Source: an uncultured Acidimicrobiales bacterium (GTDB taxonomy: Bacteria; Actinomycetota; Acidimicrobiia; Acidimicrobiales; SHLQ01). From it: DNA of 64,000 nucleotides. The translations under genes were made by a program, and so were the position numbers. The DNA is taken from contig CALHYX010000042.1 of the NCBI GenBank assembly GCA_938041035.1, positions 2,731 through 66,730 on the forward strand. The letters are read 5' to 3'. This document shows positions 1 to 64,000 of the stretch, piece after piece (the first letter of the stretch is position 1; the number at the start of each line of letters is the position of its first letter). The notes below the pieces were generated by a model. The model was not told where the DNA came from. It was given only the letters and a program-made list of their open reading frames with translations, and did no database searches.

Positions 1-548
1 CACCGGGTTCGTGCCGCCGAACCAGGCGAAGCGATACGCGTCGGTCCGCAGGTGGCCCAGCCACCGGTCATCGGTGATGCCCTGGTAGCCGAGGGTGTGG
101 ATGGTGAGCACCGTGGCGGGGCACCGGTCGACGAACGCCGGCGTCAGCGCGGTGTGCCAGTCGTTGAGATGCACGACGTCGGGTCGACGGGTGCGCACGA
201 TCTCGGCCAGAGCGGCCGAGAAACCGAAAAAGCGGACATCGTTGTCGGGCCAGGGTTCGCCTTGGGCATCGACATAGGGCTGCGGCCGGGCCATCCCGGG
301 CACATCGATGAGCGTGACCTCACCAACGCCGGGATACTCGCCGGTACGAGCCCACGCACCGCCGACCCAATCCGGCACACGGACCTGATATTCGGTCTGC
401 CCGGTGAGTTCGACCGTGCCGTAGTCGGGCAGCACAACGTCGACGTCCATTCCCGTCCGGCGCAGCTCAGCGACGAGCCCGCCGGCCGCTTCGGCGAGGC
501 CACCCACCCGCGCCAGCGGTGTCAGCTCAGCGGCGGCAAAGAGAACCT

Positions 549-552
<4 letters not shown>
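1..552 (-). CDS. glgA: Glycogen/starch synthase (GT5), 5' part; runs off the left edge
   Basis: Absent from the ORF track. Manual translation from the GTG at 552 (GTGA overlap with the glgX stop) gives MKVLFAAAELTPLARVGGLAEAAGGL...DNDVRF...HLNDWHTA...TIHTLGYQG, which are GlgA motifs. Confidence 0.88.
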
Positions 553-2663
<2,111 letters not shown>

Positions 2664-2794
2664 CTACCGCTCTCACCAACTCCACTGTGCTTCGTGGCCT
2701 CGTCGCCGAGGCGGCCGATCCTCGGGTGGTTCACCCGTGGTGACCCATCGGCGAAGGAGCCGGAGAATCCAGCGGAGTTTGGCGAGTTACTGCA

Positions 2795-4168
2795 TTAGCT
2801 CACCCAGGCGCCGTGAAAGCCGTTCGGAACCCGCCGCGGAAGGCTGATGCGAGCGACCTCGGGGCCGCTGATGTCCTGGGCATCGAGCAGAACCAGATCG
2901 CTGCTGTTCGCGCCCTGGTCATACACCAGCACCATGAGCCAGCCGTCGTCTTCGGCGGTGCCCCCGTCCCGCGGGATGAACAACGGTTCGGCGCCGCCGC
3001 GGCCGGGCCCGTGGTCGTGCACCGTCACCGCGCCGCTGTCGAAGTCGATCTTGTTGGTCCCCGAGAACCAGGTCTCTTCGTCGGACCCGTTGGCACCGAT
3101 GCTGGAGGTGTAGCCGAACCGGTGCCGGGTGTTGCTGTAGCGGCCCGACACGATCGGGAACTCGTGGCCGCGGTCGTCGATGCGTTCGGTGTGCACGGTG
3201 CGGGTGGCGGGGTCGACCGTCCAGCGGTCGAGCGTGGGCGTCGAGTCGCCCACCGGTCCGAGGAGGTCGAGGTCGAACATCTTGTCGTAACGGCAGATGT
3301 CGAGCACGACCTTGCCGTCGTCGGTGTCGTAGGCGTTGAGGGGGTGAAAGACATAGGACAGCGGCACGTCGACCCACACGATGTCGTCGGCGGTGTCGGC
3401 GCCACGGTCGAGCAGTCCGACGCGAGCGCCGTGATCGGGGTTCCACTTCATCGGGAAGCTGGCGCCCTGCATCGCCATCTCGATGTCGACCGTGACCGGC
3501 AGGTCGTACACGATCGCCTTGGACGCGGTCAACGACATGTCGTGGATCATCGGCATGTCGGCGACCGGCACCTCGACCAGCTTGGTGACCGTCGCGTCGG
3601 GGCCCACGACCATGTACTGCACGTGGTCGGCGACATCCGGGTAGCTGTAGCAAACGGCGTGAAGCTCGCCGGTATCACGATCGTATTTGGGGTGGGCGGT
3701 GAACCCGTTGGGCAGGGTCCCGCCAAAGTCGTCGTAGGCGATCGTTTCGAGCTCGTCGGTGAGTCGGGCGGGGCGGCCTCCGGCTTCGACCATGGCCCAG
3801 ATCGACCCGGCGAACGCGCCCACACTGGTGTTGGGCCCTCCCCGACCATCGTCTCCCGGTGGAACCTCGGTTCCGAGGTGGGCGGCGACGCTCTCACTGC
3901 GCACCCAACGGTTGCGGTACCACTCGGCCCGACCTCCACGGATGCGAACACCGTGCACCATGCCGTCGCCGACGAACCAGTGGGCGGGGTCGCCGCTGGT
4001 GTCGATGGGGTTCGGGCCGTTACGCAACCACCGGCCGTCGAGCTGCTCCGGTATCTCGCCCGTCACCGGCAGGTTCTCGACCGTGATCTCGTCGGGAACC
4101 GGGGCCATGTTGCCCTCGAGGTAGGGGTTGCTCGCCGCAACCGGGGCGTTCACGTCGTCGATACTCAT
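2795..4168 (-). CDS. Carotenoid/stilbene cleavage dioxygenase (RPE65 family)
   Basis: LRNGPNP, HWFVGDGMVHG, FTAHPK, MIHDM, VFHPLN, EDDGW and GFHG motifs (four Fe-ligand His). ATG at 4168 follows a GGAGA RBS. Confidence 0.93.
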   Translation of the reverse strand: MSIDDVNAPVAASNPYLEGNMAPVPDEITVENLPVTGEIPEQLDGRWLRNGPNPIDTSGDPAHWFVGDGMVHGVRIRGGRAEWYRNRWVRSESVAAHLGTEVPPGDDGRGGPNTSVGAFAGSIWAMVEAGGRPARLTDELETIAYDDFGGTLPNGFTAHPKYDRDTGELHAVCYSYPDVADHVQYMVVGPDATVTKLVEVPVADMPMIHDMSLTASKAIVYDLPVTVDIEMAMQGASFPMKWNPDHGARVGLLDRGADTADDIVWVDVPLSYVFHPLNAYDTDDGKVVLDICRYDKMFDLDLLGPVGDSTPTLDRWTVDPATRTVHTERIDDRGHEFPIVSGRYSNTRHRFGYTSSIGANGSDEETWFSGTNKIDFDSGAVTVHDHGPGRGGAEPLFIPRDGGTAEDDGWLMVLVYDQGANSSDLVLLDAQDISGPEVARISLPRRVPNGFHGAWVS

Positions 4169-4219
4169 GGGGTTCTCCTGGGTGTGAGGGGTTGCGGTTG
4201 GCGGGGATCCACCGGTCAA

Positions 4220-6523
4220 CTATCCAACCAATGGCCGGTCGGTGTCGATTGCTGAGGGGTCCGAGACCGAGGCGGCCAATTCTCGCACCTCGTCGAGCAG
4301 GTCGATCAGCTCCTCGGTGCTGGGCTCGGGTTCGGGGTCGGCCTCGCTCAGACCAAACCGGTCGTGCACGGCTCGCAGTGGAGCGGGCGCCCACCAGTTC
4401 GCCCCTCCGGCCAGTTTCATCAGGGCCGGCACCAACGTGGCCCGCACGATCGTTGCGTCCATGAGCACCGCCATGGCGAGCCCCAGACCGAACAGCTTGA
4501 TGAAGGTGATCTGGCTCGTGCCGAAGGCGAGGAAGGTCACGGCGAGCAGGACGGCGGCGGCGGTGACGATTCGGCCGGTCCGTTCCAGACCCAGCGCCAC
4601 GGCCCGGTCGTTGTCGCCGGTGCGATCGAACTCCTCCTTGATCCGGGAGAGCAGAAAGACCTCGTAGTCCATCGACAAGCCGAAGGCGATGCAGAACATC
4701 AGGATCGGCGTGGTCACGTCCGTCATGCCCGTGGCGGTGAAGTCGAGCAAACCCGCACCGTTGCCCTGCTGGAACACCCAGACCATGGCGCCGAAGGTCG
4801 CGGTGAGCGACAAGAGGTTCAACACGATGGCCTTCAGCGGCACGAGCAGCGAACCAAACATAAGGAACAACAGCACGAAGGTCGAAGCAGCGATGATGGC
4901 GGCGGCGAGGGGGACCCGAGCGAAGATCGCCGCTTTCGAATCCACCGATTCGGCGGCCTGTCCACCGACGAGCAGCTCGTCGAACGAGGTGTCCATGGCG
5001 CGGGTGGCGGCGACGAGCGCTTCGGCCTCGGGCGAGATCGTCTCGACACCGGGCACGACGTTGAACCAGGCGGCGCCGACCGTTCGCATACCGGCGATGG
5101 TTGGATCGACCGGAGCGATCTGTACGCCGTCGACGAACCGGCCCACGGCCGAGTCGACCCGAACCACGTCGGCGAGCTGGGACAGCGCGATCGCTTGGGC
5201 GGCGACGGCTTCGTCGCTCACCTCGCCGCGGACGACGACCGGGAAGGCCCCCGATTCGTTGCTGTCGAACTCGGCCCGGATGGTTTCGGACACTTCCCGG
5301 GCGGGGTCGCCCTCGGGCAGCACCCGGTGGTCGTTGGCTCCCCATTCGACGTTGAGGAACGGCAGACCGAGCGCCAGAAGGAGCACGATCACGGCACCGG
5401 CGATCGGCAGCGGCCGGGCCATGACGAACACGGCCACCCGGTGCCAGAATCCCTCGCCATCCACCTGCCGGCGAACGCCCTTGCGGCGCCCGAAGACCTG
5501 CCACCTGTTCACCCGTTCGCCGAGGAGCGCCAGGATGGCGGGCAGCGTGACGGTGGCGGCGACCATGGCGACCAAGAGCACACCGATGCCCGCGTAGGCG
5601 AAGGACCGCAGGAAGTAGAGCGGAAACACAAACAGCGCCGATAGCGACACCGCGACCGTGAGGCCGCTGAACGCAACCGTGCGCCCCGCCGTCTCCACCG
5701 TGCGTACCACCGCCGCGTCGCTGCTCAGGCCGCGGGCGAGTTCTTCGCGGAACCTCGACACGACGAACAGGCTGTAGTCGATGGCGAGGCCAAGACCGAG
5801 GGCGGTGACCAGGTTGATCGAAAAGATCGACACATCGGTGACGCCCGTGACCAGGTACAGGACGACGAAGGCACCCAGTATTGCCATGATGCCGACGGCG
5901 ACCGGGAGCAGGGCGGCGACGATGCCGCCGAAGACGCCGATCAGCAGGACCAGCGTGATCGGGATGGCCGCGGCTTCGGCTCGCTTGAGGTCCTTTTCGA
6001 TCGTCGTGCCGACCCGTTCGAAGATCTCGGCCACGCCGCCGAGTTCCACGTCGAGCCCGCCATAGGTGCCGACGTATTCCTCGGACATGGCGGCGACGGT
6101 GGCGTCCCATTCCGGGTTGGTGTCGGGTGCACCGGGGATGCGGGCGAGCACCAGGGCCTTGTCACCGTCGATACTGCGCAACGGCGGTGCCTGGCCCAGG
6201 CTCCAGTAGCTCACCACATTGGCCAGGTCGGGCCGGGCCGCCAGCTCGGCGGTAAAGGCCAGGCCGGCGGTGGCGACCTCGGGCGAGTCGACCGAGCCGT
6301 CAGTGCTCAGCAGAAACACCACGTTGGGAGCGCCGGCATCGAATTGCTGGTCGAGCAGCTGCCGGGCGGCGACCGACTCGGTGCTCGGGTCTTCAAAGCC
6401 GCCGGTGGAGAGACGGTCGAAGACGGCGCCGCCAAGCGCGGCGGCCACGATGAGCCCGATCACGCTGAAGAGCAACACTCGCTTCCGACGGCGAACAACG
6501 AATTTTCCGAGCGTGGTGAACAT
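4220..6523 (-). CDS. MMPL/RND family transporter
   Basis: GLGLAIDYSLFVVSRFREE and FGLSMDYEVFLLSRIKE motifs, about 12 TM segments. Start placed at ATG 6523 (MFTTLGK). Confidence 0.94.
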   Translation of the reverse strand: MFTTLGKFVVRRRKRVLLFSVIGLIVAAALGGAVFDRLSTGGFEDPSTESVAARQLLDQQFDAGAPNVVFLLSTDGSVDSPEVATAGLAFTAELAARPDLANVVSYWSLGQAPPLRSIDGDKALVLARIPGAPDTNPEWDATVAAMSEEYVGTYGGLDVELGGVAEIFERVGTTIEKDLKRAEAAAIPITLVLLIGVFGGIVAALLPVAVGIMAILGAFVVLYLVTGVTDVSIFSINLVTALGLGLAIDYSLFVVSRFREELARGLSSDAAVVRTVETAGRTVAFSGLTVAVSLSALFVFPLYFLRSFAYAGIGVLLVAMVAATVTLPAILALLGERVNRWQVFGRRKGVRRQVDGEGFWHRVAVFVMARPLPIAGAVIVLLLALGLPFLNVEWGANDHRVLPEGDPAREVSETIRAEFDSNESGAFPVVVRGEVSDEAVAAQAIALSQLADVVRVDSAVGRFVDGVQIAPVDPTIAGMRTVGAAWFNVVPGVETISPEAEALVAATRAMDTSFDELLVGGQAAESVDSKAAIFARVPLAAAIIAASTFVLLFLMFGSLLVPLKAIVLNLLSLTATFGAMVWVFQQGNGAGLLDFTATGMTDVTTPILMFCIAFGLSMDYEVFLLSRIKEEFDRTGDNDRAVALGLERTGRIVTAAAVLLAVTFLAFGTSQITFIKLFGLGLAMAVLMDATIVRATLVPALMKLAGGANWWAPAPLRAVHDRFGLSEADPEPEPSTEELIDLLDEVRELAASVSDPSAIDTDRPLVG

Positions 6524-6570
6524 CGGGTCCCGCTTTCTGTTTCCCCGCAGTGGGTTGAGTGGGTTAACAT

Positions 6571-6620
6571 TCGTACATGAACACCTGTACATGTACGAGC
6601 TTACGTTTACATATGTAAAC
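6571..6620. promoter_or_regulatory. Candidate TetR operator(s) in the divergent mmpL/tetR promoter
   Basis: Perfect 16-bp palindrome GTTTACATATGTAAAC (6605-6620) and inverted repeat TCGTACATG-N10-CATGTACGA (6571-6598) in an AT-rich stretch. TATACT -10 at 6634. Confidence 0.7.
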
Positions 6621-6646
6621 CTTTCTGGCAACCTATACTTGCTGTG

Positions 6647-7267
6647 ATGTCGGTCACCTCAACCCGCACCCGAAGCCCCCGCGGCGAAGGCGAGCAGCTC
6701 CGCGACGAGCTGCTTCTGGCCGCCGCGGCCCTGCTCGGCGAACACGGCTCCATCGACAAGGTGAGCCTCCGGGCCGTCGCGTCGCGCACCGGGGTTTCCC
6801 CCACCGCGGTGTATCGCCACTTCGCCAACCACGAAGAGTTGATGATCGAGTCGGTGCTGTCGTGCTGGAAGGCCTTTGACGATGCCGTCTGCCCCGTCCT
6901 CGACGGCGACGGCGACCCGTTCGCCATGTTCCAGGCCCTCGGCGACGCCTACGTCGACTTCGCCATGGCCGACATCGGCCGCTACAACGTCCTGTTCGCC
7001 GACGATCTGTTGCACCTACCTCGCGTGCAGGAGGCGAGCCTGCTCATCTTCGCCAAGCTGGTCGACCTGGTCGACCGCATGCTGCAAGCCAACGGTGACC
7101 GACGCGATTCCTTCTTCGTCGCCACCCAGGTGCAGACCTTCATGCACGGCATGATCTTGATGTGTGCCCATGACCACGGCGAGGACATCGGCAACCCGTT
7201 CCCGCCGATCGAGGAACTGCTCGCCGATCTCCCGGCCCGGATGGGCCTCGAACCCAAGTCGACCTGA
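6647..7267 (+). CDS. TetR/AcrR family regulator (WHG-type C-terminus likely)
   Basis: HTH SLRAVASRTGVSPTAVYRHF; divergent from mmpL. Confidence 0.92.
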   Translation: MSVTSTRTRSPRGEGEQLRDELLLAAAALLGEHGSIDKVSLRAVASRTGVSPTAVYRHFANHEELMIESVLSCWKAFDDAVCPVLDGDGDPFAMFQALGDAYVDFAMADIGRYNVLFADDLLHLPRVQEASLLIFAKLVDLVDRMLQANGDRRDSFFVATQVQTFMHGMILMCAHDHGEDIGNPFPPIEELLADLPARMGLEPKST

Positions 7268-7277
7268 CCCGGAACCG

Positions 7278-8852
7278 CTAGACCCGCTCGTTCGTAGTTC
7301 CCGCCACCACGGCGAGCAGGTCGCGTAGCTCGCGGTGTTCGGCGAGCACCGTCTCGATCGGGTCGATGACCTCGGTCTGGGCGACCTCCACCACGCCGTC
7401 ACGCATCGCGGCCCGCACCCGACGGGCGCGGCGTTTGGCACCGATCGCCGCCGGGATCCTCGAGAGCAGGGCGATGGCGATCCCGAGAATCACCCCGCCG
7501 AGCACCAGCAGGCTCGGCACCGGCAACCAGTCGACGCCCGGGGTTGAAATGGCGAGCGCGTCGGTGTCGAACCGGAAGAACGTCTCGGTGGCGGCGAGCA
7601 CGATGAGCCACACGATGCCCACCACCGCGGCCAGGATCAGCGCACCCTGGATCGCCTTCACGGCCGACCACCACGCCGGGCGCGTTCGTTGCGAACGCGC
7701 CGTGCGATTGGTTACCCCACCGAGGGCTTCGAGCACATCGGGGCCGCGATCCTGAGCGGCGCGGCGAACCGCCTGGGGCCACGGCGCCCCCAGGTCTGCG
7801 CCCGCGGCCTCGCCGAGTTCGCGCAGTGCCGCCGCCACCTCGGCCTCGGCGACCACACTGGCTCCGGGCTGGTGCAGGTCGGCCAGCGGTTGCCGCCGCC
7901 ACCGCCGGGCCAGCCGGGTCGGGGGCCAACCGGTTGCCACGGCCGCATCGCGTCGGTGCTGGGCCGCAGCCGTGGCCGCCGCGGCATCCGAACCGGCGGC
8001 GCGCGCCAGACCTTCGACGAGGCGACCCCGATCGGCGTCGTCGATACGGACGTCGGCGGAACGGTCACCGCCTGGGTCGAGGTCGACCGCCGCCTGGCGC
8101 AGGTCGGCGTCGAGTCGGTCGACCACCGCCTCGCGTTCGGCGACCTCGCGGCGGAGCAGCTCCCGCAGTTCGGGTAGCCCCTCACCGGTGTTGACCGCGA
8201 CGGGAAACACCTGTGCATCGACGATGCCCGAATCGGCCACCTTCGCCCCCAGGTCGGTCGTGCAGGCCAGCCGTTGCTCCGCGTCGAGCAGGTCGACCTT
8301 GTTGAGCACGAACCGCATGATGTCGCCATGCCCGGCGAGGGGCCGCAGGTACTGCTCGTGGAGCGCCAGGTCGGCGTACTTCTGCGGGTCGACCACCCAG
8401 ATGAGAAGATCGACCAGTTCGACCAGCCGATCGACCTCGATGCGGTGTTCGGCCGCGGTCGAGTCGTGGTCGGGGAGATCCAGCAGCACCAGACCGTCGA
8501 GTTCGCTCGGGCCCTGAAGGTGGTGCCGGCGGGGAACGGCCAACCAGTCGAGCAACCCGGCGGCGGGGTCGCCCCAGGTGCAGGCATGCGTCGATGACGT
8601 CGTCGGGCGGCGCACGCCGGGTTCGGACAGCTGCTCGCCGGTCAGCGCGTTGAACAACGACGACTTTCCCGCTCCGGTCGGGCCGGCGAGCGCGATCACC
8701 GTGTGATCGGTGCCGTGACCCAGCCGGCCGCGGATCTTGTCGGCCAACGCAGCCGCATTGTCGACGGTGGCGTCGGCGAGGCGACCGCGCGACAACCCGA
8801 CGGCCCGGTCGAGGCCGGCCGTGCGTTCGGCGAGGGTGGCGGTGTCGGTCAC
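7278..8852 (-). CDS. Dynamin-like/YfjP-type GTPase with C-terminal TM hairpin
   Basis: GPTGAGKSS (G1), RPTT, DLPDHDS, QKYAD and NKVD (G4) motifs; two hydrophobic helices near the C-terminus. Confidence 0.85.
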   Translation of the reverse strand: MTDTATLAERTAGLDRAVGLSRGRLADATVDNAAALADKIRGRLGHGTDHTVIALAGPTGAGKSSLFNALTGEQLSEPGVRRPTTSSTHACTWGDPAAGLLDWLAVPRRHHLQGPSELDGLVLLDLPDHDSTAAEHRIEVDRLVELVDLLIWVVDPQKYADLALHEQYLRPLAGHGDIMRFVLNKVDLLDAEQRLACTTDLGAKVADSGIVDAQVFPVAVNTGEGLPELRELLRREVAEREAVVDRLDADLRQAAVDLDPGGDRSADVRIDDADRGRLVEGLARAAGSDAAAATAAAQHRRDAAVATGWPPTRLARRWRRQPLADLHQPGASVVAEAEVAAALRELGEAAGADLGAPWPQAVRRAAQDRGPDVLEALGGVTNRTARSQRTRPAWWSAVKAIQGALILAAVVGIVWLIVLAATETFFRFDTDALAISTPGVDWLPVPSLLVLGGVILGIAIALLSRIPAAIGAKRRARRVRAAMRDGVVEVAQTEVIDPIETVLAEHRELRDLLAVVAGTTNERV

Positions 8853-10522
8853 GGCCTCGCCGCGACCAGTTCGTCGACCGCCTTTTGCAGCTTGTCGACC
8901 GCGTCGGCGTCGGGCACGACGGCGAGCAGGTCATCGAAGCGCAAACGTTCCGCGGCAAAGAGGTTCTCGAGCCGGTCGGCGAGACTCTTCCGGGCCGCCC
9001 GAGCCAGGTCGCGAACCGCCTGCTCGCCAAAGATGGCCGACAACACCGTCTGGCTCACCGCCGCGGTGCCGCCGGCGACGCCGATCTCGCCACCGGTAAG
9101 CCCGCCGGTATGGGAGAACACCGCGATCATCAGCGCCACCCCGATGCCGTTGATGCCCCAGGAAAGGGTGCGCGCCACCGCCACCTTCGAACCGGCCTGA
9201 TCCGACACCAGGGCGAGGACGTCGTCCTCCCACGCGGCGATCTCGGTGGCCAGCCGGGCGCTGAGCCCGGTGGAGGCCCGGTCGATACCCCGTTCGACGT
9301 CGACCAGCAGTTCGGCGCCGCCGGGCAGCGTTTCCCATTCTTCGACGGTTGCGAGGGCCGCCTGGTCGGCCGACTGCTTGATCAGGATCTCGAGGTTTGA
9401 TTCGAGCTGGCCCTGGACTTCGGCATCGGGGACCGACTTGCCGGTGAAAAGGCCCTTGATGCGGTCGCGCAGCCGGCCGACGCCGGATTGCATGCGATCC
9501 ATGAACTCGCCGGTGCCGACGTGTTCACGCCATCGGTCGAGGACCTCGCCGCGCAGCAAGTTGCCGCTGTCGAGCTCCCGGTCGATCGTCTCGAGCGCCT
9601 GGGCGTAGTGCCGTTCGGCCACCGTTCGCAGCGCCGCGGCGCCAGCCGCCTGGGCGCCGACGGCATCGCCGAAGCGTTCGACGCGCGGCGGCACCGAGTC
9701 GAGCACGCCGCCGATGGTCGCGAGCACCAGGGCATCGCGCTGGTCGGCGTCGGCCACCAGGCCGGTGAGCCACTCGCGCACCTGGTTGACCCCTTCGTCG
9801 ATTCGTCCTTCGACGATTGCCCCTTCCACGATCGGAAACAACTGCGCGTCGAGGCCTTCGTTGCGCAACATGTCACCCAGGTGGGTGACGATCTCGTCCT
9901 CGGCACCGGGCGGGATGCGATTGACCACCACCGCAAGGGCGATGGCGCGCTCCCGCGCCCGGGCGAGGTACTCCCACGGCACCGCGTCGGCGTACCGGGC
10001 AGCGGTGGTGACGAACAGCCACAGATCGGCGGCGCCGAGCAGCTGGGCGGCGAGGTCGTGGTTGGCGACCTCGACGGAGTCGATGTCGGGCGCGTCGAGA
10101 ATCGCCAAACCCTGGGGCAACCGCTCGCCGACGACCAGATGCAGCCCGGCGCCGGTGGGTCGCTCGCCGGTGCTCCGGGGCAGATCCGGAAGCACCCCGC
10201 CGCTGAGGAACCAGTCGCGGTCCTCCGCGGTGCACACGAGCACCGGCGTTCGGGTCGTGGGCCGCAACACCCCGGCGGTCGAGACGTTGTCGCCGACGAG
10301 GGTGTTGGTGATGGTCGACTTGCCCGCGCCGGTGGATCCACCGATCACGATCAGCAAAGGGGCATCGAGCCGCTCGAGCCGGGGCAGGACATAGTCGTCG
10401 ATCTGGTCGAGCAGTTCATCGCGGGTACGGCGGGCCTCCTCGGCGCCACCCAGGTTCAGAACCAGGTTGGTCGCGGCGAGTCGGTCACGCAGGGCGCGGA
10501 GTTCGGGGGCGGCACTCGACAT
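8849..10522 (-). CDS. Dynamin-like GTPase (first gene of the pair)
   Basis: GSTGAGKST, RPTT, DAPDIDS, RYAD and VVNR motifs; helical stalk; 4-bp overlap with its partner. Confidence 0.85.
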   Translation of the reverse strand: MSSAAPELRALRDRLAATNLVLNLGGAEEARRTRDELLDQIDDYVLPRLERLDAPLLIVIGGSTGAGKSTITNTLVGDNVSTAGVLRPTTRTPVLVCTAEDRDWFLSGGVLPDLPRSTGERPTGAGLHLVVGERLPQGLAILDAPDIDSVEVANHDLAAQLLGAADLWLFVTTAARYADAVPWEYLARARERAIALAVVVNRIPPGAEDEIVTHLGDMLRNEGLDAQLFPIVEGAIVEGRIDEGVNQVREWLTGLVADADQRDALVLATIGGVLDSVPPRVERFGDAVGAQAAGAAALRTVAERHYAQALETIDRELDSGNLLRGEVLDRWREHVGTGEFMDRMQSGVGRLRDRIKGLFTGKSVPDAEVQGQLESNLEILIKQSADQAALATVEEWETLPGGAELLVDVERGIDRASTGLSARLATEIAAWEDDVLALVSDQAGSKVAVARTLSWGINGIGVALMIAVFSHTGGLTGGEIGVAGGTAAVSQTVLSAIFGEQAVRDLARAARKSLADRLENLFAAERLRFDDLLAVVPDADAVDKLQKAVDELVAARP

Positions 10523-10603
10523 GAGGCTTTCCAGCCTAGGGGCGGCTGCCGTGAGCCATCGGTGATGGCCCCCGCCGAGCCGAGGGGCGGGTCGACGCTC
10601 GCG

Positions 10604-11824
10604 CTAACTGCGGGGAACCTCGCTCCACGGGATCGTCTTGTCGACCCGCGGCTCGCCCGGCAGGCCAAGCACCTGTTCGCCGAGGATGTTGCGCATGACC
10701 TCGCTGGTGCCACCCTCGATGGAGTTGGCCCGGGTGCGCAGGAACCCGTGGCGCACGCCGCCACCAGAACCATCGACCGAAAGCCCTTCGGGTACCCGGA
10801 AGGTGTAGTCGTAGTCGATCTGGCCGGCCGGACCCATCAGGTCGACGGCGAAGCTGGTAATCGCCTGGTTCAGTTCGGCCATCTTGAGCTTGGCGACCGA
10901 ACCCTCGGGCCCCGGATTACCCACCTTGCGGGCCGCGCTGGCCCGCATCACGGTGAGGCGCAGCGCCTCGGACTCGACCCAGAGCTCCATGAGCCGGTCG
11001 CGTTTGGCCGCCGTCTTTTTGTCGTCGGGCAGATCGTTCCACACGCTGGTGGCCATGGCGATCGGGCCGCTCCCCGGTTTCGAGGCGCCGCCGGTTCCGC
11101 CACCGATGGCAGTGCGTTCGTTCATGAGGGTCGTGAGCGAGGCCCGCCAGCCCTCGCCGACCTCACCAATGCGGTTGCCGTCGGGGATTCGTACGTCGGT
11201 GAGGTACACCTCGTTGAATTCCGCCTCGCCGGTGATCTGGCGCAGCGGTCGCACGTCGACCCCGTCGCTGTGCATGTCCACGGCGAAGTACGTCATGCCT
11301 TTGTGCTTGGGCAGCTCCGGGTTCGACCGGGTGACGAGCATGCCCCAGTCGGCCAGGTGGGCGAGGGTGTTCCAGACCTTTTGTCCGTTGACGGTCCATT
11401 CGTCACCATCGAGTTCGGCCTTACAACCCAGCCCGGCGAAGTCGGAGCCCGCGCCCGGCTCGGAGAACAGCTGGCACCACTTTTCCTCGCCGGTGAACAT
11501 CGGGCGGAGGAACCGCGCCTTTTGCTCGTCGTTGCCGTGGGTAACGATCGTTGGCCCGGCCAGGTACATGAAAAACGACGTCGGATCCGCGGGTGAAGCA
11601 CCGGCGGCGCGCAGGGCTCGTTCAACCACCTTTTGCAGGTTCGGGCGAACGCCGAGGCCACCGTGGCCCTCCGGAAAGTAGACCCAGGCCAGGCCGGCAT
11701 CGAATTGATGACCGCGAAACTCCTGGGGGTCCAGACTGGTCGGATCGTGGTCTCGCAACAGGTCGGCGAGGGCGTCCTCAACCAGCTTGGCTTCGGCCTC
11801 AGCAGGGATCATCGTGTCGGTCAT
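10604..11824 (-). CDS. Acyl-CoA dehydrogenase family protein
   Basis: WCQLFSEPGAGSDFAGL, NGQKVW, EFNEVYL and SIEGGTSEV motifs. Start ATG 11824 (alternative 11833). Confidence 0.93.
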   Translation of the reverse strand: MTDTMIPAEAEAKLVEDALADLLRDHDPTSLDPQEFRGHQFDAGLAWVYFPEGHGGLGVRPNLQKVVERALRAAGASPADPTSFFMYLAGPTIVTHGNDEQKARFLRPMFTGEEKWCQLFSEPGAGSDFAGLGCKAELDGDEWTVNGQKVWNTLAHLADWGMLVTRSNPELPKHKGMTYFAVDMHSDGVDVRPLRQITGEAEFNEVYLTDVRIPDGNRIGEVGEGWRASLTTLMNERTAIGGGTGGASKPGSGPIAMATSVWNDLPDDKKTAAKRDRLMELWVESEALRLTVMRASAARKVGNPGPEGSVAKLKMAELNQAITSFAVDLMGPAGQIDYDYTFRVPEGLSVDGSGGGVRHGFLRTRANSIEGGTSEVMRNILGEQVLGLPGEPRVDKTIPWSEVPRS

Positions 11825-11940
11825 GGGGTTCATTCTGGCCGACGATTGCCGACAAAAGCTAGTGATCGCTAACCACCGCGACCGCGGTTCCGGCGAGTTC
11901 TCACCTAGGCTCTCACCAGCTTCAAAACCCGGGAGGCACC

Positions 11941-12513
11941 ATGTCCGACGGACGCAAGATCCTCGTCGCCAACGACGCACCGACCCTCGAGCGCCTCGCG
12001 CCGGTCCTCGAGCCCGCACCACCGCCGCTGCCCCACACGCTCGTGTCACCGCAGCGTTGGGCCTATGAACCCGAGACCTTCGCCGCCAACGAATGGCCGC
12101 TGCGTCCGCACCTGTCGACTATCTGGAGCGGCCTCGTCGGCCTCGCCGGTGCGGCGCTGTTGTGCGCCATCATGTTTCTCGGTCCGCCGCCCGAACCCCA
12201 GGTCGCCATGTCGAGCTTCGACACCCACCTGGATGCGGTCAACTTCAGCTTCACCGACATCGCCATTGCGATGGCCCTGATGGTCGGCCTGATGGGCGCC
12301 AGCATTGGCGGTCTCATGCGCCACGCCGCCGGCCCGGTCCTGCTGGGTGCCACCGGAGCGTTCCTGGCCTACGGCTGGGTCACCTGCGCAGTCGCCCACG
12401 AGGCCCCGTTTGGCGCCGCCTGGTTCATCGCCCAGACCGCGATTCTCTTCGGCGCTCTGGCCGTCGCCACCGGCGCCGGCGTGAATTGCGCCCAGCGGTA
12501 CGCCAACCGCTAG
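11941..12513 (+). CDS. Hypothetical membrane protein (about 4 TM)
   Basis: GGGAGG RBS, GC3-rich codons and four hydrophobic segments. Confidence 0.7.
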   Translation: MSDGRKILVANDAPTLERLAPVLEPAPPPLPHTLVSPQRWAYEPETFAANEWPLRPHLSTIWSGLVGLAGAALLCAIMFLGPPPEPQVAMSSFDTHLDAVNFSFTDIAIAMALMVGLMGASIGGLMRHAAGPVLLGATGAFLAYGWVTCAVAHEAPFGAAWFIAQTAILFGALAVATGAGVNCAQRYANR

Positions 12514-12648
12514 AGCCGCCAGCCTCCCCCGCCTCCACGCGGGCGAAAGAGCAGGAAATTCGCGAAACGCGTCCCCCCTCGCCGCGCCCTGCGGCGTGTG
12601 ACCACCGACGACCACCGGTCGTCATCGGTCGCACACGAGGGGTGTTTC

Positions 12649-15570
12649 ATGTTCCAGAAATACAGGCTCCAGAAGCACAGTTTCCAGAAGTTCGGATTCC
12701 AGAAGATCGTTGCCGCGGTGCTGGCCGTCACCGTCGGGCTCGCGGGACTGGTCACGATCGCGCCCGAGGCGGAGGCCTGGAAGCCCTACACGCACGTCGA
12801 CAGCGCGGAGTCGGCGTACTTCGACGCGATCGCCGACGGCCAGATCACCATCAACGGCAGGAACTACCCGGTCGACCCCAGGGTGGTCACCGCACTGCGC
12901 AACCACCCTGCCCACTACAACGCGGGTGTGGTCGGGCCCGACGCCTTCCCCGACCTGGCCATGGGCCAGAGCGTCATCCATCCCAACGACTCCGGCGCCT
13001 GGATGACCTGGGTGCTCGAAAAGGCGTGGGGGGCCCAGAACCAGAACTACACCGCGACCGAGAAGCAGCAGATCCTGGCCTTCGCCTACGGGTTCGTAAC
13101 CCACGCGGCGGGCGATGTCTGGGCCCACACGTTCGTGAACCAGTTCGCCGAGGGCATCTTTCCCGGCATCGGCGACCTCGTCAGCCAACCGACCCAGGCG
13201 GCGATCGCCCTGCGCCACGTGGTCGTCGAGGCCTACGTCGGCGACGCCACGCCCGGCTTCGACGGCAATCCCAACCGCACGGTCATCTCCGCGAGCCAAA
13301 ACGACCACAACCGCACCACGGTCAGCGACGATTCCACCCCCGACATCGATTTCGCCGCACCGCCCGACAACTTCATCTGGGAGACCTTCATCGAGCGACC
13401 CAAATCGGGGCGCCACTACGTGAACCAGCCGATGCCCGGCCAGCCGTCCGGCGATCGCGGTGTCGTGATCGATGCGTTCTACGCCCTGCACAACCAGCTC
13501 ATCGACTACGGCGCACCGAACTACCCGTCGACCAGCGATGCCGTCGCCTGCGTCGTCGGCATGGCGTCGTCCTTCCCGCCCGTCCAGGCCGCCGCCTACC
13601 TCGGCCCGTGCGACAAGAAGTCCCCGCTGACCCAGGTGCGCCGCGCCTACGCCGGACGCTGGGCGGCCGACGTCGAGGAAGGCCTGCAGAAGTGGGGCGA
13701 GATCGGCATGAGCTTCGCCGTGATGTTCGACCCCGGTGCGCGCCGCGCCGCTCAGGACCACGAGTGTCGCGAGATGGGCAGCGACTACTCAAGCGTCGCC
13801 CGCCGCAACTGTGAGGATGCGATCGGCATCATCGATACCGGCACCTGGTACGCCGACCAGAACAACCTGTGGACGACCAACGGACCGGAGCTGGCCTCGA
13901 TGCTCGGCGCGCCGGAATGGGTCCTCGGTAGCTATGCCGAACTCGAACGGTTCTTCGGCCGGCTCGATCGGATCATCAACATCCCCAACCCGCTGCGCGA
14001 ACCCGTCGCCCGGGCCAAGGAGGGCCTGAAGCAGTATCTGAAGGACGGCGTCTCCGAAGCGCTCGGCTTCGATGTCGACGTGTTCCAACAGGCCCTGCGC
14101 GAACCGGCCACCCTGCTGAACAACGGCGGCAATCTCCCGCCGCAGTTCCGACCACCCGGCGGTCTCTTCGTCGCCGACGCCCTGCCGGACATGGATGCGC
14201 TCATGGGCCTCGGCCCGAACGATCATCTGGCCAACGGGCGACTCGCCGACAACGCGTCGTACGACGAGGACACGTTCGCCGTCGTGAAGAACACGATCAC
14301 CATGTCGAAGCTGGCCCTGCTCAACGGCTCGGCCCTGAACGCCCTCCTGACCAACGAGGTCGGCAGGCCGATCCGCACCTACCGGGACCGCCCCGGTCAA
14401 CCCGACAACATCATGGTGAGAGGCCTCAACGGCCGCAACTGGCTCGAGAGCCTCGATTCCAACCACCAGTGGCGCACAAACGGTCTCCCCATCGGCGACG
14501 AGGGCGGCGGATCCGGCCAGATGCCGATCTGGGAGAGCTGCGTGATGCGCCCTGCGTTCCGGTCGTTGTTCACCGACTGGCAGAACGGCAACCAGAACTT
14601 CCCCGACCTCGGTGATCGGGTCAGCCCCGATCCGTTGAACGACCCGGCCGGACCGTGGGTCCGAGCGACCAAGGTCGGCGATCGCAGCTGGCAGGTCGTC
14701 GCCTACGAGCGGTCGGGGTTCGCCTTCGGCCACGAAGACTTCGAGCTCCGCTATCGCTTCGACGACGGCCCGTGGCAGACCACCGACCACAACTCGGTCA
14801 TCGCCTTCGGCGGGCCCGACGGCGTGCACAAGCTGCACCTGGAGGCCGGCGATCCGTGTCACACCCTCAATCCGGACGACAACCTTCCGACCGCCGGCGT
14901 GCAGACGATTGGGTTCGTCACCGACGCGAGCGCGTCGGAGAGCCCCCCGACGCTCACCAACGTCGAGCCCCGCACCGTCAGCGGGGCGCCGGCGCTGTTG
15001 GTGCGCTGGCTCGACCAGACCGGGGCATCGATGAACGTGTACCGCGACGGCGACTACTACCGCACGCTGCACCCCGGTGACTACGACATCGGTGGCCGCC
15101 ACGCCTACTTCTTCGATACCAACGTGGTGCCCGGACAGACCTACGAGTACCACCTGGTCGCCTTCCAAAAGGGCCAGAACGACTACTCCGATCGGTCGAA
15201 CACGATGAGCGGCACCGCGGGCGGAGGCGATCCCGAGCCGCCGACCGACCCGCCACCGACCGATCCACCACCGACCGACCCGCCAACCGATCCACCCCCG
15301 TCGGACAACCAGGCGCCCACCACGCCGGGCAACGTGCGAGCACTGCGGTACTCGTCGACGGCCGGCGAGGTGCAGTGGGATCGATCCAGTGACCCCGACG
15401 GCCAGGTCGTTGGCTACCGCATCGTCCGCAACGGCACCGACCTCGGCGTCCGCGACGCCCTCAGCATCTACGAAGGCTCGCTCACCTCGGGCACCTACGT
15501 CTATGAGATCACCGCCATCGATGACGAGGGCAAGGCATCCCCCATCGCTCGGGTCACCCTCCAGATCTGA
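12649..15570 (+). CDS. Secreted zinc-dependent phospholipase C/P1-nuclease-fold protein with C-terminal FN3-like domains
   Basis: Signal peptide ending AEA-W; mature WKPYTH, GPDAFPD, IHP, THAAGDVWAH and RHVVVE; PPTD linker; DNQAPTTP...YEITAID FN3 module. GAGGGG RBS before ATG 12649. Confidence 0.75.
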   Translation: MFQKYRLQKHSFQKFGFQKIVAAVLAVTVGLAGLVTIAPEAEAWKPYTHVDSAESAYFDAIADGQITINGRNYPVDPRVVTALRNHPAHYNAGVVGPDAFPDLAMGQSVIHPNDSGAWMTWVLEKAWGAQNQNYTATEKQQILAFAYGFVTHAAGDVWAHTFVNQFAEGIFPGIGDLVSQPTQAAIALRHVVVEAYVGDATPGFDGNPNRTVISASQNDHNRTTVSDDSTPDIDFAAPPDNFIWETFIERPKSGRHYVNQPMPGQPSGDRGVVIDAFYALHNQLIDYGAPNYPSTSDAVACVVGMASSFPPVQAAAYLGPCDKKSPLTQVRRAYAGRWAADVEEGLQKWGEIGMSFAVMFDPGARRAAQDHECREMGSDYSSVARRNCEDAIGIIDTGTWYADQNNLWTTNGPELASMLGAPEWVLGSYAELERFFGRLDRIINIPNPLREPVARAKEGLKQYLKDGVSEALGFDVDVFQQALREPATLLNNGGNLPPQFRPPGGLFVADALPDMDALMGLGPNDHLANGRLADNASYDEDTFAVVKNTITMSKLALLNGSALNALLTNEVGRPIRTYRDRPGQPDNIMVRGLNGRNWLESLDSNHQWRTNGLPIGDEGGGSGQMPIWESCVMRPAFRSLFTDWQNGNQNFPDLGDRVSPDPLNDPAGPWVRATKVGDRSWQVVAYERSGFAFGHEDFELRYRFDDGPWQTTDHNSVIAFGGPDGVHKLHLEAGDPCHTLNPDDNLPTAGVQTIGFVTDASASESPPTLTNVEPRTVSGAPALLVRWLDQTGASMNVYRDGDYYRTLHPGDYDIGGRHAYFFDTNVVPGQTYEYHLVAFQKGQNDYSDRSNTMSGTAGGGDPEPPTDPPPTDPPPTDPPTDPPPSDNQAPTTPGNVRALRYSSTAGEVQWDRSSDPDGQVVGYRIVRNGTDLGVRDALSIYEGSLTSGTYVYEITAIDDEGKASPIARVTLQI
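15235..15300 (+). repeat. Pro/Thr/Asp linker repeats (PPTD, 12-15 bp units)
   Basis: ccg/cca-ccg-acc-gac units repeated about four times. Confidence 0.8.
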
Positions 15571-15680
15571 TCGAGCTCTGCCGCAGCCCCGGGTGCATCT
15601 CCCACCACCCCGGGGCGGCGGCGGAGGATCCACGGCGGCGATACCGGGCGTAGCCCGACCGCCGCCGCTAGGTTCACGCC

Positions 15681-17195
15681 ATGGTCTGGCTCATCGCCCT
15701 CGGCGTCATCGTCGCCCTCCTGGTCCTGCTCGCGATCTACGACGTCACCCAGAAGAAGCGAGCGATCCTCCGCAACTTCCCGATCATTGGTCACCTTCGC
15801 TATCTGCTCGAAGGCCTCGGCCCCGAGCTGCGGCAATACATCGTCACCGACAACGACGAAGAGCGACCGTTCAGCCGTGACCAGCGGCGGGTGGTCTACG
15901 CGTCGGCGAAGATGGAGAACACCTACTTCGGCTTCGGCACCGACAACGCCATCGACACCAACCCCGACTACGTGGTGATCCGGCATTCGGCCTTCCCCCA
16001 CGCGGGGAACCACGACGACAAGCATCGACTCCCGGTGGCCAAGCTGCTCGGCGAGTGGCGCGACCGGCCCCAGACCTTCCGGCCCGAGTCGATCGTGAAC
16101 GTGTCCGCCATGAGCTATGGCTCCCTGAGCGCGCCGGCCATCGAGGCCATCAACCGCGGAGCGGCCATCGCCGGGTTCCTGCACAACACCGGCGAGGGCG
16201 GCATCTCCAGCCACCACCTGCACGGCGGCGATCTCCTGTTCCAGTTCGGTACCGGCTATTTCGGGTGCCGCGACGCCGAGGGGAATTTCGATCTCGACAA
16301 CCTGGTCGCCACGGTGGCCGACAAGCCGGTGCGAGCCATCGAGGTCAAGCTGAGCCAGGGGGCGAAGCCCGGCCTCGGCGGCGTGCTCCCCGCCGAGAAG
16401 GTCACCCCCGAGATCGCCCAGGTCCGCGGGGTGCCGGTCGGCCAGTCGGTTCTCAGCCCGAACAGTCACACTGCGTTTGACGATGTCGCCAGCCTGGTCG
16501 ACTTCGTCGAGGAGATCGCGGTGGCCACCGGGCTCCCGGTCGGCATCAAGTCAGCGGTCGGGCAGATGGGGTTCTGGAACGAGCTGGCCGACCACATGGC
16601 CGCCACGAAGCGAGGCCCGGATTTCATCGCTGTCGACGGCGGCGAGGGCGGCACCGGCGCCGCGCCGCTGGTGTTCTCCGACCATGTGGCGCTGCCGTTC
16701 CGTATCGCCATGTCGTCGGTGTACAAGACGTTCGCCGAACGAGCGCTACACGAGAAGCTGATGTTCGTCGGCTCCGGCAAGCTCGGCTTCGGCCAGGAAG
16801 CGCTGGTCGCTATGGCCCTCGGCGCCGACATGGTGGCGGTCGCGCGCGAGGCCATGTTGGCCATCGGGTGCATCCAGGCCCAGGACTGCCACACCGGGCA
16901 CTGCCCCACCGGCGTCGCCACCCACGGCCGATGGCTCACCCGCGGCCTCGACCCAACGTCGAAGGCCGACCGCATGGCCAACTACATCATGAACCTGCGC
17001 TACGACCTGTTGAAGTTGTCGTGGGCGTGCGGGGTCTCGCATCCGAGTCTGGTGCCGGCCGACACCGTCGCCATGCTCGACACGCCCAGCACCTCGGTAC
17101 CGGTGATCGACAAGTTCGGCCACGACGCGGCCTGGACCGAGGTCGACGACGACCAACGTCGCACCATCGACGAACTCATGGCGTCATTCAGCTGA
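15681..17195 (+). CDS. FMN-binding glutamate synthase family protein
   Basis: SAMSYGSLS, NTGEGG, EVKLSQGAKPG, DGGEGGTGAAP and CIQAQDCHTGHCPTGVAT motifs; N-terminal TM. Confidence 0.93.
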   Translation: MVWLIALGVIVALLVLLAIYDVTQKKRAILRNFPIIGHLRYLLEGLGPELRQYIVTDNDEERPFSRDQRRVVYASAKMENTYFGFGTDNAIDTNPDYVVIRHSAFPHAGNHDDKHRLPVAKLLGEWRDRPQTFRPESIVNVSAMSYGSLSAPAIEAINRGAAIAGFLHNTGEGGISSHHLHGGDLLFQFGTGYFGCRDAEGNFDLDNLVATVADKPVRAIEVKLSQGAKPGLGGVLPAEKVTPEIAQVRGVPVGQSVLSPNSHTAFDDVASLVDFVEEIAVATGLPVGIKSAVGQMGFWNELADHMAATKRGPDFIAVDGGEGGTGAAPLVFSDHVALPFRIAMSSVYKTFAERALHEKLMFVGSGKLGFGQEALVAMALGADMVAVAREAMLAIGCIQAQDCHTGHCPTGVATHGRWLTRGLDPTSKADRMANYIMNLRYDLLKLSWACGVSHPSLVPADTVAMLDTPSTSVPVIDKFGHDAAWTEVDDDQRRTIDELMASFS

Positions 17196-17213
17196 TCGCC
17201 CAGCCGAAAACGA

Positions 17214-17245
17214 CCTCGGGCCCGCTCCGAAGAGCGGACCCGAGG
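17214..17245. terminator. Hairpin between convergent genes (likely bidirectional terminator)
   Basis: CCTCGGG-CCCGCTC-CGAA-GAGCGG-A-CCCGAGG, with GAAAA upstream acting as the U-tract on the minus strand. Confidence 0.65.
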
Positions 17246-17266
17246 CGAAAGTTCTACCGCGTCTGG

Positions 17267-17977
17267 TTAGCGGCGGTTGAGAATCCGCAGCACGTACCAG
17301 AACATGGTCATCACCGAGGAGAACAACGACACCGCGGCGGCGACGTAGGCGTCTCCGGGGTAGCGGCGCACGATGTTCTGCGTTTGGTAGAGGATGGAGA
17401 CACCCATCAGGGCGACCATCGCCACGCTGAACCAGAGGCCCAGGTTGAAGTTGAAGATGACCGCACCGACGATGAGACCGATGGCCACGACGCCACCCCA
17501 CATCAGGATCGGGCGCATCCACGACAGGTCGCTGCGGGTGAAGTAGCCAACCGCCGAGAGTGCGGCGAAGCCGATCGCGGTGATGACCGCGGCGGCCCAG
17601 ACGTTGCCCGAACCCTGGAAGTTGAACGTGTAGTACAGCATCGGGGCGAACAGCAACGAGTACAGCGCGGCCATGCCGAACAACCCGGCGTACTGTTTGC
17701 CCGGGTTGAAGATGTCGGCCGCGGCCTGCGAGGCGATCCAACTGCCGACCATGAAGCCACCGAGGATGATCAGCCAACGGCCGCCCCCTCCGCCTTCGCC
17801 GTAGACGAAGTCAAAGAATCGCTCGGCGATGCCGCTCATGAAGAGCAGGGTCTCAAAGGCGATGAACGCGCCGATGGCCATGGCCAGGTGGCCGTAGACC
17901 TTGGAGATGAACTCCGCCCGATCGGTGTCGGGAAGGTTGATGACGGGCTGGGTCCGAAGAGCATTTGCTTCGGCCAT
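17267..17977 (-). CDS. Bax inhibitor-1/YccA family membrane protein
   Basis: FISKVYGHLA, SDLSWM, ILYQTQNI and YVAAAVSLF motifs; 7 TM. Start ATG 17977. Confidence 0.88.
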   Translation of the reverse strand: MAEANALRTQPVINLPDTDRAEFISKVYGHLAMAIGAFIAFETLLFMSGIAERFFDFVYGEGGGGGRWLIILGGFMVGSWIASQAAADIFNPGKQYAGLFGMAALYSLLFAPMLYYTFNFQGSGNVWAAAVITAIGFAALSAVGYFTRSDLSWMRPILMWGGVVAIGLIVGAVIFNFNLGLWFSVAMVALMGVSILYQTQNIVRRYPGDAYVAAAVSLFSSVMTMFWYVLRILNRR

Positions 17978-18135
17978 GGGTGTCCTTTCTGGTGCGCAGG
18001 CGGCTGCGCATATCCACGAGGTCCATGATACCGCTACCTCGTCACCCCGATACAGCGCACAACCGATCCTCTCTATTCCCACTGTTCAAATGGGCAAAGG
18101 TGGGTTTGGGGTTCGGGCCGTGGCAGGATCGGGCC

Positions 18136-18771
18136 ATGAGCTCCGACAGTCCCGTCCGGTTCACCGTCTGGTCGGACTACCTCTGACCGTGGTGCTACGT
18201 CGGGGCCGTGCGCCTCGATCAACTCAAAGCCTCGGTTGGCGAATCGGTCGAGATCACCTGGAAGTCGTTTCTGCTCCGCCCCCAACCAGAGCCCCGCACG
18301 ATGGAGGCGTTCACGAAGTACACGCGCAGTTGGGAACGTCCCGATGCTGCCGTCGACTCGGTGACCTTCAACCAGTGGAGCGGCGACCACGAGCCCCCGA
18401 GCCACTCGCTACCCACCTCGGTCGCGGGCAAGGTGGCCGAGACCTTCGGCGCCGAGCCATTTCATGCCTTCCACTTCGCGCTGATGAAGGCCTATTTCAC
18501 CGACAACCGCACGGTCTCGGACCGCACCGTCATCCTCGACGTCGCCGCCGAGTCGGGCATCGACCCCGACGAGTTCGCCCGCCGCTTCGACGAACAGACC
18601 CAGAGCTTCACCGAGTCGGTCATCGAGGACCACAACGCCGCCGTCGGCAACGGCCTGGGCGGTGTGCCGGCCGTGCTGGTCAACGACGAGTTCCCGTTCA
18701 CCGGCGCCCAGGAACTCGACTTCTACGAGCGCATCGTCACCACCCTGGCCGAACGCGGGGCGGCCGGTTAG
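18136..18771 (+). CDS. DsbA/FrnE-family oxidoreductase, probable selenoprotein (UPWC redox motif)
   Basis: ATG 18136 gives MSSDSPVRFTVWSDYL-[TGA 18184-18186]-PWCYVGAVRL, in frame with the 18208..18771 ORF (WKSFLL, GVPAV cis-Pro, GAQ). A hairpin follows the TGA. Confidence 0.85.
18199..18219 (+). promoter_or_regulatory. Candidate bacterial SECIS element
   Basis: Stem GTCGGGGC/GCCTCGAT (two G-U pairs) with loop CGTGC, G at loop position 2. The loop starts 20 nt after the in-frame UGA. Confidence 0.65.
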
Positions 18772-18874
18772 CCATCGCCGCCGACCGGCGACCGGGCCGA
18801 AAACGACCGAAGGCCCGGGGCGAACCCCGGACCTCGATCCAAACGCAGGCCTCGGCTGAACCGAGGGAGGCGTT

Positions 18875-19252
18875 CTACTTCAGTTCGACGGAACCGCCGG
18901 CGGCTTCGAGAGCCTCCTTGGCCTTTTCCGCATCTTCCTTCGACACCTTCTCGAGCACTGGGCCCGGGGCGCCTTCGACCAGTTCCTTGGCTTCTTTGAG
19001 GCCCAGGCTGGTGAGGCCACGGACCTCTTTGATGACCTGGATCTTCTTGTCGCCGGCACCGGTCAAGATGACGTCGAATTCGTCCTGCTCTTCAGCAGCG
19101 CCGGCGTCGCCGCCGGCCGGAGCCGCAGCGGCCACGGCGACCGGGGCGGCGGCCGTGACGTCAAAGCGCTCCTTGAAGTCGTCGAGGAGTTCCTTGAACT
19201 CCAGGACCGACATCTGCTCGATGGACTCGAGAATCTCGTCCTTGGTTGCCAT
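18875..19252 (-). CDS. rplL: 50S ribosomal protein L7/L12
   Basis: EFDVIL and [25 protein letters not shown] motifs. Confidence 0.98.
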
Positions 19253-19254
19253 GT

Positions 19255-20121
19255 TCAGCTTTCCTCCGTTTGGGAATCTTCACTTGCCGCGTCTGCAGCA
19301 GCGTCTTCGTCGGTTGCTTCTTCCGATGCGTCGTCATCGCCGGCGTCGGAGGCGGCGGCCTCGTCGGTCGACGCCTCGGCGTCTTCAGATCCTTCGGGCT
19401 CGGCGGGGGCTTCCTCGGCCGCAGCCTCTTCAGCTGCCGCTTCCTCGACGGGGGCATCCTCAGCCGGTGCTTCCTCGGCCGCAGCCTCTTCGGCCGGTGC
19501 TTCCTCGGCCGCAGCTTCCTCGGCCGGTGCTTCTTCAGCCGCAGCCTCCTCGGCGGCGGGCGCCGGGGCTTCGCCTTCGGGCAACACGCCCTTGTCGACC
19601 AGTTCCTGCATGGCGTAGCTGAACTCGCGCAGCTTGGAATCGAGCAGACCGGCGAAGTCCTGGAACATCGACTCCATCGCACCGGCGAGCTCGGCCATCA
19701 TCTGCTCGCGCGGCGGCAGGTCGGCGAGGGCGTTGATCTCTTCAACGCTGAGCGGAGCGTCGTCGAGCAGGCCGCCCTTGATCACCAGATGGTCGTTGCC
19801 CTTGGCGAAGTCTCGCAACGCCTTGGAGATGCTTGCGGCATCGCCGGTGCTGCCGTCGGGCCGCGTGCTCACGAAAGCGATCGCCGTCGGCCCGGTGAGC
19901 AGATCGTCGATCTCGAGACCGAGTTCGGCGGCGGCAAAGCGCACCATGGTGTTCTTGTAGACCTTGTACTCGCCGCCCGCCTCGCGCAGCGACTTCCGCA
20001 GTGCGGCCATCGCCGGCACGTCAAGGCCGCGGTACTCGGTCAACACCGCTGCGTTCGAGGCGGACAGCTTGTCCTTAACCTCGGCTACAGCGGCGACCTT
20101 CTCCGGCCGGGGGTTGCTCAT
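19255..20121 (-). CDS. rplJ: 50S ribosomal protein L10 with a long acidic C-terminal tail
   Basis: [24 protein letters not shown] and LADLPPRE motifs; about 100-aa Ala/Glu/Asp tail. Confidence 0.96.
19404..19552 (-). repeat. 15/30-bp tandem repeat encoding ([10 protein letters not shown])n in the rplJ tail
   Basis: ttcctcggccgcagc(c/t)t...cggccggtgc units at 19471, 19501 and 19531, with degenerate flanking copies. Confidence 0.85.
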
Positions 20122-20300
20122 AGTGGATCTTTTCGGTCGTCGGGCCCGCCACCGAGATGGTGGTGGGAAAAATGCGTTGGGCGCCCACCAAAGACGGCGG
20201 ACGCCCGAATCTCAGCCCAATCGGACCGGATGTGGCACCTCGCCAGGCGCTCTGCCAGCAGAGCTTTGAGACCGTACGGTCACCGGGTGTCTTCGGTGGA
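20122..20300 (-). ncRNA. Ribosomal protein L10 leader (autoregulatory)
   Basis: Minus strand reads CCGAAGACACCCGGTG...AAAG...CGCCTGGCGAGG upstream of rplJ, matching the CCGAAGAC...CC(U)G(C/G)CGAGG L10-leader pattern. Confidence 0.75.
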
Positions 20301-20360
20301 AGAATGAATTGTGCCGACAGCGTAACGCCGCCGGTGGCGAACGCAACTATCGGGGGAGGA

Positions 20361-21059
20361 CTACTCCTCGGCTGCTGCGGAAATACGGTTGGAGTCGATC
20401 TTGACCCCGGGGCCCATCGTCGACGACAGGCTCACCTTGCGGAAGTATCGGCCCTTGGAGCCGGGGGGCTTGGCCCGGTTGATCTCCTCCATCACCGCGG
20501 CGAGGTTTGCAAGCAACGCAGGGGCGTCGAAGCTCACCTTGCCGACCGGTACGTGAACGTTGCCGAAGCGGTCGGTACGGTATTCGACCTTGCCGCCCTT
20601 GAACTCGCCGACGGCCTTGGCCACATCGGTGGTTACCGTGCCGGTCTTGGGGTTCGGCATCAGGCCACGAGGGCCAAGGGCCCGACCGAGCTTGCCGACC
20701 GTCGGCATCATGTCCGGCGTGGCGATCGCCACGTCGAAGTCCATCATGCCGCCTTCCACCTCGGCGGCGAGATCGTCGGCGCCAACGAAGTCGGCGCCGG
20801 CCTCGCGAGCCGCGGTGGCCGCTTCGCCCTGAGCGAACACGGCGACCTTGACGTCCTTACCCGAGCCGGACGGGAGGCCAACGGTGCCTCGCACCATCTC
20901 CTCGGCCTTGCGGGGGTCCACGCCGAGGCGCAGCGACAGGTCGACACCCTCGTCGAAGTTCTTGTTGGCCAGCGACTTCACCAAGTCGACGGCTTCAGCT
21001 GCGGAGTGCAGGTGTTCCCGGTCGAATCGCTTGGTCGCGTCTTCGTACTTTTTTCCCAT
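20361..21059 (-). CDS. rplA: 50S ribosomal protein L1
   Basis: [23 protein letters not shown] and SSTMGPG motifs; start ATG 21059. Confidence 0.98.
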
Positions 21060-21144
21060 GATTGGTCCCTCGGTGTTGGTTAGGCACGCCCCGGGCGAGG
21101 TTCTCCCGGGTGCATACGACGATTGATGGCGTTGACCCGGTGGG

Positions 21145-21570
21145 TCAGACGACCTCGATACCCATGCTGCGCGCCGTACCGGCGATCTGCAGCTTGGCGT
21201 TGTCGAGGTCGAGCGCGTTGAGGTCGGGCATCTTGATCTCGGCGATCTCGGCGACCTGGGCATCGGTGATCGAGCCTGCGGTTTCACGACCGGGATCGTT
21301 GGCCGCCTTCTCGAGACCCGCCGCCTGGCGGATCAGGAACGACGTGGGGGGCGTCTTGGTGATGAACGAGAAGCTGCGATCTTCAAAGATCGTGATCTCG
21401 ACCGGAACGATCTGCCCACGCTGGGACTCGGTACGGGCGTTGTAGTCCTTGCAGAAATCCATGATCGCCACGCCGTGCGGACCGAGCGCGGTACCGACCG
21501 GAGGACCCGGCGACGCCGAACCCGCAGGAATCTGAATCTTCACAACAGCCGTGACTTGTTTCTTGGCCAT
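21145..21570 (-). CDS. rplK: 50S ribosomal protein L11
   Basis: [15 protein letters not shown] and IAGTARSMG motifs. Confidence 0.98.
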
Positions 21571-21684
21571 GATTTCCTCACAGAACGTGCCCGCCGAGAT
21601 GGCGGAGCGACGTCATAGTCTGCCGGGCCGCGACCCCGACCTACAACTTGTACGAACCCGGATTCGCGATACCGGGCAAGGCGC

Positions 21685-22671
21685 TCAGAGGCGGGCAACC
21701 TGCCCGAACTCGAGCTCGACCGGCGTTTCGCGGCCGAAGATGTTGACCAGCACCTTGACCTTGGCCTGGTCTTCGTTGATCTCGACCACCTCGCCGGAGA
21801 AGTCGGCGAAGGGGCCTTCTTTGACCCGGACGGTCTCGCCGAGCTCGAACGCCAGCCGGGCCTTGACCTTGGTCGGGGCATCGCCTTTGCGTTCGGGGTC
21901 TTCGACATGCAGGAAGGTCTCGACCTCGCGCCGGGACAGCGGGGAGGGTTTGCCGCCCGCTCCGACAAAGTTCACGATGCCGGGGGTGTTGCGGATCACG
22001 TACCACGAGTCGTCGTCGAGGTAGCAGCGCACGAGCAGGTAGCCCGGGAACATCTTCTTTTGGACAACGACTTTCTTGCCGCCCTTGAACTCCACGACAT
22101 CGTCCATGGGGATGACCACTTCGTGGATCTGTTCCTCCATGTTCATCGAGGCGGTGCGGGCTTCGAGGTTCTGCTTGACCTTCTTCTCGTATCCCGACTG
22201 GGTGTGCACGACGTACCAACGGCCGCGCTTGTCGTAGGGGCTCTGGGGCGGCGGTGCCGCTGCTTCCTCGGCCATTTCGTCGAGCGTGGCCTCGGCATCA
22301 TCGGCGGTCGCCTCGGCCGCTTCTTCGACCGGAGCTTCCTCGGCGGGCGCTTCGGCTTCGTCGACCGGAGCTTCCTCGACCGGAGCTTCCTCGGCCGCGA
22401 TGGCTTCTGCCTCCGGCTCGGGGGCTTGCTCGACGGGAGACTCATCGACAGCAGCTTCTTCGGCCGAAGCTTCCTCGACGGGAGCTTCCTCGGCGACCGG
22501 TTCCTCGACCGCGGCCGCTTCGGCTTCCTCGGCCGCCGGCTCAGCCGGGGTGTCGGTGACATCGATCGCCAGGTCGGCGTCGGTGGCTTCGATTACGGGC
22601 GCGTTCTCGACGGTCGGTTCGTCGGCAAGCGCCAACTCCTCGGCATCGCCGGGCTCGGGTGACATGGTCAT
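21685..22671 (-). CDS. nusG: Transcription termination/antitermination factor NusG with acidic N-terminal extension
   Basis: WYVVHTQSGYE, FPGYLLV, GPFADF and IFGRETPVEL motifs; about 140-aa E/A/P-rich N-terminus. Confidence 0.96.
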   Translation of the reverse strand: MTMSPEPGDAEELALADEPTVENAPVIEATDADLAIDVTDTPAEPAAEEAEAAAVEEPVAEEAPVEEASAEEAAVDESPVEQAPEPEAEAIAAEEAPVEEAPVDEAEAPAEEAPVEEAAEATADDAEATLDEMAEEAAAPPPQSPYDKRGRWYVVHTQSGYEKKVKQNLEARTASMNMEEQIHEVVIPMDDVVEFKGGKKVVVQKKMFPGYLLVRCYLDDDSWYVIRNTPGIVNFVGAGGKPSPLSRREVETFLHVEDPERKGDAPTKVKARLAFELGETVRVKEGPFADFSGEVVEINEDQAKVKVLVNIFGRETPVELEFGQVARL

Positions 22672-22721
22672 GTGAAGATCTTTTCTTACGTCGGTGCTGG
22701 AGAACGAATCGGCGTGTCGGA

Positions 22722-23021
22722 TTAGGTCTCGAACAGCCGGAGCACCGACTCTGCGAAGCCCCAGTCGAGCAACGCGATAAACGCCGTCAGAACCGTCACG
22801 GTCACCAGAACGATTACGGAGTAGTTGACGGTCTCCTCCCGGCTGGGCCAGGCGACCTTGCGCAACTCGTTGCGAACCTCTTTGACGAACTCCGCCGGAG
22901 CGGTGCGCTCTTCGCGCAGCTGCTTGTTGGGCTGCGCCCGCTTCTTGGCGACGAAGTCGCCATCGTCGTTGAGCTCACCCTGGCGCTTCAGCGCCCGCTT
23001 CTGCTCTCGGTTCATCGCCAT
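22722..23021 (-). CDS. secE: Preprotein translocase subunit SecE
   Basis: EVRNELRKVAWPSR plus one TM; lies between tRNA-Trp and nusG. Confidence 0.95.
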   Translation of the reverse strand: MAMNREQKRALKRQGELNDDGDFVAKKRAQPNKQLREERTAPAEFVKEVRNELRKVAWPSREETVNYSVIVLVTVTVLTAFIALLDWGFAESVLRLFET

Positions 23022-23052
23022 GTCGTTAGAGGCACTCCGTTGATGGGTACAG

Positions 23053-23125
23053 CAGGGCAGGAGGGACTCGAACCCCCAACCGCCGGTTTTGGAGACCGGT
23101 GCTCTACCAATTGAGCCACTGCCCT
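23053..23125 (-). tRNA. tRNA-Trp (CCA)
   Basis: AGGGCAG/CTGCCCT acceptor stem, anticodon loop CT-CCA-AA, TTCGAG T-loop; upstream of secE. Confidence 0.96.
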
Positions 23126-23231
23126 ACGGGGGGTTCCCCGTCTGGTGAGGATAGCAGGACAATTTCGCTATCCGCCGCGCGAAAGAACGCAACCGCCGCG
23201 CTCGGAGACCGGCGCAAACCCGCAGGGATGG

Positions 23232-23546
23232 TCAGCTGACTCGGCGCGAACGGGTGACAACCCAGGCCCCGGCAGCCAGGCCGGACATGGCCGCCATCGC
23301 CCGTTGTCGCCGCATGGCCCGCTCATCGAGGGCATCGAGCGCTTCGAATAATGCCTCCAGGGCTTCGGGGTCGGTCCGCATGCGCAGTTCGGACAGGTCT
23401 GCGAGCGTCAGCCGCAGCTTGGAGTTCTGCCACCGTTCGTGGCGACACGTTTCACAGGCGGCCAGATGACGCACGGTAAACGGGTCGAGGAGCGCGTCAT
23501 CCCACAGGGCCGGTCGAGCCCGTTCGGGGAGGACGTCACACCGCAC
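23232..23546 (-). CDS. Putative zinc-binding (ZAS) anti-sigma factor
   Basis: GTG start overlapping the sigma stop: MRCD...RHLAACETC (C...HxxxCxxC), with a short C-terminal hydrophobic helix followed by basic residues. Confidence 0.7.
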   Translation of the reverse strand: MRCDVLPERARPALWDDALLDPFTVRHLAACETCRHERWQNSKLRLTLADLSELRMRTDPEALEALFEALDALDERAMRRQRAMAAMSGLAAGAWVVTRSRRVS

Positions 23547-24237
23547 GGATCTGCCCTTCGTCGCGATCGATGTCGAGATGGGCCTCGAGCGAAACGACGA
23601 CCGCGTCGACGGTGTCGAGTTCGACCCCGGTTTCAGCGGCATCGGCCTCGGAGCGGCGGGCGTTCAGCGCCTCGCGGATCTCGTGGCGATCAAACACCAG
23701 CTCGCGCAGCCGATGGCGGGCCCGGTGCAGGCGAACCTTGGCGGCGGTCTCACTGATCCCCAGCTCCTCGGCGATCGCGTGATGCGACAGGTCGTAGGAG
23801 TCGCGCAAGATGACGACGGCGCGCAGCCGTTCGGGCAGGCGGGACAGGGCTCGCTGGACCTCATCGCGCAGCGCCGAGGCGTCGGCCTGAAGCTCCGGGT
23901 TCGCCCCCGGATCCTCGTCGGCGATCGGTGAGTCGTCGAGCAGCTGATCGTAACGATGCCGCTTGCGCCGCCCGAGATGGGTCGAGGCACAGTTGGTCGT
24001 GATCCGGTACAGCCAGGTCGAGAACCGGCTGTCGGCCCGGAATCGACGCATATGCCGATACGCCCGGATGTAGGCCTCCTGGGCAACATCGCCGGCGTCC
24101 TCGCGGTTGCCGGTCAGCCGGTAGGCGAGCGTGAAGGTGTCGTCATAGGTGCGCCGCACCAATTCGTCGAAGGCCACCCGATCACCGGTTCGCGCCTGGG
24201 TCACCAGATCTTCGAGCGTGGCGGTTGGTTCACTCAT
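23536..24237 (-). CDS. ECF (sigma-70 group 4) RNA polymerase sigma factor
   Basis: DAGDVAQEAYIRAY and FSTWLYRI (region 2); LPERLRAVVILR...IAEELGISETAAKVRLHRAR (region 4). Start 24237 or 24255. Confidence 0.92.
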   Translation of the reverse strand: MSEPTATLEDLVTQARTGDRVAFDELVRRTYDDTFTLAYRLTGNREDAGDVAQEAYIRAYRHMRRFRADSRFSTWLYRITTNCASTHLGRRKRHRYDQLLDDSPIADEDPGANPELQADASALRDEVQRALSRLPERLRAVVILRDSYDLSHHAIAEELGISETAAKVRLHRARHRLRELVFDRHEIREALNARRSEADAAETGVELDTVDAVVVSLEAHLDIDRDEGQIRAV

Positions 24238-24321
24238 CACCACTTTGGACCGCATGGGAACCTCCGTCGTTACGTCGAACCGATTACTGCCAGGGTAGGC
24301 CCCGGCCGAGGGTGAGCGGGC

Positions 24322-24483
24322 TCAGCGGGTTTCCTTGTGCAGCGTGTGCTTACGGTCCCACTTGCAGTACTTCTGCAACTCGACGCGGTCACGGGTGTTC
24401 ACCTTTGACTTCGTCGTGATGTAGTTGCGCCGCTTGCACTCCTGGCACTCGAGCGTGACCTGAACTCGCTTGTCTGACGCCAT
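24322..24483 (-). CDS. rpmG: 50S ribosomal protein L33
   Basis: Absent from the ORF track. Translates as [53 protein letters not shown]. Confidence 0.96.
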
Positions 24484-24563
24484 CTTCGGATTACCTTCTT
24501 GAAACTGACCGAGCCGGGAATGTCCCGGCGGGGGTGGATCCGGGCGAACCCGGGGGTGGTTAG

Positions 24564-24637
24564 TAGCGACGGAGAGACTTGAACTCTCGACCTCTCGATT
24601 ATGAGTCGAGCGCTCTTACCAGCTGAGCTACGTCGCC
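24564..24637 (-). tRNA. tRNA-Met (CAT), probably elongator
   Basis: GGCGACG/CGTCGCT acceptor, anticodon loop CT-CAT-AA; Thr-Met-rpmG order. Confidence 0.92.
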
Positions 24638-24663
24638 ATCGATGGACCACTGCGGCCCGGCGG

Positions 24664-24736
24664 AGCTCCCTGACAGAATCGAACTGTCGACCTTTTCCTT
24701 ACCATGGAAACGCTCTACCGACTGAGCTAAGGGAGC
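24664..24736 (-). tRNA. tRNA-Thr (GGT)
   Basis: GCTCCC(T)/(A)GGGAGC acceptor, anticodon loop AT-GGT-AA, TTCGAT T-loop. Confidence 0.94.
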
Positions 24737-24877
24737 ACGGCGGTAGCGGCTTACGGCCGCTATCTCCGGGTGAAAATATGCCACAGCATGGCGCGTTCCC
24801 CAACCTGTAATCCATATCGCGCGGAAACTCACTGGTGGAAACCTCAACTACCGCCCCGGTGTAGTCGATTGGAAACC

Positions 24878-26578
24878 GTGAGATTTCAACGCCTGCTGCT
24901 CGAAACCGGACAGGAAGCGACCTGGACGTCGCTCGACTTCCATCCCGCGATGACCGTGGTCACGGGTACGAACGACGCCAACCAGGGCGTTGTTCGGCGG
25001 GAGTTGATCAACTCATTGACCACCGGACGCAAGGGCGTGCACGTCGAGCTGCGCACCGACCGGGGCCGTTCCCTCGCTGTCATTCGCTCCGACAAGGCCG
25101 CGGACATGGTCCTCGACGCCGATCAGCAAGAAGATGTGACCGCCGAGTTCACCGCCGACGGCGCGATCGATCTGTTGTCGGGTATGGGACTCGATCCCAT
25201 CGCCTCCGCCATCGACATGGGAGTGGCCCGGGGTGAACTGATGCACCGCGGCGCCGACGACCGCGACCTCGACCGCCTCGCCCGACTCGACCAGGGTCTG
25301 CTGTTCGAGTTGGTCGAAGAGGTCAAGCGCACCACGGCGCTCGTGACCCAGACCGAGTCGGAGTTCCAGCAGTCGATCGCATCGGTGAACGCACCCAAGG
25401 AAAACCGCGAACAACTCGACGAAGCCGTCGAGGCCTACCACGAGATGGCCTACGACCAGTTCAGCGGGAGCAACAAGCGCACCGGGCTCTACTTCGCAAT
25501 CGCGGCCGTCCTCGCCGCGCTCACCGCCGCCGGGCTCGTCCTGGCGACCTCGATCATCACGATCGCCGCGTTCGCGTTGGCGTTGGCCGCCGCGCTCTAC
25601 ACCGGATATCGCTTTCTCGAACCCAAGATGCAGGAACGCAAGTTCCGGTCCGCGGTCGCCGATTCCGGCGAGGACTCCCTCTTCAGCGCCCAGCTGGGCC
25701 GAGTCGACGGACTGCTCGAAAGCGGCGCCATTCGATCCCGCAAGCGCGAGGCGGTCGAGGCACGGGATCGGGCGCAGCAGGCCTGGGCCGACTTCACCGG
25801 CTCGGCCGATCTGAACTGGGTCGGCGAGAACCAGGAGCTCCTCGCACGAGCCGCCGAAATGCATCGCACCGCCGGACTCGATCCCTCCCAGGCCAGCGAG
25901 ACCTTCGGGGCCCTCGTGGCGCGGCTGACCTTCGCCGCCGCCGAAGACCCGAAGCTCGAAGCGCTGCCGGTCATCATCGAGGAACCGTTCGAGGCCATGC
26001 GGGTCGAAGAGCGCCACGCGGCACTGCAGCTGCTTGCGATCACCGCCCAAAACCGCCAGCGCATCGTCGTCAGCAACGACCCCGAGGTCCTGCGCTGGGC
26101 CAAGGCCGGCGAAGCCGAGCAGTACCTGTCGATCCTCTCGCTGAGCCAGCCCGCTCCGGCCCCCGCCGCGCCCGCCCAGCCGGCCCCCGCATCTGCATCT
26201 GCATCTGCACCTGCACCTGCACCGGCTCCAGCACCCACCCAGACCGCGCCGGCTCCAGCAGCCACCCAGATCGCGCCGGCTCCAGCACCCACCCAGGCCG
26301 CGCCGGCTCCAGCACCCACCCAGACCGCGCCGGCTCCAGCACCCACCCAGACCGCGCCTGCCCAGGCCGCGCCAGCGCAGCCGGCACCTGCACCTGCACC
26401 TGCCCCGGCTCCCGCCGCCGAGTCGGCGCCGGAGGCACCGGCCCCCGCACCGATGCCTGCGGTGATGAACACCACGTTGCCCGACATGCCAGCGACCCTG
26501 GCCGAGGCACTACCCGACCCGCTCGGCGATCCTCTCGCGAACCCGCTCGGCGACCCCCTCGGCCACCCGACCAGCTAG
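24878..26578 (+). CDS. Membrane-anchored coiled-coil protein resembling a degenerate SMC/AAA-like ATPase, with a Pro/Ala-rich tail
   Basis: N-terminal LDFHPAMTVVTG (precedes Walker A in SMC-like proteins, but no GKS/T follows), two central TMs, C-terminal LPVIIEEPF (Walker-B-like) and QRIVVSND. Start GTG 24878. Confidence 0.6.
   Translation: MRFQRLLLETGQEATWTSLDFHPAMTVVTGTNDANQGVVRRELINSLTTGRKGVHVELRTDRGRSLAVIRSDKAADMVLDADQQEDVTAEFTADGAIDLLSGMGLDPIASAIDMGVARGELMHRGADDRDLDRLARLDQGLLFELVEEVKRTTALVTQTESEFQQSIASVNAPKENREQLDEAVEAYHEMAYDQFSGSNKRTGLYFAIAAVLAALTAAGLVLATSIITIAAFALALAAALYTGYRFLEPKMQERKFRSAVADSGEDSLFSAQLGRVDGLLESGAIRSRKREAVEARDRAQQAWADFTGSADLNWVGENQELLARAAEMHRTAGLDPSQASETFGALVARLTFAAAEDPKLEALPVIIEEPFEAMRVEERHAALQLLAITAQNRQRIVVSNDPEVLRWAKAGEAEQYLSILSLSQPAPAPAAPAQPAPASASASAPAPAPAPAPTQTAPAPAATQIAPAPAPTQAAPAPAPTQTAPAPAPTQTAPAQAAPAQPAPAPAPAPAPAAESAPEAPAPAPMPAVMNTTLPDMPATLAEALPDPLGDPLANPLGDPLGHPTS
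26222..26356 (+). repeat. 27-bp tandem repeat x5 (PAPAPTQTA)
   Basis: ccggctccagcacccacccagaccgcg at 26222, 26249, 26276, 26303 and 26330 (three identical); preceded by (GCATCT/GCACCT)n. Confidence 0.93.
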
Positions 26579-26622
26579 CGACGCCGGCCCTCGGTGCAGA
26601 CGGGCCCAGCTGTGAAAACGGC

Positions 26623-26653
26623 AATCGCCAGGCCCCGAAGAGACCTGGCGATT
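26623..26653. terminator. Hairpin between the convergent ORF and tRNA-Tyr
   Basis: AATCGCCAGG-N11-CCTGGCGATT. Confidence 0.6.
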
Positions 26654-26658
26654 TCGCG

Positions 26659-26740
26659 TGGGCCGGGGAGGATTTGAACCTCCGAAGGCAATGCCGACGG
26701 GTTTACAGCCCGTTCCCTTTGGCCACTCGGGCACCGACCC
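26659..26740 (-). tRNA. tRNA-Tyr (GTA)
   Basis: GGGTCGG/CCGGCCC acceptor, loop CT-GTA-AA, long variable arm. Confidence 0.95.
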
Positions 26741-26776
26741 GCGAAGCGTTGAGGATAGCGGGAAAAGACGAATCCG

Positions 26777-27274
26777 CTAGTTGGATTCGGTAAGGATCTT
26801 CTGCAGGATCATCACGTCGAGCCACCGACCAAACTTGCGACCCACCTGGCGTTCCACCCCGACGGGGGAAAAGCCGAGCGATTCGTGCAGCCGTATCGAC
26901 GCCTCCTGCCCGACCACAATCTTGGCGAAGACGGCGTGGAAGCCGTGGCGTTCGGCCACGTCGAGGAGTTCGGTCAGCAGCGCCTGGCCCAGCCCCTGAC
27001 CGTGGTAGTCGGGGTGCAGATAGATGCTGTCCTCGACCGAGGTCCGGTAGGCGGCGCGTTGTCGGTACGGCGAGAGGCTGGCGAAACCGGCCACCACCCC
27101 ATCGACCTCGGCCACCAGCACCACGTGCACGCCGCTCCGGTCGCGCAAACGCTCGGTCTGTTCCGCCAGCGTCAACGGCTCGATCTCGGTGGTGATGGTC
27201 GAGTCCGTCACGTACGGGTTGTAGATCAGACGAATCGCTTCGGCATCGTCGACCGTCGCGCTGCGGATCTCCAC
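26777..27274 (-). CDS. GNAT N-acetyltransferase (phosphinothricin/methionine-sulfoximine acetyltransferase-like)
   Basis: AYRTSVEDSIY, HGQGLGQALL, ASIRLHESLGF and GRKFGRWLDV motifs. Confidence 0.9.
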   Translation of the reverse strand: MEIRSATVDDAEAIRLIYNPYVTDSTITTEIEPLTLAEQTERLRDRSGVHVVLVAEVDGVVAGFASLSPYRQRAAYRTSVEDSIYLHPDYHGQGLGQALLTELLDVAERHGFHAVFAKIVVGQEASIRLHESLGFSPVGVERQVGRKFGRWLDVMILQKILTESN

Positions 27275-27762
27275 TAGTCCCGAAAATTGTTGAACTGCAA
27301 CGGAAGGCCGAAGTCCTCGCCCTTCAGCGCGGCGATGACCTCCTGAAGGTGATCGCGCTTTTTGCCCTGAACCCGAAGCTGGTCGCCCTGGGTGGACGAT
27401 TGGATGCCCTTCAGCCCCAGGCCTTTGATGAACTTGTTGAGCTCCTTGGCCTTCTCCGAGCTGATACCCGCCTGAAGGGTCGCGCTCTGCCGCACCGTCG
27501 CGCCAGACGCCTCCTCCACCGAGCCGTAGTCGAGCACCTTCAGCGACACCTTGCGCTTGACCAGTTTTTCCTCGAGCACCTGGCGCAGGGCGATCAGTCG
27601 ATCCTCACTCGACGACGCCATGGCGATCGCCGACTCGTTCAACTCGACCGAGGAGTTCGTGTCCTTGAAGTCATAGCGCTGGGACACCTCTCGGGCGGCC
27701 TGATCGACCGCGTTGCGCACCTCTTGCATGTCGACTTCGGACACCACGTCAAAGGTGGGCAT
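27274..27762 (-). CDS. yajQ: YajQ family nucleotide (c-di-GMP)-binding protein
   Basis: MPTFDVVSEVD, RYDFK, QGDQLRV, KKRD and LQFNNFRD motifs. Confidence 0.96.
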   Translation of the reverse strand: MPTFDVVSEVDMQEVRNAVDQAAREVSQRYDFKDTNSSVELNESAIAMASSSEDRLIALRQVLEEKLVKRKVSLKVLDYGSVEEASGATVRQSATLQAGISSEKAKELNKFIKGLGLKGIQSSTQGDQLRVQGKKRDHLQEVIAALKGEDFGLPLQFNNFRD

Positions 27763-27813
27763 CGGTTCTGTCTCCTGTTGTTGAGCTGTTGTACGACACC
27801 GGACCCGCCGGTG

Positions 27814-29805
27814 TCAGTCTTCGTCGGCCGCGTCCGCCGCGCCGGCCCGAATCGCCTCGACGACATTGGCATCGGCGAGCGTGGTGGTATCGCCAAGGTC
27901 GCGGCCTTCAGCGACATCGCGCAGCAGACGGCGCATGATCTTTCCGCTGCGGGTCTTGGGCAGGTCGCTGACCAGGAACACCGCCTTCGGGCGGGCGATG
28001 GCCCCCAACTTTGTCGCCACGTGCTGGCGAACCTCCTCGCGCAGTTCGTCGCTCGGCTCGTGGGTACCGCGGAGAATCGTGTAGCCGATGATGGCCTGGC
28101 CGGTCGTTTCATCGGCCGCGCCGACCACGGCCGCCTCAGCCACCGCCGGATGGTCCACAAGCGCCGATTCGATCTCGGTGGTGGAGATTCGGTGACCCGA
28201 GATGTTCATCACATCGTCGACCCGCCCGAGCAGCCACAGGTACCCATCGCTGTCGAGTTTGGCCCCGTCGCCCGCGAAGTAGCGGCCGGCGAACCGGCTC
28301 CAGTACGTCTCGGCATACCGTTCGGGGTCGCCCCAGATACCGCGCAGCATCGATGGCCACGGCCGGGCGATGGTGAGGTAGCCGCCCCCTTCGGTGACCG
28401 GGTTGCCCTCGTCGTCGACCAGCTCGGCGAACACGCCGGGAATCGCGCTGCAGGCCGAGCCCGGCTTGGTCACCGTTACGCCGGGCAGCGGCGAGATCAT
28501 GTGGCCACCGGTTTCGGTCTGCCACCAGGTGTCGACGATCGGTCGGGTACTGCCACCGATGTGTTCGTGGTACCACATCCACGCTTCGGGGTTGATTGGT
28601 TCGCCCACCGTGCCGAGCACGCGCAGCGACGACAGGTCGTGGCGTTCGACCTCTTGGGCACCCCACCGCATGAACGTCCGGATCGCGGTCGGCGCCGTGT
28701 AGAACTGCGTGACCCCGTAACGCTCGATGATGTCCCAGAGCCGGTCCTTGGACCACGCGGCCCGATCGCCTTGGCGCTGCTCCTCGCGCGGCGTGTCGGG
28801 GGTGCCTTCGTACATCACCGACGTGCAGCCGTTGGCCAGTGGCCCGTAGACGATGTAGCTGTGGCCGGTGACCCAACCAATGTCGGCCGCGCACCAGTAC
28901 ACATCGGTCTCGGGCTGGAGGTCGAAGACGTACTTGTGGGTGAAGCACACCTGGGTGAGGTAACCACCCGTCGTGTGCATGATGCCCTTGGGCTTGGCCG
29001 TCGTGCCCGAGGTGTACAGCAGGTACAGCAGTTGCTCGCTGTCCATGGGTTCGGCCGGGCAGTCCGGGTCGGCACTCGCCATCAGATCGTGCCACCAGTG
29101 ATCCCGGCCCTCGACCATTTCGACGTCGGTGTCGCAACGGTTGACCACGACCACGTCGGTGACCGTGGTGCACAGCGGTAGCGCGGCGTCAACGTTCACC
29201 TTGAGCGCCGAAGGTTCGCCGCGCCGGTAGCCGGCGTCGGCGGTGATGATGACCTTGGCCTCGGCGTCGTTGCATCGATCCGAGATGGCGTCGGGGGAAA
29301 ACCCACCGAACACGACGGAGTGAGCCACCCCGATGCGGGTGCACGCCAGCATCGCCACCGGCAGTTCGAGAATCATCGGCATGTAGATGGCGACCCGGTC
29401 GCCCTTGGCCAACCCGAGCCCCAACAACACGTTGGCGAACTTCTGGACGTCGGCCAGCAGGTCGGCGTAGGAAACGGTGCGGGTGTCCCCCGGCTCCCCC
29501 TCCCAGTGGAAGGCGACCTTGTCGCCCTTGCCGGCTTCCACGTGGCGGTCGAGACAGTTGTACGACAGGTTGAGTTCGCCGCCGACGAACCACTTGGCGA
29601 AGGGCAGTTGCCAGTCGAGCACGGTGTCGAAGTCCTTCGACCAACTCACGAGCTCCCGGGCGTACCGGGCCCAAAACGCTTCGTAGTCAGCTTCAGCCTC
29701 GTCATAAAGCGAGCGATCGACGGCCAGAGCAGAGGCGACGAAATCCGACGGAGGCGGGAAGGTCCGTTGCTCGTTTTCGTAGACCTCGATGGCTTGATCG
29801 CTCAT
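27814..29805 (-). CDS. acs: Acetate--CoA ligase
   Basis: YTSGTTAKPKG, VGEPINP, DTWWQTETG and LPKTRSGKIMRR motifs; start ATG 29805. Confidence 0.96.
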   Translation of the reverse strand: MSDQAIEVYENEQRTFPPPSDFVASALAVDRSLYDEAEADYEAFWARYARELVSWSKDFDTVLDWQLPFAKWFVGGELNLSYNCLDRHVEAGKGDKVAFHWEGEPGDTRTVSYADLLADVQKFANVLLGLGLAKGDRVAIYMPMILELPVAMLACTRIGVAHSVVFGGFSPDAISDRCNDAEAKVIITADAGYRRGEPSALKVNVDAALPLCTTVTDVVVVNRCDTDVEMVEGRDHWWHDLMASADPDCPAEPMDSEQLLYLLYTSGTTAKPKGIMHTTGGYLTQVCFTHKYVFDLQPETDVYWCAADIGWVTGHSYIVYGPLANGCTSVMYEGTPDTPREEQRQGDRAAWSKDRLWDIIERYGVTQFYTAPTAIRTFMRWGAQEVERHDLSSLRVLGTVGEPINPEAWMWYHEHIGGSTRPIVDTWWQTETGGHMISPLPGVTVTKPGSACSAIPGVFAELVDDEGNPVTEGGGYLTIARPWPSMLRGIWGDPERYAETYWSRFAGRYFAGDGAKLDSDGYLWLLGRVDDVMNISGHRISTTEIESALVDHPAVAEAAVVGAADETTGQAIIGYTILRGTHEPSDELREEVRQHVATKLGAIARPKAVFLVSDLPKTRSGKIMRRLLRDVAEGRDLGDTTTLADANVVEAIRAGAADAADED

Positions 29806-30051
29806 GCGTTCCCTCAGTGTGCAGCACGTTGCTCGTGGAGATTTCCTAGCAAAAATTGTTGATGGTTGAACAGGCCGCACGCACGGTTGCACCGGCGCCA
29901 CCCACGGCGGTCGGCGGGGCATTCGGGAAAAAGGGGTAAAGAGTCGATAGGGTTCCCGGTGGGCTTCTCCGGAGTTGGTTTCGATCAACCCCGGAGTGTG
30001 GGAGACATCGGCTTGTTCAAGCCACCATCCGCTTAGGGAGAAAAACAAACA

Positions 30052-30411
30052 ATGATTTCCGAATTTAAAGAGTTCCTCGAGAAGTTCAACGTGATTCCGG
30101 TCGCCGTTGGTCTCGTCCTCGCCTTGGCCGTATTGCCATTGGTGGAGGCGGTCGTCAACTTCGTCATGTCGATCGTTGGCGCGCTCGCCGGCGGCGAGGT
30201 CAACTTTGATGATCTCACCTTCAGCCTGCGTGACGGCAGCGTGCCTTACGGCGCACTGATCACCGCGATCATCACCTTCTTGATGATTGCGTTCGTCGTG
30301 TTCATGATCGTGAAGGCCCTCAACAAGGCCGGCGCTCAGACCGCGCTCAACGCGACGCCGGACCAGGCGCTGCTGACCGAGATTCGCGACCTGCTCAAGT
30401 CGGGCCGCTAG
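30052..30411 (+). CDS. mscL: Large-conductance mechanosensitive channel
   Basis: EFKEF, NVIPVAVG, YGALITAIITF and LLTEIRDLL motifs. Confidence 0.9.
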   Translation: MISEFKEFLEKFNVIPVAVGLVLALAVLPLVEAVVNFVMSIVGALAGGEVNFDDLTFSLRDGSVPYGALITAIITFLMIAFVVFMIVKALNKAGAQTALNATPDQALLTEIRDLLKSGR

Positions 30412-30430
30412 TCTCCCGTTTCACTTCGAG

Positions 30431-30458
30431 AGGGCGGTCGCTTCGGCGGCCGCCCTTT
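30431..30458 (+). terminator. Intrinsic terminator after mscL
   Basis: AGGGCGGTCGC-TTCG-GCGGCCGCCCT followed by T residues. Confidence 0.75.
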
Positions 30459-30475
30459 CGGCGTTTTGGGCCGGT

Positions 30476-31129
30476 TCAGCCCTTGGGCAGGAAGCGGTGC
30501 TCTACTCCGGCGATCAGGGTCGCCAAACCGGACGTGAAGCGTTGCTCCGGCGTCCAGGCGAGACAGGCCGCCTGGAAGTCCGCCAGCTCCCGTTCGATAT
30601 CGCTGGTGGGTTCGGGCAACTTGAGTTCGAACTCGCGCATGATGCCGAGTTCCTGGCGGACGATGCCGTTCAGCCACGACGTGGCGGTCGTGAACGCAAT
30701 GGCGGCGTCTTTGGTCGACAATCCCGCCTTGGTGAAGATCCGGTAGGCCGCCAACAACAGGTCCGTACCCAGCTGCCCCTGCGCGTCGCGGGTGGTGATC
30801 AGCTCGATCAGGTTGGGGTGGCGGAGCGCATGGGTGCGCCAAGCCGAGCACAGCGCGTGGGCGTCGTCTTGCCAATCCGATTCGGCGTCGGGTTGATACG
30901 ACCCCAACACCTCGCCCACGAAGGACTCCACGATGGCGTCGAACAGATCTTCTTTGTTCTCGACGTGGTTGTAGAGCGACATCGCCTCGACATCGAGCTC
31001 GGCTCCGAGCTTGCGCATCGAGAGCTTGGCGAGCCCGTGGGTGTCCACAAAGGCGATCGCGGCCTCAGCGATGCGATGCCGACTCAGCGGCACTCGGGGC
31101 TTCTCGTTGACCACAGGCTTCCTGTACAC
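30476..31129 (-). CDS. TetR/AcrR family regulator (TetR_C-like)
   Basis: LSMRKLGAELDVEAMSLYNHVENKEDL HTH. Confidence 0.92.
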   Translation of the reverse strand: MYRKPVVNEKPRVPLSRHRIAEAAIAFVDTHGLAKLSMRKLGAELDVEAMSLYNHVENKEDLFDAIVESFVGEVLGSYQPDAESDWQDDAHALCSAWRTHALRHPNLIELITTRDAQGQLGTDLLLAAYRIFTKAGLSTKDAAIAFTTATSWLNGIVRQELGIMREFELKLPEPTSDIERELADFQAACLAWTPEQRFTSGLATLIAGVEHRFLPKG

Positions 31130-31227
31130 GCAGCGGATGAACGGAGTCAGCCTAGGACAAGTTGTGCCGGTGGGCTGGCCGACTAACCTACCGAAGCGAT
31201 TTTTGGACCGGACAATCCGGCGCCGGT

Positions 31228-31428
31228 TTAGACCGTGGCGCGCAGGTTGAGCAGCCGGTTCTCGACCGTGCCCGCCTTGACACCGATCGCCTCGGCGAGG
31301 GTGCGCAGGTCGTCGTGGCGAAGGTCGAGCGCCGTCCCTCGGCGGGTGCGATCCAGCAACCGGAGATAGGACTCGAGGACGGTGTCGACCGACCGGACGA
31401 TGGGAAGGCCGATGGATTCAGAACCCAT
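31228..31428 (-). CDS. Small protein resembling the BldD C-terminal domain
   Basis: 66 aa from ATG 31428: ...VLESYLRLLDRTRRGTALDLRHDDLRTLAEAIG...VENRL. Compare Streptomyces BldD CTD LSIRQDDLRTLA, recalled from memory. Confidence 0.55.
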   Translation of the reverse strand: MGSESIGLPIVRSVDTVLESYLRLLDRTRRGTALDLRHDDLRTLAEAIGVKAGTVENRLLNLRATV

Positions 31429-31611
31429 GGCAATACAGACCGAGTCGATAACGAGGGGGGCGCGTCGTTCAACCACGACTACCGGTGTACCGGTTCACCA
31501 ACCGTCGCGCAAGGGCCGAATGACCTTTGGGGTCACTGTTCACAAAGTGGAAACCAACCGCGGTGGTCGTTCACCGCCCAGCCCCGTCGGCGCGGCTTGT
31601 ACCCTGCGGGG

Positions 31612-32643
31612 GTGTCGACGCTGTCCTCGCTGCTCCGCGACCGAATCGACGAGCAGGGTCCACTCCCGTTCTCGACCTTTATGGATCTGGCCCTGTACCA
31701 CCCTGACCTGGGGTTTTATGCCACCTCTGGGCAGGCCGGGCGCCGGGGTGACTTCGTAACCAGCGTCGAGGTGGGGCCCCTGTTCGGCCAGGTGATGGCC
31801 GATTATCTCGACCGCCTGTGGACCGAACTCGGCCGACCCGCCCCGTTCACCATCGTCGACGCCGGCGCCGGGCCCGGCACCCTCGCTCGCACCATTCGCG
31901 CCGCCGGTCCGGCCTGTGCCGAGGCGCTCGACTACGTGGCGGTCGAGCGCAGCGCGCACCAGCGCAGCCAGCACCCCGATGGCATCCGCTCGCTGCCCGA
32001 TCTGCCGACCGCGCCGATCGTCGGGGCCATCGTCGCCAACGAGTTGCTCGACAACCTGGCGTTCGAGATCGTGCACTGGGATATCGAGGTCGGTTTCCGC
32101 CAGGTCGCGGTCATGGTGGACTCCGCGGGTGAGTTCGCCGAGGTCCTCACCCCGACGGAGTTCAACGATCCGGCCTTCGACCCGGGCGAGGCCCGCTCGG
32201 CGCGTCTCGTCTGGCAACCGGCGGCCACCCGGTGGTTGCAAACGGCGCTCGATCTGGTCGAACGCGGGCGGGTGCTCGTCCTCGACTACACCAACCGATC
32301 GGTGTACGCCGATCACCGGGCGGCCTCACCGATCCGCACGTACCGCGATCACCGCTCCGGTAGTGGTCCACTCGATCGACCCGGCGAACAGGACATCACC
32401 GCCGACGTGCAGGTCCGCGACCTCATCGCCGTCGAGCCGCCCGCGCTCATCGCGACCCAGGCGGACTGGCTTCGCGCCAACGGTATCGATGACCTGGTCG
32501 CCGAGGGTAAACGCGTCTGGGCCGACCGGGCGGGCATCGGCGACCTCGCCGCGCTGAAGGCGCGCAGCCGCATCGGTGAAGCCGAAGCGCTGCTGGACCC
32601 CGACGGACTGGGCGCCTTTACCGTGCTGGAGTGGCGCCGCTAA
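31612..32643 (+). CDS. SAM-dependent methyltransferase, MidA/NDUFAF7 (DUF185) family
   Basis: FMDLALYHPDLGFY, GDFVTSVE, DAGAGPGTLA, ANELLDNL and PGEQDITADV motifs; GTG start 6 nt after a TACCCT -10. Confidence 0.88.
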   Translation: MSTLSSLLRDRIDEQGPLPFSTFMDLALYHPDLGFYATSGQAGRRGDFVTSVEVGPLFGQVMADYLDRLWTELGRPAPFTIVDAGAGPGTLARTIRAAGPACAEALDYVAVERSAHQRSQHPDGIRSLPDLPTAPIVGAIVANELLDNLAFEIVHWDIEVGFRQVAVMVDSAGEFAEVLTPTEFNDPAFDPGEARSARLVWQPAATRWLQTALDLVERGRVLVLDYTNRSVYADHRAASPIRTYRDHRSGSGPLDRPGEQDITADVQVRDLIAVEPPALIATQADWLRANGIDDLVAEGKRVWADRAGIGDLAALKARSRIGEAEALLDPDGLGAFTVLEWRR

Positions 32644-32685
32644 ACCTGGTTGGTCAGCCCTGGGTTAACTCAGCGCCGGGTTGGT

Positions 32686-34239
32686 TCAACCCCCGGCGAG
32701 GAGGCTGACGTCGGTGAAGTCGCCCACCACGCTCGGCAAGATGCCGAACACCAGCGTGATGGCCACGGTGATGCCGAGGGCAGCGACCAGCGAAGGGGGC
32801 ACGTTGACCGGCGTCAGGTCGCCGTCAGGCGCCTCATCGGCCCACATCGTGCGGGCGACCGAGGCGTAGTAGTAGAGGGCGATCACCGAGTTCACGGCGA
32901 CGACGACGGCGAGGAGGTACCCCGACACCGAATCGTCCTGCACCAGCACCGAGAACACCCGGAACTTGGCGAACCAGCCCCCGATCGGCGGGATGCCGGC
33001 GAGCGAGAACAAGAACACGGTCATCACCGCGGTGAGCCCGGGTGCGTAGTGGAAGGCGCCGCGCATGTCGCTGATCTCGGCCGAGCGGGTCTTTCGGGCC
33101 AGGGCGATCAGCACACCGAATGCCCCGAGGTTCATCGCCGCGTAGATGGCGAGATAGTTCACCGTCGTGCTGAGGGCGGCGTCGGCGATGTCGCCGTTGC
33201 CGGCGACGGCGAGCGGAGCGATGATGAAACCGGTCTGGGCCACGCCGGAGTACGCCATCATGCGCACGAAGTTGGTCTGGCGAAGCGCCAGGAGGTTACC
33301 GATCGTCATGGAGGCGGCGGCGAGGAACCACATGAGCGGCTCATAGACGTCGCCGCGGCCCCAGAAGCCGACGTAGACCAGGGTGAGCAGGGCGACGAAG
33401 CCGGCGGTCTTGGACGCCACGGCCAGGAAGGCGGTGACCGGCGTCGGTGCGCCTTCATAGGTATCGGGGGCCCAGTTGTGGAACGGCACCGCCGACACCT
33501 TGAACGCGAACCCGACGGCGACGAACACGATGCCGAGGGTGGCGATACTGCTCGACTCCCGACCGCCGACCGCCTTGGAGATGTCGACGAGCAGGGTCGA
33601 GCCGGTGGTGCCGTAGAGCAGGGACATGCCGTACAGCATCACCGCGGAGGCAAAGACGCCCATCAGGTAGTACTTGAGGCCCGCCTCGTTGCTGAGCTTG
33701 TCGCGCTTGCGCCAGGCAGCCAGGAGGTAGGCGGGAATCGACAGAAGCTCCAGCGCCACAAAGATGCCGATGAGGTCCCGGGCCGAGGCCATGACCACCA
33801 TGCCGAGGATCGACGAGATCAGCAGCCCGTAGTACTCCGACTCCCAGTAGTCGCCCTCGGCGACGTAGTTGGTCGACAACAGCACCACGACGTAGCCGAC
33901 GAGCACGAAGAGGATCTTCATCACGATCGCGTACTCGTCGATGACGTAGTGCTCGAGCCCCACCGGGTCGGTGGCGCCGGGCTTCTTCTCGGCAAAGGCG
34001 TACAGCACATCGCCGTCGTTGACCCGGGTCCAGACCGCAACCAGCGGGATGATGACCCCGACGAGGCCGAGCCCGGCGATGGCCGACGTGATGGCCTTGG
34101 CCCGCTCGGCAAAGACGACATCGAGCAGCGTCAAGAGCGCGCCGAGGGACAACAACACGAGCTCGGGTGAGAGCGCGAACCAGTCGATTCTCGGTCGGGC
34201 GAACTCCGGCTGCGCCGCCTGGGCGAGTAGGTCGAGCAC
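32686..34239 (-). CDS. nuoN: NADH-quinone oxidoreductase subunit N (operon 1)
   Basis: EAGLKYY, FKVSAVPFHNWAPDTYEGAP and SLAGIPP motifs. Confidence 0.95.
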   Translation of the reverse strand: MLDLLAQAAQPEFARPRIDWFALSPELVLLSLGALLTLLDVVFAERAKAITSAIAGLGLVGVIIPLVAVWTRVNDGDVLYAFAEKKPGATDPVGLEHYVIDEYAIVMKILFVLVGYVVVLLSTNYVAEGDYWESEYYGLLISSILGMVVMASARDLIGIFVALELLSIPAYLLAAWRKRDKLSNEAGLKYYLMGVFASAVMLYGMSLLYGTTGSTLLVDISKAVGGRESSSIATLGIVFVAVGFAFKVSAVPFHNWAPDTYEGAPTPVTAFLAVASKTAGFVALLTLVYVGFWGRGDVYEPLMWFLAAASMTIGNLLALRQTNFVRMMAYSGVAQTGFIIAPLAVAGNGDIADAALSTTVNYLAIYAAMNLGAFGVLIALARKTRSAEISDMRGAFHYAPGLTAVMTVFLFSLAGIPPIGGWFAKFRVFSVLVQDDSVSGYLLAVVVAVNSVIALYYYASVARTMWADEAPDGDLTPVNVPPSLVAALGITVAITLVFGILPSVVGDFTDVSLLAGG

Positions 34240-34245
34240 CGTGGA

Positions 34246-35859
34246 TCAGCCCCCGGCCAGGTCGTCGTCGAGCTCGAAGACGCTCGAGCAGGTGACACCC
34301 TCGGGCAGGTCCTCGACGGACTCGGCCGACAGGCAGGGGTGCAGCGAGTTCTGCACCGCGTCATCGGTGGTTTCGAACAGCAGGTTCGGGTAGACGCCGA
34401 GCACGACGATCAGGGCGAGCAGTGGCGCCCAGGCCACGTACTCGAAGTTGTTGGCGTCGTGTACGTGCGGGTCGTCGGCGAACTCCTCGCTGGGGGTACC
34501 GAACGCGGTGCGCTGTAGCAGCCACAACAGGTAGCCGGCGGCGAGCACGGTGCCCAGGGCCGCGATGACCATGTACACCCGGAAGGTGACCTCGGAGATG
34601 CCGTTGGCCGGCTGGTAGGCCGCCAAGATGGCGGGGAACTCGCCCCAGAACCCGGCGAGACCCGGGAGCCCGAGCGACGCCATGACGCAGAAGCCGAGCA
34701 TCCAGCCCATGCGAGGCGCCTGGACCAAAAGGCCGCCGAGCCGCTTGATCTCGAGGGTGTGGTACCGCTCCTTCACCGAACCGGCGATGAAGAACAACAT
34801 GCCGGTGATGAGGCCGTGAGCGACCATGCCGAACACCGCCGCGTTGATGCCGAAGTCGGTGAGGGTGGCGATGCCGAGCATCACGAAACCCATGTGAGCC
34901 ACCGACGAGAAGGCGATCAGTCGCTTCATGTCGGTTTGAGCCAGACACCCCAGGGCGCCGTAGATGATGCCGATGACGGCCAGCAGGCCAATCCAGGGGG
35001 CCCACTCGACCGCCGCCTCGGGCAGGATGGGGATGGCGATGCGAACAAACCCGTACGTGCCGAGCTTGAGCAGCACGGCGGCCAGGATGACCGAACCGAC
35101 GGTCGGCGCCTGGGTGTGAGCATCGGGCAGCCAGGTGTGGAACGGAAACATCGGCACCTTGATACCGAAGCCGAGCAGCATGCCACCAAAGATCAACAGG
35201 CCGGTGCCGCGGGCTAGGCCGGCGCCGCCCCAGGCGGTGAGGGCCCGAAGGTCGAACGAGCGCAGTGCCTCACCGGCGCTGTCTTCGGCGAGGAAGAACA
35301 ACGACAGGAACGCAACCAGCATGAGCGCCGAACCAAACAGCGTGTACAGGAAGAACTTGAGCGAGGCGTACTTGCGATCCGGTCCGCCCCACACCGCGAT
35401 CATGAAGAACATCGGGAGCAGCACCACTTCGAAGAACACGAAGAACAGAATCAGGTCCTGGGCGACGAAGGTGCCGATCATGCCCGTTTCCAGGATCATG
35501 ATGAGGATGAGGAACGCCTTGGGGTTGTGGGGCTCGGGGAAGTGCTCCCACGAGTAGATGATGCACAGCGGAACGACGAGCATCGTGAGCAGGATCAGCG
35601 GCAGCGAGATGCCGTCGACCCCGACGATGAAGCGCGAGCCGATGATGTCGATCCACCGCTCGTCGACCACACCCTGGAGTTCGCCGGAGCGGTCGAAGTC
35701 GAACTCGAGCGCCATGTACACGCCAACCGCGGCGACGAACAGGCTCGTGCCGAGCGCCGTCAGCTTGTGGAAGCTCTCGGCATCGGCAGGCATCAGCATC
35801 ATCACCGCCACCGCGGCGAGAGGAACAAAGGTGATGGCTGGGAGAATCCAGTCAGGCAT
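34246..35859 (-). CDS. nuoM: NADH-quinone oxidoreductase subunit M (operon 1)
   Basis: KVPMFPFHTWLPDAHTQAPT, LKLGTYG and GLPGLAGFWGE motifs. Confidence 0.95.
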   Translation of the reverse strand: MPDWILPAITFVPLAAVAVMMLMPADAESFHKLTALGTSLFVAAVGVYMALEFDFDRSGELQGVVDERWIDIIGSRFIVGVDGISLPLILLTMLVVPLCIIYSWEHFPEPHNPKAFLILIMILETGMIGTFVAQDLILFFVFFEVVLLPMFFMIAVWGGPDRKYASLKFFLYTLFGSALMLVAFLSLFFLAEDSAGEALRSFDLRALTAWGGAGLARGTGLLIFGGMLLGFGIKVPMFPFHTWLPDAHTQAPTVGSVILAAVLLKLGTYGFVRIAIPILPEAAVEWAPWIGLLAVIGIIYGALGCLAQTDMKRLIAFSSVAHMGFVMLGIATLTDFGINAAVFGMVAHGLITGMLFFIAGSVKERYHTLEIKRLGGLLVQAPRMGWMLGFCVMASLGLPGLAGFWGEFPAILAAYQPANGISEVTFRVYMVIAALGTVLAAGYLLWLLQRTAFGTPSEEFADDPHVHDANNFEYVAWAPLLALIVVLGVYPNLLFETTDDAVQNSLHPCLSAESVEDLPEGVTCSSVFELDDDLAGG

Positions 35860-35901
35860 TGAAGTGACCTTGGGTTTGGTTCGGAAGCTTGCGGAGTTGC
35901 A

Positions 35902-38298
35902 TCAGATGACGATGATCAGGACGCCGGCCAGAACGGCGGCGGCGGCGAAGAGGTAGGCGGCGTACTGCTGGACCTTGCCGGTCTGGGACTTGCGGAGTTC
36001 GTCACCAAAGGCCGACGAAGCCTTGCCGGCACCGTCGACGGCACCATCGACGAGGGGTTGATCGATCTTGGTGTAGACGAACTGGCCCGCCGTTACCGCC
36101 GTGCGGCCGGCGGTGTCGATGACGTTGTCGATCAGATGCTTGTTCGACCAGTCGGCCATGTCGGCCACCGGGCCCTTGGTGCCGCCGGCGATGACGTCGG
36201 TGTAGAGATGATCGAGGTAGTACTTCTCGGCGAGCAACGTGTGACCGGCCTTGGCGATCGGCACCCGGCTGGTGAGGCCGTCGGGTAGCTCGGTCAGGCT
36301 GCGCCCCTCGACCTTGGAGCGCGCCTCGACCCGGTTGAAGTAGTAGAACACGGCGATGGCGGGGCCGAGCAGGCCGAGGATGCTGGCGACGATCGCGAGC
36401 GTGTAGCTCGGGGTGGCGTGGCCGATCGGCGGGAAAGCGGCCGACTGCGGTTCGATGAAGTGACCGAACCGCTCCTGCCAGCCGGCTTCCTCGCCGGTGA
36501 TGAAGCCGGGGGGAAGGTTCAAGAGGCCGGCGCCGACCGCGAACACCGACAAGATGACCAGCGGGATGGTGATGCGCTTGCCCGACTCGTGCGGGTGGCC
36601 GTGGCCTCGGAACTCGCCGAAGAAGGTGAGGTAGATCACCCGGGTCATGTAGGCGCCGGTCAGCATGGCGCCGACCAGACCCATCACCAGCATGAGGGTG
36701 TAGGCGCCGTTGGATCCGCCGGAACCACCGAACAGACCCCAGCCACCGGTGCCGACCAGGATCTCGTCCTTGCTCCAGAAGCCGGCAAAGGGGAAGACAC
36801 CGGCCAGCGAGATGGAGCAGATGACGAAGGTCTTGAAGGTGGTGGGCATGAACTTGCGCATGCCTCCCATGTCCTTCTTCATGTCGAAGCTGTGCACGGA
36901 GTGGGCCACCGAACCAGCGCCGAGGAACAGGCCCGCCTTGAAGAAGGCGTGGGTGAACAGGTGGAACAGGGCCGCGGTCCAGGCGCCGACGCCCAGCGCC
37001 ATGACCATGTAGCCGAGCTGGCTGACGGTGGAGTAGGCGAGCACCTTCTTGATGTCGTCCTGCACGAAGGCGAGCATCCCGCCGAACACAACGGTGATCG
37101 CCCCGATCAGTGCCAGAGCGTTGATGCTCGACCCCGAGATGGCGAACCCCTCGAAGAACACGGGATAGAGCCGGGCGATCATGTAGACGCCGGCGACGAC
37201 CATGGTGGCGGCGTGAATGAGCGCCGAGACCGGGGTGGGGCCGGCCATGGCGTCGGGCAGCCAGGTATGGAGAATGAACTGGCCCGACTTCGACATGACG
37301 GCGGCGGTGAGACACAGCGCGGCGATCAACAGCGTGTTGCGGGGAATCTCACCGGCGACGGCCATCTCGTTGATGGTCATGATGTCGAAGGTTCGCCCGG
37401 CGGCGAAGTACAGGATGATCATGCCGATCAGCAGGCCCATGTCGCCGACCCGGTTGGTCAGGAAGGCCTTGAGGGCGGCGTCGGAGTTCGGCTTTTCCTC
37501 CCACCAGTGCCCGATCAGCGCGAACGAACACACGCCCACGAGCTCCCATGCGGTGATGAACTGCACGGTGCTGCGGCTCATGATCAGGAACAGCATCGAG
37601 GCGGTGAACAACGACAGGAACGCAAAGAAGTGGGTGTAGCGGCGGTCCCCGTGGACGTAGTCGGTGCTGTAGATGTGCACCAGCAGCGAGATCAGGGTGA
37701 CGACGAACAGCATCAGGATGGTCGGGCCGTCGACCAGGATGCCGACCGTGAATTCGTGGCCACCGCTCTGGAACCAGGTGAAGCCCTTCAGGATCGCGAC
37801 GGAGGCGTGCACCTCGCTGTGACCATCCTCACCGGCTTCGACGAGGGCCGCGGCGCCGGCGCCGCCTACCGAGGCGTCGACGAGGGGAGCCCCGTCGCCG
37901 TCGAAGTACGCGGGTGCGCCCTCTTCATCGGAGTGCTCGGCTTCATCGGAGTGCTCGGCGTCGTCAGAGTGTTCGCCGTCGCCACCGTGCTCGAGCACGC
38001 TGGTGGCGTCCGCCTCGGGGAAGTTGTCGCGATGATCGATCCAGGCGGCCCCGGCCCACAGCGACAGCAGGAAGCATGTGCCGACCGCGGCGATACCGAT
38101 GGTCGACGACGCCGGGGTCTCGGAATCGCCGATCTTGATCGAGCCGAGCGACTTCCCGAAAAACAGGATCACGGCAAACGAGAGCGCCATGATCAGCGGA
38201 ATCACCCAGACGTACTCCAGGATGATGTTGAAGCCACCACCGACGTCGGAGGTAAAGCTGACCTCGGGGACCTCGCTGGCGGCGAGCAGGAACTTCAT
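35902..38298 (-). CDS. nuoL: NADH-quinone oxidoreductase subunit L (operon 1)
   Basis: WLPDAMAGPTPVSALIHAATMV, HAFFKA and GFWSKD motifs. Confidence 0.96.
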   Translation of the reverse strand: MKFLLAASEVPEVSFTSDVGGGFNIILEYVWVIPLIMALSFAVILFFGKSLGSIKIGDSETPASSTIGIAAVGTCFLLSLWAGAAWIDHRDNFPEADATSVLEHGGDGEHSDDAEHSDEAEHSDEEGAPAYFDGDGAPLVDASVGGAGAAALVEAGEDGHSEVHASVAILKGFTWFQSGGHEFTVGILVDGPTILMLFVVTLISLLVHIYSTDYVHGDRRYTHFFAFLSLFTASMLFLIMSRSTVQFITAWELVGVCSFALIGHWWEEKPNSDAALKAFLTNRVGDMGLLIGMIILYFAAGRTFDIMTINEMAVAGEIPRNTLLIAALCLTAAVMSKSGQFILHTWLPDAMAGPTPVSALIHAATMVVAGVYMIARLYPVFFEGFAISGSSINALALIGAITVVFGGMLAFVQDDIKKVLAYSTVSQLGYMVMALGVGAWTAALFHLFTHAFFKAGLFLGAGSVAHSVHSFDMKKDMGGMRKFMPTTFKTFVICSISLAGVFPFAGFWSKDEILVGTGGWGLFGGSGGSNGAYTLMLVMGLVGAMLTGAYMTRVIYLTFFGEFRGHGHPHESGKRITIPLVILSVFAVGAGLLNLPPGFITGEEAGWQERFGHFIEPQSAAFPPIGHATPSYTLAIVASILGLLGPAIAVFYYFNRVEARSKVEGRSLTELPDGLTSRVPIAKAGHTLLAEKYYLDHLYTDVIAGGTKGPVADMADWSNKHLIDNVIDTAGRTAVTAGQFVYTKIDQPLVDGAVDGAGKASSAFGDELRKSQTGKVQQYAAYLFAAAAVLAGVLIIVI

Positions 38299-38306
38299 CG
38301 AGCCGA

Positions 38307-38615
38307 TCAGCCCTTCATCGCATCGACTTCAGAGAAGTCGATCGTCTTGGAGTTGCGATACAGCAGCAGCACGAGGGCCAGGCCTACGCCGACCTCCGCC
38401 GCCGCGACCGCTATTACGAACAGGGCGAAGACTTCGCCACCGAGGGTGCCGCGAAACGCGGAGAAGGCGACGAGATTGATGTTGACGGAGTTGAGGATCA
38501 GTTCGATCGACATGAGGACCATCACGCCGTTGCGCCGGGCCAGAACGCCGTACACGCCGATGCTGAACAGCACGGCGGCGAGGATCAAAAACTGGTTGAG
38601 ATAGACCTCGGTCAT
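38307..38615 (-). CDS. nuoK: NADH-quinone oxidoreductase subunit K (operon 1)
   Basis: RRN, SIELILN and VAAAEVGVGLA motifs. Confidence 0.95.
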   Translation of the reverse strand: MTEVYLNQFLILAAVLFSIGVYGVLARRNGVMVLMSIELILNSVNINLVAFSAFRGTLGGEVFALFVIAVAAAEVGVGLALVLLLYRNSKTIDFSEVDAMKG

Positions 38616-38617
38616 CG

Positions 38618-39142
38618 CTAGTCCTTCCGCGCGATCACGATGGCGCCGATGAGGGCAGCGAGCAGGAGCACCGACACCGCTTCGAACGGGATGATGTACT
38701 CCTTGAAGATGGCGTCGCCGATCTGCCCGGTGGTGCTGGCCTCGGTCCGGTCGATGGTCTGATCGTCGAAGACGTCGACGACGGCGTAGGTCATGACGCC
38801 GAACAACAACACGCCGGTGAGCGCCGCCATACCGCGCCGCTCGGTGGCGACGCTCTCGTCGTCGCCGAGTTCGGCTCGGGTCAACATGATGCCGAACAGG
38901 AACAACACGATGACCGCGCCGATGTAGACCAGCACCTGGGTGACGCCGACGAATTCGGCGCCGAGCAGGATGAACTGCGCGGCCACCCCGGCGAGCACCA
39001 GCACGAGGTACAGCGCGGCGTGCACCACGTTCTTGGTGGTCACGACGCGGAACGCGCTGAACACCATCACGGCGGCGATGAGGAAGAAGGCGATCTGGCG
39101 GGGGACTTCGGGGTCATAGGCCAGGATCACGGCGTCGGTCAC
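38618..39142 (-). CDS. nuoJ: NADH-quinone oxidoreductase subunit J (operon 1)
   Basis: NVVHAAL, QVLVYIGAV and PFEAVSVLLL motifs; GTG start 39142. Confidence 0.93.
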   Translation of the reverse strand: MTDAVILAYDPEVPRQIAFFLIAAVMVFSAFRVVTTKNVVHAALYLVLVLAGVAAQFILLGAEFVGVTQVLVYIGAVIVLFLFGIMLTRAELGDDESVATERRGMAALTGVLLFGVMTYAVVDVFDDQTIDRTEASTTGQIGDAIFKEYIIPFEAVSVLLLAALIGAIVIARKD

Positions 39143-39167
39143 AGCGACACCTCGAATGGTCGGTGCA

Positions 39168-39704
39168 TCACTTCGGCACCTTCTTGACCTTGGCCTCGGA
39201 GCCGCTCTCGTAGGACTCGAATTCCGGAACCGTGTGCATCCACTGCCCGAGGCGGCTCTTGTCGTGCAACAGGTCGGCGATCTTGGGCTCGCTGAACTCG
39301 TACTCGGGGCTCCAGAACAGGGCTTCGAACGGGCACACTTCGACACAGATGCCGCAGTACATGCACAGCGCATAGTCGATATCGAACCGGTCGAGCATGT
39401 TCTTCTGACGGGGCTTACCGCCGGCGCGGCGCGGCGGGGCCTTTTCCTTGTGGCCCTCGATGTAGATACACCAGTCCGGGCACTCGCGGGCGCACAACAT
39501 GCACGCCGTGCAGTTCTCCTCGTGCAGGGCGATGACGCCGCGAGCGCGGGGGCTCGGCGTTTCCTTCACGTGCGGGTACTGCACGGTGTGGGCGCCGCGC
39601 GACGGTGCCGGGATGGGCTTGAGCGGCCCGTCGGGAAACACCGTCTTCATGAAGGTCTTGGCGGTGACGCCAAGCCCTTTGATCATGCCGGGTACGAGTG
39701 CCAT
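39168..39704 (-). CDS. nuoI: NADH-quinone oxidoreductase subunit I (operon 1)
   Basis: [12 protein letters not shown] and [12 protein letters not shown], two [4Fe-4S] motifs. Confidence 0.95.
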
Positions 39705-40736
39705 TTAGAAGACCACCTTCAGTACGCCGGTGACGACGATGTTCACGAGCGAGAGAGGGATGAGGTACTTCCACGCCAGCTCCTGGAGCTGATCCTCACG
39801 GAAGCGGGGGTAGGTAAAGCGGAACCAGAAGATGAGGAACGTCACCAGCATCATCTTGGCGAAGAGCACGATCGGCCCAAGTACGTTGAACAGGTTCGAG
39901 TCGGCGTCGAGGCCGGGGATGTACCAGCCGCCGAGGAACAAGGTGGCGGCCAGGGCGGCGAACACGCCGGCGGTGGCGAACTCGCCGATGAAGAACAACA
40001 GGAATCGCAGACCGGAGTACTCGGTCATGTAGCCGGTGACGAGCTCGGACTCGGCGACCGGCATGTCGAACGGCGGCTGGGTGAGCTCGGCCTGGATGGC
40101 GATGAGGAAGATCGAGAAGCCGAGGAACTGGGTGAGGATGTACGGGTTGCCGATTCCGCCGAACCCGAAGATCTCGCCGTTGGCCTGGGCGAGCACGATC
40201 TCCTGCAGGTTCAGCGTGCCGGCCTGCACGACCACGCCCATGACCGCGAGCACCATGGGAAGTTCGTAGGCGATGAGCTGACCGGCGGCGCGCAGGCCGC
40301 CGAGCAGCGAGTACTTGTTGGCCGAGGCCCAACCGGCCATGAGGATGCCGATAACCGACACCGACGACACGGCGAGGGCGAAGTAGATACCGGTGTCGAT
40401 GTCGATGAACCAGGCGTCGGGCCCAAAGGGCAACACGATGACGAGCAGGAACGTCGAGACCAGCACCACGAACGGGGCGGCGAAGAAGACGTAGCGGTCG
40501 GCGCGAGCCGGGACGATGTCCTCTTTCTGGAGGAACTTGCCCACCTCGGCCAGGAGCTGGAGCGAACCGAACGGACCGGCCTCGTTGGGGCCGAGACGGC
40601 TCTGCATGAAGCTCATCATTTTGAACAGGTACACGTAGACGAGCGTGCCGGCGGGTAACAAGATGGCGACGAGCGCGCCGACCAGCTTGATGCCGGTCGA
40701 CTGCCAGTAGGGAAGCTCCGCGAGGACGAGACTCAT
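39705..40736 (-). CDS. nuoH: NADH-quinone oxidoreductase subunit H (operon 1)
   Basis: QSRLGPN, PFDMPVAESELVTGYMTEYSG and PRFRED motifs; ATGA overlap with nuoD. Confidence 0.95.
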   Translation of the reverse strand: MSLVLAELPYWQSTGIKLVGALVAILLPAGTLVYVYLFKMMSFMQSRLGPNEAGPFGSLQLLAEVGKFLQKEDIVPARADRYVFFAAPFVVLVSTFLLVIVLPFGPDAWFIDIDTGIYFALAVSSVSVIGILMAGWASANKYSLLGGLRAAGQLIAYELPMVLAVMGVVVQAGTLNLQEIVLAQANGEIFGFGGIGNPYILTQFLGFSIFLIAIQAELTQPPFDMPVAESELVTGYMTEYSGLRFLLFFIGEFATAGVFAALAATLFLGGWYIPGLDADSNLFNVLGPIVLFAKMMLVTFLIFWFRFTYPRFREDQLQELAWKYLIPLSLVNIVVTGVLKVVF

Positions 40737-41908
40737 CGATCGATGTCTCCGAGGATGAAGTACAGGCTGGCCAAGATGGTGATGATGTCGGGCACGTAAA
40801 CGCCCTTCAGCAGCCAGGGCGTGATGCAGACGTTGTTGAACGATGCCGAACGAATTTTCACCCGGTACGGCACGAGGTCGCCCTGCGACACGATGTAGTA
40901 CCCCATCACGCCCAGCGGGTTCTCGCACTCGACGTAGGCCTCGCCGGCCGGCACCTTGATGATGCGCGGCACCTTGGCCATCACGGGACCCGACGGCATC
41001 GAGTCCAGCAGCTGGTCAACGATCTTGGTGCCCTCCCGGGTCTCCTGGAGGCGCACCCAGAACCGGGCGAAGCTGTCGCCGTCGGGGTGGGTCCAGACCT
41101 TCCAGTCGATCTCGTCGTAGGCGAAGCCTTCGGGCTGATCGCGGCGCAGGTCCCAGTCGACCCCGCTGCCGCGAATGTTCACGCCCGACAGCCCGTAGGA
41201 CAGGCCGACGTCGGCGGGGATGATGCCGATACCACGGGTGCGCAGCTCGAAAATCTCGTTGCCCATCACCAGCTGTTCGAGCTCGTCACAGAAGCTGCGG
41301 ATGCGGGCCATGGCGTCGTGGGTGCCGGCGATCCAGCCGGCGGGAATATCGTCTTTGAGCCCACCGATGCGGTCGAAGTTCGGGTGGAACCGACCGCCGG
41401 TGGCCGCTTCGATCTGGTTGAGCACGAACTCGCGGTCGCGGAAGGCGTAGAACGCCGGCGTGGTGGCGCCGAGCTGAAGGGCCATATCGCCGAGGCCGAG
41501 GGCCACGTTGGCCATACGACTCATCTCGAACAGGATCGTGCGAATCCACTTGGCTCGAGGTGGCGCTTCGACCTCCATGAGCTTTTCGGCCGCCAGGATG
41601 AACGGCACCTCGTTGGCGAAGCTACCGACCCAGTCGATGCGGTTGATCAGCGTGGTGACCTGTGGGTACGTGCGCACCTCGGTGAGCTTTTCGTAGCCCC
41701 GGTGCATGTAGCCCATGACCGGCTCGGCGAGCACGACCTGTTCGCCGTCGAGTTTGGCGAGCAGACGGAGCGTGCCGTGGGTGGCCGGGTGCTGGGGGCC
41801 CATGTTGAGGGTCATGCCCTCGGTTTCGATCTCGAGGTTGACCCGCGAATCGGCGGCCTGGGCCGCGATGTAGGCGAGTTGCTGGCGTTCGCTGAGCGTG
41901 TCGGCCAT
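40733..41908 (-). CDS. nuoD: NADH-quinone oxidoreductase subunit D (operon 1)
   Basis: GPQHPATHGTLR, GYMHRGYEK and GDIDR motifs. Confidence 0.96.
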   Translation of the reverse strand: MADTLSERQQLAYIAAQAADSRVNLEIETEGMTLNMGPQHPATHGTLRLLAKLDGEQVVLAEPVMGYMHRGYEKLTEVRTYPQVTTLINRIDWVGSFANEVPFILAAEKLMEVEAPPRAKWIRTILFEMSRMANVALGLGDMALQLGATTPAFYAFRDREFVLNQIEAATGGRFHPNFDRIGGLKDDIPAGWIAGTHDAMARIRSFCDELEQLVMGNEIFELRTRGIGIIPADVGLSYGLSGVNIRGSGVDWDLRRDQPEGFAYDEIDWKVWTHPDGDSFARFWVRLQETREGTKIVDQLLDSMPSGPVMAKVPRIIKVPAGEAYVECENPLGVMGYYIVSQGDLVPYRVKIRSASFNNVCITPWLLKGVYVPDIITILASLYFILGDIDR

Positions 41909-42609
41909 CAGGCGTCCGCCTTTGCTGCGTCGTCGGCTTCATCGGCCTCGTCACCGTCGCCGGGCATACCCTCGACGTCGACGATCCCGGGCCAGGGCTT
42001 CACCTGGCGAGCGAGCAAGGGGAAGTCCTTGCGCAGCGGGTTTCCTTCGAAACCGGTCGGCAGGTAGATGTTGCGCAGGTCGGGGTGACCCACGAAGTGA
42101 ATGCCGAACATCTCGCGCACCTCGCGCTCGTGCCAGTTGGCGCCCGGGTAGGTGTCGATCCAAGTGTCGGCCGCGAGGTCGTCGTCGGGGATGTCGGTCT
42201 TGACCGTGACCGCCCAACCGTCGGCGATGTTGTTCACGCGGGCAAAGAGTTGGAAGCGGGTGTCGGCGCCGGCCAGCCCGGAGCCCTGCTCGAGCGGATC
42301 GCTTTCATCAGCGCCGTGCACGATCGTGTCGACCTGGGAATCCATGTCGCGTCCGAACGGCGATGGCATCCAGTCGATGGCCGACAAGAAGCTGAAGTAC
42401 CGGCAGTGCATTCCCGAGTGCAGCCACTCCGCGGTGCGAGCCCAGGCGTCGCGCGCCACCCGCACCCAGATGTCGTCACCGGGTTGAATGTGGGAGCCGA
42501 TCACGGCGTCGCCCAGCTCTTCGCCAAACTGCGCGAGGAGTTCTTCGCGCTGTTCGTCGGTCTCGACGACCTCGACCTCTTCGCCCTCGGCGGGCGTCTC
42601 GTCAGCCAT
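41908..42609 (-). CDS. nuoC: NADH-quinone oxidoreductase subunit C (operon 1)
   Basis: [18 protein letters not shown] and GNPLRKDFP motifs. Confidence 0.94.
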
Positions 42610-43112
42610 CAGCCGTCAACCACGATTGGTTCGGTGCGCCAGCGTTCGGCCGGGTCTTCGTGCCGAATGCGTTCCTGGAGCAACACGATGCCCTCGAGCA
42701 GCGCTTCGGGCCGTGGCGGGCAGCCGGGTACGTACACATCGACGGGGATGATCTGGTCGACACCTTTGGTCACCGAGTAGCTGTCCCAGTACGGGCCGCC
42801 GCAGTTGGCGCACGAACCCATGGAGATCACGTACTTCGGGTCGGGCATCTGTTCGTAGAGCCGCTTGACCGCCGGCGCCATCTTGTCGGTGACGGTCCCC
42901 GAGATCACCACCATGTCGGCCTGGCGCGGACTGGCGGGAAACGGAATCACGCCGAGGCGCATCACGTCGTAGCGCGGCGAGGCAAAGGCGGCGCCCATCT
43001 CGATCGCGCAGCAGGCGAGACCCCATTGGTACACCCACAGCGAATACTTGCGGCTGATGTTCAGCAGCGTGGTGATCGGTTTGGGGAGCTTTCCGCTCTC
43101 GACGAGACCCAT
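42609..43112 (-). CDS. nuoB: NADH-quinone oxidoreductase subunit B (operon 1)
   Basis: [15 protein letters not shown] and [10 protein letters not shown] motifs. Confidence 0.96.
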
Positions 43113-43119
43113 CAGTTCC

Positions 43120-43485
43120 TCAGATCCACTTCAGGACACCCTTGCGCCAGGCGTAGGCAAGCCCGAGCACGAGGATGAAGATGAAGATGGCCATTTCGAT
43201 CAGTCCGAAGACGCCGTAGGCCTCGAGTCGGACTGCCCACGGGAAGATGAAGACGGCTTCGACGTCGAACAGCACGAAGAGCAGGGCAAAGACGTAGTAC
43301 CGAATGTTGCTCTGGCTCCACATGTCGCCGGTGGCGTCGACCCCGGACTCGTACGTGGTGAGCTTCTCTTCGGTGGGTTTGGAGGGCCGCAGCAGCGAGC
43401 CGGCGCCCAGCAAAACGCCGACGAGCAGCACGCCGAGGCCGCCGAAAATGGCGACCGTGAGGTAGCTGCGCAGGAGTTCAGACAC
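43120..43485 (-). CDS. nuoA: NADH-quinone oxidoreductase subunit A (operon 1)
   Basis: [16 protein letters not shown] and WRKGVLKW motifs. Confidence 0.95.
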
Positions 43486-43822
43486 GAGGGCGGAGCCTAT
43501 CCAGGGGTGTAGTAAGTCGCCAATACGACAATGACCGACAGTGCAGCGAAAAATCTAGCGTTTTCGCACCCCGGTTTGGACCATCCCGGACGGTCCGCCG
43601 AAGCCAACCCAACGGTAGGTTCGCGAACGGCACAGCGACCAACCCGGCCGCCAGAGATTTTCGCCGTCGGCGAGCAGCCGGTTTCGGCGCTTCGTCGGAC
43701 CCGTCTGGGCCGAAAACGGTGCGAGCCGATCCGGTTGTGGCCGGATCGGCTCGCAGTTCCTTCGGTTACTCAGCTGGGTTCGGCAACACCGTCGCCAAAC
43801 GTGCCGCTACAAGCGACCGCTA

Positions 43823-44755
43823 TCAGTCCTCGCGGCGTCCGGCTTCTCGGCGCAGTCCCCATCCCAGGGCGAGAAGGCCGAGGCCGGCGGCGCCGATGAG
43901 ATCGGTTTCAGCACCGGTGCGGGCGAGTACCTGGTTATCGGCGTCCTGAACCGCACCGGCGACCGAGACCGGTGGCTGGGGCGCCACCTTCGGCGCCGGC
44001 GGCTGCGGAGCGGGCGGCTGCGGAGCGGGCGGCTGGGGAGCAGGCGGCTGCGGGGCAGGCGCTTCCGTCGTCGCCGGCACGGTGGCCGTCGGCTGGGTCA
44101 CCACGGTGGGCAACACGGTGGCCTGCGGTGCTTCGGTCGTGGCCGGGGCTTCCGTCGTGGCCGGGGGAGCTTCGGTCGTGGCCGGAGCCTCGGTCGTGGC
44201 CGGCGCTTCGGTCGTGGCGGGCGGCTCGGTCACCGGCGGCTCGGTTACCGGCGGCTCGGTTACGGGCGGGGCCTCGGTGAAGCACAGGGTGGCGCTGACC
44301 GGGGTGACGCTGTTCTTCGAACCGTTCGGGTTCACATCGGGACGGTGACGGGCTCGCACCGCCACGGCTCCCTGGGGAAGATTGACCGATCCAAGCGACC
44401 CGCTCCAGTTGCCCACCGCAACCATGTCCGGGAGGTCGCCCGTCGGCGCCGAGGTGGCGATGACCGCACCCGAGGCGCTCAGAAACTGGAGGTCCCAAAT
44501 TTCCGACAGCTGCGTGACGGTGTCCCGGTTGAGGTGAGTATCGGTGGACACCGCGCTGATCGACACGGCTCCTGCGGGGATGTTCACGCCGACACTGTTG
44601 GAGAACTGGCGACCGGGCGACAGCAAGGTCACCCCGCCAAACGACACCGACTGGCACGTCGTGCTCTGGGCGGTAGCCGGCGTTACGGCGGCACCCACCG
44701 CGGCGGCACTCAGGCTGAGCGCTGCGACTATTCGGGTAAAGCGGGAGGTGAACAT
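43823..44755 (-). CDS. Secreted Pro/Thr-rich surface protein with a sortase-type sorting signal (LARTG)
   Basis: Signal peptide ending ATA-Q; beta-rich domain bounded by two Cys; PPVTE/APATTE/PQPPA repeats; LARTG followed by a hydrophobic stretch and basic tail. Confidence 0.8.
   Translation of the reverse strand: MFTSRFTRIVAALSLSAAAVGAAVTPATAQSTTCQSVSFGGVTLLSPGRQFSNSVGVNIPAGAVSISAVSTDTHLNRDTVTQLSEIWDLQFLSASGAVIATSAPTGDLPDMVAVGNWSGSLGSVNLPQGAVAVRARHRPDVNPNGSKNSVTPVSATLCFTEAPPVTEPPVTEPPVTEPPATTEAPATTEAPATTEAPPATTEAPATTEAPQATVLPTVVTQPTATVPATTEAPAPQPPAPQPPAPQPPAPQPPAPKVAPQPPVSVAGAVQDADNQVLARTGAETDLIGAAGLGLLALGWGLRREAGRRED
43996..44270 (-). repeat. Tandem 15/18-bp repeats in the surface-protein stalk
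   Basis: PQPPA x4, A(P)ATTE x4-5 and PPVTE x3. Confidence 0.85.
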
Positions 44756-45121
44756 GGGGTCTCCTTGGCGGCGAGGCGTGCCGGGGTGGGTTGGATCAGG
44801 CTGTGTCACTTGGTTAGCAATGTCACTCGGCGGGTGAAATCACTCGACGTGGGCCGTAGAACCAGATTGGCCACTCAGGGTGGTGAAGGAAATGGGTATT
44901 TCTCCCCATTTTCGCTAAAGATTGGGGAAAGCCCTGCCGATGAGGCGCCCCGAGATCCCGGAAACCCCGCCTTTTGGGGGCCTGGACGGCGCGTCACTCA
45001 AGCCACGGGCACCGCCGACCCGGTTGGGTCTACCCTGGTTACTCGCGGGGCAAACGATATCGATGGTGCCGGAGCGGTCTTGGAGGATCTGGTGAAGGAC
45101 GCAACGAGCAGGACCGGAGTC

Positions 45122-48100
45122 ATGCGCCGACACCGGCTACGCCTGTTGGTCGGCGCCTGCCTCGCGTTGCTGGTGACGCTCGGCGCCTGTTCGAGCGGCG
45201 ACGACGCGACCGGCCCGACGACCTCGGCCCCGGTGCCGGCCACCGTGCCGGCCACCGCCGCCATCGATTCCGAACCCGTCGATTCCGCGCCGGTCACCTC
45301 CGACCCAGCCCAGGTCGCCGGCGCAACCGAGACCCGCCCCGATGCCGACGACACCGACAGCGATGCGTCGCCGACCACAACGGGGCCCCCCGACCCGGAC
45401 GCCGATTCGTCCACGACGACGGCGAGCGACGGGAGCCCGACGACCACCGCCGGTCCCACCTCGCCGATCGTGCCGGTCGTGTCGCCTCCTCCGCCGGCCC
45501 CCGCGCCGCCGCCACCACCCTCGCCGCCACCGCCACCGCCGACGCGACTCCCGCTCTCCCTCGTCCCGTCCACCGGATTGATCGAGGACCAGACCGTTGT
45601 CGCCACGAGCACCGGATGGCCCGCCGGCGCAAGCGTCGGCATCAGCCAGTGTCTCGCCGACACGCTGCGGCTCAACGACTGCTCGATCGGCGGAGGCAAT
45701 CTCACCATCGGCACCGTCGGCGCAGACGGGTCGTTCTCGATGTCGATCCGGGTCAACCACTTTCGATTGGGCGCCGACTGTCGGGTGCCCAACCGATGCG
45801 CCATCACCGCAGCGCTGGTCGAAGAGGCGCTGGACGATAACTACACCATGTTCGCCATGGCGCCGATCTCGTTCGATCCCGCCGGGCCACGCATGAACCC
45901 GCAGGCGGCGCTGGCTCCGCAGGCCAACCTGCGCGACGGTGACGACGTCGCGGTCCAGGTGGCCGGACTCTTTCCGCGCGATCGCATCAGTTTCGTACAA
46001 TGCGTCTCCGGCGAGCAGTTCTCGTGCAACGAGATCGATCGTCGCGTGGCGTTCGCCGAACCCGATGGCCTGGCTGCGACCAGCCTGGCGGCGCGCCGGG
46101 TCATCCGCGGCCCCAACGGTCCCGTCGACTGTGCCGTCGCCTCGTGCGAGATCCGGTTCATCTCCGCGTTCCCAACGCTCACGTTCGATCCCATCGCCAT
46201 CACCTTCGACGGCACCGTCGCGGCGCCCCGGGCGCCCAGCCTCATCGTCGATCCGGCCGACGGGCTGATCGATGGTCAGCCCCTCACCATCACGGTCGAC
46301 GACGTATCCAAGGAGTGGGCGCTCGAGTACTGCTGGGACACCAGCGCCTGCCTGCCGGTCGAACGATCAAACCAACCCGGCCAAACCACCGTGCAGGTAA
46401 ACGCGCAGCGGGTGGTATTGGTGCCGGGCCGCGACGGGCTTGTCACCATCGACTGCGCGGCCCAGAACTGCTTCTATCGGGTGCGCGACGCCCAGACCGG
46501 CCACATCGTCGATGCCGCGGTGACCTTCGACGCCACCGACCCGGTCGCCGCACCGGAGCTTTCGGTCAGCCCCACGACGAACCTGACCGACGGGCAACAG
46601 GTTTCGGTCGTCGTCGACAACGTCGCCGGAGCGACCGGCTCGGTGCACCTGTGCAACACCATCGACGCCCGGATCGATCTGTGTGACTTCATCGGCGTCG
46701 ACTTCGACGGCTCGACCGCCGGCGTTGCCCAGGAAGCCACCGTGACCCGCTTCCTCATCTCGACCGGCCGCGGTGGCTTTCTCCGCGAGGTCGACTGCGC
46801 AGCGGCCTCCACCACGTGCGTCTTCCTCCTGCGGGTGAACGGCATCAATGCCGCCTCGGTTCCCGCCGAGTTCGCGACCCAGCCCGCCGCGCCCCCCGGC
46901 CTGGCACTGACCCAGACCAACGACCTCACCGACGGTGCGGCGATCGCGGCCGAAGTCCGGAACTGGCGCCCGTTCCTCAGCCTCCAGCAGTGCCCCGCCG
47001 GCCAGGGCAGCGACGAGTCCAATTGTCGCTGGCTCGGTCCGGTCGTCAAGCCGCTGTTCGGGAGCACTATTCAGATCCCCATCGTGCTCGACCGCTTTCG
47101 CGGTCCCGTCGACTGCGCCATCTCCCCGGCGCGCTGCGAGGTGCGGTTGGTCCGCGGCGGAGAGGTCTTCGCTTCCGTGCCCGTGCACTTCGACCCCGAC
47201 GCCCCGCTGCTGGGGGATCCCACCTTCGCCGTGACCCCGGCCACCAACCTCGTCCATCGTCAGGTGGTCAGCGTCTCGGCCGACAACCTGCGGGGTGACT
47301 ATCAGGGCATCCTCCAGTGCGTGACCGGCGCCGACGCGTGCGCGCAACTCGACTTCGGTGCTCAGACCGGGCTGGGTTCGTTCACCACCGATGTGCAGGT
47401 CCGTCGCCTCCTGAGCCTGGGCGCGACGAGCACGCACGACTGCGCGATCGCCGGGCCGTGCGAACTTCGGCTCTTCGGCGCATCCGGCCACCTGGCGAGC
47501 GCGGCCCTCGGGTTCGACGCGAGCGCACCGCTCCCCACGCCGGCCATCACGGTGAGTCCGATCGAGAACCTGTTGGACGGTCAGAGCGTGACGATCACCG
47601 GGTCAGGATTCAGCGCCGACACGGTCTACGCCGTGCAGTGCAACGGTCCGTCCGCCAACCTTGCGGATCCGTCGACGGGGTGTGCCGGTCCGCCGATCGC
47701 CGTCGCCGTCGACGACACCGGCTCGTTCACGCTCGCCGACTTCACGGTTCGGCGTACGATCGACAGCCAGACCTACGGAACGGTCGATTGCGCCGCCATC
47801 GACGCCAGCTGCTTCATCGGCGTCGGCGCATCGCTGGCCGACGGCGCGGTCAGCGGCCGACTCGGGTTCCTGCTCATCGATGACAGCGAGACGGACGCGG
47901 CGGTCACCGCGGCCGGGCTCACGACCTATCGGCCAACCGTGGCTCCCAAGCCGGCGGAGGTCGAAGCTCCTCCCCCATCCGTTGCCCCGAGCCCCCCGAT
48001 CGCGCCCGCGGTCCTCGACGGGCCCTCGGTGTCGGTCACCCCGAACACCCTCCCCGCCGACCCCACCGCTCCCGCGACACCGCCGGCACCGACCGAACCC

Positions 48101-48142
48101 GGTGACGCCGTCCTCCCCGAACCCCAGCGCATCCCGAGATAG
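45122..48142 (+). CDS. Lipoprotein with seven tandem neocarzinostatin-apoprotein-like domains
   Basis: Lipobox TLGA-C; T/D/P-rich stalk; seven roughly 110-aa units starting (L/I)xVxPxxxLxDGqxV, each with QC/C...DC-x3-6-C, resembling NCS (VTPSSGLSDG...QC...TVRR...VDC...C). Confidence 0.8.
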   Translation: MRRHRLRLLVGACLALLVTLGACSSGDDATGPTTSAPVPATVPATAAIDSEPVDSAPVTSDPAQVAGATETRPDADDTDSDASPTTTGPPDPDADSSTTTASDGSPTTTAGPTSPIVPVVSPPPPAPAPPPPPSPPPPPPTRLPLSLVPSTGLIEDQTVVATSTGWPAGASVGISQCLADTLRLNDCSIGGGNLTIGTVGADGSFSMSIRVNHFRLGADCRVPNRCAITAALVEEALDDNYTMFAMAPISFDPAGPRMNPQAALAPQANLRDGDDVAVQVAGLFPRDRISFVQCVSGEQFSCNEIDRRVAFAEPDGLAATSLAARRVIRGPNGPVDCAVASCEIRFISAFPTLTFDPIAITFDGTVAAPRAPSLIVDPADGLIDGQPLTITVDDVSKEWALEYCWDTSACLPVERSNQPGQTTVQVNAQRVVLVPGRDGLVTIDCAAQNCFYRVRDAQTGHIVDAAVTFDATDPVAAPELSVSPTTNLTDGQQVSVVVDNVAGATGSVHLCNTIDARIDLCDFIGVDFDGSTAGVAQEATVTRFLISTGRGGFLREVDCAAASTTCVFLLRVNGINAASVPAEFATQPAAPPGLALTQTNDLTDGAAIAAEVRNWRPFLSLQQCPAGQGSDESNCRWLGPVVKPLFGSTIQIPIVLDRFRGPVDCAISPARCEVRLVRGGEVFASVPVHFDPDAPLLGDPTFAVTPATNLVHRQVVSVSADNLRGDYQGILQCVTGADACAQLDFGAQTGLGSFTTDVQVRRLLSLGATSTHDCAIAGPCELRLFGASGHLASAALGFDASAPLPTPAITVSPIENLLDGQSVTITGSGFSADTVYAVQCNGPSANLADPSTGCAGPPIAVAVDDTGSFTLADFTVRRTIDSQTYGTVDCAAIDASCFIGVGASLADGAVSGRLGFLLIDDSETDAAVTAAGLTTYRPTVAPKPAEVEAPPPSVAPSPPIAPAVLDGPSVSVTPNTLPADPTAPATPPAPTEPGDAVLPEPQRIPR

Positions 48143-48613
48143 CTATTCGTCGCGGTAGGTGGGGTCCCAAATCACGTTCTTGGTCAGCCACGCCGCGAGT
48201 GCGCACAGGGCCATCCCCGGGATCACCCGTTCGGTCAGCGAGAACAGCTTGTCGTTGAAGCCCGCCGGGTTCGGCAGGTTGAGCAGGTTCACCAGGTTGA
48301 GCACGGCGACGATCGTGAGCAGGATGCTCAACCGATGGGTCCAGACCCGAACGTTCACCGACACCGTGTGGGGCGGCGCGGTCACGATCAGGATGGCCGC
48401 TCCGACCAACGCCAGGCCCAGACTCACGTTGATCTGCGAGGCGAATCGGAAAAACCGAAATCGGACCGGCTCCTGAAACTCGTCGGCGAGGCTGAGGTTC
48501 AACACCTCGAAGAGCCCGGCGACCATCTGCAGCAGGACGACCGACAGCAGCACGAAGATCACGACCTCGCGGGCCTCGTTCCACAGAACGGGCCCGTCGG
48601 ATTCATCGTTCAT
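48143..48613 (-). CDS. Hypothetical membrane protein (about 4 TM)
   Basis: Four hydrophobic segments; GC3-biased codons; fills the gap after nuoN. Confidence 0.7.
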   Translation of the reverse strand: MNDESDGPVLWNEAREVVIFVLLSVVLLQMVAGLFEVLNLSLADEFQEPVRFRFFRFASQINVSLGLALVGAAILIVTAPPHTVSVNVRVWTHRLSILLTIVAVLNLVNLLNLPNPAGFNDKLFSLTERVIPGMALCALAAWLTKNVIWDPTYRDE

Positions 48614-48716
48614 TGATCGCGTCGCCGTTGGTCGCTATCCACCGGTACCAGCGTGACAGGCCACAGCCCGCGCCCACAATCCCGCCGTTTCTCCGCCTGG
48701 CGTTCGTTTCCCTGTT

Positions 48717-50252
48717 CTAGCCGCTGATGAGGCGGGGCAGGGCCTGCTGGGCCAGCTCGTCGAGCGGGCCGGGAATGATGCCGAACACCACCGTGACGGC
48801 CAGCGCGATACCGATGGCGACCATGGCCCCGGCGGGAAGCGGTATCTCTCGCTCGTCGGCGACCGCTTCGCCTTCGGTATCGCCCGCTTCGGCGTCGGCC
48901 AGGAACATGGCGACCACGATGCGGAGGTACAAGAACGCGGCGATCACCGCCGAGATCATGGCGATGATCGCCAACCAGAACGACCGGGCATCGATCGCGG
49001 CGTTGATTACCCCGAACTTGGCAAAGAACCCGCTGGTGAACGGAACGCCGGCCTGGGCAAACAACAAGATGGCGAACGCCATGGCGAGCACGGGCCGGTT
49101 GCGGCCCAGGCCCCGATAGTCGTCGAGATGATGGGCCCGGTCGCCGGTGCCCCCGACGAGGGTGACCACGCCGAAGCTGCCCGCGACCATGAAGGTGTAC
49201 GCGGCCAGGTAGAACACCGCCGACGAGGTGCCCAGATCGGTGGCGGCCTGCACACCCAACAGAATGAAGCCGGCGTGGCTGATGGAGGAATAGGCGAGCA
49301 TACGCTTGACGTCGGTCTGCACGACGGCGAGCAGCGAGCCGACGATCAGGGAGGCCGCAGCCAGCACGTACACCACCGGCTGCCAGTCGACCCGGTACTG
49401 CTCGAAGCCCACGACAAACACCCGGATGATGCCGGCGAACCCGGCGGCCTTGACGCCCGAAGCCATGTACGCCACCACCGGGCTCGGTGCGCCCTGGTAG
49501 ACGTCGGGGGTCCAGGCGTGGAACGGTACGGCCGCGACCTTGAAGGCCAGCCCGACGAGCATCAGGGCGAAGCCGAGCAACAACATGGCGTCGGAGGCAA
49601 ACACCGTGCCTGCGAGTTGCCCCTTGATCGTCACCAGGTTGGTGCTTCCCGTCGCGCCGTAGACGAACGCAATGCCGTAGAGCAGGAACGCCGACGAAAA
49701 CGCGCCGAGGACGAAGTACTTGAGGCCTGCTTCCTGCGACTGCGAGCGCCGCAGGTGCATGGCCGCCATCACATAGACCGCGATCGACAACACCTCGAGT
49801 CCAAGGAACAGCACGATCAGATCGTTGGCCGACGCCATGACGATGCCCCCGGCGGCGGACATGAGCATGAGGACATACAGTTCGGGGCCCTCGAGACCCT
49901 CGCGGACGAGGTAGTCGTCGGCCAGCAACGCGGTGAGCGCCACCGAGGCACAGATCACGCCGGTGATGAACAGCGAGAAGCCGTCGGCGGCGAAGACGCC
50001 CCCGACCGTGGAGACCGCACCGTTCTCGTGGAACTCATCCCACAGCCAAAACAGCGAGATACCGGCGCCGGTCGCGATCGCGGCGGTGAGCCAGGCAAAC
50101 ACGTGCCGCGGCATCGGCTTAACGAGCGATGCCACCGTGAGCATGAGCGCTCCGCCGACCGAGAGGATCAGCAACGGTAGGAGCATCGACCAGTTGATGT
50201 CGGGGGTCGTCACCCCGGGGGAAAGGTCCTGGGCGAGCAGCAGTGCGTTCAT
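48717..50252 (-). CDS. nuoN: NADH-quinone oxidoreductase subunit N (operon 2)
   Basis: EAGLKYF and FKVAAVPFHAWTPDVYQGAP motifs. Confidence 0.95.
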   Translation of the reverse strand: MNALLLAQDLSPGVTTPDINWSMLLPLLILSVGGALMLTVASLVKPMPRHVFAWLTAAIATGAGISLFWLWDEFHENGAVSTVGGVFAADGFSLFITGVICASVALTALLADDYLVREGLEGPELYVLMLMSAAGGIVMASANDLIVLFLGLEVLSIAVYVMAAMHLRRSQSQEAGLKYFVLGAFSSAFLLYGIAFVYGATGSTNLVTIKGQLAGTVFASDAMLLLGFALMLVGLAFKVAAVPFHAWTPDVYQGAPSPVVAYMASGVKAAGFAGIIRVFVVGFEQYRVDWQPVVYVLAAASLIVGSLLAVVQTDVKRMLAYSSISHAGFILLGVQAATDLGTSSAVFYLAAYTFMVAGSFGVVTLVGGTGDRAHHLDDYRGLGRNRPVLAMAFAILLFAQAGVPFTSGFFAKFGVINAAIDARSFWLAIIAMISAVIAAFLYLRIVVAMFLADAEAGDTEGEAVADEREIPLPAGAMVAIGIALAVTVVFGIIPGPLDELAQQALPRLISG

Positions 50253-51873
50253 CCCTCGCCCTCTCCTTCGTCGCCGTGCTCTTCGTCTCCGCCGTGGTCA
50301 CCCTCGTCGTCGTGCTCACCTTCGCTGAGCTGTGAGCCGTCCTGGGTGACCGGTTCTTCGAACCCGTCGACGTGGGCTTCGATGTGGTTCACCAGGGCAT
50401 CGACCGCGGGTTCCATCCGTTCGAGCATGGGCTTGGGATACACGCCGAGGAACACGATCAGCACCAGCAGCGGAGCGAGCGACAGCCCTTCGCGCAGGGT
50501 GAGCTCGGGCATATCGGCGTTCTCTTCGGTGAGCGGGCCGTGGAACACCCGCTGGAACGCCCAGATCAGATACAACGCCGCGATGATCACACCGGCGGCG
50601 GCCACCACGGCCCACCACCGGTGGGCGTTGAATGCGCCCAGCAGCGCGAGATACTCGCCGACGAACCCGTTGAGGCCGGGAAGGCCAATCGAACTGAACA
50701 TCACCAGGGTGAAGACGCCCGCCATGATCGGGGCCGCCTTTTGCAGACCGGAGAGCTCAGCGATCATGCGGGTGTGGCGGCGTTCGTAGATCATGCCCAC
50801 CAGCAGGAACAACGCACCGGTGGAGATGCCGTGGTTCACCATCTGGAGGATGGAGCCCTCGATGCCTTCGGTGTTGAGGGCAAAGAGGCCCAAGATGATG
50901 AAGCCGAGGTGGGCCACCGAGGAGTAGGCCACGAGGCGCTTGAGGTCCTTTTGCATCGTGGCGGCGATCGCGCCGTAGATGATGCCGACGGTGCCCAGGG
51001 TCATCAGCAGCGGGGCGAAGTACACCGCGGCTTCGGGGAACAGGTAGACGCCAAAGCGCAGGAACCCGTACGTACCGAGCTTCAACATCACGCCGGCCAG
51101 GATGACCGAGCCGGCGGTCGGCGCTTCGGTGTGCGCATCGGGTAGCCAGGTGTGCAGCGGGAACAGGGGCACCTTGACCGCAAACGCCAACGCGAACGAC
51201 AGGAAGATCCAGCGAGCGGTCACCGTGGCGATGCTTTGGCTTTGGGCGATCTCGAGCAGGTCAAAGGTGATGTCGCCGCCGGTCGCCCGGGCGTGGAGCG
51301 ACACCAACGACACGATGCCGACGAGCATGAGCGCCGAACCGAGCATCGTGTAGATGAAGAACTTCATCGCCGCGTACACCCGGTTGCCGTGACCCCATCG
51401 GCCGATGAGGAAGTACATCGGTACGAGCACGATTTCGAAGAAGACGAAGAACGCGAACAGGTCGAGCGCGAGGAACACGCCGAGGCAGCCCGCCTCGAGC
51501 ACGAGGATCCACGCGAAGTACTGCTTGGGGTCATGTTCGGGGTCGACCGCGACGATCGCCAGCGGGAACAACAGACCGGTCAGCACCACGAGGAACAGGG
51601 AGATCCCGTCGAGGCCGAGGTGCCAGGAGATGCCGAAGCTCTCTATCCAGGTGTCGTTCTCGACGAACTGAAACGACGCGTCGGTCTCGAATTGGGCGAG
51701 GAGCCAAAGCGTCATGGCGCCTGCGGCTCCCGAGAACAACAGGGCGACGAGGCGCACGATGTCGGGGCGGGTGCGGGGGATGAGCGCGACGACGACGGCT
51801 CCGATCGCCGGGATGACGATCAGCGCGGTGAGTACCCGGAAGGGCACATCCGTAGCGGCGAGAATGGTTGCCG

Positions 51874-51877
<4 letters not shown>
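50249..51877 (-). CDS. nuoM: NADH-quinone oxidoreductase subunit M (operon 2)
   Basis: KVPLFPLHTWLPDAHTEAP and GLPGLNGFVGE motifs. Confidence 0.95.
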
Positions 51878-54227
<2,350 letters not shown>

Positions 54228-54228
<1 letters not shown>

Positions 54229-54530
54229 CAGCCCCGCAGTACCGAAACGTCGTCGGCGGTGATGTCGGGGCGGCGCCGCATGATCGCGACGATGATGGCC
54301 AAACCGACCACCACTTCAGCGGCGGCGACCACGAGTACGAAGAACACCGCGAGCTGGCCGCTGAGGTCGCCGAGCTCGCGGCCAAAGCTCACGAACGTGA
54401 GGTTGACCGCGTTGAGCATGAGTTCAACGCACATGAACATCACGAGCGGGTTGCGGCGTACGAGCAGGCCGACCGCGCCGATCGTGAACAACATCGCCGC
54501 GACCGTGAGGTAGAAGAACGTGTCGACCAT
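54228..54530 (-). CDS. nuoK: NADH-quinone oxidoreductase subunit K (operon 2)
   Basis: RRN, VELMLN and [11 protein letters not shown] motifs. Confidence 0.95.
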
Positions 54531-55249
54531 CAGGCGTCCGCCTTCTCGTCGGCGGCGTCGCCCGCATCATCGCCATCGGCGACGTCTTCGCCGTCGGCGA
54601 CCGCGTCATCGCCATCGGCGTCCGCGGCGACCGGCCGACTGCGCACCCACAGGTCTTCGGCTTCAGGGATGGGCTCGAGTTCACCGGTGATGCGCCGAGC
54701 GAGCACGACCGCGCCGACGACGGCGATCGTCAGCAGGAGCGCGGTGATCTCAAAGGCGAACACCCAGTCGGTGAAGAGGCGCTCGCCGAGCTGGTTGACG
54801 TCGGGACGATCGGTGGCGATCGGCGCCTCGGCGCCGGGTCGGCCGTTGAGCTCGGTGTCTACACCGAAGTCGCCAAACCGAGCACTCCACGACCAGTCGG
54901 TGAACTCGGTCGCCCCGACGAGCACAGCCATGAGGCCGGCAAACAACAGCAGGCCGATCAGCGGTGCTACGAGGCGCTGGCCAACGATGGGGTCGACGTC
55001 GAGCCGCTCGGCCTTGTCGACGCCGAGCAACATGATGACGAACAGGAACAAGATGACGATGGCGCCCGCGTACACCACGACCTGGACGGCGGCGAGGAAG
55101 TGGGCGTGCTGCAGGATGAACAGGACCGCCATGCCGAACAACGTCTGCACGAGGAACAGCGCGGCGTGCACGGGGTTCTTGGCCATGACGACACCGATGC
55201 CGCCGGACAACACGATGACGGCACTGATGAAGAAGACCACGATTTCCAT
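54530..55249 (-). CDS. nuoJ: NADH-quinone oxidoreductase subunit J (operon 2)
   Basis: [16 protein letters not shown] and AFEITALLL motifs. Confidence 0.94.
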
Positions 55250-55929
55250 CAGTGGTGACCCCCGTCCGCGTCGTCGTGATCGTGGTCGTGGTCATGCCCG
55301 TGGGCGTCGGGGTCGCCGGCCGCCTCGTCGGTGGTCGCGGTCTCGGCGTGCTGGCCCTTTTCGGGTGCGCGAACGCCATATCCGAGTTCGCCCGACCAGG
55401 CGATCACGTTCTGGTAGTCGACCGCGCCGGACGACGAGGTCGCCCGCATCCACTGCGAGGTCATGAGATCCTCGCCTTCGCGCCAGTCTTCCCATGGCAG
55501 CTGCTGGGGCTTGCCGTCGTCGTCGACGAGGAGCTCGTCCTTGGTGTAAATGGCGTCGGCCCGGTTGGTGAACGAGAACTCGAAGAGCTTCGATTCGGTG
55601 ATGGCCTCGGTCGGGCAGGCCTCGACGCACAGATCACAGTGGATACAGCGCAGGTAGTTGATCTCGTAGATGAACCCGAAGCGTTCACCGGGCGACACCG
55701 GATCGTCCTCGGGGTTGTCCTCGCCGCGCACATAGATGCACTTCGCGGGGCAGACACCGGCGCAGAGTTCGCAGCCGATGCACTTCTCCATCCCGTCCTC
55801 GTACCGGTTGAGCACGTGGCGACCGTGCAAACGGTCGGCCTTGGGGCGCTTCTCTTCGGGGTATTCGGTGGTGACCCGTTCTTCGCCGAGCTTCTTGAAG
55901 GTGACGGCAAAGCCCTCGAGATATCCCAT
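55249..55929 (-). CDS. nuoI: NADH-quinone oxidoreductase subunit I (operon 2)
   Basis: CIGCELCAGVCP and CIHCDLCVEACP motifs; start ATG 55929. Confidence 0.95.
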   Translation of the reverse strand: MGYLEGFAVTFKKLGEERVTTEYPEEKRPKADRLHGRHVLNRYEDGMEKCIGCELCAGVCPAKCIYVRGEDNPEDDPVSPGERFGFIYEINYLRCIHCDLCVEACPTEAITESKLFEFSFTNRADAIYTKDELLVDDDGKPQQLPWEDWREGEDLMTSQWMRATSSSGAVDYQNVIAWSGELGYGVRAPEKGQHAETATTDEAAGDPDAHGHDHDHDHDDADGGHH

Positions 55930-57161
55930 CAGGTGAACCTCCCGTGTGCGCCTTCGGGGTCCTCTTCGAGAGCCCGGGCCCGGTCGGCCTTCGCGGTGTT
56001 GATCGCGGCGACCAGAAGCGAACCGGCGACGGCGAACACGAGTGCGGTCACCGCGACGATGGCGATGGAGTTCCAGCCGCGATCGCGCCCGATGCTCTGG
56101 GCTCCGAGGAAGAGCACCCAACCGAGCGAAATCGGAATCAGCAGCTTCCAACCGAGGTCCATGAGCTGGTCATAGCGAAGCCGGGGCAGGGTCGCTCGGA
56201 ACCACACGAACGTGAAGAGGAACACGAACAGCTTGAGCATGAACCAGAACGTGGGGAAGAACCAGCCGAGCGAATCGATGAGGATCGGGCCGTTCGGGCC
56301 ACCGAGGAAGAGGGTGACGATGATCGCCGACATGGTGACGGTGTTCATGAACTCGGCGAGGAAGAACAGGGCGAAGCGGATCGAGGAGTACTCGGTGTGG
56401 AAACCGCCGACGAGTTCCTGTTCGGCTTCGACCAGGTCGAACGGTGGGCGGTTCAGCTCGGCGGTGCCGGCGATGAGGAACACGAAGAACGGCACCACGC
56501 CGGTGGCGAAGAAGTTCCAGTTCACGATGCCGCCCTGCTGGGCCGCAACGATGTCGTGGCTGCTGAGCGACTCGGACTGGATCAACACGGCCACGACGGC
56601 CAGACCGAGGGCGGCCTCATAGGACACCATTTGGGCCGATGCCCGCACCGATCCGAGCAGCGGGTACTTCGAGCCCGAACTCCAACCCGCGAGCATGATG
56701 CCGTACACGGCGAGCGAGGACATGGCGAGGAACAACAGCACGCCGATCGGTGGATCGGCGACCTGGAGGTAGGTCTGTTCGCCACCCGGCATCGGCACGA
56801 CGCCGTTGTTGTTGGTGAAGTCGCCACCGACGGGGACGATTGCGAAGGTGAGGAACGCCGGAATCAGCGACAGGTACGGCGCCAGACCGAAGACGAACCG
56901 GTCGGCCTTGTTCGGGACGAGGTCCTCTTTGAAGAACAGCTTGATGCCGTCGGCGAGGGTCTGGAGCAGACCCCATGGCCCGGCCCGGTTCGGGCCGATG
57001 CGGTTCTGGAGGTCACTGACGACCTTGCGTTCGAACCAGACCATGAACAGCACCGACAACATGAGCAGGGCGAAGGCGATGACGACCTTGCCCAACATGA
57101 TGGCGAGCGTGTCCCAGCCAAAGTCGCCCACGAGGAGCGGGTCGGCGGCAAACAGCATCAT
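55929..57161 (-). CDS. nuoH: NADH-quinone oxidoreductase subunit H (operon 2)
   Basis: ERKV, QNRIGPN and NRPPFDLVEAEQELVGGFHTEYS motifs; start ATG 57161 overlapping the nuoG stop. Confidence 0.95.
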   Translation of the reverse strand: MMLFAADPLLVGDFGWDTLAIMLGKVVIAFALLMLSVLFMVWFERKVVSDLQNRIGPNRAGPWGLLQTLADGIKLFFKEDLVPNKADRFVFGLAPYLSLIPAFLTFAIVPVGGDFTNNNGVVPMPGGEQTYLQVADPPIGVLLFLAMSSLAVYGIMLAGWSSGSKYPLLGSVRASAQMVSYEAALGLAVVAVLIQSESLSSHDIVAAQQGGIVNWNFFATGVVPFFVFLIAGTAELNRPPFDLVEAEQELVGGFHTEYSSIRFALFFLAEFMNTVTMSAIIVTLFLGGPNGPILIDSLGWFFPTFWFMLKLFVFLFTFVWFRATLPRLRYDQLMDLGWKLLIPISLGWVLFLGAQSIGRDRGWNSIAIVAVTALVFAVAGSLLVAAINTAKADRARALEEDPEGAHGRFT

Positions 57162-59656
57162 GCGACCGGCTCCACTCGTACGTCGTTCACGACGGCGGTG
57201 GCGTCGATCAGTTCGTACGGGCGGGCGTCCTCGAGGTGCGACACCATCACCGCGGAACCGCGGGGCACACCGGAGTCGCTGAGCACCGAAACGGTGATCG
57301 CACCGCGGGCCGAGCTGACCGAAACGTCGGACCCTTCGGCCACGCCGAGCCGTTCGAAGTCGGTCGGGTGCAACGCAACCTTGGGCGACGGGGAGAGGTG
57401 GGCGCTCGACGGGCTGTGGGCCAGGACCGTGCCCTGGTCGTACATGACCCGGCGGGTCACGAGGCGCAACGCATACTGGTCGTTGCTCACCGCTTCGAGC
57501 GGCGCCGGCGCTTCGAACAACGACGTGCCCTCGACGACGATGCCTTCGACCGCAGCCGCTTCGAGGGCGGCGGGCGAAACGTCGGCGTAGATCGGCGCCA
57601 GGTCGGCCAATTCGGCCCAGACCTGCTCGGGAGATTCCAGTTCGAGGTCGGCGCCGAGCTGAAAAGCGAGCTCCGCGGCGAGGATCCAGTCGGGGCGGGC
57701 GGTGCCCGGCGGCGTGACCATCTGGTTGAGCTGGCTGATCCGACCTTCGAGGTTCGTGAACGAGCCGGCGTATTCGCCGGGGCCGGCCGCGGCGAGCACG
57801 ACGTCGGCTGCGGCGGCCGATTCGTGCAGGAACAGATCGACGGCGATCACCGTCGGGGTGTTCTCGAGGGCCTGGCGGGCGAGGTCGGCGTCGGGGAAGT
57901 CGTTGATCGGGTCGGCGGCGAGCAGCACGAGGGTGTCGAGGCGGCCGTCGGCGGCGGCCTGCAGGATCTCGTGGGTATCGAAGCCGGCTTCGGCGGGCAT
58001 GGTGGGCCAGGCGGTGGAGAACGAGGACCCGGTTGCCAGAGGCTGGCGGCCGGGAAGGCGACCCGGGGCGAGCCCCATGTCGAGGGCGCCGTGCACGTTG
58101 CCGCGCGTGAGCGCGCTGAGAAAGGCCACGTCGTCGAGGCTCGACAGCGCCACCGCGGCGTCGACCACTGCGTCTTCGGATTCGGCCGCCGAGGACCGGC
58201 CGAGAACGACGGTGACGGGGCCGCCGGCCTTCAGGGTGGCGGCGACCGCGTTCACATCGGCGGCCGCGACACCGGCGATGTCGGACTCGACGACCGAGTC
58301 GCCGACCAGGGCGCGAGCCAGCGCACCGGCTTCGCCCGGGCGCGGGTGTAGCGAGTGGGTGGCGTAGCGGCTGAGGCCCGTGCTGTGCGGCGTCAGCTCG
58401 ATGAGTTGCACACCGTCTTCGATAACGGCGTGGCGCAGGCGCAGGTAGAGGGCGCCAAGCTGTTCTTTGGGGTCGGGGCCGACCAGGACGACAGTGCCCC
58501 CGGCGGCGCAGGCCCGATCGATGGTGGCGCGAGGCAGACCCAACACCAGGTCGGCGGGGAGACCGTCGCCGAGTTGGGCGTCGACGTTGTCGCTGCCGAG
58601 CACCCCTTTGACGAGCTTGGCCCACATGTACTGGGCCTCGTTCGACAGACGGGCGCCGCCGATGACGCCGATGCGATTGGGATCGACATCCTGCAGTGCC
58701 TTGGCGCAGCGGCGAAGCGCGGTGGACCAGGGCGCGGTCACGAGTTGATCGCGCTTGGCCGAGCCCATGCTGGCCTCGGGCCGCACGAGCGGATCGGCGA
58801 GACGGTCCTCGTGGTTGAAGGCTTCGAAGCTGAACCGTTCGCGGTCGCTCAGCCAACCCCAGTTCACCGAGTCGACATCGACCCCGAGGTACCGGAGGAC
58901 CTTGTTGCGCGACGACTGCACGGTGATGCGGCTACCGACGGAGTCGATGGTGGCCGTCGACTGGACCTCCTCGAGATCCCAGGGACGGGCCTGGAAGCGG
59001 TAGGGCTTGGCCGTGAGTGCGCCGACGGGGCAGATCTGCACGGTGTTGCCCGCGAAGTAGGAGCTGAAGGGCTCGTCCGGGAACGTGTTGACCTCGGTAC
59101 CGTTGCCGCGGCCCTGGAAGTGGATCAGCGGGTCGCCGGCCACCTCCTTGGCAAAGCGGGTGCAGCGGTCGCACAGGATGCAGCGCTCCCGATCGAGGTA
59201 GACGTTGTCGCTGATCGCGATCGGCTTTTCGTAGTGCCGTTTCTCTTCGACGAACCGGCTCTCACCCGGGCCGTAAGCCATCGTCTGATCCTGAAGCGGG
59301 CACTCGCCCCCCTTGTCACAGACCGGGCAGTCGAGAGGGTGGTTGATCAACAGGAATTCCAGGACGCCGTCCTGGGCCTTTTTCGTAACCTCCGACTCGG
59401 TCTCGACGACCATGTCGGGCGAACAGGTGATCATGCACGAGGGCTGCAGACCCATGCCGCGGCCGGTGTCGACCTCGACGAGACACATGCGGCACATACC
59501 GACCGGCTTCATCCTCGGGTGATAGCAAAAGCGCGGGATGTACACGCCGTTGCGCTCGCATGCGTCGATCAGGAGCTCGCCGGGGCGCGCGAGCACTTCG
59601 GCACCGTTGACGGTGACGGAAATGCCCTCGATCTCAGTTGATTCGACGTTGGTCAT
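57158..59656 (-). CDS. nuoG: NADH-quinone oxidoreductase subunit G
   Basis: IPRFCYH, CRMCLVE, NHPLDCPVCDKGGEC, CILCDRC and ICPVGAL motifs. Confidence 0.96.
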   Translation of the reverse strand: MTNVESTEIEGISVTVNGAEVLARPGELLIDACERNGVYIPRFCYHPRMKPVGMCRMCLVEVDTGRGMGLQPSCMITCSPDMVVETESEVTKKAQDGVLEFLLINHPLDCPVCDKGGECPLQDQTMAYGPGESRFVEEKRHYEKPIAISDNVYLDRERCILCDRCTRFAKEVAGDPLIHFQGRGNGTEVNTFPDEPFSSYFAGNTVQICPVGALTAKPYRFQARPWDLEEVQSTATIDSVGSRITVQSSRNKVLRYLGVDVDSVNWGWLSDRERFSFEAFNHEDRLADPLVRPEASMGSAKRDQLVTAPWSTALRRCAKALQDVDPNRIGVIGGARLSNEAQYMWAKLVKGVLGSDNVDAQLGDGLPADLVLGLPRATIDRACAAGGTVVLVGPDPKEQLGALYLRLRHAVIEDGVQLIELTPHSTGLSRYATHSLHPRPGEAGALARALVGDSVVESDIAGVAAADVNAVAATLKAGGPVTVVLGRSSAAESEDAVVDAAVALSSLDDVAFLSALTRGNVHGALDMGLAPGRLPGRQPLATGSSFSTAWPTMPAEAGFDTHEILQAAADGRLDTLVLLAADPINDFPDADLARQALENTPTVIAVDLFLHESAAAADVVLAAAGPGEYAGSFTNLEGRISQLNQMVTPPGTARPDWILAAELAFQLGADLELESPEQVWAELADLAPIYADVSPAALEAAAVEGIVVEGTSLFEAPAPLEAVSNDQYALRLVTRRVMYDQGTVLAHSPSSAHLSPSPKVALHPTDFERLGVAEGSDVSVSSARGAITVSVLSDSGVPRGSAVMVSHLEDARPYELIDATAVVNDVRVEPVA

Positions 59657-59677
59657 ACCGGAGCGAAATCTAGTGCG

Positions 59678-61069
59678 TCAGCCGGCCGAGACCGGTATGG
59701 AGGCTCGGGCGGTGATCTTGGCCTCGAACTCTGGACGGAAACGACGGAGCGCCGACACGATTGGGGCGACCGACGAGGGGCCGAGCGGACAGATGGTGGT
59801 CTGCTTCGGTGGGAACGGAACGGCTTCGAGACCCTGGCTCGGGTCGGCGGCCGCCGGGTAGGGACCGGGGCTGATGTTGTCGGCGACGTCGAGCAGCATG
59901 TCGATGTCGCTCGGGCGCCCGTGACCGTCGTAGATGCGGCGCAGAATCTGTTCTTCCCAGGTGGTGCCCTCGCGACACGGCGTGCACTTGCCGCACGACT
60001 CGCGAGCGAAGAATCGAACCACCCGCAGGCAGGCCTGCACCGCGTCGGTCGAGTCGTCCATGATCACGATCGCGCCGGAGCCGAGCATCGATCCTGCGGC
60101 ACCGACCGGCTTGGCCTCGAGCGGCAGGTCGAGATGGTCCTCGAAGAACCACGGTGCCGAACCCCCACCGGGGATGAACATCTTGAGGTCGTGGCCCTCG
60201 CGCATGCCCTGGCAGAAGTTGTCGCCGTAGATGAGGTCGCGGAACGTGGTGACCCCCTGCTCGACCTCATAGACACCGGGGCGTTTGACGTGGCCCGACA
60301 CCGCGAACAAACGGGTACCGGGCGAGGCTTCGCTGCCGTACCGCTTGTAGGCGTCGGCGCCGTTTTCGAGTATCCACGGCAGGTTCGAGAGCGTCTCGAC
60401 GTTGTTCACGATGGTCGGCTTGCCGTACAGGCCAATGGCGGCCGGAAAGAACGGCGGCTTGAGCCGGGGCATACCACGGCTGCCTTCGAGGCTCTCGATG
60501 AGCGCGGTCTCTTCGCCCACGATGTACGCGCCGGCGCCCCAGTGCAGGACGATGTCGACGCTGAAGTCGGTGTCGAGAATGTTCTTGCCGACGTACCCGG
60601 CGGCGTAGGCCTCGTTGAGCGCTTCGGCGATGCGCTCCTGAGCCAGCGCCATCTCGCCGCGCACGTACAGGAAGCACTGCGACAACCCGAGGGCGTAGCA
60701 GGCGATGAGACAACCTTCGATCAGCTGGTGCGGATCGCACTCCATGAGGAGACGGTCCTTGTAGGTGCCCGGTTCGGATTCATCGCCGTTGACGACGAGG
60801 TAGCGGGGCCACACGCCCGGCGGGCAGAACCCCCACTTGATACCGGCGGGGAAACCGGCGCCGCCGCGACCGAGCAGGATGGCGTCGCGAACCTCGTCGT
60901 GCACCTGGCTCGGCGTCTTGGCCAATGCGGCGCGCAGCCCGACGTAGCCTCCGGTTTCGAGATAGCGGGCCAGGGTGTGGCCGTCCTCGTGCACGAAGCG
61001 CGACGAAACGATCTTGGGACCCTCGTTGTCGACGTAGCCGGCCGCGTGGGCGACGTAGCCATTGCTCAC
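59678..61069 (-). CDS. nuoF: NADH-quinone oxidoreductase subunit F
   Basis: GRGGAGFPAG, DESEPGTYKDR, GEETAL and ESCGKCTPCREG motifs; GTG start 61069. Confidence 0.96.
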   Translation of the reverse strand: MSNGYVAHAAGYVDNEGPKIVSSRFVHEDGHTLARYLETGGYVGLRAALAKTPSQVHDEVRDAILLGRGGAGFPAGIKWGFCPPGVWPRYLVVNGDESEPGTYKDRLLMECDPHQLIEGCLIACYALGLSQCFLYVRGEMALAQERIAEALNEAYAAGYVGKNILDTDFSVDIVLHWGAGAYIVGEETALIESLEGSRGMPRLKPPFFPAAIGLYGKPTIVNNVETLSNLPWILENGADAYKRYGSEASPGTRLFAVSGHVKRPGVYEVEQGVTTFRDLIYGDNFCQGMREGHDLKMFIPGGGSAPWFFEDHLDLPLEAKPVGAAGSMLGSGAIVIMDDSTDAVQACLRVVRFFARESCGKCTPCREGTTWEEQILRRIYDGHGRPSDIDMLLDVADNISPGPYPAAADPSQGLEAVPFPPKQTTICPLGPSSVAPIVSALRRFRPEFEAKITARASIPVSAG

Positions 61070-61689
61070 GAGCCTTCTCCTTCGGGGGTCGGTGCGGGAA
61101 GCCAAACGGGGGCTTCGTTCGCCTGTTCGGGGGGCACGATTCCGGCACTGCGGCCTGTCGGAATGTGCTGGCGAACCTTGCCGAGCGTGCCGTGGGGCGG
61201 AATGTCGGTGCGCGCACCGGAGCGAAGGTCGTCGATGACCTTCTCGGCCTCGTCGAGTTCGATGCGGTGGAAGTATCGGTAGTTGACCTGCATGCACGGG
61301 GCCTCGGTGCACGCCGCCAGGCACTCGTAGTCCTCGAGGGTGAACATCTTGTCCTCGGTGGTCCCACCGTGTTTGATGCCGAGCTTGTCCTCGAGCCGGT
61401 GCAGCAGTTCCTCACCGCCGAGCAGCATGCAGGAGATGTTGGTGCACACGTTCACCAGGTACGTGCCGACCTCGTGGCGCTTGAACATCTCGTAGAAGCT
61501 GCACGTTCCGACGACTTCGGCGGGGGTCACGTCGCACAGTTCGGCGATGTGGGCCATGGCGTCGTCCGCGACGTAGCCGTCTTGTTCCTGCGCGAGGTGC
61601 AGCAGCGGAATCATCGCCGACTTCTTGACCGGATAGCGCGAGAGGATCTCGTTGGCGGTGGCCAGGTTTTCGGCGTTCAAGCGAGCCAT
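61066..61689 (-). CDS. nuoE: NADH-quinone oxidoreductase subunit E
   Basis: VCTNISC and ECLAAC [2Fe-2S] motifs. Confidence 0.95.
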   Translation of the reverse strand: MARLNAENLATANEILSRYPVKKSAMIPLLHLAQEQDGYVADDAMAHIAELCDVTPAEVVGTCSFYEMFKRHEVGTYLVNVCTNISCMLLGGEELLHRLEDKLGIKHGGTTEDKMFTLEDYECLAACTEAPCMQVNYRYFHRIELDEAEKVIDDLRSGARTDIPPHGTLGKVRQHIPTGRSAGIVPPEQANEAPVWLPAPTPEGEGS

Positions 61690-63002
61690 CAGCGATCGAC
61701 CTCACCCATGATTGGATCGACGGTGGAAATGTTGGCCACGGCGTCGGCGATCAATCCGTCCTGCATCAGGTAGGGCAGGCACTGGAGGTTGACGAAACTC
61801 GGGGCCCGGATGTGCATGCGGTACGGGTGGCTGCCACCGTCGCTCACCATGTAGCAACCGAGCTCGCCGCGGGGCGACTCGACACCGACGTAGACCTCTC
61901 CCTCGGGCACCTTGTAGCCCTCGGTGAAGATTTTGAAGTGGTGGATCAACGCCTCCATCGACTCGTCGATGCGCGCCCGCGGTGGCGGGGTGATCTTCTT
62001 GTCCTGCACCCGCACGTCGCCGGCCGGCATCTTGTCGATGACCTGGCGCACGATGCGCATCGACTCGCGGATCTCGTTGAGGCGGATGGCGTAGCGGTCA
62101 AAGCAGTCGCCATAGCTACCGACCAGCACATCGAACTCGACCTCGTCGTAGGCGAGGTAGGGCTGATCGCGCCGCAGGTCCCACGCGTAACCGGTGCTGC
62201 GCAACAGCGGTCCGGTGACGCCGAGGGCGAGCGCCTCGGCCGAGTTCATGACGCCGACACCCTGGAGTCGGTCACGCCAGATCGGCTGACCGGTCATGAG
62301 CACGTCGTATTCCTCAAGGCGAGGCGGGATGATCTCGAGCAACCGCTCGACCTCGGCCTGCCAGCCGTCGGGCAGGTCGGCGGCGACACCGCCGGGGCGG
62401 ATGTAGTTGTGGTTCATCCGCAGGCCGGTGACCATCTCGAAGAAGCGCAGGATGTCCTCGCGCTCACGCCACCCGTAGATCATCATCGACACGGCACCGA
62501 GGTCCATGCCGTTGGTGGCCATGAACAGCAGGTTCGAGGCCATGCGGTTGAGCTCGCACATGAGCATGCGGATCCACGTCGCCCGTTCGGGCACCTCGAT
62601 ACCGACCAGTTCCTCGACGGCCAGCGAGAACACCAGCTCGTTGAACAGCGGTGCCGCGTAGTCCATCCGGGTGACGTTGGTCGGACCCTGGAGATAGGTG
62701 AGCTGCTCGCCGGTCTTTTCCATGCCGGTGTGCAGATAGCCAATGACGGGCTTGGACCGGCGAACGGTTTCGCCCTCGAGTTCGAGCATCAGACGGAGCA
62801 CGCCATGGGTACTCGGATGCGACGGACCCATGTTGATGAACATGCGCTCGTCGTCGACATCGATCGGCGCGTCCGGGCCCATCTCGCCGAGGCGCGCCAT
62901 CGCCGACTCCGACAGGCGCAGGACGGCGCTCTCGCGAGCGCGGACGCGCGCGTCGGTGAGCTCGGGCAGAGTGTCGGTTTCGGTCTTGTCGGTGATCGCC
63001 AT
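61689..63002 (-). CDS. nuoD: NADH-quinone oxidoreductase subunit D (operon 2)
   Basis: GPSHPSTHGVLR, GYLHTGMEK and GEVDR motifs. Confidence 0.96.
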   Translation of the reverse strand: MAITDKTETDTLPELTDARVRARESAVLRLSESAMARLGEMGPDAPIDVDDERMFINMGPSHPSTHGVLRLMLELEGETVRRSKPVIGYLHTGMEKTGEQLTYLQGPTNVTRMDYAAPLFNELVFSLAVEELVGIEVPERATWIRMLMCELNRMASNLLFMATNGMDLGAVSMMIYGWREREDILRFFEMVTGLRMNHNYIRPGGVAADLPDGWQAEVERLLEIIPPRLEEYDVLMTGQPIWRDRLQGVGVMNSAEALALGVTGPLLRSTGYAWDLRRDQPYLAYDEVEFDVLVGSYGDCFDRYAIRLNEIRESMRIVRQVIDKMPAGDVRVQDKKITPPPRARIDESMEALIHHFKIFTEGYKVPEGEVYVGVESPRGELGCYMVSDGGSHPYRMHIRAPSFVNLQCLPYLMQDGLIADAVANISTVDPIMGEVDR

Positions 63003-63008
63003 GTCTAC

Positions 63009-63587
63009 CTACCGGTTGGTGGGGGCACCCTTGAACTGCACGGGAATGCGGCCCACGGCGTAGTCTTTTCGCAACGGATGGCCCACCCAGTCCTCGGGCA
63101 TCAGGATGCGGGTCGGGTCGGGGTGGTCATCGAACACCACACCGAACATGTCGTAGGTCTCGCGTTCGAGGGTTTCGCAGCCGGGCCAGATGTCGAACAA
63201 CGACGGTATGTGCGGATCGGCCTCGGGCACCTGGACCCGCATGCGAATCCGTTCGCCCCGGGCATGGTTGATCAGGTTGACGACCACCTCGAAGCGTTCG
63301 GGTTGGACCGGCGTCGGCAGCGTGCGCCCGGCGTGGGTGAGGTAGTCGACGCCGCAGACGTCGAGCAGCATCACAAAGCCGTCGGCGCGCAGCGCTTCGG
63401 CCGTGGCGAGGTACTCCTCGCGGCTGGGATGCAGCACCCGCTGGCCACGCGACTCGGTGACCGGAACGCCGAAGGCGAGCTCTACCGGTTCCGGCTCGGG
63501 CTCGGGCTCGGTCATCGCATCGGTCGCGTCGGTCGCGTCGTCCGTTGCGGCCTCGTCAGCCGCGGTGTCCTCGTCGTTCTCCGCCAC
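63009..63587 (-). CDS. nuoC: NADH-quinone oxidoreductase subunit C (operon 2)
   Basis: ERETYDMFG and GHPLRKDY motifs; GTG start 63587. Confidence 0.93.
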   Translation of the reverse strand: MAENDEDTAADEAATDDATDATDAMTEPEPEPEPVELAFGVPVTESRGQRVLHPSREEYLATAEALRADGFVMLLDVCGVDYLTHAGRTLPTPVQPERFEVVVNLINHARGERIRMRVQVPEADPHIPSLFDIWPGCETLERETYDMFGVVFDDHPDPTRILMPEDWVGHPLRKDYAVGRIPVQFKGAPTNR

Positions 63588-63589
63588 GG

Positions 63590-64000
63590 TCAGGCGCTTC
63601 CGAGGCTCACGGGGCTGACCTGGCCGTCGCGCTGTTCGATGACGAGTTCGGCGCCGCCGCCGGTCTCGTGGCGACGTCGGGTGATCTCGCCGTCCTGGAT
63701 CTTGTCGTGGAGGGTCAAGATGGCGTGCATCAGGGTCTCGGGTCCGGGCGGGCAACCCGGCGCGTAGACATCGACGGGCACGATCTGGTCGACACCCTGC
63801 ACGATGGCGTAGTTGTTGAACATGCCGCCCGACGAGGCGCACACGCCCATGGAGATGACCCACTTGGGTTCCATCATCTGGTCATAGATCTGACGGAGCA
63901 CCGGGGCCATCTTCTGTGAGACCCGGCCGGCGACGATCATCAGGTCGGCCTGACGAGGCGACGCCCGGAAGACCTCCATGCCGTATCGGGCGAGGTCGTA
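63590..64000 (-). CDS. nuoB: NADH-quinone oxidoreductase subunit B (operon 2), 3' part; start beyond the window
   Basis: [19 protein letters not shown] and [10 protein letters not shown] motifs; frame open to the window end. Confidence 0.94.

Follow-up and report, generated by a model that had tools for sequence, protein, structure and literature searches.

An in-frame UGA codon, very probably read as selenocysteine, at the active site of an FrnE-like DsbA-family protein from an uncultured Acidimicrobiales bacterium

The locus at positions 18136..18771 (plus strand) raises the question of whether a TGA triplet inside an otherwise open reading frame ends a gene or is read as selenocysteine (Sec). 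The window, the whole stretch of 64,000 nucleotides that we analysed from an uncultured Acidimicrobiales bacterium, contains here a frame that opens with ATG at 18136, runs into a single in-frame TGA at codon 17 (18184..18186) and continues for 194 sense codons to a TAG stop at 18769-18771, which makes a complete coding sequence of 211 codons with Sec17 included. The peptide around the TGA is SDYL-U-PWC-Y. The UGA thus supplies the first residue of a U-P-W-C motif, and its last residue, the predicted resolving cysteine Cys20, is encoded by TGC at 18193..18195. The initial annotation had proposed a hidden selenoprotein from this frame, the position of the TGA, the motif, an 8-bp hairpin and an upstream CAGGAT, and every one of these details is present in the sequence. 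In our reading, the product is very probably a cytoplasmic thiol-disulfide oxidoreductase of 211 residues that belongs to the FrnE branch of the DsbA family, with a U17-P-W-C20 active site in which UGA-17 is decoded through SelB and a SECIS element, with an external reductant and probably with a leaderless mRNA.

Under translation table 11 the frame is split into 17965..18186, ending at the TGA, and 18208..18771, a 187-aa ORF with a GTG start, and this split is how gene callers come to truncate the selenoprotein gene. Such truncation had been expected and is visible in public data, where the entry for the window's own product (P0002) is 156 aa long, a call of 182 aa (P0111) bears the name "DsbA family protein", and the PWC motif is absent from 49 of the 120 best database relatives. 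The 187-aa ORF and public calls of this type are also what speaks for the TGA as a real stop, with a truncated DsbA-domain protein made from GTG 18208 or Met56 and with 16 non-coding codons upstream. We consider this extremely unlikely, since the truncated product would be without the whole redox motif and strand 1, and since the 16 codons before the TGA have a GC3 of 0.94 (0.88 for the coding sequence overall) and encode a conserved peptide, with little or no variation at T10, S13, D14 and L16, next to columns 17-20, which are invariant in alignment A2. A real stop would also leave the hairpin and the co-occurrence with selA, both described below, unexplained. The stored "DsbA family" entries lack the active site, and with UGA-17 read as Sec the enzyme is complete again. 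The recoding does not reflect a reassigned genetic code, as had been noted at the outset, because in the window TGA serves more often than any other triplet as an ordinary stop; among the 41 stop-to-stop ORFs of 250 codons or more and with a GC3 above 0.75, it closed 24, compared with 12 for TAG and 5 for TAA.

Conservation of the codon was assessed in two samples. The first comprised 61 related genomes, the window's own included, and a homolog was present in 50 of these. All full-length matches at 38% identity or more carry one in-frame TGA, as do two at 34%, and the TGA-carrying matches amount to 38 match rows in 33 of the 61 genomes; full-length matches without a TGA are at most 37% identical. 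In all 30 extracted loci (38-67% identity) the TGA occupies the identical column, within the pattern SD[YF/T][LI]-U-PWC. The second scan took one genome per GTDB species and yielded 168 relatives, and the best 80 of these, which come from independent assemblies at 40-67% identity, were scored. The codon 17 column holds TGA in 75 of the 80 and TGC in four; the remaining locus (L047) was left unscored, as its contig starts 9 nt before the codon, and its apparent twin (L016) has TGA. By taxonomy, 78 of these best 80 loci belong to Actinomycetota and 67 to Acidimicrobiia. The proposal of a Sec codon in place of the attacking Cys of a CPWC-type motif agrees with this column, which is occupied in the relatives by either TGA or TGC.

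The genome is a draft (4.89 Mb in 113 contigs, 94.6% complete), and a TGA in a single such assembly could stem from faulty sequencing or assembly, or from a nonsense mutation that recently made a pseudogene of a CPWC gene. The sharing of the TGA column by 75 of the best 80 public assemblies at 40-67% identity argues strongly against an accident of this kind, as does a frame that stays open for 194 codons past the TGA. The history of the family points the same way. A maximum-likelihood tree of 149 sequences (74 Sec and 75 Cys forms) needs five Sec/Cys switches, three of them forced by well-supported branches, compared with a mean of 49.8 switches after label shuffling, and none of 500 shuffles gave a number as low as five. 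Because the switches are so few, the Sec state is taken to be an old one that has been inherited stably, with occasional conversions, and we regard the probability of an error or a pseudogene as practically negligible.

The Cys forms themselves are well represented, with full-length CPWC forms, at about 41-59% identity, making up 71 of the 120 best database relatives. These Cys orthologs, which come from metagenomes and Actinomycetota MAGs and include entries named "predicted DsbA family dithiol-disulfide isomerase", share the architecture of the window protein over the full length and branch among the Sec forms in the tree. They differ in having TGC for TGA and, at the four loci for which DNA was compared, in keeping 3-4 of the eight hairpin pairs.

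The hairpin, a predicted bacterial SECIS element, lies at 18199..18219 on the plus strand, with arms at 18199-18206 and 18212-18219 and a loop at 18207-18211 (CGUGC). Its eight pairs begin 12 nt past the UGA, and 20 nt separate the TGA from the first loop base. The numeric criteria set out for bacterial SECIS elements by Zhang and Gladyshev in 2005 reportedly comprise a range for the distance from UGA to loop and a G in the first two loop positions. Folding of the window sequence by itself was rejected as evidence for a SECIS: in DNA of 66% G+C single-sequence folding is uninformative on this point, and the lone fold is unexceptional (z = -0.65, with 43 of 200 shuffles folding equally well). 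The significance of the hairpin therefore derives from the comparison of homologs and not from the single fold. In Rfam, no family was found at the locus, either at the gathering threshold or at E values up to 10.

Alignment A1, which consists of 30 Sec-form loci over 72 gap-free columns, was used for this comparison. The proposed pairs are formed in 93.3% of its cells, compared with 30-45% when the partners are slid by 1-3 columns, and RNAalifold recovers seven of the eight pairs. Compensatory variation is clearest at pair 31-39, which is A-U in 16 loci, G-C in 7, G-U in 5 and mismatched in 2; pair 30-40 shows one change from G-C to C-G, with further C-G variants among the 75 Sec forms of the larger sample. 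Double changes are confined to these two of the eight pairs, and two pairs are invariable. The covariation score of 0.150 (shuffled mean 0.101) was reached in none of 500 shuffles, a statistic that overstates the significance in that the sequences are related.

The larger sample allowed Sec and Cys forms to be set against each other. Among the 75 Sec forms in the best 80 of the 168 loci, all eight pairs are kept in 33, seven in 38, six in 3 and five in 1. The four Cys forms keep four pairs in two cases and three in the other two, which is about chance level. The GU in the loop is nearly invariant among the Sec forms. Since the Cys forms lose the pairing and the loop codon specifies Leu in place of Val in three of the four, this near-invariance reflects a constraint on the RNA and not on the protein. 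The four natural Cys revertants with decayed hairpins provide a clean internal control for SECIS prediction.

Synonymous codon choice in the stem is restricted as well. Mean synonymous entropy is 0.83 for the stem codons and 1.64 elsewhere (standard deviation 0.35, n = 49 comparable codons). Val22 is GTC in 72 of 73 sequences and Arg26 is CGT or CGC in 72 of 73, compared with six codons in use at Arg48; Leu27 is restricted to CTC or CTT, compared with five codons at each of Leu46 and Leu47. Conservation of the hairpin is partly confounded by that of the peptide it encodes, V-G-A/T-V-R-L-D. The alignment of homologs proposed in the initial annotation shows TGA paired with Cys codons (TGC), a hairpin that covaries, and retention of both TGA and hairpin in relatives. 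The downstream hairpin, conserved and covarying in Sec forms and lost in Cys forms, behaves as the SECIS it had been taken for. By the standard bacterial mechanism, this 8-bp hairpin within the coding sequence would recruit SelB, which would deliver Sec-tRNA(Sec) to UGA-17.

A Sec pathway had been predicted for the organism, with a search for sel genes suggested as the check, and that search found tRNA-Sec, selA, selB and a Sec-form selD in the genome. The tRNA-Sec scores 65.3 bits with the Rfam model (cut-off 47) and is called SeC(tca) by ARAGORN. The selA match scores 322 bits, and a SelB C-terminal winged-helix domain is encoded about 1.6 kb from it on the same contig and strand. The selD match scores 358 bits and has its own in-frame TGA, in SHGAG-U-GCK. 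In the 61 related genomes, selA is above the cut-off in 50, including 35 of 36 from the window's Acidimicrobiales family, so the Sec trait is near-universal in the sampled genomes of that family. This frequency suggests that selenium is an important micronutrient there, for redox defence. Presence of the TGA form follows presence of selA: selA accompanies the TGA form in 32 of 33 genomes, and the one without it is 73% complete. The TGA form was not seen in the other nine of the 61 genomes that lack a selA match, nor in a further genome (G049) whose sole selA match is below the cut-off.

These data also bear on whether the UGA might be read through without Sec, by near-cognate insertion of Trp or Cys or by Cys carried on tRNA-Sec when selenium is scarce, so that the mature protein would often be selenium-free. 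Viable Cys forms of the protein are common, and some switching between Sec and Cys has taken place in the family, both of which are compatible with such read-through. A complete Sec pathway combined with a dedicated SECIS that purifying selection maintains and that Cys forms have lost is instead the signature of SelB-dependent Sec insertion, and with TGA as the main stop codon generic read-through would be costly. We judge selenium-free read-through to be very unlikely, and from the recoding signals and the pathway we infer that selenium is incorporated at residue 17.

The read-through product belongs to the DsbA family, with a match to Pfam DSBA (PF01323) over residues 11-199 at an E value of 5e-24 and 85.6 bits (cut-off 25.6). 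In a profile search of solved structures, the family profile matched FrnE of Deinococcus radiodurans (5cnw/5cp1) at E 2.8e-25 and SCO1869 of Streptomyces coelicolor (3gl5) at E 2e-22, with the classical periplasmic DsbA proteins far behind. NCBIfam gave no model above its cut-off, the best being NF041057 with 34.5 bits against a required 190. The AlphaFold model (pLDDT 94.1, pTM 0.90) has a first strand at residues 7-13, Sec17 N-terminal to a helix at 18-37, a helical insertion, a strand at 179-182 and a final helix. Foldseek again returned the FrnE and SCO1869 structures as best matches, with TM scores of 0.73-0.78 and 22-24% identity in the structural alignment. The assignment as a DsbA/FrnE-like oxidoreductase made from the letters of the sequence is thus upheld by domain, profile and structure searches. 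Pro178 (codon at 18667..18669, plus strand), which is invariant in alignment A2 and directly precedes the strand at 179-182 in the model, would correspond to the cis-Pro position of the thioredoxin fold. Strand 1 starts at residue 7 and the motif at residue 13, which leaves too little space for a signal peptide; a cytoplasmic protein, as first proposed, is therefore expected.

The catalytic cycle can be outlined by analogy with the family. With Sec replacing the nucleophilic N-terminal Cys of CPWC to give U17-P-W-C20, Sec17, placed at the N terminus of helix 1, would attack substrate disulfides and would then form a selenenylsulfide with Cys20. The selenenylsulfide would have to be re-reduced by an external reductant, because Cys20 is the only cysteine of the window protein and a C-terminal CxxxxC is absent.

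This last feature separates the protein from FrnE of D. radiodurans (drFrnE). FrnE-subfamily proteins are described as cytoplasmic CP(W/F)C oxidoreductases in PMC8945050; according to the same source, drFrnE has disulfide-isomerase and insulin-reduction activity, the mutant is sensitive to cadmium, diamide and oxidants, and a C-terminal CxxxxC regenerates the active site, a tail that is absent from some homologs, among them those of S. roseofulvus and D. maricopensis. The window protein has the position of the motif and the lack of a signal peptide in common with FrnE of D. radiodurans (DR_0659; 5cnw, 5cp1, 5e59, 5xwh) and with SCO1869 (3gl5). It differs from drFrnE in having Sec for the first Cys and in missing the regenerating CxxxxC tail. 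Its U-P-W-C corresponds to the motif of the FrnE subfamily (cd03024 / COG2761) with Sec in place of the first Cys.

Selenoproteins of this kind have been known since 2005. Earlier reports record a "DsbA-like protein" with UxxC from the Sargasso Sea in 2005 (9 sequences, COG2761; PMC1088965), a DsbA-like selenoprotein in 2006 with four occurrences in bacterial genomes, including Anaeromyxobacter dehalogenans, Desulfovibrio desulfuricans and Desulfotomaculum reducens (PMC1794560), a DsbA-like family in the selenoprotein-family table of a 2016 survey, with the figures 41 and 45 (PMC5029168), and a "DsbA-like protein (form 1), PF01323, UxxC" in reviews from 2022 and 2026 (PMC9312934, PMC13188914). 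The PF01323 domain, the Sec position in UxxC and a SECIS just 3' of the UGA are all common to this form 1 family and the window protein. The hosts named for form 1 in the text consulted are Deltaproteobacteria, Clostridia and, in the 2026 review, Asgard archaea, compared with Actinomycetota for 78 of the best 80 loci here; the published members were likened to the present clade by description of domain and motif, and may be its orthologs or may stem from a separate Cys-to-Sec change within the superfamily. A large and ancient FrnE-like Sec clade in Acidimicrobiia was not found in the literature searched, the supplementary tables of which may list members. The clade is a lineage-level addition and no new kind of protein.

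The window gene is not an isolated case in its genome. Five family searches identified 15 or more ORFs that encode Sec, each with its TGA precisely at a redox motif. Besides SelD and the FrnE-like protein of the window, they include a second DsbA-fold protein with U-P-W-C on another contig (C44), which is a distant relative (35% identity over 49 residues), an FdhA-like protein with CNRT-U-H and two CMD/AhpD-like proteins with CxxU. A further nine ORFs have an AhpC/TSA domain, with TPG-U-T, with W-U-PxC in several, with U-GC in two and with U-PF-U in one; this last ORF contains two TGAs and is Prx-like, with a U-x-x-U motif. The figure of 15 is a lower bound obtained by family-specific searches, and neither of two genome-wide read-through scans gave a usable total. 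The first scan, in which the Cys motif appeared for 386 of 2556 TGA, 395 of 4190 TAG and 28 of 315 TAA cases, was swamped by the high-GC3 antisense frame. A stricter one (11 of 84 TGA, 3 of 99 TAG, 0 of 22 TAA) missed known cases with a short N-terminal flank, including the window gene.

The gene is one of many for Sec-dependent thiol oxidoreductases in an actinobacterial order that is widespread and mostly uncultured. The initial annotation had called such a protein unusual for Actinomycetota, with their sparse selenoproteome, and this part of it is not supported: selA occurs in 35 of the 36 family genomes sampled, at least 15 Sec ORFs are present here, and Actinobacteria are among the three phyla rich in selenoprotein families in Zhang et al. 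2006 (PMC1794560). The selenoprotein finding is correct but less surprising than had been supposed. In a preprint on Actinomarina, the Sec machinery is described as universal and about 5 selenoproteins are predicted per genome; DsbA is not mentioned in that preprint.

Expression of the window gene was considered from the sequence upstream of the start codon. The CAGGAT hexamer at 18124..18129 (plus strand), 6 nt before the ATG, resembles a -10 element and would be the promoter of a leaderless mRNA. Leaderless transcripts, which are common in Actinobacteria, have as their hallmark a -10 box directly next to the start codon. Of 75 homologs, 58 have a YANNNT hexamer that ends 6-8 nt ahead of the start codon, and 43 have a strict TANNNT there; in six control windows at other offsets the corresponding counts were 1-7 for YANNNT and 0 for TANNNT. 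The rule by which start codons were assigned in the homologs is simple and blind to the hexamer. The CAGGAT of the window deviates from TANNNT at its first position, is weaker, and overlaps an AGGA, 7 nt before the ATG, which might function as a Shine-Dalgarno sequence. An AGGA-directed start was set aside for the family, where a Shine-Dalgarno-like 4-mer at a spacing of 4-11 nt occurs in only 15 of 76 homologs and the -10-like hexamer is positionally fixed; for the window sequence itself it is a caveat. A generic sigma-70 scan found no -35/-10 pair at the locus. On this evidence, leaderless expression of the window gene is likely, and the earlier suggestion that the mRNA might be leaderless gains weight from the fixed spacing in the homologs.

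If the leaderless start is true, the family would offer a natural test case for Sec insertion near the 5' end of an mRNA without a ribosome-binding site, with recoding some 45-50 nt from an AUG at the very 5' end of a message on which 70S ribosomes initiate. Judged by titles and abstracts, the literature search returned no description of a leaderless bacterial selenoprotein mRNA. Taken jointly, the data would describe the Acidimicrobiales family as an overlooked, selenoprotein-rich actinobacterial lineage, possibly a main source of the thiol-oxidoreductase selenoproteins that ocean metagenomes have shown for two decades, whose FrnE-like member is made from a leaderless mRNA with SelB/SECIS recoding at codon 14-17; we put this combined reading forward tentatively, at slightly less than an even chance. 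Two points most deserve to be followed up, the leaderless arrangement conserved in the homologs and the abundance of selenoproteins in the family.

The layout of the neighbouring genes makes the selenoprotein gene monocistronic. Upstream and divergent from it is a gene for a Bax1-I/YccA-like membrane protein (17267-17977, minus strand), and downstream, in convergent orientation, are rplL and rplJ (18875-20121, minus strand). The gene thus stands alone, and its mRNA would probably start leaderless from the -10 box 6 nt before the AUG. Between the gene and rplL, a G+C-rich hairpin of 11 pairs at 18810..18835 has a T-run on the minus strand only and was scored as a minus-strand terminator; the plus-strand transcript may end there too.

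Beyond the FrnE-like DsbA-fold gene in the window (18136-18771, plus strand), 12 further ORFs in the same genome assembly were found with a TGA placed exactly at a redox motif, distributed over contigs C98, C22, C26, C110, C23, C41, C34, C10, C20, C106 and C21. Nine of these encode AhpC/TSA-domain proteins, two are CMD/AhpD-like with a CxxU motif, and one is FdhA-like with the motif CNRT-U-H. Two TGAs were present in a single AhpC/TSA-domain ORF (C106:19590-19895), giving the motif U-P-F-U. The selD gene (contig C107:4695-5612, minus strand; locus L011) was likewise in the Sec form, with its TGA within SHGAG-U-GCK. Together with SelD and two DsbA-fold proteins, the 12 ORFs bring the number of Sec-encoding ORFs in the genome to at least 15, which makes it a selenoprotein-rich genome. 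Among the 61 genomes sampled from the order, selA was above the cut-off in 50, and within the window's own Acidimicrobiales family this was the case for 35 of the 36 sampled. The Sec-decoding trait is near-universal in the family.

The second DsbA-fold selenoprotein gene lies outside the window on contig C44 (extracted locus L126:1495-2109, plus strand) and encodes the same U-P-W-C motif as the window protein, with its TGA at L126:1525-1527. A separate 8-bp hairpin is located approximately 17 to 35 nt 3' of this TGA. The protein matched PF01323 with a score of 32.9 bits. Since its identity to the window protein is only 35%, across 49 residues, it is a distant paralog.

The apical loop of the SECIS hairpin (18207-18211 in the window) showed coupled variation in the same columns of the best 80 of 168 relatives (loci L044-L123). 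The majority of sequences had CGUGC. Where the first loop base was G or A, the fourth was C or U, as in GGUCC, GGUUC and AGUUC, and only two sequences were exceptions to this coupling. A longer stem formed by simple extension accounts for the G-type loops but not for the A-type. In a clade that is otherwise actinobacterial, one Sec-form locus, L105, belongs to a bin whose public record bears the title of an uncultured Gammaproteobacteria MAG. Its placement could reflect either a binning error or horizontal transfer.

Within the window, a Bax1-I/YccA-like membrane-protein gene (17267-17977, minus strand) is divergent from the selenoprotein gene, and farther upstream of the latter is an ORF (15681-17195, plus strand) that carries the central domain of glutamate synthase. 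No functional tie of either gene to the selenoprotein was evident. Four tRNA genes are spread over 23053-26740, all on the minus strand (23053-23125, 24564-24637, 24664-24736 and 26659-26740). The first, which also matched the tRNA-Sec model below threshold, is an ordinary tRNA. The ribosomal protein L10 ORF (19255-20121, minus strand) is followed by rplL (18875-19252, minus strand). The Pfam L10 domain is confined to residues 5-105 of the 288-aa L10 protein, and the C-terminal portion is of unusual length.

Follow-up and report, generated by a model that had tools for sequence, protein, structure and literature searches.

A gene for a MidA/NDUFAF7-family methyltransferase is the last gene of the operon for a NuoEFG-less complex I in most of the class Acidimicrobiia, and it is lost jointly with that operon. 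The enzyme probably serves this complex I paralog, most likely by methylating Arg70 of its NuoD subunit (NuoD1) during assembly, a reading that draws on comparison of sequences. The starting point was a stretch of 64,000 nucleotides from an uncultured Acidimicrobiales bacterium (contig CALHYX010000042.1), called here the window, in which the genes of the NuoEFG-less complex (operon 1) and genes of a canonical 14-subunit complex (operon 2) are found (Table 1).

Table 1. Features of the window discussed in the text
Feature	Position	Strand	Basis or remark
acetyl-CoA synthetase (longest ORF), same strand as operon 1	27814..30048	-	PF00501, PF13193, PF16177
mscL	30052..30411	+	PF01741
TetR-family regulator, divergent from midA	30476..31129	-	PF02909, PF00440
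midA, MidA/NDUFAF7-family SAM-dependent methyltransferase	31612..32643	+	343 aa, GTG start; PF02636
Gap between convergent midA and nuoN stops, 42 bp	32644..32685	.	ORF ends
nuoN (operon 1)	32686..34239	-	PF00361, E 1.6e-63; 57-73% identical orthologues adjoin midA in relatives
nuoM (operon 1)	34246..35859	-	PF00361, PF01059
nuoL (operon 1), longest ORF	35902..38298	-	PF00662 at residues 175-225, PF00361
nuoK (operon 1)	38307..38615	-	PF00420
nuoJ (operon 1), longest ORF, overlapping nuoI	38618..39373	-	PF00499 at residues 106-247
nuoI (operon 1)	39168..39704	-	4Fe-4S dicluster families
nuoH (operon 1), longest ORF, overlapping nuoD	39705..40928	-	PF00146, E 3.4e-100, residues 81-400
nuoD (NuoD1), 391 aa, motif GYMHRGYEK	40733..41908	-	PF00346, E 1.2e-75
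Trp93 codon of NuoD1, aligned to T. thermophilus Nqo4 Tyr87	41630..41632	-	gap-free alignment
Arg70 codon of NuoD1, position of the NDUFS2 dimethyl-Arg	41699..41701	-	translation
nuoC (operon 1)	41908..42609	-	PF00329
nuoB (NuoB1), Thr73 at the inter-subunit switch position	42609..43112	-	PF01058
nuoA (operon 1)	43120..43485	-	PF00507
nuoD (NuoD2), 437 aa, motif GYLHTGMEK, Thr92 codon 62727-62729	61689..63002	-	
nuoB (NuoB2), C-terminal 136 aa, cut by window end	63590..64000	-	Arg codon 63923-63925

The midA gene and its surroundings

By its sequence the gene is a member of the MidA/NDUFAF7 family. It is matched by PF02636 (Methyltransf_28) with an E-value of 1.9e-30 and 106.6 bits against a cut-off of 23.3, over profile positions 3-233 of 249. 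PDB matches, by sequence only, were 1zkd (7.5e-19, the best), 4f3n (2.1e-18) and 5ztz (5.3e-14), the last of which, Dictyostelium MidA, is matched over the N-terminal 106 residues only. At its greatest length the ORF occupies 31162-32643 (+), and homology to relatives begins with the GTG codon at 31612. An alignment of 67 MidA sequences has 15 invariant columns, and the protein carries each of them. The glycine-rich motif reads DAGAGPGTL, with G85, A86 and G87 near-invariant and G89 invariant in that alignment, and the conserved T50/S51 (in a DFxTSxE stretch), E144/D147, D225/Y226 and G258/D261/T263 are kept as well; some of these residues, glycines among them, presumably bind SAM. The whole genome (94.6% complete, 113 contigs) has a single PF02636 locus and two NuoD genes, all of them inside the window. 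Among 14 control genomes PF02636 was found in Caulobacter and was found in neither E. coli nor Thermus.

An earlier note on this DNA described midA as convergent with operon 1 and separated by 42 bp from the nuoN stop, and these coordinates are correct: the midA stop ends at 32643 and the nuoN ORF, stop included, begins at 32686. This layout is not typical: the convergent midA is a small local inversion and an exception to the layout of the class, seen in 1/113 genomes. Misassembly behind the convergent layout was considered and rejected, since both junctions are bridged by contigs of two metagenome samples, which come from the same study and one of which may be the source of the assembly; contigs X1 record 4 and X2 record 12 span the gap with 0 differences.

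No terminator-like site was found by the scan in the 42-bp gap. Between 30300 and 32800 one terminator-like site was recorded, a count not above that of shuffles, and a promoter scan of the same interval, based on the sigma-70 consensus only, gave 0 promoter-like sites. A search for inverted repeats behind the local inversion returned only short, imperfect pairs, and the inverted segment is flanked by none of them. As to the neighbouring genes, mscL is convergent with midA in relatives of the same family, the acetyl-CoA synthetase gene comes after midA in 4 of the 6 named relatives examined, and the midA loci of 29 relatives gave no TetR match.

Linkage and joint loss in Acidimicrobiia

The class was sampled with 151 genomes assigned to Acidimicrobiia by their record titles. 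Both MidA and a NuoD of the NuoD1 type are present in 137 of them, neither in 8, the NuoD1 type only in 5 and MidA only in 1. The five genomes with NuoD1 only were rejected as true losses of MidA, the operon being cut by a contig end in all 5, as seen by a check of the locus for G075, G147 and G175 (in G175 a MidA fragment stands at the contig end) and as inferred from coordinates for G129 and G070. Where both genes share a contig (113 genomes), MidA lies downstream on the strand of the operon in 109, at less than 10.5 kb from nuoD in 97 and at 10.5-25 kb in 12. The remaining four are the convergent case of the present genome and 3 genomes of family f27 with the two genes more than 690 kb apart.

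An operon-1-type nuoN stands directly upstream of MidA on the same strand in 27 of 29 loci of relatives within the order, the other two being a locus at a contig start and G002, which has gcvT upstream. Among 80 named Acidimicrobiia loci nuoN is upstream on the same strand in 77 and convergent in none. Adjacency in a single genome could be due to chance, but its recurrence across the class shows that it is not. The 8 genomes of the class in which the NuoD1 type is missing belong to 4 families, to which G031 and G038 add 2, and MidA is missing in all 10 genomes without this NuoD; in G085 and G134 canonical NuoB alone was found. The linkage has its exceptions in family f27, in G002, L269 and L277 and in all genomes of family f53 examined. 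In addition, G262 (98% complete) has MidA, with canonical HTG as the only NuoD and canonical NuoB as the only NuoB found, and G179 has MidA together with a frameshifted NuoB1-type gene.

Two complexes with different surroundings of cluster N2

Operon 1 occupies 32686-43485 on the minus strand, with Pfam matches to NuoA, B, C, D, H, I, J, K, L, M and N in that order. A Pfam search of the ORFs found no NuoE, NuoF or NuoG between D and H, and the nuoD and nuoH ORFs abut or overlap. The real starts of nuoL and nuoH probably lie downstream of the ORF starts (for nuoL, relatives match from query residue 171-179), and that of nuoJ probably near residue 90-106 of its ORF. Neither heliorhodopsin nor another Pfam family was matched, at E up to 0.05, beside nuoA (43531-44809) or before the second operon (48036-48613).

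The translations agree with the two motifs and codons reported earlier, namely HRG in NuoD1 (...VMGYMHRGYEKL, where the Arg is residue 70) and HTG in NuoD2 (...VIGYLHTGMEKT, where the Thr is residue 92). The claim that NuoD of operon 1 is the only paralog with the Arg holds for the assembled genome, which is 94.6% complete and has two NuoD genes. Arg70 is invariant in 61/61 sequences of the NuoD1 type. In all 61 the position of the quinone-site Tyr is taken by Trp (Trp93, assigned by a gap-free alignment of NuoD1 25-127 to Nqo4 chain 19-121), a departure from the canonical quinone site, and the quinone-site His (His44 in NuoD1, Nqo4 His38) is kept in 61/61. NuoD2 has the quinone-site Tyr (RMDY). 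Canonical NuoD has HTG in 20/20 orthologues of the order that were checked, and therefore it is not a MidA target at that position.

The partner subunit NuoB differs too. In translation NuoB1 retains CC...C...C, including PGCPP, and we take these four cysteines, following the Thermus structure literature, to be the ligands of cluster N2. Its switch position holds Thr in 67/67 NuoB1-type locus matches. In NuoB2 the Arg of AGRVS aligns to T. thermophilus Nqo6 Arg83 (gap-free to 2fug_6, query 2-104, chain 59-161), and Arg stands at this position in 6/6 canonical NuoB checked. As judged from these alignments, the canonical complex gets its N2-proximal Arg from NuoB, which is the Thermus-type inter-subunit switch. 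Given the Arg of canonical NuoB and the Trp of NuoD1, methylation would not be the only difference between the two complexes, so that the pair does not offer the clean within-genome test of N2-proximal Arg methylation that had been hoped for, the NuoB switch residue (Arg/Thr) and the NuoD1 Trp varying along with it.

Stand-alone nuoD-midA pairs outside the class

In published MidA-positive genomes outside the class, MidA lies at most 10 kb from a NuoD1-type gene in 22/46, counted by hand. Of 20 regions that surround MidA and measure up to 20 kb, 14 contain such a gene, which stands alone, other nuo genes not having been detected in any of the 20. H-R is kept in 14/14 of the stand-alone genes, which group in a single clade together with the in-operon NuoD1 (SH-aLRT 99, in a quick tree only). 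In 4 of the 5 genomes checked for it, the remainder of the EFG-less cluster has another location. Elsewhere in the Actinomycetota a relocated stand-alone nuoD often adjoins MidA (in 8 other families), and since it belongs to the same clade, NuoD itself is pointed to as the partner.

The reverse association is looser. Genes of the NuoD1 clade occur in families f58 (MidA 0/13) and f59 (MidA 0/9), and 11/11 MidA-negative genomes checked outside the class have an H-R NuoD. As H-R NuoD is common without MidA outside the class, E. coli being an example, the Arg alone does not imply methylation.

Proposed role and alternative explanations

It is proposed that MidA would bind free NuoD1 and methylate, in a SAM-dependent manner, Arg70 in its HRG loop, presumably to the symmetric dimethyl form, before or during the docking of NuoD1 onto NuoB1. 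Arg70 is taken to be the residue that packs onto cluster N2, which NuoB1 holds. The canonical complex would not need this step, its NuoD having Thr and the equivalent Arg being supplied by NuoB. A predicted MidA-NuoD1 complex reached an ipSAE of 0.32, against 0.00 for the best control, which is a weak pass of a mark reached in calibration by 116/157 solved complexes and 2/215 mismatches (at scores of 0.60 or lower, by 18/157 solved complexes and both mismatches). At least 90% of contacts agree between the runs, and the partner pLDDT is at least 86. The class ancestor would have had midA as the final cistron of nuoABCDHIJKLMN-midA, and in the present genome a segment of about 1.5 kb with midA would have been inverted in place. 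After such an inversion midA must use its own promoter and, lying outside the operon, is not assured of co-expression.

The gene context ties MidA to NuoD and to the complex, not to one residue, and MidA could act as a NuoD-binding or assembly chaperone of the EFG-less complex, or methylate another residue or subunit, with Arg70 not the target. The invariance of Arg70 also in MidA-less lineages, which makes its conservation independent of the enzyme, fits such a role. Nevertheless, we consider it rather unlikely, as the glycines presumed to bind SAM and the family-invariant residues are kept in 67/67 sequences, which argues for catalysis, and as the paralog without the Arg is the one without a link to MidA. 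Moreover, the only substrate demonstrated for the family in the sources cited here is the NuoD/NDUFS2 Arg (PMC3829151, PMC3750175). That the target has nothing to do with complex I (being DNA or RNA, a different protein, or a small compound such as a quinone), the place beside nuoN reflecting shared regulation or history, appears improbable. Two distinct conserved layouts, at the end of the operon and beside a stand-alone nuoD, share one NuoD clade, and MidA is absent from all 10 genomes without that NuoD, yet some observations fall on the other side: G262 has MidA with no EFG-less complex detected, MidA is unlinked in families f27 and f53, it is convergent and not co-transcribed in the present genome, and DNA methylation by Wolbachia MidA in E. 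coli was described in 2025 in a paper whose authors call the result preliminary (PMC12455994). It is very improbable that midA, once inverted, has fallen silent or is decaying in this bacterium, whose EFG-less complex would then work without it. This is the sole convergent case among the 113 genomes and 80 named loci, and the sigma-70 scan was empty; however, the ORF is intact, it keeps every family-invariant column, and contigs of two samples show the same arrangement.

Methylation of NuoD1 Arg70 by MidA is therefore retained as the probable role. The earlier suggestion of a maturation factor dedicated to the 11-subunit complex is borne out as far as the link to the EFG-less complex and NuoD is concerned, by the class layout, the joint loss and the relocated pairs, but it has to be amended in that the canonical complex does have an N2-proximal Arg, which comes from NuoB. 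One particular NuoD clade shares its operon, its losses and its relocations with MidA, and this speaks strongly, on the genomic side, for the mitochondrial methylase-substrate pair also being at work in Actinomycetota. Cultivable Acidimicrobiia and Streptomyces-like genomes with a two-gene nuoD-midA module are tractable systems, in which the role of methyl-Arg for cluster N2 and for assembly can be addressed while the main NADH dehydrogenase is untouched by removal of the enzyme. With Trp in place of the quinone-site Tyr, it can also be asked what the EFG-less complex reduces. More tentatively, and with somewhat less than even confidence, MidA and a distinct NuoD clade (with Arg, Trp for Tyr and Thr in NuoB) may be seen as an ancient enzyme-substrate module of Actinomycetota, kept whether nuoD is in the operon or relocated, with Arg methylation as a paralog-specific maturation. 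If so, a single cell could assemble two complex-I-type machines that arrange the surroundings of N2 in two different ways, methylation would mark an EFG-less enzyme with acceptor chemistry unlike canonical quinone reduction, and complex I arginine methylation would not be a proteobacterial or mitochondrial speciality.

Comparison with known systems

In the literature searched, a link of MidA to this operon is reported only by a 2021 preprint, which places NDUFAF7 after an 11-subunit complex I operon in Ca. Actinomarina (bioRxiv 10.1101/2021.02.01.429150). That organism shares the class, the operon type and the gene order (nuoA-D and H-N followed by NDUFAF7), and it has a 14-subunit operon nearby. 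In the available part of the preprint the gene is given as heliorhodopsin context, without the Arg/Thr split, the NuoB switch, the joint loss or the stand-alone pairs. In contrast to Ca. Actinomarina, MidA is inverted here and the ORFs next to nuoA gave no heliorhodopsin match.

The Thermus-type inter-subunit switch consists of Nqo4 Thr and Nqo6 Arg83 (PMC8042128), and the canonical operon of the window has the same pair as Thermus thermophilus, NuoD HTG and NuoB AGR, so that this likeness concerns the complex not linked to MidA. The Thr of NuoB1 is at the position of Yarrowia NDUFS7 Thr122, and the canonical quinone-site Tyr (Thermus Nqo4 Tyr87, Yarrowia Tyr144) is Trp in NuoD1.

Paracoccus denitrificans is comparable as a bacterium with a methylated Arg in its NuoD homologue, the dimethyl-Arg being reported for Paracoccus Nqo4 but lacking in E. 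coli NuoCD (PMC3750175). The modified enzyme there is the canonical 14-subunit complex, whereas in the window Thr stands in the canonical complex and the Arg is confined to the second one. An alphaproteobacterial DUF185 protein (Rhodopseudomonas, PDB 1zkd) is the best PDB match of the window's MidA.

A further parallel is human NDUFAF7, which methylates NDUFS2 Arg85 (PMC3829151); the function of MidA in prokaryotes is said in PMC12455994 to have been inferred so far only in silico. The window's gene resembles NDUFAF7 and Dictyostelium MidA in the PF02636 domain and in a partner of the NuoD/NDUFS2 type with Arg in the same H-R-G-x-E-K loop. It differs from them in adjoining the operon that encodes its presumed substrate, of which it was ancestrally a part, and its activity, predicted from sequence, would serve a NuoEFG-less paralog and not the NADH-oxidising complex.

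Organisation of the two nuo operons and midA

The window has a G+C content of about 65% and carries two nuo operons on the same strand, roughly 5 kb apart (43486-48716); the two complex I operons of Ca. Actinomarina are described as likewise close (bioRxiv 10.1101/2021.02.01.429150). A Pfam search of ORFs gave no NuoE, NuoF or NuoG in operon 1 (EFG-less, 11-subunit). The layout of the canonical operon 2 is drawn from ORF sizes and tblastn queries, with close examination of its NuoD and NuoB (NuoD2, NuoB2). For nuoL, nuoJ and nuoH of operon 1 the longest ORF begins well before homology, and in nuoJ and nuoH it overlaps the preceding gene; translation probably starts downstream of the coordinates given here.

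The product of midA belongs to the MidA/NDUFAF7 family, with the family motifs intact in the alignment. Its longest ORF starts at 31162, however the alignment of all relatives begins at GTG 31612, thus the product is 343 aa long. The ORF ends bear out an earlier note which placed this gene 42 bp from the nuoN stop in convergent orientation, and translation confirmed both codons it had read, HRG in NuoD1 (operon 1) and HTG in NuoD2. Its claim that NuoD1 is the only NuoD with the arginine also holds for the assembled genome (94.6% complete), where a single PF02636 locus and only two NuoD genes were found, NuoD2 having threonine.

Coordinates of features in the window
Feature	Position	Strand	Remark
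Acetyl-CoA synthetase	27814-30048	-	still on operon's strand
TetR-family regulator	30476-31129	-	profile match; divergent from midA, 482-bp spacer
midA (PF02636, Methyltransf_28, DUF185)	31612-32643	+	E 1.9e-30, 106.6 bits vs cut-off 23.3
Operon 1	32686-43485	-	Pfam matches NuoA, B, C, D, H, I, J, K, L, M, N
nuoL, longest ORF	35902-38298	-	
nuoJ, longest ORF	38618-39373	-	
nuoH, longest ORF	39705-40928	-	
NuoD1 Trp93 codon	41630-41632	-	quinone-Tyr position
NuoD1 Arg70 codon	41699-41701		motif GYMHRGYEK
1265-aa ORF between operons	44345-48142	+	three stretches match neocarzinostatin family (PF00960, E 1.9e-22)
Operon 2, long canonical type	48717 to window end	-	ORF sizes, tblastn queries
NuoD2 Thr92 codon	62727-62729		motif GYLHTGMEK

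Linkage of MidA and NuoD1 within the class

PF02636 was present in 38 of 41 genomes sampled across 17 families of the order. Directly upstream of MidA and on the same strand, 27 of 29 relatives' loci have a nuoN of the operon 1 type (57-73% identical); of the two exceptions one begins at a contig end and in the other (G002) a glycine-cleavage T gene takes this place. The motif GYMHRGYEK is kept in 30/30 NuoD1 orthologues of the order and GYLHTGME(K/W) in 20/20 canonical NuoD2 orthologues. Two genomes of the order (G031 and G038, 92% and 95% complete) lack both MidA and the NuoD1-type gene.

In 151 genomes of the class, each at least 85% complete, both genes were found together in 137 and were lost jointly in eight (five of family f19, the others of f20, f25 and f48); G085 and G134, which have neither, hold canonical NuoB only. 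MidA alone was noticed in one genome, G179, whose NuoB1-type gene is split across two frames. The five genomes with NuoD1 only are assembly artefacts, and real loss of MidA is ruled out in them because the operon runs into the contig end: the contig ends within nuoN (G075), nuoJ (G147) or MidA itself (G175), or the nuoD match lies less than 750 bases from the contig start on the strand running off it (G129, G070). A contig end inside nuoD was also seen in G012 of the first sample.

Gene order was scored in the 113 class genomes where a single contig carries the two genes. MidA lies downstream on the operon's strand within 10.5 kb of nuoD in 97 and at 10.5-25 kb in 12, in three genomes, all of family f27, the two genes are more than 690 kb apart, and only in the window's genome is MidA opposite to the operon's strand. 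Of 80 further named loci, whose titles (Acidimicrobiales, Ilumatobacteraceae, Microthrixaceae, Iamiaceae and similar) are the ground for calling the class Acidimicrobiia, 77 have nuoN upstream of MidA in the same orientation, two contain no nuo gene, one lacks an upstream flank, and none shows the convergent arrangement. It can be said that the linkage is conserved and the adjacency is more than chance.

Several side observations concern the same loci. In G102 of the class sample the expected position, some 8 kb downstream of nuoD1, is taken by an N-terminal PF02636 fragment (profile positions 1-111; C12:77714-78091), and a full-length copy is on another contig (C44:9369-10139). Of 6 named Acidimicrobiia loci examined, 4 (L250, L255, L232, L261) have an acetyl-CoA synthetase gene after MidA in the same orientation; further downstream, L250 and L232 encode a HAD/PNKP-like phosphatase, and L250 and L255 an M48 (HtpX-like) peptidase.

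Local inversion of midA

Relatives of the same family have the order mscL(+), midA(-), nuoN(-), and the window has mscL(+), TetR-family gene(-), midA(+), nuoN(-). This difference, together with the strand of acetyl-CoA synthetase, indicates that midA alone was inverted and that the TetR gene arrived; the latter is not at the corresponding place in the MidA loci of 29 relatives, and it may now control the inverted midA. No inverted repeats flanking the turned segment were found. Both junctions are bridged with 0 differences by records 2 and 4 of X1 and records 11 and 12 of X2, two marine-metagenome runs of one study; the assembly may itself derive from X1. The local inversion is the sole special feature of the window.

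MidA and NuoD1-type genes outside the class

The distribution of PF02636 in the phylum is patchy (67 of 201 genomes, including seven unpublished ones left out of all subsequent counts and of alignments). Outside the class, by hand tally over the 46 published genomes with MidA, 22 have a NuoD1-type gene no more than 10 kb away from it; they span eight families (f60, f66, f71, f78, f82, f88, f90, f97), and most of the pairs are convergent with a few hundred bases between the genes. In one of the remaining genomes the distance is 29 kb, and in 23, including all those of f53, either the two genes sit on separate contigs or the search gave no NuoD1-type gene. Twenty stretches surrounding MidA, each of at most 20 kb, were examined; a NuoD1-type gene was present in 14, 12 of which also gave a tblastn MidA match, and none of the 20 yielded a further nuo gene. 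All 14 stand-alone genes keep H-R (HRG in 10, HRA in 4). Of 5 genomes checked, 4 carry the rest of an EFG-less cluster at another place, with a NuoB1-type (67-72% identity) and a NuoN1-type gene. In one of those genomes, G239, a NuoD1-type gene inside the cluster is accompanied by a second, stand-alone one by MidA (C69:3442-4563 and C42:9310-10410), and three NuoD matches each were noticed in G225 and G253 of its family.

A quick maximum-likelihood tree unites NuoD1 from the operon with the stand-alone NuoDs and with the NuoD1-type proteins of f53, f55, f58 and f59 in one clade (SH-aLRT 99), and places canonical NuoD2 in a separate one (SH-aLRT 99). MidA travels with the NuoD1 clade in two unrelated gene arrangements, which argues that NuoD itself, and not the whole operon, is the partner.

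Proposed function of MidA

The NDUFAF7-NDUFS2 enzyme-substrate pair is reported as established in mitochondria (PMC3829151) and the dimethyl-arginine modification in Paracoccus (PMC3750175), while prokaryotic MidA function is described as inferred in silico only so far, with a preliminary report of DNA methylation for Wolbachia MidA (PMC12455994). On the mitochondrial model (PMC3829151), MidA would bind free NuoD1 and methylate its Arg70 using SAM, before or during docking of NuoD1 onto NuoB1. We infer by this analogy that Arg70 would be the target, that dimethylation would be symmetric and that assembly would be affected. The predicted MidA-NuoD1 complex passed weakly, with an ipSAE of 0.32 against 0.00 for the best control, a mark reached by 116/157 solved complexes and 2/215 mismatches (at scores up to 0.60, by 18/157 solved complexes and both mismatches) in a calibration from which this prediction departs by its custom alignments and riding SAM. 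At least 90% of contacts are common to the runs, and partner pLDDT is at least 86.

The interpretation of the earlier note, which regarded MidA as a dedicated methylation factor of the 11-subunit complex, is partly supported: linkage, joint loss and NuoD pairing make the functional link with the EFG-less complex strong, and the methylation chemistry is putative. The adjacency was already in print, since a 2021 preprint gives for Ca. Actinomarina the gene order heliorhodopsin, 11-subunit nuo operon, NDUFAF7, htpX, pspE, with a 14-subunit operon nearby (bioRxiv 10.1101/2021.02.01.429150). In the accessible portion of that preprint no mention was found of the Arg/Thr split, the NuoB switch, joint loss or stand-alone nuoD pairs, and the literature searches made gave no other report of the pairing.

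Across the phylum MidA often adjoins a NuoD1-type gene, but the correlation runs one way. An H-R NuoD is present in nearly all MidA-positive genomes, including eight of nine that gave no clear NuoD1-type match; the ninth, G262, has HTG NuoD and canonical NuoB only. An H-R NuoD does not imply MidA: it was found in 11/11 MidA-negative genomes checked, and f58 (MidA in 0/13) and f59 (0/9) fall inside the NuoD1 clade. These genomes match the case of E. coli, where the conserved arginine is reported present and unmethylated (PMC3750175) and where PF02636 is absent in the control genome set.

Cluster N2 surroundings and the quinone site

In the inter-subunit switch described near this site, the arginine of NDUFS2 goes with a threonine of NDUFS7 (Yarrowia Thr122), and in Thermus, where Nqo4 has threonine, Arg83 of Nqo6 fills the same space (PMC8042128). 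NuoB2 aligns to Nqo6 without gaps and has arginine at position 83 (AGRVS), thus the canonical complex also has an N2-proximal arginine, from the other subunit; NuoB is not a known substrate of the MidA/NDUFAF7 family. NuoB1 has threonine there (SGTVT) and retains the CC...C...C cysteines. The switch residue is threonine in 67/67 NuoB1-type locus matches (a few genomes counted twice) and arginine in 6/6 canonical NuoB.

Thermus Nqo4 Tyr87, the quinone-ligating tyrosine of canonical NuoD, aligns without gaps to NuoD1 Trp93, and tryptophan stands at this position in 61/61 NuoD1-type sequences, in-operon and stand-alone; NuoD2 has tyrosine, and NuoD1 keeps His44 (Thermus His38). The quinone head-group site of the EFG-less complex is thus rebuilt, and judging from sequence this complex may depart from the usual mode of quinone reduction. 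The two complexes, proposed earlier as a natural within-genome test of the methylation, therefore do not make a clean one, as NuoB2 supplies an N2-proximal arginine and NuoD1 has tryptophan for the quinone tyrosine. The window holds both solutions of the switch: operon 2 is Thermus-like, with the arginine in NuoB, whereas operon 1 is Yarrowia-like, with threonine in NuoB.
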